Part shown: positions 1 to 32,000 of the stretch, one piece after another | Numbering within the stretch: position 1 is the stretch's first letter | Layout of the letters: every line of letters starts with the position of its first letter | Source: Nitrosospira multiformis ATCC 25196 | GTDB lineage: Bacteria > Pseudomonadota > Gammaproteobacteria > Burkholderiales > Nitrosomonadaceae | Reading direction: 5' to 3' | DNA: 32,000 nucleotides | Assembly (NCBI RefSeq): GCF_000196355.1 | Contig: NC_007614.1 | Location: 2,610,001-2,642,000 of the forward strand | The notes under the pieces: model-generated | Seen by the model: only the letters and a program-made list of their open reading frames with translations | What the model was told of the DNA's origin: nothing | Database searches by the model: none | Position numbers and translations under genes: made by a program

Positions 1-169
1 CGAGCGCTCCTATGAGCGCCCCCAGACCGAAGCAGACTGCGATCACAACGGCAAGCGATGCATCTGCACGCCAAAGCAAGAATATGACGCTTACCTCAAC
101 AGCGTTCTGAACCGCAAACGTGACAATGAGGAAAACGATGACGAGTGCTGCAATCAATTGCAATTGCAT
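1..169 (-). CDS. LapA/DUF1049-domain small inner-membrane protein, N-terminal part only (gene runs off the left edge)
   Basis: Not in the supplied ORF track because no stop is reached inside the window. Reverse-strand ATG at 169..167, with AAGGAG (175..180 on +) 5 nt upstream. My translation is MQLQLIAALVIVFLIVTFAVQNAVEVSVIFLLWRADASLAVVIAVCFGLGALIGAL. It shows two hydrophobic helices around the F-A-x-Q-N motif typical of LapA-domain proteins. Confidence 0.55.
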   Translation of the reverse strand, partial: MQLQLIAALVIVFLIVTFAVQNAVEVSVIFLLWRADASLAVVIAVCFGLGALIGAL

Positions 170-368
170 AACAACTCCTTTCCGGACACCCGTACCCGAA
201 TCGGGGAAAACTCCTTCGCCCCCGCAAGAAGCACGATATATCAAATACGAACGTGGAAGACCTGGCGGGCGATACCTGCTGGTTCCGGTTGTAAAAGGTG
301 ATGGAAAGAGAGCGTCCGAAGACTGGTCCGAACGCGATTCCGTACACTTGAATCAGCAAAAGGATGAT

Positions 369-409
369 TGAACAAAAGTGGCGCTATCCTCACGGCAAGC
401 AGGCCACTT
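369..409 (-). terminator. Rho-independent terminator candidate downstream of the pbpG-like gene
   Basis: Perfect 7-bp inverted repeat AAGTGGC (376..382) / GCCACTT (403..409), extendable by 3 bp (383..385 with 398..400). It starts 7 nt after the TAG stop at 416..418. On the minus strand it is followed by a U-rich run (ACUUUUGUU). Confidence 0.5.
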
Positions 410-415
410 CACTCG

Positions 416-1252
416 CTAACCGCGTATTTTACGGGTGAACCCGGTTTCCAGCCATTTCTTGATACGATTGGCATCGCCAATCCGGGAATTCTTTCCCCAG
501 GAATCGAGCAGCACGATTATGGTCGGCTTGCCTGTGATATTTGCATGCATCACCAGACAGCGCCCCGCCTCGCTGAGAAACCCTGTTTTGGATATCCCGA
601 TATCCCAACTGCTGCTCCTTACCAACCTGTTGGAATTGACGTAATTCAGGTTGCGGCTGCGTACCTTCCCCATGGATGCCACCTCGTGGGCAGCGGTCGT
701 GGAAAATACGCGGATGAGGCGGTACCCGTGTGCCGCCTTGACCATCTTTGCCAGATCGCGGGCGGTGGAGACATTACCGCTGTTCAAGCCGGTCGAGTCA
801 ACGAAATAGGTGCTGCCCATTCCCAACTGGAATGCCTTGCGGTTCATGGCTGCAACAAACGCATTCAGGCCGCCGGGATAGGTACGTCCCAGCGCTGCAG
901 CAGCGCGATTCTCCGAAGACATCAAGGCCAGCCGCAACAATTCTCCGCGGGTGAACTTCGTTCCTACCCTCAGGCGGGAACGGGTATACTTGATGACATC
1001 GACATCAGCCGAGTCGATGACTATTTCCTGGTTCAGCGGCAGTTTTGCATCGAGCACAACCATTGCGGTCATGAGTTTGGTAATCGAAGCAATCGGCATG
1101 ACACTGTCTGCGTTCTTGTGGAAAAGAACCTGTCCCCGCTGTGGATCCACAACCAGCGCCGAGTTGGACCGGAGAGACAAGTCGGCCGGTTTTGCAAAAG
1201 CGCCTCCCATAAACGCAAGCGTGGCACAAACTACCAATATGGCGTTCTTCAT
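416..1252 (-). CDS. pbpG: D-alanyl-D-alanine endopeptidase/carboxypeptidase (PBP7/PbpG-like, peptidase S11)
   Basis: 278 aa. Signal peptide MKNAILVVCATLAFMGGAFA. All three penicillin-binding motifs are present: SITK (SxxK), SEN (SxN) and KTG. Size and motif order fit low-molecular-weight class C PBPs. Confidence 0.85.
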   Translation of the reverse strand: MKNAILVVCATLAFMGGAFAKPADLSLRSNSALVVDPQRGQVLFHKNADSVMPIASITKLMTAMVVLDAKLPLNQEIVIDSADVDVIKYTRSRLRVGTKFTRGELLRLALMSSENRAAAALGRTYPGGLNAFVAAMNRKAFQLGMGSTYFVDSTGLNSGNVSTARDLAKMVKAAHGYRLIRVFSTTAAHEVASMGKVRSRNLNYVNSNRLVRSSSWDIGISKTGFLSEAGRCLVMHANITGKPTIIVLLDSWGKNSRIGDANRIKKWLETGFTRKIRG

Positions 1253-1422
1253 TTGTCATTATCCAATGGAGTTGTCCGCCCTCCCTGCGGACTGGGCCTA
1301 CCGCCGATAAAGTACCAAATATCACGAGCTAGGGAAAGAGCTATGTTCAGGGGGGCGCACACGGAGAGAATTTTTCTAGGAGGAAAGCAAATGAGAATGG
1401 AGACTCGGTGAGGGACGGGGAC

Positions 1423-4400
1423 TTACTGCTCGGCGCAAATGCCGTTGCTCATTGACAGACGGTAGCCACCCATGAGCACTTTGGATGCGCCCTCGAGCGG
1501 CAAAGGCTGGGAAAAATAGTAGCCCTGCATTTCGTCGCATCCGTGCCTTATCAGAAACTCCAGTTGCGCCCTTGTTTCGACGCCTTCAGCCACTACTTTC
1601 AACCCGAGGCTGTGCGCGAGCTTGATCATGGCTACGGTAATGGTTGCATCGTCGGGATCCGTCGTGACATCGCGGATGAAAGCACGGTCGATCTTGAGTA
1701 CATCCAGAGGAAAGCGCTTGAGATAGGCAAGACTGGAATAGCCGGTACCAAAATCGTCCATCGATATCTGGACACCGAAGGCTTTCAGATTCTGCAAGGC
1801 GTTGGCGGCCATCTCGGCCTCCTTCATCAATACTGACTCCGTAAGCTCGAATTCCAGCAGACGCGGATCGATGTTCGTAGCCCTCAGCGTTTCCCCGATA
1901 ATGCTATCCAGATCCTGTTGCTGAAACTGCCGGGCTGACAGATTGATGGCGATGGGATGCAACACCAGCCCCTGGCCCTGCCATTCCCTGATCTGCTCAC
2001 AAACCGTTTTCACCACCCACTCGCCTACCGCTACGATCAATCCCGTATCCTCGAGGACGGAAATGAACTGCAGTGGAGGCACCAGTCCATGCGCGGGGTG
2101 CTGCCAGCGCAGGAGCGCCTCGAAACCGGTAATCTCTCCGTTGATCAGGCTTGCTTTGGGTTGGTAGTGAAGCACGAACTCGCGCCGTGCCAGAGCGCCG
2201 CGAAGTTGCGTCTCGATTTTCAGGCGAGCCACCGCGCGCTCATTCATCTGCGGAAGATAAAACTGATAAATCGCCGGTCCCTGCTCTTTTGCCTGGAACA
2301 TCGCTGTATCCGCATTTCTGAGCAGGCTGTCTGCATCGGTACCATCGCCGGGATAGATGCTGATTCCAAGGCTTGCAGAAACATAGATCTCCTGTGTTTC
2401 CAGCTCGAAGGGTACCTGGAGCGCCGAAATAACCTTTTCTGCAATTAAGGTTGCATCTTCAGGCTGTACGAGATCAGACAGAATCAGGGCAAATTCATCC
2501 CCTCCAAGGCGGGCAACCGTGTCGCATGAACGCACACACTGCTGCAGTCTCTTTGCGACATGGATCAGCAGCTCGTCACCGGTAGAATGGCCCATTGTGT
2601 CGTTGACGATCTTGAAGCGGTCCAGATCCGCAAATACCACGCCGACCCGGCGACGATTGCGATGGGCATGTTCCATCGCCTGGCGGAGACGATCAAGAAA
2701 AAGACTTCGATTAGGCAGTTCCGTCAGGGGATCAAACTGGGCCAGGTAGGTGAGGCGCTCCTCCGTTGTCTTGCGGTCAATTGCGGTTGCGAGAATATTC
2801 GCGAGACTCTGAAGAAAATTGATACTGCTGGACGTGAAGCGCTGTGGCTCGGGCGAATAGGCTCCAAGGATCCCATAAGGTCCCCCCGCCCCCGAAATAA
2901 GCACATCTGCGCAACTGCGTATATTATGGCTCTTCAGGATGCTGGAAGGCTTGAAACGGGTTTCCGTCTGGAAGTCCTCCACAATGACGGATTGATGGCT
3001 CGCGAGTACAAAGCGATTTTGACTGTTCTCGTATGTAAACGATATTTGCCTTCCAATCCAGTCTTTCTGCCAGCCGACCCCGGATTTAAGAACAAAAGAA
3101 CGGAAATCCGGCGCAAGCTGGAGCGCCTTGCAGAACTCGACATTGAGACCTTGAGAAGCAATCACCGCTGCCTGGCCCCACAACAGAGCAAGATTTCCGC
3201 TGGCGAGCGCCTGTTGCCCGAATGCGGCAATGAGTCCCTGCTGCATGGCATGCTCCTGGATTGCAAAGTCAGTTTGCTTCCGTTTGGTAATGTCGATAGC
3301 CGTCCCCACTATTCTCAGCTCATCTGGATTGGTGCTCCATTTCAACGCCTTGGCGATATGCAGATGGCGCACCGTCTTGTGTTCGCGCAAAATCCGGAAA
3401 TCGAGTTGAACGCGCCCATTCTCGGCGCTGACCCGTTCCAGATGCATCTCCTGCTGGGGCAAATCGTCCGGATGGGTATAGGATTTCCATATGTCATATG
3501 TGATGCGACTCCCTGGAGCAATCCCGTAGATCTCGTACATCCGGTCATTCCAGATCATTTCATTGGTCGCAGTATTCCACTCCCAGATACCGATGGCGGC
3601 TGCTTCCGTGGCAAGAGCAAGTCGTGTCCTCTCTTCCAGCAAGACGCGCTCCCTTCTGTTCGATTCTGCCCGCAGCCAGACATTTTCTATGACAGTCGGC
3701 AATCGCTGGAGGTAGCCTGCGGTCTTCACCACGTAATCGGCAGCACCCAGTTTCAGCGACTGCCGGGCGATCTCCTCATCCTCGCTCCCGATAAAGAGAA
3801 TGATGGGCAGATCAAGCCCTCGTACCTGGCAAAGCTCCTTCAGAACGTCCGTCGCCGAGGCGCCGGGCAAGCGGTAATCGAGCAGCAACACGTCAACGTC
3901 GGTCTTTCTATCCTGTTCAGCAAGATAGGAAAAAACCTCCTCAGCTGACTGAACAGATTCGATTCGAAGGTGTGGCGCAGTGGAAGCCAGTGCCTGTTTC
4001 ATCGTTTCGGCGTCATGCGGATTAGGCTCGACGTATAAAACCTGGAGTACCGTGGCGCGGCGGTAAGTTTCTGTCTGGAACTTGTCGAGCGTCGCCCGAA
4101 GCACGAGTCCAAGAGTTTCGAGAAAGCGCCCGTGCTTTATGACGTAATCGTCAGCTCCTGCTCGAAGTAACGAGAGGATGGCTTCTTCTCTGCTGGAACC
4201 GGTAAGAACCACGACTGGAAGCGGCAGATGTCGTCTGCGAATCTGAGCCAGCAACGTTTCCCCACTTCCGTCCGGAAGGTTGAGGTCCGTCAGGACGATA
4301 TCGTAGCGAGTAGAGACTGCCGGTTTGGCGATTGGAATACCGAGGCTGGTTCCATAGAGATCCTGGAATCTTTCCACGCGATGCAAAGCTTCCGCCAGCG

Positions 4401-4500
4401 AACTGACGATATCGAGCTGAATGTCGGGCGCGCGTTTTTTCAGCTCCAATCGCACCAGATCGGCATCCAGCGCATTATCCTCAAGGTACAGCACTCTCAT
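1423..4500 (-). CDS. Hybrid c-di-GMP signalling protein: REC-REC-PAS-GAF-GGDEF-EAL
   Basis: 1025 aa. REC1 has E-D, TDLNLPDGSG, LTGSS and DYVIKH. REC2 has LLLDYRLPG but a degenerate acidic pocket. A PAS-like segment follows (IGIWEWNTATNEMIWNDRMYEIYG), then a GAF-like segment. The GGDEF domain has an intact RLGGDEF and an RxxD I-site (RSCD) 5 residues upstream. The EAL domain has EALLRW, DDFGTGYSSL, KIDRAF, EGVET and QGYYFSQP. Confidence 0.9.
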   Translation of the reverse strand: MRVLYLEDNALDADLVRLELKKRAPDIQLDIVSSLAEALHRVERFQDLYGTSLGIPIAKPAVSTRYDIVLTDLNLPDGSGETLLAQIRRRHLPLPVVVLTGSSREEAILSLLRAGADDYVIKHGRFLETLGLVLRATLDKFQTETYRRATVLQVLYVEPNPHDAETMKQALASTAPHLRIESVQSAEEVFSYLAEQDRKTDVDVLLLDYRLPGASATDVLKELCQVRGLDLPIILFIGSEDEEIARQSLKLGAADYVVKTAGYLQRLPTVIENVWLRAESNRRERVLLEERTRLALATEAAAIGIWEWNTATNEMIWNDRMYEIYGIAPGSRITYDIWKSYTHPDDLPQQEMHLERVSAENGRVQLDFRILREHKTVRHLHIAKALKWSTNPDELRIVGTAIDITKRKQTDFAIQEHAMQQGLIAAFGQQALASGNLALLWGQAAVIASQGLNVEFCKALQLAPDFRSFVLKSGVGWQKDWIGRQISFTYENSQNRFVLASHQSVIVEDFQTETRFKPSSILKSHNIRSCADVLISGAGGPYGILGAYSPEPQRFTSSSINFLQSLANILATAIDRKTTEERLTYLAQFDPLTELPNRSLFLDRLRQAMEHAHRNRRRVGVVFADLDRFKIVNDTMGHSTGDELLIHVAKRLQQCVRSCDTVARLGGDEFALILSDLVQPEDATLIAEKVISALQVPFELETQEIYVSASLGISIYPGDGTDADSLLRNADTAMFQAKEQGPAIYQFYLPQMNERAVARLKIETQLRGALARREFVLHYQPKASLINGEITGFEALLRWQHPAHGLVPPLQFISVLEDTGLIVAVGEWVVKTVCEQIREWQGQGLVLHPIAINLSARQFQQQDLDSIIGETLRATNIDPRLLEFELTESVLMKEAEMAANALQNLKAFGVQISMDDFGTGYSSLAYLKRFPLDVLKIDRAFIRDVTTDPDDATITVAMIKLAHSLGLKVVAEGVETRAQLEFLIRHGCDEMQGYYFSQPLPLEGASKVLMGGYRLSMSNGICAEQ

Positions 4501-4631
4501 CGGGAAACCTTTAAATGATCTCCCCGAAGGCCGGAAAAGGCTCTCGAGGACTTCGGTTTCCTATCGTATCCTCGCACCCTTCGGGGTATTGCCCGAGCCC
4601 TGCGCGACCTCGCATCCTGCATGAAACTCAT

Positions 4632-5072
4632 TCAGAAACCTCTAATCCTTGCAGAACAATGGGTATTAAGAACAGTCCAGTAGAGCTCGATCTGCCGGGC
4701 CACATCGATGAATTTTTCGAAGTCCACCGGCTTTACGATGTAGGAGTTCGCCCCGAGCAGATAGGCTTCATGAACGTCGGCATCTTCGGAAGAAGACGTA
4801 AGCACCACCACCGGAACGGTTCCAAGCAAGGAATGCTCCCGTATGGTTCGCAGGACTTCCAGTCCGTTTACCTTGGGTAGTTTGAGGTCTAGCAGTACAA
4901 CCGAAGGCGGGAGATCGCCCGTTCTCCAGCTGGAAAGAAAATCGAGCGCTTCCTGACCATCCCGCAACACTTCGAGTGGATTGGTCAGGTTGTGCCGCAC
5001 AAAAGCACGCCGCGTGAGATCGACATCCATCGGGTTGTCTTCAATAAGCAGAATCGGCAACGCAGTGTTCAT
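4632..5072 (-). CDS. Single-domain (CheY-like) response regulator
   Basis: 146 aa. ILLIEDNPMD acidic pocket, phospho-acceptor in VLLDLKLPKVNG, VVVLTSS and SYIVKP. No output domain. Starts 12 nt after the stop of the upstream kinase gene. Confidence 0.9.
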   Translation of the reverse strand: MNTALPILLIEDNPMDVDLTRRAFVRHNLTNPLEVLRDGQEALDFLSSWRTGDLPPSVVLLDLKLPKVNGLEVLRTIREHSLLGTVPVVVLTSSSEDADVHEAYLLGANSYIVKPVDFEKFIDVARQIELYWTVLNTHCSARIRGF

Positions 5073-5084
5073 GAAAACACACCC

Positions 5085-7097
5085 CTATAAGGCCTGTTCC
5101 TGCAACTGCTCGAATGGCATAAGGCCAGACAGTGGCAGTTGCAGGTAAAAGACAGCACCGGCACCTACCTGGCTTTCCGCCCACACCCGTCCTCCCATAC
5201 GCTCCATCGCTTTTTGCACCATTGCAAGCCCGATGCCCGTCCCCGGATATTCCTCGGCCCGTTGCAAGCGCTGGAATATCTCAAAAATTTTGTCGTAAAA
5301 ACGCATATCGAATCCAATACCGTTGTCGCGCACGCAAAGAATGCAATTGCTATCCGAAGTCCAGGCACGGATTTCGATGGTGGGCTCTGGAGCATGGATG
5401 GAGAACTTGACAGCGTTATCGACCAGGTTGCGTAGAGCGATCGCAAGACCATCGGGATCAGCGCGAACGTGGAAATCATCCATACTGACAGTGAGGCGCA
5501 CGTTCTGCAGATTATCCCCAAACTGGGCCAACACCTTTGATACGAAAGCGGGAAGCCTGATGACCATCGAAGACAGTTTTCGCCGCTCAAGTTTCGAGTA
5601 GGAGAGCAGATCTTCGATTAAATCCGTCATATGCTTGGTGGCTGAACGGACATTTGTCAGAAAACTGCGACCTTCCTCGTCGAGGCGTTCGTAGTAGTTT
5701 TCCAGCAACAGCCGGCTGTACCCGGCTATCCCACGCAGGGGCGCCCTCAGATCATGCGATACCGAATAACAGAAATTTTCCAGTTCCTTGCTCTTGGCAA
5801 GAAGCTGGGCAGTACGCTCATTCACCTTGTATTCAAGATTAACCTTGGCGTCACGCAAGGCTTCCTCCGCCTGTTTGCGCTCGGTGATATCCTTAATGGT
5901 AAGAAAAGCCAGCCCTTTACTGTTCTCGTAGCGCAAAACCGTTCCGGAATAACTGAAGATTCTCAACCACTCTTTATCCAGCCGCCTGATGCGCAGTTCC
6001 AGATCATGCAGGTGTTCGCCCCGGAGAATACGCGTCAAAGGCCATTGATCTATAGGCACGACGTTGCCCTCGGTTGTCGATAACTCATAGATCCGGGCAA
6101 AATTATGAAGACTGCCAAAAACTTCTTCCGCATTCTCGATCTCATGCATTCGCAAAGCGGCAGGATTCCAGCGGAGAAGATTACGATTGAAATCGGAGAT
6201 GATAAGCCCCTCGCTCATATGCTCCATCACCACCTGAAGCCGCTTTTCTGTCTCACGCTGCGCCTCTTCCCGGAGTCTCTGATCGTGGACGTCGGTATTG
6301 GTCCCGAACCACTGCACAACCTGACCGTCCTCGTTTCTTAACGGCTCGGCGCGGGTCAGAAATACCCGGAGTTCCCCGTCTGCACCCCGCAGTGGAATTT
6401 CCATATCGAGCGGCTGCTCAGCAGCAGTAGCTTCGCTCCAACGTTTTATTACCTCCGGCAGCAGCTGGGGATCATGAACCTTTTGCCAGCCCCAGCCCAT
6501 CATCTCTTCGGGAGTGGTGCCGGTATAGTCGTACCAGCGCTGGTTGTACCAGGATCTGGAGCCGTCCGTCTCCCCTATCCATGCAAGCTGCGGGATAGTA
6601 TTGACCATTGTCCGGAAGCGCGCCTCATTTGCACGCAACTTCGCCTCTGCGCGGCGGCGGGCGGTGAGATCGAACGCCATTACAAGAAATTGCACTTGCT
6701 CGGGGCGGGTGGACAGCTCCAGGTGAACCTCGACCGGATAATGCGTACCGTCCGCGCGCAGATGGGTCGCCTCGAACACCAGGATTTCTTTCCCACCCTT
6801 CATGAGTGGATCAATCAAAGCCCGGAACGATGTCTCGTCGAACTCGCGTTCGACTTCCAGCAGCGTCATCTTTTGCAGCGAATCCATGCTGTAGCCAAGA
6901 TTGCGCCGGGCTCCCCGGCTGGCGTACTCGAAATGCAGTGTCTGAGCATTCAGCAGATAAATTTCGTTCAGACTCTGATCGAGAATTTCTGCAATCGGGG
7001 TACGAACATTCTCCACAGTGGTAAGACGGGTCATATCGCGAGCGTTCTCAGAAGCGCACGCAACACTCCCTGTGTAGTTTTGGTTTAGGGATATCAT
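5085..7097 (-). CDS. Multi-PAS sensor histidine kinase
   Basis: 670 aa. Three PAS/PAC-like repeats. Coiled-coil linker into the H-box FCYSVSHDLRAPLRGIAGY. HATPase_c motifs are present: N-box LRNLVDNAVKF, DNGIGF and GTGIGLAMV. The start could be an internal Met (MTRLTT) instead. Confidence 0.88.
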   Translation of the reverse strand: MISLNQNYTGSVACASENARDMTRLTTVENVRTPIAEILDQSLNEIYLLNAQTLHFEYASRGARRNLGYSMDSLQKMTLLEVEREFDETSFRALIDPLMKGGKEILVFEATHLRADGTHYPVEVHLELSTRPEQVQFLVMAFDLTARRRAEAKLRANEARFRTMVNTIPQLAWIGETDGSRSWYNQRWYDYTGTTPEEMMGWGWQKVHDPQLLPEVIKRWSEATAAEQPLDMEIPLRGADGELRVFLTRAEPLRNEDGQVVQWFGTNTDVHDQRLREEAQRETEKRLQVVMEHMSEGLIISDFNRNLLRWNPAALRMHEIENAEEVFGSLHNFARIYELSTTEGNVVPIDQWPLTRILRGEHLHDLELRIRRLDKEWLRIFSYSGTVLRYENSKGLAFLTIKDITERKQAEEALRDAKVNLEYKVNERTAQLLAKSKELENFCYSVSHDLRAPLRGIAGYSRLLLENYYERLDEEGRSFLTNVRSATKHMTDLIEDLLSYSKLERRKLSSMVIRLPAFVSKVLAQFGDNLQNVRLTVSMDDFHVRADPDGLAIALRNLVDNAVKFSIHAPEPTIEIRAWTSDSNCILCVRDNGIGFDMRFYDKIFEIFQRLQRAEEYPGTGIGLAMVQKAMERMGGRVWAESQVGAGAVFYLQLPLSGLMPFEQLQEQAL

Positions 7098-7487
7098 TAC
7101 GGAAAAACCTGATGCTCTTTTGCAAGAACGATTCGACTCGGAAAAAACTTGGAAAAAACAGAGCTATGAAACCCTAAAACGGGCCGGGTGAATAGCTGTA
7201 AGATTTTACAGGTGGCAGGATGAAAATTAGGCTTCAGTGTTTGATCGAAACTTTCCGCAGACTGAAAAGGACAGGAGGGTAAACAGCCCTGATCTGTAAA
7301 TTTCCCCTATTCGTGAAAAAGGGAAGCGCATCTTTTTGAACCCTGCCCCACCGCGCTCACCGCATCATAAACATGTACCTGGTGGATGGAGCGCGTCTCC
7401 CCAGCTGCAGGAAATTGCAAGGCCTGGAGAAACAGTTGTCGATAATTTAATCAACATGGGACTTGTCGTCCCCGCTCGGAGATAAAC

Positions 7488-8135
7488 ATGCAGGAACTGA
7501 ATGCAACCTGGACCGCGCTGAAACTCGGCGGCTTTACCGTTTTGCCGCTGTCATTGCTGGCGGTGATCGCATTGGCGATCATGCTTGAAAAAGCGTTCAT
7601 CTATTGGAAGTTTGCCCGCCTGTCTCACGACCTGCTGAATCTGGTTGAGACTTACGGCTTTGCATGGGCCGATCTGGAAAAAATACTCTCCGGATTGGAT
7701 GATCGCCACTACTACAAGCGCTTCTTCGAGGTTGTGATCAGTAACAGGCACCATCCGTCCTGGTGGACGGAATCGCGCGCGGCAGACGAAGCCCAGTTAA
7801 TCGAGACATCGCTGGGACGCCGGTTGTGGGTATTGGAAACAATCGTCACCGCGGCGCCCCTGCTCGGGCTTGTCGGGACCGTTATCGGCATGATGCGCGC
7901 TTTCCAGGTCATTGGCGGCGAAGGGGTGGTTAACCCGACGGCCGTGACCGGAGGAGTAGCCGAAGCGCTTATCGCCACCGTCGTTGGCCTCCTGATTGCG
8001 CTGATTGCGCTCTTCGGCTTCAATTACTTCTCCCGCCTTCAATCCCAAACGATGGATGAGATGGAACGACTGGGCACGCGCCTCATCGATCATATTCGCC
8101 TGGATCAGGAGGAGAGCGGTCATGAAGCGGCGTAA
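7488..8135 (+). CDS. exbB: MotA/TolQ/ExbB-family proton channel
   Basis: 215 aa with three TM segments. Signature LLGLVGTVIGMMRAF and GVAEALIATVVGLLIAL. GGAGA lies 5 nt upstream of the ATG. Confidence 0.85.
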   Translation: MQELNATWTALKLGGFTVLPLSLLAVIALAIMLEKAFIYWKFARLSHDLLNLVETYGFAWADLEKILSGLDDRHYYKRFFEVVISNRHHPSWWTESRAADEAQLIETSLGRRLWVLETIVTAAPLLGLVGTVIGMMRAFQVIGGEGVVNPTAVTGGVAEALIATVVGLLIALIALFGFNYFSRLQSQTMDEMERLGTRLIDHIRLDQEESGHEAA

Positions 8136-8523
8136 ACCCAGGGAATACCGCAGGGGGCGCATCGAAATCATCCCGATGATCGACGTGATGTTTTTCCTGC
8201 TTGCCACATTCATGCTATCGTCATTATCGATGCAGAATCTCGATTCCCTGCAGGTGAATCTGCCGCAAGGCGAGGCCGAGAAACTCAGCGCCAAAACACC
8301 GGTTACCCTGACCTTGACGAGCGACAGCAAAATCTTTGTCAACCGCACGCCCGTGACCCTGGAGACGCTGGGAGACACTCTCAAACCACTGCTGCGCGCT
8401 TCCGAACAGAAAGTGGTGGTATCGGCAGACAGCGACGCACCGCAAGGGATTGTCGTGCAGGCGATGCTGCGTGCTCGTAGTGCGGGCGCGCAGCACTTTC
8501 TGATCGCCGTCAAACACGAGTAA
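8122..8523 (+). CDS. exbD: ExbD/TolR-family protein
   Basis: I trimmed ORF-track entry 8005..8523 to the ATG at 8122, which overlaps the exbB stop by 14 nt. N-terminus MKRRKPREYRRGRIEIIPMIDVMFFLLATFML carries the conserved TM Asp. A periplasmic ExbD-type domain follows. Confidence 0.85.
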   Translation: MKRRKPREYRRGRIEIIPMIDVMFFLLATFMLSSLSMQNLDSLQVNLPQGEAEKLSAKTPVTLTLTSDSKIFVNRTPVTLETLGDTLKPLLRASEQKVVVSADSDAPQGIVVQAMLRARSAGAQHFLIAVKHE

Positions 8524-8533
8524 TCCCGAACAC

Positions 8534-9397
8534 ATGCTCAAGTCCGGATCGAGGGAAATCCGCATCTGGTGGCCCCTGCCGCTGGCATCCGTCCTCTGGA
8601 TGCTCATCATCTGGGCGTTCGGGTTCTTTCTCACCGCGCCCGAGGTGGAGGTCAAGGGGCCACCCGCAATCCAGGCCAGCTTCGTGGAATTGGCTGAAGA
8701 AACACCGGAACAGAAGGTGGCACCGGCTGCGCCACCCAGTCCGAAGGCACCCCCTGCACCCAAACCTCCCCCTAAGCCTCGGCCTCAATCGCGGCTGGGA
8801 GAAGGAGGAACCAAGCAGCCGAAACCCAAACAGGAAAAAGCAATGGAAAACCGTGAGGGCAGCAAGGAACGCCCGCCGGTTCAGAAAACTGTTCCACAGC
8901 CTTCTCCAGAGGCTGAACGCCCTAAAGACCTGCTGGCGTATATGAATGAGACACGGGAGCGGCGCCGCGCAGGCGGAATTTTCGAGGATGAACCTGCTGA
9001 ACCGGAGGCGGTCGAGCGCGAGCCTTCTGAAGAAGAACTGCGCATGGCCAACGTGATGCGCAACCTCAAGGAGCCTGGCGCAAGCGGGATATTCCAGATC
9101 ATCAGGATGGGACCGCGCACGGCACAGTTTCTGTTCCGTGCCTGGAAGAAGGATAGCAGCGTTCCCCGCCGGGAGTTGGTGGAAGTCGATGCCGGACCGG
9201 GTGGCGATATCCAACGGGCCGTCGTTCGAAAAATGATCGACCTGATCCGGCAATACCACAAAGGGGATTTCAACTGGGAATCTTACCGCCTCGACCGTGT
9301 GGTCGTCCTCTCCGCCCGGCCGGAAGACAGCAAGGGCCTCGAGGATTTCCTGATACGCGAGTTTTTTGGAGAGGAGGCTGCGCCGCTACGGCGATGA
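8534..9397 (+). CDS. TonB-like energy-transducer candidate with a divergent C-terminal domain
   Basis: 287 aa. N-terminal TM anchor (WWPLPLASVLWMLIIWAFGFFL). Pro/Lys-rich spacer (APAAPPSPKAPPAPKPPPKPRPQ), then a charged linker. The ~110-aa C-terminal domain lacks the recognisable YP...EG TonB_C signature. It sits immediately after exbBD. Confidence 0.6.
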   Translation: MLKSGSREIRIWWPLPLASVLWMLIIWAFGFFLTAPEVEVKGPPAIQASFVELAEETPEQKVAPAAPPSPKAPPAPKPPPKPRPQSRLGEGGTKQPKPKQEKAMENREGSKERPPVQKTVPQPSPEAERPKDLLAYMNETRERRRAGGIFEDEPAEPEAVEREPSEEELRMANVMRNLKEPGASGIFQIIRMGPRTAQFLFRAWKKDSSVPRRELVEVDAGPGGDIQRAVVRKMIDLIRQYHKGDFNWESYRLDRVVVLSARPEDSKGLEDFLIREFFGEEAAPLRR

Positions 9398-9511
9398 AGA
9401 TCGCCTGGCGAAGCTATTCGCTCTCTCATGTACTACATTACGTGGAAGCAAGGGGCGGGGCAAGCCTGCCCTACACCGGTGATATCGGAAGGTGGGGGGA
9501 AGGACGTTGTC

Positions 9512-11359
9512 CTATTTTTCCACTTGGCTTGCAGTCTTGTTCACATCACCTTTCAGATACTTGTCCAGAAACTCCAGTATTCGCCGATTCGCCTCGATCT
9601 GGTTTTTTTTCTTGGTAAAACTATGGCCTTCATCAGGGAAAACAATGTACTCCACCGGAATGCCATGCTTCCTGACCGCCTCCACCATTTCATCGCTCTC
9701 GGCCTTGACCACACGAGGGTCATTGACTCCCTGGATGACCAATAAAGGCTTTCGTATTTCCCTGGCATGGAACAGGGGGGAAGTCGCAACAAGAAAATCG
9801 ATGTCCGCCACGGGATCGCCAATTTCATCATAAATGGCTTTGCGGACGGACTCCCAGTAAACAGGAATGCTCTCCAGGGTACGCAGCCAGTTGCTGACGC
9901 CGAAAATGTCCACCCCTACCTTGAAAGCTTCAGGCCGGAACGCGAGGGCTGCAAGTGTCATGTAACCGCCATAACTCGCGCCCATGATGCCGATGCGCTC
10001 ATGGTCGATGTAACCGAGACTGGCCAGAAAGGTCTTCGCTTCCACACAATCCCACAAGGGCTCTCGTCCGTGCTTGCGGTTGGCCGCGGTAAAGAAGGTT
10101 TTACCATAGCCGGAGCTTCCCCGGTTATTGATGCCCAGCACGGCATATCCATGATTCACGAGGTACTGAATCTGGGCGTTATAACCCCGCATGGTCTGCC
10201 CGCCGGGTCCTCCATGAACGTACACGATGGCAGGCACCTTGTTGGTGCCTGATGCTTCATGCGGCTTGTAATAGATGGAGGGAATCATCATTCCATCGAA
10301 GGATCGGAACCGCACCACTTCCGCCTCCACCAGATCTGATGGATCGATCTCCTTGTTCAGGCTTTGCGTGAGTTGACGAAACTGCCCGGTGCTGAAATCG
10401 TGCACGAACAGATTATCGGGAGAGCGGTCGCCATTTACGTAGAAGGCCATGCGCGTGCTGTTTTGCGAAAAGACCACACCCCGGATTTCTCCCTGGGGTA
10501 GTGCTGGCAGTTTTACAGGTTTCTCCCTCTCTCCATCTTCAATTTCGACAACACGAACGACAATGCTTCCATCTGCGTTGATGCCAGTTACGCGGAATCG
10601 GCCATCGTATGAGAAATAGGTGTACATCACGTCCCACTCGGCACTCTCGTGGTCGCAGACGACCCCTGAAGTGAGATCATAGGTGCACAAATGCTTGAAT
10701 TCGCTTCCCTCCGTGGTAAGAAAGAAGAGCTTGCGCGAAGTGGAATCGAAGGTCTCAGCATGGAAACTGATGGAGCCCTCATGCGGCGTGAGGTGCCTTA
10801 CTTCCCGTTTTTCGACATCGAACAGGTAAATGTCACTGTCCGATGCGGTATGCGAGCGGTTCAGTGCAATCCAGCGCTCATCGCGACTGATGGGCCCAAG
10901 ATCGAACCCCTGGTGATTCCGGTACAGCAAGGTTCGCGCAAAAGTCTCGGCGTCATAACGGTATACATCGAAGAATCTGGCATCAAGCTCATTGGTAGCG
11001 ACGTAAAAAGCCTGTCCATCGGGGCTCCAGCCCATGAATTGCGCCTTGAGCTTTTCTCCCGGTGTCAGATCTTCCTCCTCGCCGTCGGGGGCGAGCAGGA
11101 ACAAATGATAATTTTCATCGCCATGATAATCCCGGGTAATCAGTACCCGATCATCATGCGGAAAGAAGCTGACCGAAAACGTGGTATCGCTGGCGGAGCA
11201 GGTCAACGCCTCTGCCGTACCACCTGTCACTGGCAGCGTGTAGGCATTGAAAATACCCGATTCATTACTGCTGAACAGGATGCGCTCCTCATCCGCGCTG
11301 AACGACGCCCCCATTATGGAGGTCGTCGCCATGAATTGTTCAATGGTGTAGCGTTTCAT
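9512..11359 (-). CDS. S9-family serine peptidase (prolyl oligopeptidase / dipeptidyl aminopeptidase-like)
   Basis: 615 aa. N-terminal beta-propeller-like region. C-terminal alpha/beta hydrolase with HGGPGG, nucleophile elbow GASYGGYM and a late D...H pair (VNDPRV, DEGHSF). Confidence 0.85.
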   Translation of the reverse strand: MKRYTIEQFMATTSIMGASFSADEERILFSSNESGIFNAYTLPVTGGTAEALTCSASDTTFSVSFFPHDDRVLITRDYHGDENYHLFLLAPDGEEEDLTPGEKLKAQFMGWSPDGQAFYVATNELDARFFDVYRYDAETFARTLLYRNHQGFDLGPISRDERWIALNRSHTASDSDIYLFDVEKREVRHLTPHEGSISFHAETFDSTSRKLFFLTTEGSEFKHLCTYDLTSGVVCDHESAEWDVMYTYFSYDGRFRVTGINADGSIVVRVVEIEDGEREKPVKLPALPQGEIRGVVFSQNSTRMAFYVNGDRSPDNLFVHDFSTGQFRQLTQSLNKEIDPSDLVEAEVVRFRSFDGMMIPSIYYKPHEASGTNKVPAIVYVHGGPGGQTMRGYNAQIQYLVNHGYAVLGINNRGSSGYGKTFFTAANRKHGREPLWDCVEAKTFLASLGYIDHERIGIMGASYGGYMTLAALAFRPEAFKVGVDIFGVSNWLRTLESIPVYWESVRKAIYDEIGDPVADIDFLVATSPLFHAREIRKPLLVIQGVNDPRVVKAESDEMVEAVRKHGIPVEYIVFPDEGHSFTKKKNQIEANRRILEFLDKYLKGDVNKTASQVEK

Positions 11360-11581
11360 ATCGAGCGTCCCCGCGATGCTGGATTTGGATTTTGGCTCGC
11401 GATAAACCTGAATAGAGCTGGAAGGAGCCGGGGATCAAACAATTGTCTGCCAGCGTCCAGTAAATAAGTAAAGCAGGCATACATATTAAAAGCCCATGGT
11501 TGAGATTATATATTAGGCGCCGCACGGAACCACTCACCATTTTTCTTCATCATCAAGCGATACGGCTTTACTGCCAGATAC

Positions 11582-13390
11582 ATGAAATGCATAAAGCGCA
11601 GCAACCGAGTTCAACCGGAAGAAAATGCGAACAGAGCGATGACAACCAAAACTTACGATATGGAGAGTCCTGATGCTGATAGGGAGGAACCGGAGCAGGA
11701 TGATCTGGAGGAAAGCCTGCATCAGATATTTGGCCTGGCACACCTGCGTCCCGGCCAGAGAGAGGTCATCGAAAGTGTCTTGAACGGGCGGGACACGCTT
11801 GCCGTAATGCCCACCGGGGGCGGTAAGTCCCTGTGTTACCAGTTGCCTGCACTCAATCTGCCGGGCACGGCGATTGTCGTTTCCCCTCTGATTTCGCTGA
11901 TGAAAGACCAGGCCGAGAAGCTCGAAGAGATCGGAGTTGACGCGGCGCAAGTCAACAGCATGCTGAATGCGGAGCAGGAGTCGGAGGCGCTGGAGAATAT
12001 TCGCAATGCAGATAGCGATGTCGTATTTGTGACGCCTGAACGGGTGTCCCATCCGGATTTCATCGCCGAGCTGCAGGCCATCCCGATAAATCTGTTCGTC
12101 ATTGATGAGGCCCACTGTATTTCCCAATGGGGGCACGACTTCCGTCCGGCTTACCTGGGACTGGGAGACGCGATCAAGGCACTGGGAAAGCCAACGGTAC
12201 TCGCGCTGACAGCCACTGCTACACCTGAAGTCATCGAGGATATTGCGCAACAACTCGGGCGTAGTTCCATGCATGTGGTCAACACCGGCATCTACCGGCC
12301 CAACCTGAATTATTCTGTCTTACAGGTTACGAATCCGGAAGAAAAGCTGGAGAAGCTGCAAGATTTGATTCAGAAAAGCCAGGGAAGCGGAATCATTTAT
12401 ACAGCCACGGTGAAAGCAGTGGAAGAGCTCGCTGCAGCACTCGCCGGAACGATTGCCGACATCGCGCTCTACCACGGACGCCTGCCGCGCAAAACGCGCA
12501 CAGAAAACCAGGAAACCTTCATGGAAGGCAAAAGCAGGATCATGGTGGCGACGAATGCTTTTGGCATGGGAATCGACAAACCTGATATCCGCTTCGTGGT
12601 GCACTTCCAGATGCCCGGCACACTCGAAGCATACTACCAGGAGTCGGGCCGTGCCGGCCGGGACGGCAAAACGGCCGAATGCACGCTGCTTTACGACGCG
12701 CAGGATAAGCGCATTCAGCAATTTTTTCTGGCGCGGCATCATCCCGACCAGGAGGACTTGCGCGAAGTGTACAAAGCAGTGCAAGACTTATCACCCGGTT
12801 CGCCGGCAATCAGAATCGATCAACTGCAAGAGAAAATCGGCAAATTTTCGGTTCGCAGGTTGCAGGTGATGCTTAGACTGTTGGAAGAACACCGCATCCT
12901 CAAGCGGGACAAGACGCTGGGCTATCGCCTGCACAAAAAGGATGTGAAAGCGGAAGACCTGCTCAGACTCGCGGAAAATGCGCACAGGAAAGCGGAGCAT
13001 GAGCGGGAGGCTCTGGAGCGCATGGTATTTTATGCCCAGAGCGGTTTTTGCCGCTGGAAGGTGCTGCTGGAGTACTTTGACGAGAAAGTCGAGTGGAACC
13101 ATTGCGGCCACTGCGATAACTGCATCAATCCGCCCGAAAACGAGCTTTCAGCGCGCCCTGTCCAAAGACAGGATAAAACGGGGCAAACGACTCCTGATAC
13201 CGATCCATCCCCCACCGAGAAGGAGTTGATTGTGGGGGCGGAGGTTGAGGTCGAGAAAGTGGGCAAAGGCAAGGTCGTGAACATCCGCTACGACATGGTG
13301 ACAGTCCTTTTCCCTGACAGTCAAAAACGCATTTTTATGAAAAACTACGTAAGGCCGCTCCAGCAAGCAGCGGAGAATAAGGGCAAGTAG
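11582..13390 (+). CDS. RecQ-family ATP-dependent DNA helicase (non-canonical C-terminus)
   Basis: 602 aa as tracked; alternative starts at 11639 or 11660. Motifs present: FRPGQ-like LRPGQREVI, Walker [48 protein letters not shown] and [10 protein letters not shown]. Four-Cys cluster CRW...CGHCDNC. No HRDC-like end. Instead there is a small GxxVxxxxxGxGxV domain. Confidence 0.85.
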
Positions 13391-13406
13391 TTCCTGGGGA
13401 GGGTAC

Positions 13407-14003
13407 ATGCTGAACGATCCTGTTGTTCTCATCCTGATGTACTTTATTCTGCCACTTTGGCTGGCGGCCGGATTCGCGGATTGGCTGTGCCATCGTGTGT
13501 CTCATATCGAAACGACCAGCGGGGCAAAGGAGTCTGTCTTCCATCTCATCATGCTCGCCGAGATGGGCCTGCCCTTGCTTGCCGCCATTTTCCTTCAGGT
13601 AAACGCCGGGATTATCGCCTTCATGATTGCCGCCTTTTTCCTCCATGAGATCACCGCGCTTTGGGATGTGAGCTATGCGGTAAAGGTACGCAGGGTCTCA
13701 CCCATCGAGCAGCACGTGCACAGCTTCCAGGAGATGATTCCACTCATGGCAATCCTGCTCTTGATCTCCCGTCACTGGGGGCAATTCCAGGCGCTTTTCG
13801 GGTTCGGACCCGAAACGCCGCGGTTCGACCTCTCCTGGAAGGAAGAGCAGCTGCCGGTAATTTACATAATTTCCATCATGACGGTTGCGCTGCTGTTCGA
13901 GATTATCCCCTTTGTAGAGGAGTTCTTACGCGGGCTGCGCGCGAACCACGGGAAGCTTGTGCCCACGAAAGCCTGGACGGGCGACGACGAGAATCCCGAG
14001 TAG
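13407..14003 (+). CDS. Integral membrane protein of unknown function with conserved-looking His clusters
   Basis: 198 aa with 4-5 predicted TM helices. His motifs are HRVSH (HX3H), FHLIM, LHEITALWD and QHVHSFQE. Starts 16 nt after the recQ-like stop. I recognise no family. Confidence 0.6.
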   Translation: MLNDPVVLILMYFILPLWLAAGFADWLCHRVSHIETTSGAKESVFHLIMLAEMGLPLLAAIFLQVNAGIIAFMIAAFFLHEITALWDVSYAVKVRRVSPIEQHVHSFQEMIPLMAILLLISRHWGQFQALFGFGPETPRFDLSWKEEQLPVIYIISIMTVALLFEIIPFVEEFLRGLRANHGKLVPTKAWTGDDENPE

Positions 14004-14324
14004 TCAGGATTGAGACTTTTCCGTATCGTTGCATCTGATTTGCCACAAAAGCTCCCCATCCTTATCCAGGGCGCGCATGGGATCGAGGATGATGGGTGTT
14101 TGCTGGTCAATGAGCACATAACCATTCTTGCAAATTTCATTGGCGCCCTTCGTCAACGTTCGAGTTGCCCAATCCCGGCTGTTGGCACAAGGTCCCATGC
14201 GGGTTTTAATGAAATAATGGGTAGTTCCATCCCTCAATTTCATCGAACTTTGCGTGTATTCAGGCGTGCCTGCACAGGCATGCAGTAACGGAACGGCCAG
14301 CAGTGTAAGAACCCGGATTTTCAT
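14004..14324 (-). CDS. Small Cys-containing lipoprotein, unknown function
   Basis: 106 aa. Signal peptide MKIRVLTLLAVPLLHA followed by Cys (lipobox-like L-H-A-C). Three further Cys residues in the mature part. Its stop codon abuts the stop of the convergent gene, with a 0-nt gap. Confidence 0.6.
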   Translation of the reverse strand: MKIRVLTLLAVPLLHACAGTPEYTQSSMKLRDGTTHYFIKTRMGPCANSRDWATRTLTKGANEICKNGYVLIDQQTPIILDPMRALDKDGELLWQIRCNDTEKSQS

Positions 14325-14392
14325 GATCTTCCGAATATGAGGGAGGCTGATGATACAGGAGAGGGCGAGCCTGGCGGAATGAGAAAAGGATT

Positions 14393-15406
14393 TTATTTGA
14401 TGCCAATCACCATGGAATCAGTGCCCACAAGAGGTTCCACGCGAGTATTGGAAAACCCCGCCTCTTTCATCCATGCCATGCAATCCGCGCCGGTGAAATC
14501 GAAGCCTCCCGGCGTTTCTATCAGCATGTTCAGACTCATCATCAGGCCGAATGCATTCTGTGACCGGTCATCGTCTATGAGAGACTCATACACAACGAAG
14601 GCGCCCCCTGCCGGGAGCGCATCGAACGCCTTGCGAGTGAGCATTTTTTTCGTAGAGAGGTCCCAGTCATGCAGGATATGGCCCATCAGCACCACATCTG
14701 CCTGAGGCAGATCTTCCTCGAAGAAATTGCCAGGCACGAAAGAAACGCGATCAGCCACGTTCGCAGTTTGAGCGTACTGCTCGAAAATCGGACCTACCTC
14801 CGGGCGGTCGTAACCCATCCCGCGCAAATGAGAATTGGCAAGGGCGATCTGCACAGCGAGGTCCCCCTGTGCCGTGCCGACATCAACGAACGTATGATAG
14901 CCGTGCCATGGAAAAGCGCGCGCAATGGTCATGTTCGCCGCGCGGCTCACTCCAGTCATGGCGGCAAGAAATTCTTTCAATCCGGCAGGATCGGCATAAA
15001 GCTTCTCGAAGAGATCGGCCTCACCCGTTCTGATTTCGTTCTGCGGTTTGCCAGTCAGGAGCGCCTGGGTAAGATCGCTCCAGATCGGATAGAGCCGCCG
15101 ATTCGCCATCTCCAGAATGCCGCCAATGTATGATGGCTTGTTGCGGTCGAGAAACAGATCGGTTTCGGACGTATTGCTGTAGCGGTCACCTTCACGGTCC
15201 AGAAAGCCCAACGCTACAAGGGCATCCAGGAAATCGCGCGCACCGCGTGGGTGCAGCCCTGCCTGTTCGGCAAGGGCATCCAAACTCAGTGAACCTTGCG
15301 CCAATCGAGTGAACACACCCAACTCGACCGCAGAAAGCAGAGTCTTTGCCGGCCAGAAAGCCATGCCGGTTTTAAGAATATTCTCCGGGGTAAGCTGGTT
15401 TGTCAT
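14393..15406 (-). CDS. Class I SAM-dependent O-methyltransferase (family 2, with N-terminal dimerisation/winged-helix domain)
   Basis: I trimmed the 392-aa track ORF to the ATG at 15406 ([18 protein letters not shown] upstream), giving 337 aa. SAM motif [22 protein letters not shown], and the C-terminal pattern of COMT-like O-methyltransferases. Confidence 0.8.
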
Positions 15407-15977
15407 TTGTTTTCCTGAGTAAAGGAGAATTGCTAAAAAACGGAGTATTTCATGTACGCGCGGGTTTCCTCCGCAACGCGCGTTACGCCTGTTTCGGTGA
15501 CTGTTGGTCCGTAAACAGGAAACGGGAATTGCGGCTGGATATATCATACCTATGTTGTCCGGATTTGCCATGAAATCAACCCGAAAGAAGATGCACGGGT
15601 CGAATCACCGAGTTTTGCTGAGTGAACCCACTCCCCTTCAAAGAAACAAACCCAGCTCAATTTCTTTTTTCTGCCTGGGTTCCAGTTTGACGCGCTTGTG
15701 AAGGCGTGCTACGTTGAAATCAATGCTCCGCGAATTACAAGATTCACAGGACCTCTGTCTGTAATCGTCGTCTGGGACGCCTGGAAAGCTTTAGGAATCG
15801 AAGCTGCTTCGAGAGTCCGGGATAAGTTGTTCGGGGGTTCATGAGGTGCTCCCGGCGCTTCAACCTGTCGACCCGTCTCAAGCGGGAAGCGACGGAAGCA
15901 TGTCAAGGCAGACGTTTTGTACCCGTTCAATTCTTCGATCAGCAGGGTAGCTATTGAGGATCAGGGAAAAGAATCCA

Positions 15978-16349
15978 ATGAACACAAAACGGCGCGCGAT
16001 CAGCAAGGATACGTTCGGTCTTTCCGGGCAGATTGCCGTGCTGACCGGAGTGTCTTCAGGCATAGGCCGCGCTTGCGCCCTTGCCTTGGGGCGCGTGGGC
16101 GTGAAGGTGGTAGTCAATCCCCTTCCTGAGGCCAGCGACGAGGCAGCCGAGGTGTGCCGAGAAATAGAAGCCGTCGGCGTGGACGCTTTTGCCTATGCCG
16201 CCGATGTGAGTAACGAAACTCAGCTCGCGGCTATGTTCACGGAAACGGTGGCACGCTTCGGCACTCTCCATATTCTGGTGAACAACGCCGGAATAATGTT
16301 CGCCGATGGCGCAATGTCGACCTATCCCGCGTTCCGTCGCGCGGGATGA
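15978..16349 (+). pseudogene. Truncated short-chain dehydrogenase/reductase (N-terminal half only)
   Basis: 123 aa from the ATG at 15978. It has the Rossmann motif LTGVSSGIGRA and the NNAG motif (LVNNAGI). It ends about 15 aa later and never reaches the catalytic Ser/Tyr-x3-Lys. Full-length SDRs are about 250 aa. Its stop overlaps the next start in ATGA (16346..16349). Confidence 0.65.
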
Positions 16350-18229
16350 GCAAACCTATCGAAGAATACGGATTCATCGGTAACATGCTGAGCGGAGCGC
16401 TCGTCGCCCGTGATGGCTCGATGGATTGGCTTTGCCTTCCACGGTTCGATTCCGATGCATGCTTCGCCGCACTGCTGGGGGCATCCAAGCATGGTTATTG
16501 GCAGATTTCCCCGGCTGGCGAGAGTAACCGCTCTAGTCGGCGTTATCTGCCCCATGCACCGGTCCTCGAAACCACCTTCGAGACAGAGGGTGGCATCGTG
16601 ACGCTCGTGGATTTCATGCCGCTTTCAAATGACCCCGAGAGAGTCGATGTCGTTCGCCTTGTACAGGGGGTGTCGGGCAAGGTGCGGATGCGGATGGAGT
16701 TGGCCCTGCGCTTCGGCTACGGCAAGACCATTCCCTGGGTACGCCGCCGCGACTACGGCATCCACGCCGTTGCCGGCCCGGATGCGGTGGAACTGGCAAC
16801 TCCTGTCACCCTGCGCGGCGAGGACATGCGCACCGTTGCCGAGTTCGAGGTGGGAGAAGGCGACGTTATCCCCTTCACGCTCGCCTATCATCCCCTACAT
16901 CGAGAGCCTCACTTCATTGACGACGGCAGGAAGAGGCTCGAGCACACACTTGCCTGGTGGCGGGAATGGACCCGTATCTGCCAGCTCTCGGAACTGGAGG
17001 AACCCGGATGGAACGATGCAGTCGAGCGTTCGCTCATTACGCTCAAGGCACTCTCCTACCAACCAAGCGGGGGCATCGTCGCGGCGCTTACGACCTCCCT
17101 CCCCGAAGAGCTCGGCGGAGTCCGAAACTGGGATTACCGCTACTGCTGGATCCGCGACGCCACACTCACGTTATATGCATTCATGAATGCAGGATGCTTC
17201 GACGAGGCCGGGGCATTCAGGGAATGGATGCTTCGAGCGGCTGCGGGCGCCCCTGATCAGATGCAAATCATGTATGGGATCGAGGGTGAACGCCGCCTGA
17301 CTGAAATCGAACTGCCTTGGCTGCCGGGTTACGAGAACAGCCTCCCCGTGCGCATCGGCAACGGTGCGCATGAGCAGATTCAGGTAGACGTGTTTGGCGA
17401 ACTGATGGACACACTTTATACCGCCCGCAAGTCGCAACTCGGGCCGCATCAGGAAGCCTGGCGGTTTCAGCAAGCGATTCTTTCCCGACTGGAGAGTCTG
17501 TGGCGTGGGCCAGACCAAGGCATCTGGGAGGTGCGCGGTAGCCCCAAGCACTTCGTCTATTCGAAAATGATGGCTTGGGTCGCGTTTGATCGGGCCATAA
17601 AAGCTGTGGAGCAATTCGGCTTCCCTGGTCCTGTCGGGAAATGGCGCACGCTCCGCGATGAAATTCATCGGGAAGTGCTGGCGCGCGGCTATGATAAGGA
17701 ACGGAACACATTCGTGCAGCATTACGACGGCGTGGGACTGGATGCCTCCCTGCTGCTGATGGCCGAGGTAGGATTTCTCCCACCGGACGATCCCCGCTTT
17801 CGGGGAACGGTAGAAGCCATTGAACGCGACCTGATGGAAGATGGACTTGTGCTGCGTTACCGCGTTGGCGAAACCAAAGACGGGCTCGCCGGCGAGGAAG
17901 GAACTTTTCTCGTTTGCAGCTTCTGGCTTGCTGATGCCTATACAATGATCGACCGCGGTCACGATGCGGCAGTTCTTTTCGAGCGCCTCCTGTCTCTACG
18001 CAACGACCTCGGGCTTCTTGCCGAGGAATACCACCCCCGCCACCGGCGGCAACTGGGAAACTTCCCCCAAGCGTTTTCCCACGTGGGTTTGATCAATACG
18101 GCATACAACCTTCGCCGCATCAACGGCCCCGCCCAGCAGCGCGCTGATCGCAGCGCGTCGCCTCATGCCACTCACACCTCCTGGACCGGAACCGCGGGCG
18201 AGCAGCACCGCGAACGATCGATAGACTAA
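16346..18229 (+). CDS. Glycoside hydrolase family 15 protein (glucoamylase/trehalase-like)
   Basis: 627 aa. N-terminus IEEYGFIGNMLSGALVARDGSMDWLCLPRFDSDACFAALLG is the characteristic bacterial GH15 start. Later motifs include RNWDYRYCWIRDA and EGTFLVCSFWLADA. Confidence 0.85.
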   Translation: MSKPIEEYGFIGNMLSGALVARDGSMDWLCLPRFDSDACFAALLGASKHGYWQISPAGESNRSSRRYLPHAPVLETTFETEGGIVTLVDFMPLSNDPERVDVVRLVQGVSGKVRMRMELALRFGYGKTIPWVRRRDYGIHAVAGPDAVELATPVTLRGEDMRTVAEFEVGEGDVIPFTLAYHPLHREPHFIDDGRKRLEHTLAWWREWTRICQLSELEEPGWNDAVERSLITLKALSYQPSGGIVAALTTSLPEELGGVRNWDYRYCWIRDATLTLYAFMNAGCFDEAGAFREWMLRAAAGAPDQMQIMYGIEGERRLTEIELPWLPGYENSLPVRIGNGAHEQIQVDVFGELMDTLYTARKSQLGPHQEAWRFQQAILSRLESLWRGPDQGIWEVRGSPKHFVYSKMMAWVAFDRAIKAVEQFGFPGPVGKWRTLRDEIHREVLARGYDKERNTFVQHYDGVGLDASLLLMAEVGFLPPDDPRFRGTVEAIERDLMEDGLVLRYRVGETKDGLAGEEGTFLVCSFWLADAYTMIDRGHDAAVLFERLLSLRNDLGLLAEEYHPRHRRQLGNFPQAFSHVGLINTAYNLRRINGPAQQRADRSASPHATHTSWTGTAGEQHRERSID

Positions 18230-18382
18230 ACTCCCTTTCGAAGTTCCGTCACAGGACTTTTTCGACGCATCGAAACACGGTGCAGAGAAAAGCAAGTCTG
18301 CCGGCAAACATCGATAAGCCAAGACTATAGCGCAGAAGCTCTCACCCGCTTTTATCTCGCTTTTGTTTTTGAACGGCTGGTT

Positions 18383-18574
18383 TCAACTGCCAAACGGTTG
18401 CCATAGCTCAACCGCAAGCATGAATATCCCTGGAATAGCAACACTTTTATCCCCTGTTTCAAGAGTTTTGGTAAACTCTCGCTTGCCAATCACTTCCTGA
18501 AGCTCGTCAGGGATGGCAATGCGGAACGAGAACGTATCTCCGCGTCTTTGCAGGTAAGGGATTTTTCTGGACAT
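18383..18574 (-). pseudogene. N-terminal remnant of a tyrosine-recombinase (phage/island integrase)
   Basis: From the ATG at 18574: MSRKIPYLQRRGDTFSFRIAIPDELQEVIGKREFTKTLETGD. This matches the N-terminal arm (YLxRRGxxaxFRxxaPxxL) of tRNA-associated integrases. It stops after about 64 aa. There is no room for a catalytic domain before the GH15 stop at 18229. It lies 98 nt from the 3' end of tRNA-Ser. Confidence 0.6.
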
Positions 18575-18585
18575 TGATCTGCGGG

Positions 18586-18604
18586 AGTGCTTTGTAGCAC
18601 TTTT
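18586..18604 (+). terminator. Small hairpin plus T-run (terminator-like) between the integrase remnant and the tRNA
   Basis: AGTGCT (18586..18591) pairs with AGCACT (18596..18601) around a TTGT loop, followed by TTTAT on the + strand. It sits in an AT-rich spacer. Confidence 0.3.
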
Positions 18605-18671
18605 ATGTAGCAAAACATAAAAACCTACAGACAATCAGAAAGTTATTGAATTAACAGTAACTTAGGAAGGT

Positions 18672-18764
18672 TGGCGGAGAGGGTGGGATTCGAACCCACG
18701 TGCCAGGTTACCCTGACCATCTGATTTCGAGTCAGCGCCGTTATGGCCACTTCGGTACCTCTCC
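18672..18764 (-). tRNA. tRNA-Ser (anticodon CGA), CCA encoded
   Basis: The 93-nt reverse strand reads GGAGAGGTACCGAAGTGGCCATAACGGCGCTGACTCGAAATCAGATGGTCAGGGTAACCTGGCACGTGGGTTCGAATCCCACCCTCTCCGCCA. Acceptor stem GGAGAGG/CCTCTCC of 7 bp. Anticodon loop CT-CGA-AA. Long variable arm (class II). T-arm GTGGG-TTCGAAT-CCCAC. Confidence 0.93.
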
Positions 18765-18860
18765 GTTGATGAACTATTTTATCAGCTTATCCTATGTTTT
18801 TCTCGCGCTTGGACAAGACTCGATGGCAGAATGTTTCCCGATTCTAGTTATCTCTTCTCA

Positions 18861-20267
18861 ATGCGATCTCTTTCTCGTTTTTTAATTGCTATTTTCGGTT
18901 GCGGCGCTCTGCTCGCTTCCTGTGATTCGTTTGAAAGATCGGTATTGCCGTTCGACAAAACGGATGAGCTGGTGGTGATCACCGTCAATAGCCCGGATAC
19001 GTATTACGAGAATGCAGAAGGCAGTTATGCCGGGCTGGATTACGACCTCGCCACTGAGTTTGCGAAAGAGCTGGGAATGAAAGTGAGATTCAAGACAGTG
19101 CCCAGACTGGATAAGGCATGGTCTCTCCTTGAAAAGCATAAAGGACACTTTGCCGCCGGCATGAATATCAGCGCAAAGCACTCGCGGCATGTCGCGTTCG
19201 GTCCGATTTACCAGCTCGTACAACCCCAGCTCGCCTATAACACGGACTACAACAAGCCGAAAAACCTTCATCAGCTCGGTGGAAGAACCATTCGCATTGC
19301 GAAAGGCGTAACCCATGCTGAACAGCTGAACAAGGCAAAGCACGAGGTGCCCGAGCTGAAATGGAAAGAGATGGACCTCACGCCCGACGAACTGCTGGCG
19401 AGACTGGCGGAAGGCAAGGTCGATTATGTGGTAGCGGATTCAACCCAGATCAATCTCGCGAAGAATTTTTATCCTAATCTGAATGCAGCATTCAATTTGG
19501 GCGATTCGGTAGGACGAGCATGGGCATTTTCACCCTTTGCCGAACAGGCGTTACTGGAGGCGACACAAAAATTCTTCACGCGCATCCAGCAGGATGGGAC
19601 GTTGACGCGCCTGCTCGACCGATACTACGGACACATAGAACGTCTTCATCATACGGATGTAAACGGCATTCTTGCGAAACGCCGCACCATTTTGCCTGAA
19701 TTGCGCGAACATTTTTATGAAGCCGAAGAGTTGAGCGGGATCGACTGGAGATTGATTGCGGCACTCGCCTATCAGGAATCGCACTGGGACGCCCTGGCGA
19801 CTTCTCCCTCCAACGTGCGCGGCATCATGATGTTGACGGAAATCACGGCAGACCGGATGAAAGTGACGGATAGACTGGATGCACGGCAAAGCATACTTGC
19901 GGGAGCGCGCTACTTCGCATTACTCAAGGATAAACTGCCCACACGCATCAAGGAGCCGGATCGCACCTGGATGGCACTGGCTGCCTATAATCAGGGGCCG
20001 AGTCACCTGGAAGATGCCCGGATACTGGCGCAAAAGATGGGGTTGAGCCCTGATGCTTGGGTCGACCTGAAAAAAACGCTGCCGTTGCTGAGCCAAAGCG
20101 AACACTTCCGTACTCTCAGGCATGGTTTTGCGCGCGGAGGTCAAGCAGTTGTACTGGCGGAATCAGTACGGATCTATTATGAGATTTTGCAGAAATACGA
20201 ACCTCCATATTCTTGGGGTTTTCCCATCGTTGCCAGAAAGGAGGATGATTCCTGGCAGGAGTTCTGA
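18861..20267 (+). CDS. mltF: Membrane-bound lytic murein transglycosylase F
   Basis: I trimmed to the ATG at 18861: MRSLSRFLIAIFGCGALLASC, with lipobox LLASC. The N-terminal domain resembles a periplasmic solute-binding protein. The C-terminal SLT domain has the catalytic AYQESHWD and AYNQG motifs. Confidence 0.88.
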   Translation: MRSLSRFLIAIFGCGALLASCDSFERSVLPFDKTDELVVITVNSPDTYYENAEGSYAGLDYDLATEFAKELGMKVRFKTVPRLDKAWSLLEKHKGHFAAGMNISAKHSRHVAFGPIYQLVQPQLAYNTDYNKPKNLHQLGGRTIRIAKGVTHAEQLNKAKHEVPELKWKEMDLTPDELLARLAEGKVDYVVADSTQINLAKNFYPNLNAAFNLGDSVGRAWAFSPFAEQALLEATQKFFTRIQQDGTLTRLLDRYYGHIERLHHTDVNGILAKRRTILPELREHFYEAEELSGIDWRLIAALAYQESHWDALATSPSNVRGIMMLTEITADRMKVTDRLDARQSILAGARYFALLKDKLPTRIKEPDRTWMALAAYNQGPSHLEDARILAQKMGLSPDAWVDLKKTLPLLSQSEHFRTLRHGFARGGQAVVLAESVRIYYEILQKYEPPYSWGFPIVARKEDDSWQEF

Positions 20268-20408
20268 TGCCTTCTTTCACGGGCAACAATCCGTCTCAAG
20301 GCAATAATGGACAGCAAACAATAGTTGTTGAGCGATTGCAGCAGGCAGGCTATATTGAACCGGTTTCCTACGAAATTCCCATCGATGTTTTAACTCACGG
20401 AGAATGCC

Positions 20409-21047
20409 ATGACCTTACGCTTAGGCGATACCGCCCCCGATTTCGAACAGGAATCCTCCATTGGCAGGATCAAATTTCACGAATGGATAGATGATTCCTG
20501 GGCAGTATTGTTTTCTCATCCCGCGGATTACACGCCAGTGTGCACAACCGAGCTGGGAATGACAGCCAAGCTCAAGTCTGAATTCGACAAACGTAATGTG
20601 AAGGCGATCGGGTTGTCGGTGGATCCTGCGGCAAAACATACCGGATGGATCAAGGATATCGAGGAAACGCAAGGTTGTACCGTCGCTTTTCCCATTATTG
20701 CGGACGAAGACAGAAAGGTCGCGGCACTATATGACATGATTCACCCGAATCAGTCGGAAACCATGACAGTGCGCTCGCTTTTTGTGATCGACCCGAAGAA
20801 GAAAGTGCGGCTTATCCTCACCTACCCCATGAGCACCGGACGCAATTTCGATGAGGTGCTGCGGGTGATCGATGCGCTGCAATTGACCGATAACTATACG
20901 GTCGCCACCCCGGCCAACTGGAATGACGGCGGTGATGTGATTATCCCGCTGACTATCCAGGATGAGGCAGTGATCAAGCAGAAGTTTCCGAAAGGCTATA
21001 CCGCTCCACGTCCCTATCTGCGCATCACGCCCCAGCCGAATAAATAA
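20409..21047 (+). CDS. 1-Cys peroxiredoxin (Prx6 subfamily)
   Basis: 212 aa. MTLRLGDTAPDFE, then FSHPADYTPVCTTELG with the peroxidatic Cys in the PVCTTE motif. Length and C-terminal extension fit Prx6-type enzymes. Confidence 0.9.
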   Translation: MTLRLGDTAPDFEQESSIGRIKFHEWIDDSWAVLFSHPADYTPVCTTELGMTAKLKSEFDKRNVKAIGLSVDPAAKHTGWIKDIEETQGCTVAFPIIADEDRKVAALYDMIHPNQSETMTVRSLFVIDPKKKVRLILTYPMSTGRNFDEVLRVIDALQLTDNYTVATPANWNDGGDVIIPLTIQDEAVIKQKFPKGYTAPRPYLRITPQPNK

Positions 21048-21217
21048 ACCCGGGCCCGAATAGTAGCATTGGCTGGCCGCCAAACACCGTTACCCTTATC
21101 AGGTGGAGCCCGGCTTACGGTATGCAGCTCAGGAGTCCGCCTCTGCCCGGGGTCGACCCTGGGTAAAGTCCAGTCTGATATTGAATGCTTCTTGCAGAAT
21201 ACCCGCCCGTAATAACT

Positions 21218-22636
21218 TCACTCTGCGCCGGGTAGATTCCCCTCCGGCTGGAACCAGGCGAGTTTTCGGTGCAGATTCACAACCTCCCCCACGATAACGA
21301 GAGTGGGGGGAACGAGATGGGCGGCAGCGGTCAACTCGGGAAGCGTTTCGAGGGTAGCGGCAAGCACCCGCTGCTTGCGGGTGGTGCCCTGCTGCACGAT
21401 TGCAGCGGGAGTGTTATTGGGCAGACCGTGTGCGATCAGTTGTTTGCATAGCACGGTCAATCCAAGCAATCCCATGTAAACCACGATGGTCTGCTTCGGT
21501 CGCGCCAGCATTGGCCAGTCCAGATCCACACTGCCATCCTTCAGGTGTCCGGTAACGAATATACAGGACTGGGCGTAATCCCGATGTGTGAGCGGAATGC
21601 CTGCATAGGATGCAGCCCCATTAGCAGCAGTAATGCCGGGCACCACTTCGAAGGGAATTCCGTGTCCCGCAAGCGTTTCGATTTCCTCGCCACCGCGACC
21701 AAAAATAAACGGGTCTCCACCTTTCAGGCGCAACACGCGCTTGCCTTCCTTAGCCAGGCGCACCAGCAAATCATTGATCGACTCCTGCGGCATCGTGTGG
21801 CGGTTACGTTCCTTGCCGGCATAAATCCGGGGAGTATCGCGCCGCAGCATATCCAGGATTTCCGGTGACACGAGCCTATCGTACACGACCACGTCTGCCT
21901 GCTGCATGAGTCGCATGGCCCTAAAAGTCAGCAGTTCAGGGTCGCCGGGCCCGGCCCCTACCAGATACACCTCTCCCTTGACCGGTTCTTCGGTTTCATT
22001 TTCGAGCTCACGCTCGAGCCAGGCCTTTGCTGCCTGATCCTTGCCTGCGAACACCATTTCCGCAAACGGTCCCTGCAATACCCGCTCCCAGAACCGGCGG
22101 CGCTGGGCCGGCTGCGAAAAACGATGTTTTACCCTGTCGCGGAACTCGCCAGCGTATGCAGCCAGGCGTCCGTAAGCCATAGGGATCATGGTTTCCAGAC
22201 GCGCTCGCAGCAGCCTTGTCAGAACAGGGGATGCACCCCCGCTCGAAACCGCGACAACAACCGGCGTCCGATCCACGATCGACGGCATGATGAAGGAGCA
22301 TAGGCCAGGATTATCGACGACATTGACAGGAATGCGCAGCCGCTTGGCTGCTTCCGAGATTCTTTGATTGACGGCGAAATCATCCGTGGCCGCGATGACG
22401 AGAACAGCGTCTGCCAGATGCTCGTCCTGGAAAGTTTCGGCACGGTAAGCCAGCTTTCCTTCCCGTGATTGTTCATTCAGTTGTTCCAGCAGTTCGGAAC
22501 AAAGCCGCGGAGCGACTACGGTAACGTGCGCTCCTGCGCGTAGCAGCATTGCGACCTTGCGCGCGGCGACTTCTCCTCCGCCTGCCACCACACAGTTGCG
22601 ATCATGGATATCGAGAAAAATCGGCAGGAAATTCAC
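21218..22636 (-). CDS. cysG: Siroheme synthase (precorrin-2 dehydrogenase/ferrochelatase + uroporphyrinogen-III C-methyltransferase)
   Basis: N-terminal NAD domain (NFLPIFLDIHDRNCVVAGGGEVAARK) and C-terminal SUMT domain (VYLVGAGPGDPELLT, RLKGGDPFIFGRGGEE). I place the start at the GTG at 22636, because homologues begin 2-3 aa before LPIF. The track ATG at 22726 would add 30 aa and is the alternative. Confidence 0.85.
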   Translation of the reverse strand: MNFLPIFLDIHDRNCVVAGGGEVAARKVAMLLRAGAHVTVVAPRLCSELLEQLNEQSREGKLAYRAETFQDEHLADAVLVIAATDDFAVNQRISEAAKRLRIPVNVVDNPGLCSFIMPSIVDRTPVVVAVSSGGASPVLTRLLRARLETMIPMAYGRLAAYAGEFRDRVKHRFSQPAQRRRFWERVLQGPFAEMVFAGKDQAAKAWLERELENETEEPVKGEVYLVGAGPGDPELLTFRAMRLMQQADVVVYDRLVSPEILDMLRRDTPRIYAGKERNRHTMPQESINDLLVRLAKEGKRVLRLKGGDPFIFGRGGEEIETLAGHGIPFEVVPGITAANGAASYAGIPLTHRDYAQSCIFVTGHLKDGSVDLDWPMLARPKQTIVVYMGLLGLTVLCKQLIAHGLPNNTPAAIVQQGTTRKQRVLAATLETLPELTAAAHLVPPTLVIVGEVVNLHRKLAWFQPEGNLPGAE

Positions 22637-22838
22637 TTTTTTGGCTTGAATGAGGAAGAAGTCTTTTCCATACTTTACCCGAAAATACTCTTCCGGGTTA
22701 GGGCGCCGTGAACCTGGCTGCAGCATGGCCGGTTGTATCAGTCGAGGTTATGAATTTGGCTTCTTTTCCAGGTAAATTTTTCATACCGCGCCTTATTTGC
22801 TATGATGCATTCTCTCGCTTCGTGCGAACCGCCTCTTC

Positions 22839-23678
22839 ATGCTCAATATCGATCTGCACTGCCATTCCACGGTTTCCGATGGTTTACTGACTCCTACCCA
22901 GTTGGTGGAGCATGCGGCTGCGCGCGGGGTGGAGGTGCTGGCGCTGACCGATCACGATGATATCGGCGGCCTGGAGGAGGCGCGCAAGGCTGCGGATAAA
23001 AACGGCGTTCTGTTTATCGATGGCGTGGAAATCTCCGTCAGTTGGCGTGGACAGACTGTGCATATCGTGGGGCTGGGAATCGATCCCGCTGACCCCCAAC
23101 TGGTCGAAGGCCTGAGTACCATCCGCCAGGGCAGGACGATGCGCGCACGCAATATTGCAGCCCAACTAGACAAATTCGGTATTCACGGCAGTTTCGAGGG
23201 TGCCCGCAGGAATGCGGGCAATGGACTGATCGGCCGCATGCACTTTGCGCGTTTTCTGGTTGAGCAGGGTTATGCGAAGGATGTGCGAACGGTATTCAAG
23301 AAATATCTTGTAAAAGGTAAACCAGGCTATGCTCCCCATCAATGGGTCTCGCTGAGTGAGGCAGTAAACTGGATCCGCAGCAGTGGCGGCAGAGCTGTGA
23401 TCGCCCATCCGGGACGTTATAAATTAGGCAAGGATGCACTGGAAGAACTGCTGCTGGAGTTTCAGACCCTGGGCGGGGAAGCTATAGAAGTGGTCACCGG
23501 TAGCCATACATTCGAACAATCCCTGCTTTTCGCCAACCATAGCCGACGCCTGGGATTACTGGCCTCGCGCGGGTCCGATTTTCATGGGCCGGGCGAGAGT
23601 TATTTCGACCTCGGTGGAATGCCTCCTTTACCTGCCAACTGTGCCCCTGTCTGGCATGACTGGTCCGGGCTGATGTAA
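22839..23678 (+). CDS. trpH: PHP-domain phosphoesterase (TrpH/YciV, RNase AM-like)
   Basis: 279 aa. MLNIDLHCHSTVSDG metal-binding start, LALTDHD, and AHPGRY. It is followed by a yciO-like gene, as in enterobacterial trpH-yciO. Confidence 0.8.
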   Translation: MLNIDLHCHSTVSDGLLTPTQLVEHAAARGVEVLALTDHDDIGGLEEARKAADKNGVLFIDGVEISVSWRGQTVHIVGLGIDPADPQLVEGLSTIRQGRTMRARNIAAQLDKFGIHGSFEGARRNAGNGLIGRMHFARFLVEQGYAKDVRTVFKKYLVKGKPGYAPHQWVSLSEAVNWIRSSGGRAVIAHPGRYKLGKDALEELLLEFQTLGGEAIEVVTGSHTFEQSLLFANHSRRLGLLASRGSDFHGPGESYFDLGGMPPLPANCAPVWHDWSGLM

Positions 23679-23741
23679 GGCGAAAATCGCGTCCACTTTT
23701 TATGAGAGCGGCATTCCAAAAATTCAAATTTCTGTTGCTAC

Positions 23742-24374
23742 GTGGCCCAATTCTTTTCCATTCACCCCGATAATCCCCAGCCGCGGCTGATACGGCAGAC
23801 TGCGGCCATCGTGCGGGCGGGGGGCGTGATCGTATGTCCGACTGATTCCTGTTACGCGCTGGGGGGGCAGCTGGGCGACAAGAACGTCATGAGCCGTATT
23901 CGCGCACTGCGCGGAGTGGATGAGGATCACCATTTCACCCTCATGTGCCGGGACTTTACGGAAATCTCGCGCTACGCCAAATTCGATAACACCGAATACC
24001 GGTTGCTCAGGGCCTGCACCCCGGGTTGCTACACATTTATCTTTCAGGCTACCCGGGAGGTGCCGCGGCGCCTGCTGCATCCCAGGCGCAATACGATCGG
24101 TATGAGAATTCCGGACCAGGCTGTCGTCCAGGCACTGCTGGCGGAACTGAATGAACCCCTGCTGAGCTCTACCCTGATACTGCCGGGGGAGGCGCTTCCA
24201 CTTAACGATCCTCTGGAAATCCGTGCACGTCTCGAGCATCAGGTGGAGCTGATACTGGATAGCGGCGCCTGCGGCCTGGAGATGAGCACGGTGGTTGATC
24301 TGACCGGGGATACGCCTGTGGTAGTCCGGCAAGGCAAAGGTAGCCTCGCACCCTTTGGAATGCCGAATGGATAG
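23742..24374 (+). CDS. yciO: Sua5/YciO/YrdC-family protein (YciO-like, single domain)
   Basis: 210 aa. VIVCPTDSCYALG, then SRIRALRGVDEDHHFTLMC, and STVVDLTGD near the C-terminus. No Sua5 C-terminal domain. Confidence 0.8.
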   Translation: MAQFFSIHPDNPQPRLIRQTAAIVRAGGVIVCPTDSCYALGGQLGDKNVMSRIRALRGVDEDHHFTLMCRDFTEISRYAKFDNTEYRLLRACTPGCYTFIFQATREVPRRLLHPRRNTIGMRIPDQAVVQALLAELNEPLLSSTLILPGEALPLNDPLEIRARLEHQVELILDSGACGLEMSTVVDLTGDTPVVVRQGKGSLAPFGMPNG

Positions 24375-25017
24375 CATTATCCAGAGCATAGCCATTTATG
24401 CGCTTCCGGTCATTTTTGCCATCACGCTGCATGAAGCTGCACACGGTTATGTGGCCAAGCATTTCGGCGATCTCACCGCCTATACGCAGGGGCGCGTCAG
24501 CCTTAATCCCATACGCCATATCGACCCGCTGGGGACCATCGTTCTGCCGATCGTGACGATGCTGCTCGGGGGAATCCTGTTCGGCTGGGCCAAGCCGGTG
24601 CCAGTCAACTTCTCCGCGTTGCGCAATCCCAAGCAGGACATGATGTGGGTGGCACTCGCCGGGCCGGGCGCCAATCTCTTCATGGCAATACTTTGGGGAT
24701 TCGTCATCAAGTTTGCTCTCGGGTTGCCACAGGACGGACTGGCCGAACCCCTGATATTGATGGGTGAGGCAGGAATCAAAATCAACGTCGTGCTGATGGT
24801 GCTGAATCTCTTGCCTCTGCCACCGCTCGATGGAGGCCGGGTTGCGGTAAGCCTGCTGCCGCCCCGCCTGGCCTATAATTTTTCGAAGATCGAGCCTTAC
24901 GGCTTCATGATCCTTTTGTTTCTGCTGGCGACGGGCGTACTCGGGGCTGTTATGGGACCGCTGATTGCAATCACGATCCATTTGATGGCGTTGTTTTTTG
25001 GTTTCGCTACTTATTGA
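24367..25017 (+). CDS. Site-2 protease family (M50-like) membrane zinc metalloprotease
   Basis: Start MDSIIQSIAIYALPVIFAITLHEAAHGY places the HExxH inside TM1. Multiple TM helices follow. LNLLPLPPLDGG is the second metal-ligand motif. Its ATG overlaps the yciO stop (ATGGATAG). Confidence 0.8.
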   Translation: MDSIIQSIAIYALPVIFAITLHEAAHGYVAKHFGDLTAYTQGRVSLNPIRHIDPLGTIVLPIVTMLLGGILFGWAKPVPVNFSALRNPKQDMMWVALAGPGANLFMAILWGFVIKFALGLPQDGLAEPLILMGEAGIKINVVLMVLNLLPLPPLDGGRVAVSLLPPRLAYNFSKIEPYGFMILLFLLATGVLGAVMGPLIAITIHLMALFFGFATY

Positions 25018-25067
25018 ACTGCTTCTCTACATAAGGATTCTGATTGGAGTTACCGAGGCAATGATCT

Positions 25068-26270
25068 ATGTTCGCTGATCGTGTTTTGTCGGGAATGCGG
25101 CCGACGGGAGGCCTGCATCTGGGGCATTATCATGGGGTGCTCAAAAACTGGATAGAACTGCAACACCAGTTTGAGTGCCTGTTCTTTGTCGCCGACTGGC
25201 ATGCCCTCACAACCCATTACGATACGCCGGAAATCATCGAAGAGCATGTCTGGGACATGGTGATCGACTGGCTTGCAGCCGGTGTCGACCCGGCCCAGGC
25301 GACGTTGTTCATACAGTCGCGTGTTCCCGCACACGCAGAGTTGCACGTGCTGCTTTCCATGATCACCCCGCTCGGCTGGCTGGAACGTGTCCCGTCCTAC
25401 AAGGATCAGCAGGAAAAGCTGGTTGAAAAAGAATTGAACACATATGGCTTCCTTGGATACCCCTTGCTGCAAAGCGCGGACATCCTTATTTACCGGGCTA
25501 CACGAGTGCCGGTGGGAGAGGATCAAACGCCGCATATCGAGTTCACCCGGGAAATTGCGCGACGCTTTAATCATGTCTACGGCAAGGAGCCTGGATTCCA
25601 GGAAAAGGCGGAAGCGGCGATCAAGAAACTGGGGTCCCGAAAAGCCCGCCTCTATCGGGACTTGAGGAATCGCTATCAGGAACAGGGAGACGACGAAGCG
25701 CTTGCGGCGGCGAAGTCATTGCTGGATGAGCAGCAAAATTTGAGCATGGGTGACCAGGAACGCTTGTTCGGGTATCTGGAAGGCGGTGGAAAGATGATTC
25801 TTTCCGAGCCGGAAGCGATGCTGACGAAAGCGTCGAAAATGCCAGGGCTGGACGGGCAGAAGATGTCCAAGTCTTATAACAACACCATTACCCTGCGTGA
25901 AGATCCGGAGAGCGTCACGAGAAAGATTCGTACGATGCCGACCGACCCCGCCCGGGTGCGGCGTACCGACCCCGGAACCCCGGAGAAGTGCCCGGTATGG
26001 CAATTCCATCTCGTATACTCGGACGAAGATACGAAGAGGTGGGCTTATGAGGGCTGTATCACTGCTGGTATCGGCTGTCTGGACTGCAAGCAGCCTGTCA
26101 TCGATGCAATACTGACCGAGCAGCGGCCAATGCATCAACGCGCGCGCATGTACGAAGAAGAGCCTTCACTGGTGCGAAATATCATTGCTGACGGTTGCGA
26201 GAGGGCCGATAAGCTGGCACAGGAAACCATGCGTGAGGTGAGAGAGGCAATGGGACTGGATTATTCCTGA
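25068..26270 (+). CDS. trpS: Tryptophan--tRNA ligase (long form, ~70-aa insertion)
   Basis: 400 aa. Class I signatures GGLHLGHY (HIGH-type) and KMSKS, plus GYPLLQSADIL and VPVGEDQTPHIE. Confidence 0.92.
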   Translation: MFADRVLSGMRPTGGLHLGHYHGVLKNWIELQHQFECLFFVADWHALTTHYDTPEIIEEHVWDMVIDWLAAGVDPAQATLFIQSRVPAHAELHVLLSMITPLGWLERVPSYKDQQEKLVEKELNTYGFLGYPLLQSADILIYRATRVPVGEDQTPHIEFTREIARRFNHVYGKEPGFQEKAEAAIKKLGSRKARLYRDLRNRYQEQGDDEALAAAKSLLDEQQNLSMGDQERLFGYLEGGGKMILSEPEAMLTKASKMPGLDGQKMSKSYNNTITLREDPESVTRKIRTMPTDPARVRRTDPGTPEKCPVWQFHLVYSDEDTKRWAYEGCITAGIGCLDCKQPVIDAILTEQRPMHQRARMYEEEPSLVRNIIADGCERADKLAQETMREVREAMGLDYS

Positions 26271-26353
26271 TTTTTGCTTTGCGCGGGCACATGGGCAATG
26301 CAGCCGCATCGACGCGTGCTATCTGTCATAGACGTTGCTCGACTTACCCAAGA

Positions 26354-27202
26354 ATGAACGACTTTCAAAGCCTTTCCACAGAGGAATCTCCTGCCCCGGC
26401 AGGGACAAATCCTGCGGTAAATCCCATTGCCCGGATACATGGCGAGCCGGTGACGGAGATCCCATCGGATTTATATATTCCACCGGATGCGCTGGAAGTA
26501 TTTCTCGATACGTTTCAGGGGCCACTGGACCTGCTGCTTTATCTTATTCGCAAGCACAATCTGGATGTACTCGATATAGCGATGGCGGAACTCACGCGTC
26601 AATATTTGGCTTATATCGAAATGATGCGTGCGAATAAACTGGAACTGGCTGCGGAATACCTTTTGATGGCGGCTGTGCTGATCGAAATCAAGTCGCGGAT
26701 GTTACTGCCTAAGCCCGTTGCCAAGGGGAATGAGGATGAGGTCGACCCGCGAGCAGAACTGGTGCGGCGTCTGCTGGAATACGAGCAGATGAAGGTCGCC
26801 GGGCAGAAGCTCAACAAGTTGCCCCAGGCAGAACGCGATTTTGCGCTGACAAACGTATGGATCGAGCAAAAGGTGATTGAACGCCTGCCGGAAGTCAATG
26901 CCGATGATCTTCGCAATGCGTGGCTTATCCTGATGGCGCGCCTGAACGTAAATCGCAGGCACAATATCACGCGGGAAGAACTTTCAGTCCGCGAACATAT
27001 GACCCGTATCCTGCGGCATGTGCAGGGACACCATTTTGTGGAATTCAGCGATTTATTTAATGCCGCTGCCGGAGCAGCGGAGCTTGTGGTGACGTTTCTG
27101 GCGTTATTGGAGCTTGTGAAGGAACGCCAGGTGGAGGTCAGTCAGCCGTCCGCTTTTGGAATGATTTATGTCCGACCGATCAGCGTCCTTACCACCGTCT
27201 AA
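26354..27202 (+). CDS. scpA: Segregation and condensation protein A
   Basis: I trimmed to the ATG at 26354 (MNDFQSL). [32 protein letters not shown] is the canonical ScpA N-terminal region. C-terminal winged helix [13 protein letters not shown]. Confidence 0.88.
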
Positions 27203-27803
27203 TTTCTCCGTTTCATCCCCTGCTCAGGTTAAAAAGGTTCTGGAAGCTGCATTACTTACCAGCCCGGAACCCCTCCCTCTGGCGGAACTGAAAAAACTGT
27301 TCGCGGGTGAACTGGGCTCGGAAATCCTGCGGCGCCTGCTGGACGAGTTGAACAGAGACTGGGAAGGAAGAGGGGTGGAACTCGTGCAGGTCGCAGGCGG
27401 GTGGCGCTTTCAGGCTCGAGCGGAAATGCAGGAATTTCTCGACCGCCTCAATCCGCAAAAGCCACCCCGCTATTCGCGGGCGGTATTGGAAACGCTCGCC
27501 ATCATTGCGTATCGCCAGCCGGCGACGCGCGGGGATATCGAGGAGATACGGGGCGTTGCGGTCGCAAGTTCAGTGCTAAAGGCACTGGAATCAAGAGGCT
27601 GGATATCTGCCGTCGGTCACCGTGAGGTACCGGGTCGACCCATCTTGTATGCTACGACCGTTGAATTTCTTAATGATCTTGGACTTCGCTCCCTGGAAGA
27701 ATTGCCGCCATTGGAAGAACTGGGCTCACTGATTGAACCGAAGGAAAGCGTGGAACAACTGCCTGATCCAGAGAACATGCCCCAACCAGGCAATCCCGAT
27801 TGA
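27168..27803 (+). CDS. scpB: Segregation and condensation protein B
   Basis: 211 aa. [46 protein letters not shown] and [13 protein letters not shown]. Overlaps the scpA end by 35 nt. Confidence 0.88.
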
Positions 27804-28152
27804 ACATGAGGGGGCCAGGAGGAGTTATGGCTCAATTGTAATTCAAGGCAGCCTTCCTTCCGGAAAGACTGCATTTCGCCTTTCTCCCTTCCCCTCTTCT
27901 GATCATGAACTCCCCGCCGTATTTTTGCTTCCGGCTGTATTGCCTGGTTTTCCCTGCGCCCTGACCTGGAGGGCGGTATCTGCCTGTCGAAGGGAGCGGC
28001 GCGGGGATGCCCTGTAAAGGAACGCATGCTGTCAAGGCAGGCAGGTCGGGGCGTCAGCGGGCAGCTGAACCTGCCCGGACTGCTCCAAGGGCGCTCAAGG
28101 GGGATGGCGCTCCCTTCGCCCCGATCCTGGCATCCTTTCCACTACCGCTTGG

Positions 28153-30261
28153 CTAGTGCACATGCTCGCCTGGTGGGGGCAGGATCTCCTCTTCGCGGTT
28201 GAGCTGCGCTATCTGCTGCATCAGCATGTCGGAGGCGGACCAGCCTGCGCCATCGAGTTCGGGTATCCAGCGCGCCCGCAGGTAGCCGAAGCGGTCCACC
28301 AGGAACTCCATGTGGTCAGGCAGCGTGCCTGCGCCCAGGAGGTCCGGATGGGAGAGCGTGCGCCGGAACAGGGCATAGCTGCGCACGATCTCCTCCGCCC
28401 CTTCGGTCACGATGGGGAAGTGAACGCCCGCCTTGAGCTGGCCCAGCGCGGCAGCACTCAGGTCATGCTCGGGCACTGCCAGAAGCACCGTGTTGCCGGC
28501 CTGCAGCTTTGCATGGAGCGCTTCCAGTTGCGCCAGGCGCTCGCGGGATTGCGGCCAGGAGAATAATACCAGCAGCACGTTCTTCTGGTTGCGGAAGTCC
28601 TTCAGGGTGCCGCTTGAGCCATCCTGCGCCACATACGAGAAATTGGGCGGGCCCATGTTGGGCTGCGGCTGCTCGGGCTTGACAGCGGGACTCATCAGGC
28701 GCGCCTGGTAGCCGCGCGACATGGCGTGCAGGAAGTTCACCACGTCCCAGCGGTCTTCCTCATCGAGCTTGTCGCCAAAGGAGGGCATGCCGGTATCGGG
28801 GATGCCGAAGGAGAGCCAGTGGAAGAAGTCGCCTGCGGTATGGCGGGCCGTGTGCGGTTCGGTCAAGAGGTCCACCGGCGGCTTGGCAAAGCTCTTGGCC
28901 ATCACGCCGTCGCCCTTGCCCTGCAGCCCGTGACAGGCCACGCAGTTCTCGGCAAAGTGGACGGCGCCATTGGAAATGGAGATGGTGTCAAACGGCACCG
29001 GCGTCTTGCGGTAGGTCTCGGGATAGGCATCCACCGTCAAGGGCGGCAGGCCCACGCCCAATCCGATGACCGCCAGGAGGACAGGCAACCCGAAGCGCAG
29101 CTTTTTGTCCCAGTGCTTCCTGCGCCCATAGAAGACTGCGGCTGCGGCCAGAACGAGCAGGGCGATGCCGCCGTAGACGCGCGGCATGATGACAGGCTCC
29201 CCCCAGGTGGCCGCAAGGGAGAAACGGAAGGAATAGGGCCAGTCCTGGATCAGGGCGTGCTTGGCAGGAACCGTGTTGGCCACGATGGTGGCAAGCAGCA
29301 CTATCCCTAAGGCCAGCCCGAATTCCAGGCTCACCCATTTCCTGAGTTTGCGCCCGCCGTTATCCGCTCCTTTTGCGCCTGCGTCCTCGTAGAACAGCGG
29401 CAGCCAGCTCGAGCGCGCGCGCGAGGCGATGATGAGCACCATCATGAGCAGGGCGATCTTGCCATTGAGCAGCCAGCCATATTTGGTGGCAACCAGGCCG
29501 CTGTAGTTGGTATCGACCATGCGGTAGGTGATGAGGATGCCGGTTGCAATCACCGCCAGCATGACGGGCAGCGCCAGGGTGGAGAAGCGCCGCAGGGCCT
29601 GGGCATCATGCCGGAAAGCTTCCTCGCGCGACTGGAATACGGCGTGGATGCGCTGGAGCGCCTGCGTCTGCAGGGCAGGCTGCGTTCCGGCGCTTCCGGC
29701 TTGCGCCTGCTTCAATTCGCTCTGGGGCTTGCAGGCAAAGCAGACCACCAGGAAAGCCGGCAGGGCGCCAAACCAGACGCTGCCCAGGATGATGTGCAGG
29801 GCGTAGGGCAGAAGCGAGACGACCGAGAGGTCCTCGGCTGCGGCGTGGCTGGCAAGCGAGCCGACCCCTAGGGTCAAGGCCGCCACACTTGCGCACAGGA
29901 TGTATTGCCAGCGTGCGGGCGGGGAGAAGCGGATGTAGAGGGCAATGGCAAAGACGACGAGCGCGCAGGCGGCGCGCGCGAGCCAGATATGCCCCATGCG
30001 CGTATTCTCCATGAGGGAGAGCCAGGCGGCCGGATGCCAGGCGTTCTCGTCAATCCCGGTGGCTTGCGCCGTGGTGGTCGCCAGGATGCCGAACAGGCCG
30101 GTGAGCAGGATGAGGGCAAGCCACGGCAGCGCACGCTCCACCCGCGTGACCCAGGGCGAGTGGACGGAGCCGGCAATGGCCAGAAACACGCAGCCCCCCA
30201 CCAGGATCATGTTGGACGCCAGCTGCGCCCAGCGCAGGAGCGTCGCGATGACCTCGATCAT
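28153..30261 (-). CDS. copD: CopD-family copper-resistance membrane protein fused to a class I cytochrome c domain and a Cys-less thioredoxin-fold domain
   Basis: 702 aa. Residues 1-410 form about 10 TM helices of CopD type. Residues ~425-520 carry the heme motif CVACH (28930..28944) and the distal GMPSF Met. Residues ~540-690 show a beta-alpha-beta pattern (NVLLVLFSWPQSRERL, TVLLAVP, EFLVDRFGYLRARW) resembling AhpC/TSA or TlpA folds, but with no cysteine. The start overlaps the copC stop (ATGA at 30258..30261). Confidence 0.8.
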   Translation of the reverse strand: MIEVIATLLRWAQLASNMILVGGCVFLAIAGSVHSPWVTRVERALPWLALILLTGLFGILATTTAQATGIDENAWHPAAWLSLMENTRMGHIWLARAACALVVFAIALYIRFSPPARWQYILCASVAALTLGVGSLASHAAAEDLSVVSLLPYALHIILGSVWFGALPAFLVVCFACKPQSELKQAQAGSAGTQPALQTQALQRIHAVFQSREEAFRHDAQALRRFSTLALPVMLAVIATGILITYRMVDTNYSGLVATKYGWLLNGKIALLMMVLIIASRARSSWLPLFYEDAGAKGADNGGRKLRKWVSLEFGLALGIVLLATIVANTVPAKHALIQDWPYSFRFSLAATWGEPVIMPRVYGGIALLVLAAAAVFYGRRKHWDKKLRFGLPVLLAVIGLGVGLPPLTVDAYPETYRKTPVPFDTISISNGAVHFAENCVACHGLQGKGDGVMAKSFAKPPVDLLTEPHTARHTAGDFFHWLSFGIPDTGMPSFGDKLDEEDRWDVVNFLHAMSRGYQARLMSPAVKPEQPQPNMGPPNFSYVAQDGSSGTLKDFRNQKNVLLVLFSWPQSRERLAQLEALHAKLQAGNTVLLAVPEHDLSAAALGQLKAGVHFPIVTEGAEEIVRSYALFRRTLSHPDLLGAGTLPDHMEFLVDRFGYLRARWIPELDGAGWSASDMLMQQIAQLNREEEILPPPGEHVH

Positions 30262-30683
30262 TTCGCGGCGGCTTTGTTCTTTATCGTGAAGTCGTGGGAC
30301 GAGTCAACCACATGCCCGTCCACCGACAGCACCCGGAACTTGACCGTGTACTTGCCCGGGCTCAATTCCGGCAGGGGCAGAACGATGGCTTTGGGGTCGT
30401 TGGCATCGATATGCGGTTTGGTTTCGGTGACAGGGGTCTTGGAGGCGTCGAGTACGGAGAGTGCGGCATAGTCCTTTTCGACTTCTTCGTTGAAGAACAG
30501 CCGCACCTGGGTGGGGGCCTGGGTCAGTTGCGCGCGGCGCGCAGGTTCTGCCTTGACCAGCATGGCGTGCGCCAGCGCCGGGCTGCTGTGCAGCCCCGCT
30601 ACCAGCAGCAGGAACGACAAAAGGCTGCCTGCCAGTAAGTGAACACTTGCTCTCCTGTCGGCAGATATCATCGATGGTTGCAT
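30258..30683 (-). CDS. copC: CopC copper-binding periplasmic protein (Cu(II)-site-only type)
   Basis: I trimmed to the ATG at 30683, which has AGGAG 6 nt upstream. Signal peptide ends ...SSPALA, so the mature protein starts HAMLVKAEP with an N-terminal His ligand. SVDGH (DxH) lies near the C-terminus. There is no Met-rich Cu(I) loop. PGKYTVKFRVLSVDGH is the classic CopC end. Confidence 0.88.
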   Translation of the reverse strand: MQPSMISADRRASVHLLAGSLLSFLLLVAGLHSSPALAHAMLVKAEPARRAQLTQAPTQVRLFFNEEVEKDYAALSVLDASKTPVTETKPHIDANDPKAIVLPLPELSPGKYTVKFRVLSVDGHVVDSSHDFTIKNKAAAK

Positions 30684-30964
30684 TTTTGCTCCTCTTATAT
30701 GGGCTCTGCACCCGAAGATCGGGCTTCGGGCAGCCACTGTGGTCCTTGTCTTTTTTATTTGTCCCCGGTTGTTCTTGTTCGATCTGCACCCGGTTGACTT
30801 TTTTGTTCCTGCCTTATTGCATCTTGGACTCTTTCCCGCGCTTATGGTTCAGAGGGGGAGCCAGGCCGCGGCCCATGCCCGGGGTGCCCCCTGCACAAAG
30901 GGACTGCGGCGAGCCCAAGCTCAAGTCAACCTGAAGTCAGCGCTTACTCTCTTCCTTCCCTTTG

Positions 30965-31555
30965 CTAGGCGCTTGCACCGGCGGATTTGCGTCCGCGCAG
31001 GAAGAAGACGGCCGCTCCTATGATCACCGCCGCAATGGCGATGATGAGGTAGGGCGACATGCCCTTGGGTTCACCCACGGAGAAGGGGAAGCGCGAGACC
31101 AGCGGTTCCTTGTCGGTGACGGTCACGAGCCCCACGAACTTGCCAGGCTGGGTGAAGTTGTATTCAAAATTGATGGAGCCATTGGGATAGACCTTGGGCG
31201 GTATGTGCAGGATGGTGATTTCATCGAGCTTCTGCTGTTCGTCGGGAGCGGGCTGTCCGCCTGAACCGGTGTCGCGGATGATGCGCACTTCGGTGGGCAG
31301 GGGGCGCAGCGCTTCTTCAATGTAGTCCAGGGCAACTACGGTGCGGCCGGTATTGGGAATGTCTTCGCAGAATTCCTTCTCCTGCGTGGCATCCGGCTGG
31401 TAGCCGGTAAAGTGCATGGTGTAGGGGCCGATGGTGAGCTTGCATATATCATCGGCAAGCGACAGGCCGCCGTGCGCTTCCACCTGGGAGGAGAAGGGCA
31501 GGGCCAGGGCAAATACCAGTCCGATCAAGGCAGGTTTGAGTGAGGATGAGAACAT
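30965..31555 (-). CDS. Secreted, C-terminally membrane-anchored protein; PmoD/AmoD-like architecture (family assignment tentative)
   Basis: I trimmed to the ATG at 31555, giving 196 aa. Signal peptide MFSSSLKPALIGLVFALALPFSSQVEA, so the mature N-terminus is HGG. A beta-rich domain of about 150 aa contains C-x8-M-H (CKLTIGPYTMH) and a second Cys. It ends in a single TM helix (YLIIAIAAVIIGAAVFFL) with a basic tail. It is a paralog of the next gene upstream. Confidence 0.75.
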   Translation of the reverse strand: MFSSSLKPALIGLVFALALPFSSQVEAHGGLSLADDICKLTIGPYTMHFTGYQPDATQEKEFCEDIPNTGRTVVALDYIEEALRPLPTEVRIIRDTGSGGQPAPDEQQKLDEITILHIPPKVYPNGSINFEYNFTQPGKFVGLVTVTDKEPLVSRFPFSVGEPKGMSPYLIIAIAAVIIGAAVFFLRGRKSAGASA

Positions 31556-31704
31556 TATCAATTCGCCTATATAAGTATGGTGAGTCAGTGAATCAGTGAT
31601 CCTGCAGGGTCGCGGTTGCATTTATCCGCCGCTGTTTTGCCAGGCTTGTGTCCGGCGCTCCTCTGCAACGGCAGGAGCCGGTTTATCCGGTGACCTTTCC
31701 TGCA

Positions 31705-32000
31705 TTACGGGTTGCGCGAGGAGCGCCAGCGTTGCACGCGCGGGGATTTCACGAGCTTGTATCCCAGCACGGCAAGCAGCAGCAGGGCGATCAGGGGGCC
31801 TACCGCGGCGCGGAATATTTCGGAATAGTTGATCATCTGTACCCGCAGGGGATACTGGTAGCGCAGGGGCGGCACGCCTTCTGCGGTGATGAATACGGTG
31901 TAGAGTCCCTGCTCGAGGGTGGTCTGGCCCTGGATGACACCATCCGGATGGTGCACAGGACGCAGTTGCGTGACCATCTCGTCCTCTTCGCTCGTGCCCC
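31705..32000 (-). CDS. Paralog of the 30965..31555 product, C-terminal part only (5' end beyond the window)
   Basis: The reading frame stays open to the window edge (GTSEEDE precedes the tracked Met). It aligns with the downstream paralog: HPDGVI/YPNGSI, GLYTVFITA/GKFVGLVTV and PLRYQYPLRV/PLVSRFPFSV. It has the same C-terminal TM helix (AAVGPLIALLLLAVLGY) and basic tail. Confidence 0.7.
   Translation of the reverse strand, partial: GTSEEDEMVTQLRPVHHPDGVIQGQTTLEQGLYTVFITAEGVPPLRYQYPLRVQMINYSEIFRAAVGPLIALLLLAVLGYKLVKSPRVQRWRSSRNP

Follow-up and report, generated by a model that had tools for sequence, protein, structure and literature searches.

Gene content and order

The final 4 kb of the window (the whole stretch of 32,000 nucleotides analysed) are filled, from 28153 to 32000, by four co-oriented genes on the minus strand, with each ORF lying where the earlier note had placed it. 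In gene order these are the 3′ part of amoE (orf4), comprising the last 97 codons and the stop (31705..32000, stop codon 31705..31707), whose reading frame continues to the edge of the window; amoD (orf5), of 196 aa (30965..31555); copC, of 141 aa (30258..30683, ATG at 30683); and an ORF of 702 aa encoding a CopD fusion (28153..30261, stop codon 28153..28155). The note had also expected any monooxygenase genes to lie beyond position 32000, and this is where they are found. Positions 20965..32000 are 100% identical to contig FNVK01000006.1 of a Nitrosospira multiformis draft assembly (GCA_900108135.1), on which amoB, amoA and the 3′ end of amoC come directly past position 32000. That contig ends inside amoC, presumably since amoCAB is multi-copy; the whole of amoC is present on an identical Logan contig. 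The order read on these contigs is AmoC, AMO (amoA), Monooxygenase_B (amoB), two proteins of 196 aa, CopC and CopD. We put the probability at about 90% that 28153..32000 belongs to one of the amo operons of the soil nitrifier N. multiformis, amoC-amoA-amoB-amoE-amoD-copC-copD, as its accessory tail for copper handling.

Such a tail is an ordinary feature, published before. Earlier papers describe the amoCABED-copCD layout as well as the PmoD/AmoD family and the fusion of CopD with cytochrome and thioredoxin domains. The betaproteobacterial order named in the earlier note, amoCAB-orf4(amoE)-orf5(amoD)-copCD, is that of this cluster (PMC6189053, PMC13058606, PMC10472526), and two of these papers treat the layout together with PmoD function (PMC6189053, PMC13058606). 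Gene order is identical in Nitrosomonas europaea and in N. multiformis ATCC 25196 (Nmul_A2320-2326 and Nmul_A2760-2766). AmoD, CopC and CopD are identical in sequence to the products of Nmul_A2320-2322 and Nmul_A2760-2762, with no difference of substance between the present cluster and those entries. AmoD corresponds to WP_041352601.1, Nmul_A2322 and Nmul_A2762; GenBank starts it at an upstream ATG (218 aa), whereas RefSeq and the present analysis give 196 aa. N. multiformis carries three copies of amoCAB and two each of amoE, amoD and copCD (PMC10472526), and proteomics of this organism has detected CopC and CopD (PMC5960693). The synteny is also seen in N. lacus (two copies), in Nitrosovibrio tenuis and on a comammox-type contig.

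The AmoE and AmoD pair

By sequence, AmoE and AmoD belong to the PmoD family: both are cupredoxin-like and periplasmic, and both are tethered to the membrane. In a phmmer search of the PDB, AmoD matches PmoD (6cpd_A, E=2.4e-24) over query residues 36-161, which correspond to the entire crystallised domain, and full-length AmoE matches the same structure at E=2.5e-9. The top Foldseek match of the AlphaFold (AF2) model of AmoD is likewise 6CPD (E=1e-11, TMt 0.83). Overall confidence is low for both AF2 models (mean pLDDT 62-64). The homology and copper-related fold that the earlier note proposed tentatively are borne out. Its alternative, in which the pair would form an uncharacterised family of partners of CopCD, is excluded.

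The note had further described the pair as paralogous secreted proteins with C-terminal anchors. Hydropathy agrees, giving each protein an N-terminal signal-like hydrophobic segment and a single C-terminal hydrophobic helix. In AmoD, signal peptide cleavage is predicted between VEA and H28, and the membrane helix lies at about 30986..31054. The C-terminal helix of AmoE is encoded inside the window (31705..32000), its signal peptide and metal-ligand motif beyond position 32000. Paralogy, on the other hand, could not be read from the window itself. The 97 AmoE residues encoded there are identical to the C-terminus of a 196-aa gene (L001:2671-3261) but have no detectable similarity to AmoD (BLASTP E=9.7), so that only the full-length AmoE of the identical contig shows the relationship (28% identity, E=9e-19).

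PmoD from Methylocystis sp. Rockwell (6CPD; Fisher et al. 2018, PMC6189053) shares the signal peptide, cupredoxin-like domain and C-terminal membrane helix, and pmoD likewise lies between the monooxygenase genes and copCD. Alpha-methanotrophs have one such gene, however, where beta-AOB have two paralogs in tandem. AmoD is about 40% identical to PmoD over the domain and has the same two invariant Cys in its periplasmic part. Regular-expression searches place its motif, C38-x8-M47-H48...C63, at 31367..31444, and the invariant residues are present across 27 homologues; in AmoE such searches find Cx7MxH...C, the CuA ligand set of PmoD. These are the subclass motifs described for AmoD (Cx8MH...C) and AmoE (Cx7MxH...C), and the motif classes examined spectroscopically in that work exclude the AmoD-type Cx8MH (PMC6189053). 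AmoD thus differs from PmoD in having Cx8MH in place of Cx7MxH, and also in having Lys and Thr at the crystal-contact ligands Met42 and Met44. Whereas the operon PmoDs of alpha-methanotrophs begin EGGAGPEAM, AmoD and AmoE begin with a predicted N-terminal His. This His is conserved in AmoD/AmoE, a sequence pattern that looks unpublished.

CopC and the CopD fusion

CopC matches Pfam CopC (1.2e-22, 81 bits; cut-off 23.3), and its product is identical to ABB75612.1/ABB76048.1. Its best relative in the PDB is the CopC of Methylosinus trichosporium OB3b (5icu_A, E=8e-17), of the Cu(II)-only class, to which it is only roughly 40% identical, the Nitrosospira copper site being predicted from the alignment. 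In that alignment, His1 of the 5ICU chain falls on His39 (30567..30569) and SDGH on VDGH, whose Asp-Gly-His ligands are residues 122-124 (30312..30320). CopC is predicted to be a periplasmic Cu(II)-only binder, as the earlier note had it, because His39 is the predicted first mature residue, the D-G-H ligands align and the CopC sequence, like that of 5ICU, has no Met-rich Cu(I) loop.

The 702-aa product, identical to ABB75611.1/ABB76047.1 (named 'putative copper resistance protein D'), matches both Pfam CopD (75 bits, cut-off 32.1) and Cytochrom_C (4.9e-16, 60 bits, cut-off 21.3; Cytochrome_CBB3, 9.8e-11), as expected of the fusion that the note had recognised. Its domains place it in the putative copper-importer family, as a polytopic protein of the inner membrane with a haem c domain in the periplasm and a thioredoxin-fold domain free of cysteine. 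The membrane core occupies residues ~1-340 (29242..30261), with roughly eight helices by hydropathy and in the AF2 model. A periplasmic His pair within it, H139 (29845..29847) and H156 (29794..29796), is invariant in 38 homologues and aligns by BLASTP with H135 and H154 of E. coli YebZ, the role of which is treated in PMC11923076. Like the YebZ and B. subtilis YcnJ importers, the protein has the CopD Pfam core and a CopC-type partner. In contrast to them, it adds two transmembrane helices and the haem c and thioredoxin-fold domains, and its identity to YebZ is only 26%. Fusions of CopD to cytochrome and Sco/thioredoxin domains make up about 4% of CopDs, including that of M. trichosporium OB3b (PMC11923076).

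The class I c-type cytochrome domain (residues about 425-516, 28714..28989) was assigned from Pfam and the CxxCH motif C440-V-A-C-H444 (28930..28944); the AF2 model has low confidence across it. C440, C443, H444 and M492 are invariant in the 38 homologues, and Met492 is probably the sixth haem ligand. The C-terminal domain (residues about 539-690, 28192..28647) resembles ResA/TlpA/DsbE-type folds in Foldseek (E about 1e-5, TMt about 0.8; pLDDT 66-89), with Pfam AhpC-TSA at 23.3 bits, under the 26-bit cut-off. The fusion contains no Cys after C443, and the usual W-C-x-x-C position is W569-P-Q-S572; therefore this domain cannot be a thiol oxidoreductase or a Sco-type copper chaperone. The extreme C-terminus, His700-Val-His702 (28156..28164), is invariant in the 38 homologues, as is P695-P-P. 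An H-x-H terminus also occurs in comammox and alpha-methanotroph CopD orthologues; this conserved C-terminal pattern in CopD fusions, known from sequence, likewise looks unpublished.

Expression and role of the cluster

GC3 is 0.75-0.84 in all seven genes versus 0.56-0.67 in their neighbours, and the start codon of copD overlaps the stop of copC in the tetranucleotide ATGA (30258..30261), a junction the earlier note had pointed out. Between genes of the cluster, the 149-nt amoE-amoD spacer (31556..31704) included, a consensus scan of the minus strand detected no site resembling a terminator, which is weak negative evidence; the RNA fold of that spacer is unremarkable (z=-1.29). Because of the shared GC3, the lack of such sites in the scan and the translational coupling of copC and copD, amoED-copCD is probably expressed together with amoCAB.

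The 281-nt amoD-copC spacer (30684..30964) could nevertheless be the site of a promoter of its own. It is long and varies in length among species (110-285 nt), which fits a different and, in our view, rather unlikely reading: amoE/amoD and copCD may be separate units adjacent by descent, copCD having its own copper-responsive promoter and providing general copper supply, for example to NirK, nitrosocyanin or cytochrome oxidase rather than to AMO specifically. That only two of the three N. multiformis amoCAB copies carry amoED-copCD (PMC10472526) also fits, as does the comammox ED1D2-copCD block, which lies upstream of amoCAB with an IS element between. Moreover, PmoD is confined to CuMMO organisms, but CopC, CopD and PCuAC are found commonly in other prokaryotes (PMC6189053). 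Yet the minus-strand scan found neither a sigma-70-like promoter consensus nor a terminator-like site in this spacer, again weak negative evidence. A short hairpin lies just 5′ of the copC ribosome-binding site, and shuffled sequences fold just as stably as the spacer (z=-0.07). Also against separate units are the single GC3 signature of the whole cluster and the occurrence of the CopD-cytochrome-thioredoxin architecture alongside PmoD-family genes in three distant lineages. Among 80 alpha-methanotroph pmoD loci, copC is directly downstream in 75 and copD is present in 71, 69 of these with the cytochrome part.

Far less credible, and largely refuted, is a resistance or detoxification module like plasmid pco/cop, merely beside amo and with unrelated membrane-anchored small proteins: the database names ('putative copper resistance protein D', 'copper resistance CopC family protein') and resistance-derived Pfam names favour it, but copA/copB (multicopper oxidase/outer-membrane partner) are absent from the cluster, the Met-rich Cu(I) site that resistance CopC/PcoC have is missing from this CopC, which scores under the NCBIfam copper_CopC equivalog cut-off (80.5 versus 95), in 71-75 of the 80 alpha-methanotroph loci pmoD is followed by copCD carrying the same fused domains, which also occurs in comammox amo clusters, and the homology of the small proteins to PmoD is clear.

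For the copper-handling tail of an amo operon, homologues (methanotroph PmoD, E. coli YebZ/YobA and B. subtilis YcnJ) suggest how the parts may work together. Periplasmic Cu(II) would be captured at the N-terminal His/Asp/His site of CopC and handed to the conserved H139/H156 pair of CopD, which may move it across or into the inner membrane. We infer that the fused cytochrome c most likely gives or takes an electron in copper transfer, for example in reducing Cu(II) to Cu(I) before transport, and that the thioredoxin-fold domain and HxH tail may be a non-thiol docking or copper-holding module. In PmoD, a dimeric CuA-like centre is built from the Cx7MxH ligand set, which AmoE shares; AmoD has Cx8MH and is predicted to bind copper. 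Together, AmoE and AmoD may support AMO at the membrane surface through copper loading, stabilisation or electron delivery.

Gene layout and identity of the locus

Four co-oriented genes occupy the minus strand at 28153..32000, as the earlier note had read from the sequence, and all of them were recovered in an ORF list of the last 6 kb. The CopD fusion gene (702 aa) spans 28153..30261; copC (141 aa) ends at 30258 and has a plausible ATG at 30683; amoD (196 aa) spans 30965..31555; and amoE is represented by its 3′ part, with a stop codon at 31705..31707 and a frame that remains open to the window edge. The overlap claimed for copC and the CopD fusion gene is evident in the junction sequence, where the stop of the former and the start of the latter share ATGA, an arrangement kept in N. 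lacus and Nitrosovibrio tenuis. The longest call for amoD begins at an upstream ATG and is 218 aa long. This is the GenBank version (Nmul_A2322/A2762; 30965..31621, ATG at 31621), and RefSeq places the start at 31555 to give 196 aa.

Any monooxygenase genes had been expected beyond position 32000, and contig extension located amoB, amoA and amoC there. By BLASTN, 20965..32000 of the window is 100% identical to positions 14001..2966 of contig FNVK01000006.1 (GCA_900108135.1); therefore, the 2965 bases of that contig that lie past 32000 hold the rest of amoE, amoB, amoA and the 3′ end of amoC, within which the draft contig ends. A complete amoC is found on a Logan contig, again with 100% identity. 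Exact look-up of the 196-aa protein likewise returned contigs with the series AmoC, AMO (amoA), Monooxygenase_B (amoB), 196 aa, 196 aa, CopC and CopD (702 aa), after which come the convergent genes scpB, scpA and trpS. Thus, on identical contigs, amoE and amoD have the copper monooxygenase (CuMMO) neighbors of their family, with amoB, amoA and amoC directly upstream. Cluster look-up shows that AmoD, CopC and CopD are each encoded at two loci in N. multiformis ATCC 25196, with identical sequences (AmoD, Nmul_A2322/A2762; CopC, ABB75612/ABB76048; CopD, ABB75611/ABB76047). This agrees with the published counts for the strain of three amoCAB, two amoE, two amoD and two copCD (PMC10472526).

The same arrangement is seen in relatives. 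In N. lacus, amoCAB-E-D-copC-copD occurs twice, and one copy adjoins scpB, scpA and trpS as the present locus does; the gene order in N. tenuis is identical. On the comammox-type contig ERZ25039492 (L012:5603-14520), amoE-amoD1-amoD2-copC-copD is followed by an IS1595-family transposase and then amoCAB, and genes for cytochrome c maturation (ccm) adjoin the block. On this contig, the third PmoD paralog has the N-terminus QHFHELD rather than HGG. A genome scan with the sequence of 6CPD, the PmoD crystal structure, as query yielded 80 alpha-methanotroph loci; copC lies just downstream of pmoD in 75 of these and copD is present in 71, with the cytochrome part in 69 of the 71 copD genes and the thioredoxin-like part in 67.

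The window from 1 to 28000 is ordinary chromosomal context. It includes genes for a response-regulator/PAS/GAF/GGDEF/EAL protein (1423..4500) and a PAS histidine kinase (5085..7097), tRNA-Ser(CGA) (18672..18764), and genes for ExbB, an S9 peptidase, RecQ helicase, an O-methyltransferase, a GH15 glucoamylase-like protein and an MltF-like transglycosylase. The rest are a peroxiredoxin gene, cysG, PHP, Sua5/YrdC, trpS, scpA and scpB.

Protein families encoded by the cluster

The two small proteins had been proposed to be PmoD/AmoD homologs, and profile and structure searches bear this out. In a phmmer search of all PDB chains, AmoD matched 6cpd_A (PmoD of Methylocystis sp. Rockwell) with E=2.4e-24 over 125 of the 128 residues of the chain, and full-length AmoE, taken from the identical contig, matched 6CPD with E=2.5e-9. 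The top PDB match of the AmoD AlphaFold (AF2) model in Foldseek is also 6CPD (E=1e-11, target-normalized TM 0.83, rmsd 2.7 Å). The mean pLDDT of this model is only 61.6, and on this low-confidence model AmoD is predicted to have a cupredoxin-like fold. Pfam and NCBIfam scans returned nothing for either protein, because no curated model exists rather than because homology is absent.

The further claim that the tandem proteins are paralogous and C-terminally anchored also holds. BLASTP found no similarity between AmoD and the 97 residues of AmoE encoded in the window, so the comparison had to use full-length AmoE, as encoded on the identical contig; this protein is 28% identical to AmoD (E=9e-19). 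Hydropathy peaks fall at residues 1-27 and 168-186 of AmoD and at 14-32 and 160-178 of AmoE, and the AF2 model of AmoD has helices at 6-18 and 168-190. Each protein is thus predicted to comprise a signal peptide, a periplasmic domain and a single C-terminal transmembrane helix, and both are membrane-tethered, cupredoxin-like members of the PmoD family. C38 and C63 of AmoD are invariant in 27 homologs, and AmoE has the corresponding C43 and C68, encoded outside the window. Biochemical study of PmoD/AmoD goes back to 2018, when the subclasses were defined as Cx7MxHxnC for AmoE and Cx8MHxnC for AmoD (Fisher et al. 2018, PMC6189053). A regular-expression search found the first pattern in the upstream protein (CVRRIGENMVH...C) and the second in the downstream protein (CKLTIGPYTMH...C). 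With Cx7MxH upstream and Cx8MH downstream, the order is therefore amoE (orf4) then amoD (orf5), as published for the amoED-copCD module of betaproteobacterial ammonia oxidizers, to which the cluster had been likened.

CopC scores 81.1 bits against PF04234 (cut-off 23.3), and its closest solved relative is 5ICU, the Cu(II)-only CopC of Methylosinus trichosporium OB3b (E=8e-17). An ALA signal-peptidase motif precedes His39, which aligns with His1 of the mature 5ICU chain, and VDGH aligns with SDGH, which provides the Asp-x-His ligands. Met occurs only once in the mature protein, at position 3, and there is neither an MxxM motif nor a Met-rich loop; with the Met-rich Cu(I) site absent, the description of this protein as a Cu(II)-only CopC is supported. 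Assignment to the Pseudomonas-type resistance CopC (NCBIfam NF033814) is rejected, as the score of 80.5 bits lies under the equivalog cut-off of 95, although the protein is a member of the CopC family nonetheless.

The CopD core of the fusion protein scores 75 bits against PF05425 (cut-off 32.1), and hydropathy together with the AF2 model indicates about 10 membrane helices. BLASTP aligns E. coli YebZ with 26% identity, placing its H135 and H154, both functionally important (PMC11923076), opposite H139 and H156, which are invariant in 38 homologs. The last CopD helix is followed by a class I cytochrome c domain (PF00034, 60.3 bits versus a cut-off of 21.3), in which both the CVACH motif at residues 440-444 and Met492 are invariant. 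Residues of about 539-690 (28192..28647) have a thioredoxin fold, with Foldseek matches to ResA/TlpA/DsbE at a TM of about 0.8 and a local pLDDT of 66-89; in Pfam, AhpC-TSA/Redoxin hits are sub-threshold (AhpC-TSA, 23.3 bits, under the 26-bit cut-off). The AF2 models, with an overall pLDDT of 62-64, were used for the AmoD domain and this thioredoxin-fold domain only, and no useful model of the cytochrome domain was obtained. From its sequence, then, CopC is expected to bind Cu(II), and CopD is a membrane protein with periplasmic heme c and thioredoxin-fold domains.

The fold of the C-terminal domain invites a role as thiol oxidoreductase or Sco copper chaperone. For the proteins of ammonia-oxidizing bacteria (AOB), we reject this role because the domain has no cysteine: none occurs after C443, and the position of CxxC is taken by WPQS, invariant in 38 homologs. 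The domain would thus have the thioredoxin/Sco fold but could not share that chemistry. Its alpha-methanotroph counterparts have two Cys, spaced 36 residues apart and not arranged as CxxC. Sequences from Nitrosospira, Nitrosovibrio and Nitrospiraceae (comammox-type) share the CopD-cytochrome-thioredoxin architecture at identities of 61-98%. This architecture is not new, since a cytochrome domain linked to a Sco1/thioredoxin-like domain has been described in about 4% of CopDs, among them the M. trichosporium OB3b protein (PMC11923076).

Transcription of the cluster

A consensus scan of 27700..32000 found no sigma-70-like promoter on either strand and no terminator-like site between genes on the minus strand; the three terminator-like sites in this interval are no more than shuffled sequence yields. 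RNA folding of the two intergenic spacers (amoE-amoD and amoD-copC) is no more stable than that of shuffled controls, and an Rfam search over the window returned only a tRNA, outside the cluster. GC3 is 0.75-0.84 in all seven genes from amoC to copD (window 28153..32000 and L004:341-7888, on a contig carrying the cluster), compared with 0.56-0.67 in neighboring housekeeping genes. Overall GC of copD is 0.65, and the last 4 kb of the window have 62% GC versus 55% elsewhere. These raised values in the amoC-copD block fit codon bias of highly expressed genes or a common origin. In earlier work, amoD and amoE were found to be co-transcribed with amoCAB (PMC6189053), and CopC and CopD proteins were detected in N. 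multiformis (PMC5960693). We infer that copCD is co-transcribed with amoCABED.

A hairpin (CCCGAAG-CCCGAT-CTTCGGG; 30690..30745, minus strand) lies in the 281-nt amoD-copC spacer, directly before the copC ribosome-binding site. It has no T-run.

Conserved histidines and proposed copper supply

The predicted mature N-terminus of AmoD is His28 (31472..31474; VEA|HGG), and that of AmoE is residue 33 (VSA|HGK), so that in each case a His precedes the first invariant Cys by 9-10 residues. This His is invariant in 27 Nitrosospira-type sequences, and AmoE from three other lineages has it too. A search of 1.84 billion proteins gave 641 clusters at E<=1e-3; of 118 family representatives taken from it, 100 carry the His. 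The His is not universal in the PmoD family: all 72 of 72 alpha-methanotroph operon PmoDs begin EGGAGPEAM, with no His near the N-terminus. Moreover, the published PmoD constructs had additional N-terminal residues, so an amino-terminal His site could not show there. The CopD fusion ends in PPPGxHVH, invariant in homologs, with H700-V-H702 encoded at 28156..28164. A C-terminal H-x-H is shared by the CuMMO-linked CopD fusions of beta-AOB, comammox (DDHVH) and alpha-methanotrophs (SLHSH, SPHQH), at identities of only about 28%.

The N-terminal His of AmoD and AmoE is reminiscent of His1 of CopC and the N-terminal His of PmoB, and could serve as an amino-terminal Cu(II) ligand; the H-x-H of CopD is a candidate metal-binding tail. 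Together with the heme c domain, this tail could make up a station at which Cu(II) is reduced as it is handed from CopC to the CopD channel. That the two motifs mark putative copper sites is a tentative suggestion from conservation, to which we would give odds of roughly one in five. Our literature search found no match for PmoD with a histidine brace and no published discussion of either the AmoD/AmoE His or the CopD H-x-H.

How might these proteins act together? By analogy with homologs, CopC would take up Cu(II) and pass copper to the His pair of CopD for transport. Our own suggestion is that the heme domain of CopD may perform a redox step on the copper during hand-off. Again by analogy, AmoE could form a dimeric CuA-like site, as shown for Cx7MxH PmoDs, and AmoD is a putative copper binder; the copper-center classes tested did not include its Cx8MH type (PMC6189053). 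Both may support ammonia monooxygenase, through copper loading or stabilization, or through electron delivery.

Overall, the finding of the earlier note is real and its interpretation correct, yet the cluster is one already described, in a species with a sequenced type strain. It has been known since the genome papers on N. europaea and N. multiformis and is without importance as a discovery; residual novelty is limited to the AmoD/AmoE N-terminal His and the CopD H-x-H. There is also an annotation gap, in that AmoD and AmoE are publicly listed as "hypothetical protein" and the PmoD/AmoD family is without a Pfam or NCBIfam model. The supply of copper and electrons to ammonia monooxygenase is of practical importance for the control of nitrification, and on this question the locus adds no new handle beyond the two conserved His motifs.

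Follow-up and report, generated by a model that had tools for sequence, protein, structure and literature searches.

PmoD Met49242_1452 of Methylocystis sp. Rockwell (PDB 6CPD) is a cupredoxin homodimer that forms a CuA centre, for which Cys41, Met49 and His51 serve as ligands (Fisher 2018, PMC6189053). In the same work formation of CuA required pre-reduction with DTT, was abolished by the M49A substitution, and was concluded to be confined to proteins containing a Cx7MxH motif; Cx7MxHxnC accordingly describes the CuA-forming PmoD/AmoE subclass and Cx8MHxnC the AmoD subclass. Cys65 takes no part in CuA ligation and pairs with Cys41 in a disulfide in the 6CPD crystal, and the C65S variant showed partial loss of copper (Fisher 2018, PMC6189053). 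[quoted passage not shown] According to a 2026 review little has so far been done on AmoD. In the N. europaea protein just two of the three ligands are conserved (Musiani 2020), and we found no copper-binding data for Cx8MH (AmoD-class) proteins in the accessible literature. The names "AmoD" and "AmoE" are also given, in recent AMO cryo-EM papers, to unrelated small subunits.

Within the window (the whole stretch of 32,000 nucleotides analysed here), the open reading frame at 30965–31555 is very probably amoD of a betaproteobacterial ammonia oxidizer (AOB) of Nitrosospira multiformis type, encoding a membrane-tethered protein of the PmoD fold with a presumed part in copper handling for AMO. 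The features of this gene and of its neighbours are as follows.

30965–31555, minus strand: amoD (orf5) coding sequence, 196 amino acids plus stop, PmoD/AmoD family (from the list of open reading frames, phmmer and AF2).
31475–31555, minus strand: predicted Sec-type signal peptide, residues 1–27 (hydropathy and −3/−1 rule).
31445–31474, minus strand: mature N-terminal arm, His28-Gly-Gly-Leu-Ser-Leu-Ala-Asp-Asp-Ile37 (conservation).
31412–31444, minus strand: Cys38-x8-Met47-His48 on a β-hairpin, the AmoD-subclass PmoD metal motif (6CPD alignment; Fisher 2018).
31367–31369, minus strand: Cys63 (in EFCEDIP), second invariant cysteine C2 (129 of 131 family representatives; aligns with PmoD Cys65).
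30995–31054, minus strand: predicted C-terminal transmembrane anchor, approximately residues 168–187, followed by RGRK (Kyte-Doolittle means up to 3.07).
31705–32000, minus strand: 3' portion of amoE (orf4), the paralogue upstream of amoD, truncated where the window stops (its translation corresponds to the C-terminal end of the 207-residue AmoE in the related locus L001).
30258–30737, minus strand: copC, downstream neighbour (Pfam CopC, E 1.6e-22; NCBIfam copper_CopC, E 1.5e-22).
28153–30261, minus strand: copD, 702 amino acids, in which CopD is joined to cytochrome c and redoxin-like domains (Pfam).

The translation of amoD starts with MFSSSLKPALIGLVFALALPFSSQVEA, which ends at the predicted cleavage site, and continues beyond that site with HGGLSLADDICKLTIGPYTMHFTGYQPDATQEKEFCEDIP; in plus-strand numbering, the codons of the candidate ligands lie at 31472–31474 (His28, predicted residue 1 of the mature protein), 31442–31444 (Cys38), 31415–31417 (Met47) and 31412–31414 (His48). 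A phmmer search of the PDB matched AmoD to 6cpd_A, i.e. PmoD, with E 2.4e-24 and 39% identity over AmoD residues 36–161 and chain residues 4–128. The AmoD of Nitrosospira multiformis Nl18 is 99% identical to the product of this reading frame and other AOB copies are 59–81% identical; relative to AmoD/orf5 of Nitrosospira, Nitrosovibrio and Nitrosomonas the gene, operon position, motif and architecture are the same, with no substantive difference. Because homologues are 191–198 residues in length, the start was placed at 31555 and the upstream ATG at 31621 was ruled out. Scans of the reading frame against Pfam and NCBIfam, neither of which contains a model for AmoD, returned no family, and the sub-threshold noise comprised Catalase-rel (0.079) and an LPXTG anchor (0.11), the latter being merely the C-terminal transmembrane helix and its basic tail. 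In the databases AmoD is mostly named "hypothetical protein" and in some cases "PEP-CTERM sorting domain protein"; this last label is probably wrong, on the same grounds of transmembrane helix plus basic tail. The sequence-only reading of this locus had also treated the product as an unknown protein, a description that gives way to AmoD/orf5, as Cx8MHxnC marks the AmoD subclass in the published classification (Fisher 2018). Gene and Cx8MH motif were thus both already known, and the identification adds nothing new on either.

The cluster order amoC-amoA-amoB-amoE-amoD-copC-copD is found in the related locus L001 and in that of Nitrosovibrio Nv4 (L005). The window holds the 3' end of amoE together with amoD, copC and copD, and amoCAB lies past the window end, a position taken from L001, which is near-identical, and from L005. 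CopC has an N-terminal His, at a cleavage site between ALA and HAML, and an SVDGH motif; the CopD fusion, which recurs in the Nitrosovibrio Nv4 locus, matches the Pfam families CopD (7e-21), Cytochrom_C (5e-16) and AhpC-TSA (6e-5). A promoter and terminator scan around amoD gave nothing beyond shuffle expectation.

AmoD is predicted to be exported by the Sec route and tethered to the inner membrane, on its periplasmic side, by a single C-terminal helix. The predicted signal peptide consists of an n-region containing Lys7, an h-region (ALIGLVFALAL) and a c-region (PFSSQVEA), and hydropathy together with the −3/−1 rule identifies the junction of VEA with His28 as the sole AXA-type site past the complete hydrophobic core. 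The calls of both the signal peptide and the transmembrane helix rest on hydropathy heuristics and conservation. For the latter we aligned, with MAFFT --auto, 131 N-terminally intact sequences, each representing a 50%-identity cluster; Ala, Gly or Ser occupies position −1 in 127 of them, and Ala or Val position −3 in 108. Expression primers for two homologues begin exactly at the N-terminal His (Fisher 2018, PMC6189053), providing independent support for cleavage at this junction. Exposure of His as residue 1 after SSQVEA, as predicted in the sequence-only reading, is therefore supported by the −3/−1 rule, by family conservation at +1 and by these primers, and the C-terminal anchor and CopC/CopD neighbours described there are real, as judged from hydropathy and from the Pfam and NCBIfam matches, respectively. 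The published architecture of PmoD/AmoD proteins likewise includes a C-terminal transmembrane helix (Fisher 2018, PMC6189053). Cys, His and Met are scarce in the mature periplasmic domain (two, three and one, respectively), and all but one of them fall within its first 36 positions.

Structure prediction with AF2 from an alignment of 94 sequences, obtained by profile search, gave a model of pLDDT 82.2 and pTM 0.76; an earlier run on 32 close homologues reached only pLDDT 66, with its five models spread over 38–66. The model superposes on 6cpd_A with TM 0.83/0.90, rmsd 1.8 Å and E 1e-13 (Foldseek), whilst the best non-PmoD matches reach TMq ≤ 0.54, and as modelled AmoD is a PmoD-type cupredoxin-like β-sandwich. 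The resemblance to PmoD that had been noticed from the letters alone hence reflects true homology (6CPD, E 2.4e-24; fold TM 0.83/0.90). A similar likeness to CopC, YcnI and LPMOs does not hold as kinship: the Pfam and NCBIfam scans matched none of CopC, LPMO_10 and YcnI, fold TM values are 0.33–0.47, and the Foldseek likeness to AA10 LPMOs (TM 0.42–0.47) and to CopC (0.33) is that of generic β-sandwiches at TM < 0.5. The predicted strands at mature residues 11–15 and 18–25 form the hairpin bearing Cys38, Met47 and His48, and mature residues 1–8 are left unplaced, at pLDDT < 50 (41).

With Methylocystis PmoD, AmoD has in common the fold, two Cys and a hairpin His in register, the C-terminal transmembrane helix and a location in a CuMMO operon beside copCD. 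In the alignment with 6CPD, Cys38 corresponds to PmoD Cys41 and His48 to PmoD His51; the Met, however, is shifted, such that Met47 stands opposite PmoD Ile50, and PmoD Met49 opposite Thr46. The CuA-type Cx7MxHxnC motif is absent from AmoD, which reads C38-KLTIGPYT-M47-H48 ... C63, with Thr46 at C+8 and Met at C+9 beside the His. Further differences concern the crystal-contact ligands Met42 and Met44 of PmoD, which become Lys39 and Thr41, and the N-terminus, which is Met-rich and begins Glu/Ser-Glu-Gly-Gly in PmoD whereas AmoD has His at +1. The sequence-only reading had given the PmoD motif correctly as C-x7-M-x-H, with Cys and His in register and Met shifted by one (6CPD alignment; Fisher 2018), and its C-x8-M-H cluster with an 11-residue Cys-to-His span stands; its placing of that cluster twelve residues after the His does not, as Cys38 comes 10 residues after His28 (9 intervening). 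[quoted passage not shown] AmoE/orf4 shares with AmoD the family, the architecture, an N-terminus in which the cleavage-site Ala is followed by HG, and a His 10 residues before the first Cys, and differs in its Cx7MxH (CuA-type) motif and in its arm (HGKESLEEDS, versus HGGLSLADDI in AmoD); in related loci the complete AmoE sequences have HGKESLEEDSC-x7-M-x-H directly after the cleavage-site Ala.

Across 121 close homologues Ala27 and the following HGGLSLADD-x-C ... TMH ... C63 are invariant while the signal peptide varies, and the arrangement in AmoD is accordingly beyond chance. In the 131 diverse family representatives Cys38 is present in all 131 and Cys63 in 129, with Gly29 in 123, His28 in 114 (~87%), His48 in 97 (74%) and Met47 in 83 (63%), and Asp36 is also conserved; His28 is hence better conserved than His48 or Met47, and Gly29 still better than His28. 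The second Cys noted from the letters alone, that of EFCEDIP, is the invariant family C2, and His28 is very well conserved at +1 of the predicted mature protein throughout the family. By regular expression, 109 of 126 sequences have an AXA-type site followed directly by His, and in 102 of these Cys1 comes 10 residues after that His. The N-terminal His is seen in every motif class of the family and, in the loci fetched, in 42 of 43 Cx8MH (AmoD-type) and 35 of 35 Cx7MxH (AmoE-type) reading frames, the lone Cx8MH exception being a Nitrospirota paralogue that reads Gln-His. Approximately 10% of the family is without it, including the only two proteins known to form CuA. Co-occurrence of His48 with His1 is weak (odds ratio 4, p 0.014, phylogeny ignored).

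The cluster of His28, Cys38, Met47, His48 and Cys63 at the mature N-terminus constitutes a candidate copper site, and AmoD would serve in copper handling for AMO and not in catalysis. Possible tasks are the loading or repair of AMO copper centres, or the transfer of copper between CopC/CopD and AMO; the role in AMO biogenesis is drawn from gene neighbourhood and the methanotroph knockout rather than from ammonia oxidizer data. Histidine-brace proteins (CopC, the CuB site of PmoB/AmoB, AA10 LPMOs, YcnI and methanotroph PCuAC) resemble AmoD in having His as the first residue after cleavage, often with Gly next, and in being periplasmic or extracellular β-sandwiches; CopC and AmoB come from the same cluster. 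Unlike in these proteins, however, the His of AmoD is carried on a ~9-residue arm that AF2 leaves unplaced, and not in an ordered first strand, with His48 as a candidate partner. A histidine-brace-like site in AmoD is plausible from its sequence, given that the His is conserved, that the constructs studied were extended or truncated at this residue, and that the CuA formers are without it. The type-2 Cu(II) EPR signals of the non-CuA homologues also count in favour of the N-terminal His. In canonical histidine braces His1 lies within an ordered strand, which, taken with the unplaced arm, counts against a brace in AmoD, and with mature residues 1–8 unplaced a pre-formed histidine brace is without support from the model. 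We tentatively propose a mononuclear site, to which a flexible 9-residue arm would bring His28, with its free amine and imidazole as ligands, and which His48 on the hairpin would complete, with Met47 and/or Asp36 nearby and a Cys38-Cys63 disulfide fixing the hairpin. Amongst the arrangements considered, the mononuclear His28/His48 site seems the most likely and the CuA and thiolate sites less likely.

A Sco-like Cys/Cys/His site is a possible but doubtful alternative: reduced Cys38 and Cys63 thiolates would bind Cu(I), making AmoD a redox-active chaperone in which the N-terminal His and Met47-His48 are auxiliary. These cysteines are the only invariant candidate ligands (131/131 and 129/131), and such a site would fit both the ~1.9 Cu held by the CxnC-only homologue and the partial copper depletion of PmoD C65S. 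Nevertheless the Cys pair forms a disulfide in 6CPD, an invariant pair of periplasmic cysteines generally has a structural role, and the type-2 Cu(II) EPR of non-CuA homologues is atypical for thiolate ligation; moreover the strict +1 position of the His would be left unexplained.

We consider it unlikely that AmoD forms a PmoD-like homodimeric, mixed-valent CuA centre, with two Cys38 thiolates bridging two coppers and two His48 and Met47 as ligands, and acts as an electron-transfer partner of AMO. Cys38 and His48 are in register with PmoD Cys41 and His51, the two proteins share a fold, and the Cx8MH class falls outside the set assayed and found negative. However, AF2 puts Met47 and His48 in a β-strand, where neighbours lie on opposite faces, from which we infer that Met47 cannot replace PmoD Met49; loss of this residue in M49A abolishes CuA, which is confined to Cx7MxH proteins (Fisher 2018), and N. 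europaea AmoD keeps two of the three ligands (Musiani 2020). The need for DTT pre-reduction and the disulfide state of the Cys pair in the crystal (Fisher 2018) also speak against such a centre, and both CuA formers are without the N-terminal His that AmoD retains.

It is improbable that His-Gly-Gly is no metal ligand but serves signal-peptidase processing, folding, or docking to AMO, AmoE or CopC, with copper bound adventitiously in vitro, for although the arm is unplaced by AF2, Gly29 surpasses His28 in conservation with Asp36 conserved as well (as fits a peptide recognition motif), and ~10% of members are without the His, signal peptidase I does not favour His at +1, the operon neighbours AmoB and CopC, whose N-termini are evident in their sequences, use an N-terminal His for copper, and an association with copper enzymes and copper genes runs through the entire family.

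The N-terminal His as a copper ligand has apparently never been probed in published work, and is the sole under-explored hypothesis to emerge here; in the literature we found no papers linking PmoD or AmoD with the term "histidine brace". With Ser-Met placed before His1, or with the arm omitted, the constructs used would have rendered a His1 site undetectable in the published experiments. Speculatively, the ancestral copper site common to the whole family of PmoD, AmoD and AmoE may be mononuclear and brace-like, employing the free amine and imidazole of a His1 on a conserved HGG-x6-D-x-C arm that closes over the Cys1/His2 hairpin, as opposed to the CuA observed in vitro. If true, CuA would be a peculiarity either of those alpha-proteobacterial PmoDs in which His1 was replaced or of the published constructs. 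AmoB, AmoE, AmoD and CopC would then be four consecutive exported His1 proteins, suggesting a relay of N-terminal-His copper sites that feeds AMO. AMO and pMMO are key enzymes of nitrogen and methane cycling, and of their accessory proteins PmoD/AmoD has the tightest link to them; apart from its two cysteines, its best-conserved candidate ligand is the residue with which the mature chain begins.

The protein encoded at 30965-31555, which the sequence-only reading had left as unknown, is AmoD (orf5) of the amoCABED-copCD cluster, an identification that follows from its match to PmoD, its fold and the order of the amo and cop genes. Pfam and NCBIfam scans of the ORF met no PmoD/AmoD model in either library; among PDB sequences, phmmer gave a single clear match, the PmoD soluble domain of Methylocystis sp. 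Rockwell (6CPD, E 2.4e-24, residues 36-161). An AlphaFold2 (AF2) model derived from a 94-sequence alignment (pLDDT 82.2, pTM 0.76) superposes on chain 6cpd_A with TM scores of 0.83/0.90 and an rmsd of 1.8 Å, the remaining PDB structural matches being generic beta-sandwiches (TMq 0.54 or less); the suspected resemblance to PmoD is thus real homology. The protein is 99% identical to that of Nitrosospira multiformis Nl18, and its identity to copies from other Nitrosospira, Nitrosovibrio and Nitrosomonas genomes is 59-81%. Upstream of amoD the Nl18 locus carries amoA, amoB and a 207-aa paralogue, and the Nitrosovibrio Nv4 locus shows the whole order amoC-amoA-amoB-amoE-amoD-copC-copD. In the window the amoE N-terminus and amoCAB fall beyond the end, leaving the following genes.

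31705-32000, minus strand: amoE (orf4), 3' end, upstream of amoD; last 97 codons only, the gene being cut by the window end
30965-31555, minus strand: amoD, 196 aa; signal peptide MFSSSLKPALIGLVFALALPFSSQVEA, then, after cleavage, HGGLSLADDICKLTIGPYTMHFTGYQPDATQEKEFCEDIP...
30258-30737, minus strand: copC, downstream of amoD
28153-30261, minus strand: copD-cytochrome c-redoxin fusion, downstream of amoD; Pfam domains cytochrome c (CVACH) and C-terminal AhpC/TSA/redoxin-like

The redoxin-like domain of the CopD fusion is devoid of cysteine, none occurring among the final ~170 translated residues and the usual active-site position being FSWPQS, and for want of Cys it looks redox-inactive. An identical fusion is found in Nitrosovibrio Nv4 (L005, 11143-13263), followed after copD by an exported 220-aa protein (13260-13922, plus strand) with a His-rich C-terminal tail (…HSGHSHHMHQDD…HSGHNNHHMHH), of which there is no counterpart in the window; here the region past copD holds convergent plus-strand ORFs (26279-27803) that resemble scpA/scpB by eye only.

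AmoD is a Sec-exported, C-terminally anchored periplasmic protein with the PmoD fold. The sole -3/-1 site downstream of the complete hydrophobic core is VEA/H (the slash marking cleavage predicted from hydropathy), consistent with the exposure of His28 proposed beforehand, and the proposed C-terminal transmembrane helix corresponds to a strongly hydrophobic segment (Kyte-Doolittle maximum 3.07) that spans approximately residues 168-187 and has RGRK after it. UniRef labels some orthologues 'PEP-CTERM protein-sorting domain-containing protein' (the NCBI label is 'hypothetical protein'), which probably reflects merely this helix and basic tail. The codons for His28, Cys38, Met47, His48 and Cys63 were verified by hand on the DNA, and the earlier description of the sequence was accurate save for one spacing, Cys38 lying 10 rather than twelve residues past His28. 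Cys, His and Met are scarce in the mature periplasmic domain (Cys 38 and 63; His 28, 48 and 117; Met 47 only), so the N-terminal cluster is not sampled from a protein rich in these residues.

The literature already covers the gene, its family and the Cys-x8-Met-His motif (Fisher et al. 2018, PMC6189053; Musiani et al. 2020; a 2026 review, which records little work on AmoD so far). Family members carry two strictly conserved cysteines in a periplasmic cupredoxin domain, which is preceded by a signal peptide and followed by a C-terminal transmembrane helix; in Methylocystis PmoD, Cys41, Met49 and His51 are the ligands of a CuA-like centre formed at the interface of a homodimer, whilst Cys65 is a non-ligand, disulfide-bonded to Cys41 in the crystal (Fisher et al. 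2018). The Cx7MxHxnC class (23.6% of the family) contains alpha-MOB PmoD and AOB AmoE, and the Cx8MHxnC class (13.4%) has AOB members annotated AmoD (Fisher et al. 2018); the protein of the window matches Cx8MHxnC exactly and so belongs to the published AmoD subclass. HMMER aligns Cys38 with PmoD Cys41 and His48 with His51, Met47 standing opposite Ile50 and Thr46 opposite Met49; this bears out the C-x7-M-x-H motif, with Met shifted by one, that the earlier reading gave for PmoD. N. europaea AmoD keeps only 2/3 CuA ligands (Musiani et al. 2020).

Conservation was assessed in the best 150 hits among 1.84 billion cluster representatives, reaching down to ~31% identity, of which 131 had intact N-termini; these, a set of 126 representatives searched without alignment, and counts by motif class were used in place of an alignment whose seemingly invariant His came from hand-picked members. 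Cys38 (131/131) and Cys63 (129/131) are followed by His28 (114/131, 87%), His48 (97) and Met47 (83). The conserved residues of AmoD are the N-terminal His, the first Cys, (Met)His and the second Cys, and by these counts the N-terminal His is the best-conserved potential ligand of the family, the two cysteines aside. Gly directly follows it in 123/131, the residue at -1 is Ala, Gly or Ser in 127/131, and that at -3 is Ala or Val in 108/131. A regular expression found His straight after an AXA-type site in 109/126, with an offset to the first Cys of 10 in 102, 11 in four and 9 in three. By motif class the His is present in 54/57 Cx8MH, 35/40 Cx9H, 21/26 Cx8M and 4/8 CxnC proteins; among 121 close homologues, all with 74% identity or more, the signal peptide is variable but the stretch Ala27-His-Gly-Gly-Leu-(Ser/Ala)-Leu-Ala-Asp-Asp is all but invariant. 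A His placed so constantly with respect to the cleavage site is what one would expect if the free amino terminus were important.

In fetched betaproteobacterial and Nitrospirota loci, A/HG occurs in 35/35 Cx7MxH (AmoE-type) and 42/43 Cx8MH (AmoD-type) ORFs, the lone exception being a Nitrospirota paralogue reading Gln-His. This second AmoD-like protein (AQA/QHFHELDKNFC; L032 ~9367 and L033 ~10634, MAGs apparently of comammox type), which in L033 stands in tandem behind an AmoD copy, would from its sequence offer no free His amine. Acidic residues around both cysteines, which are encoded at the two ends of 31367-31444 on the minus strand, are also strongly conserved (n=131; Asp36, two before the first Cys, 104; Glu61 and Asp65, two either side of the second, 105 and 116); they could serve as additional ligands or have a structural part, and Fisher et al. 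2018 do not take them up in their main text.

The N-terminal His takes the analysis beyond the published text: its presence is confirmed, its conservation is strong, and we found no interpretation of it in print. An 'H1' column precedes 'C1' in Supplementary Data 2 of Fisher et al. 2018, whose authors apparently tracked the residue, yet it is never discussed in the main text. Their primers for the Cx8M and Cx9H constructs start at this His (CAT GGG CGT..., H-G-R; CAT GAC GGC..., H-D-G), giving independent support for the predicted cleavage site; a vector-derived Ser-Met precedes the N-terminus in all constructs, so that the free amine of His1 was lost, and the crystallised PmoD model begins at residue 37/38, 3-4 residues ahead of Cys41. 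Alpha-MOB operon PmoDs read ...LRA/EGGAGPEAMSMGNMC or ...RAS/EGG... (the O5ODRAFT_02836 primer encodes E-G-G-A-G), so the N-terminal His is missing altogether from the sole proteins for which CuA formation has been demonstrated. Their mature N-terminus is thus Glu/Ser-Glu-Gly-Gly and Met-rich, in contrast to His-Gly-Gly in AmoD, whereas AmoE shares Cx7MxH with them yet retains the His. No paper linking PmoD or AmoD with 'histidine brace' was found in the accessible literature, a scope outside which most subscription-journal papers lie.

The likeness to CopC, YcnI and LPMOs drawn by the sequence-only reading stands for the conserved, predicted N-terminal His but not for family relationship: Pfam and NCBIfam scans show no homology to these proteins, and Foldseek comparison of the model with AA10 LPMOs and CopC gives TM below 0.5. 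Classical brace proteins have an ordered first strand, whereas both AF2 runs give mature residues 1-8 a pLDDT of ~41, so that the arm bearing His28 is flexible or, at any rate, has no set place in the apo model; with its tether to Cys38 nine residues away, this arm could reach the hairpin. His28 and His48 co-occur among the family representatives (odds ratio 4, p 0.014, by a test that ignores phylogeny). Four consecutive exported cluster proteins have His as the first residue beyond the predicted signal peptide, namely AmoB (AAA/HGERS), AmoE (VSA/HGKES), AmoD (VEA/HGGLS) and CopC (ALA/HAMLV), at the following positions.

30258-30737, minus strand: copC, window
1118-2491, 2639-3262 and 3347-4003: His-first cluster proteins, Nl18 locus (L001)

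The N-terminal His of AmoB and of CopC is the known copper ligand.

The observation underlying the earlier reading is therefore confirmed and its interpretation partly supported. We tentatively favour, at rather less than even likelihood, a mononuclear site in which the His28 amine and imidazole would bind copper together with His48; Met47 and/or Asp36 might lie close by, and Cys38 would be bonded to Cys63 in a structural disulfide of the kind found in 6CPD. A thiolate-based, Sco-like copper site, which would instead employ the cysteines, seems unlikely. Somewhat less probable again is a PmoD-like CuA dimer: Met47 sits beside His48 within a strand predicted by AF2 and should therefore face the opposite side from the PmoD Met49 position, and M49A abolishes CuA in PmoD (Fisher et al. 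2018). That the N-terminal arm has a non-metal role is the most doubtful reading.

Representatives of the classes assayed by Fisher et al. 2018 (Cx7MxH, Cx8M, Cx9H and CxnC, without any Cx8MH, AmoD-class protein) all bound copper, CuA arising only in Cx7MxH proteins and type-2 Cu(II) EPR signals in the others, and a pmoD mutant had a copper-dependent defect. A brace-type site in AmoD is a reasonable, cheaply testable hypothesis, not a result. From copper binding by all five assayed homologues, the mutant defect and the gene context, we infer that AmoD may bind copper at its N-terminal cluster and serve AMO copper handling.
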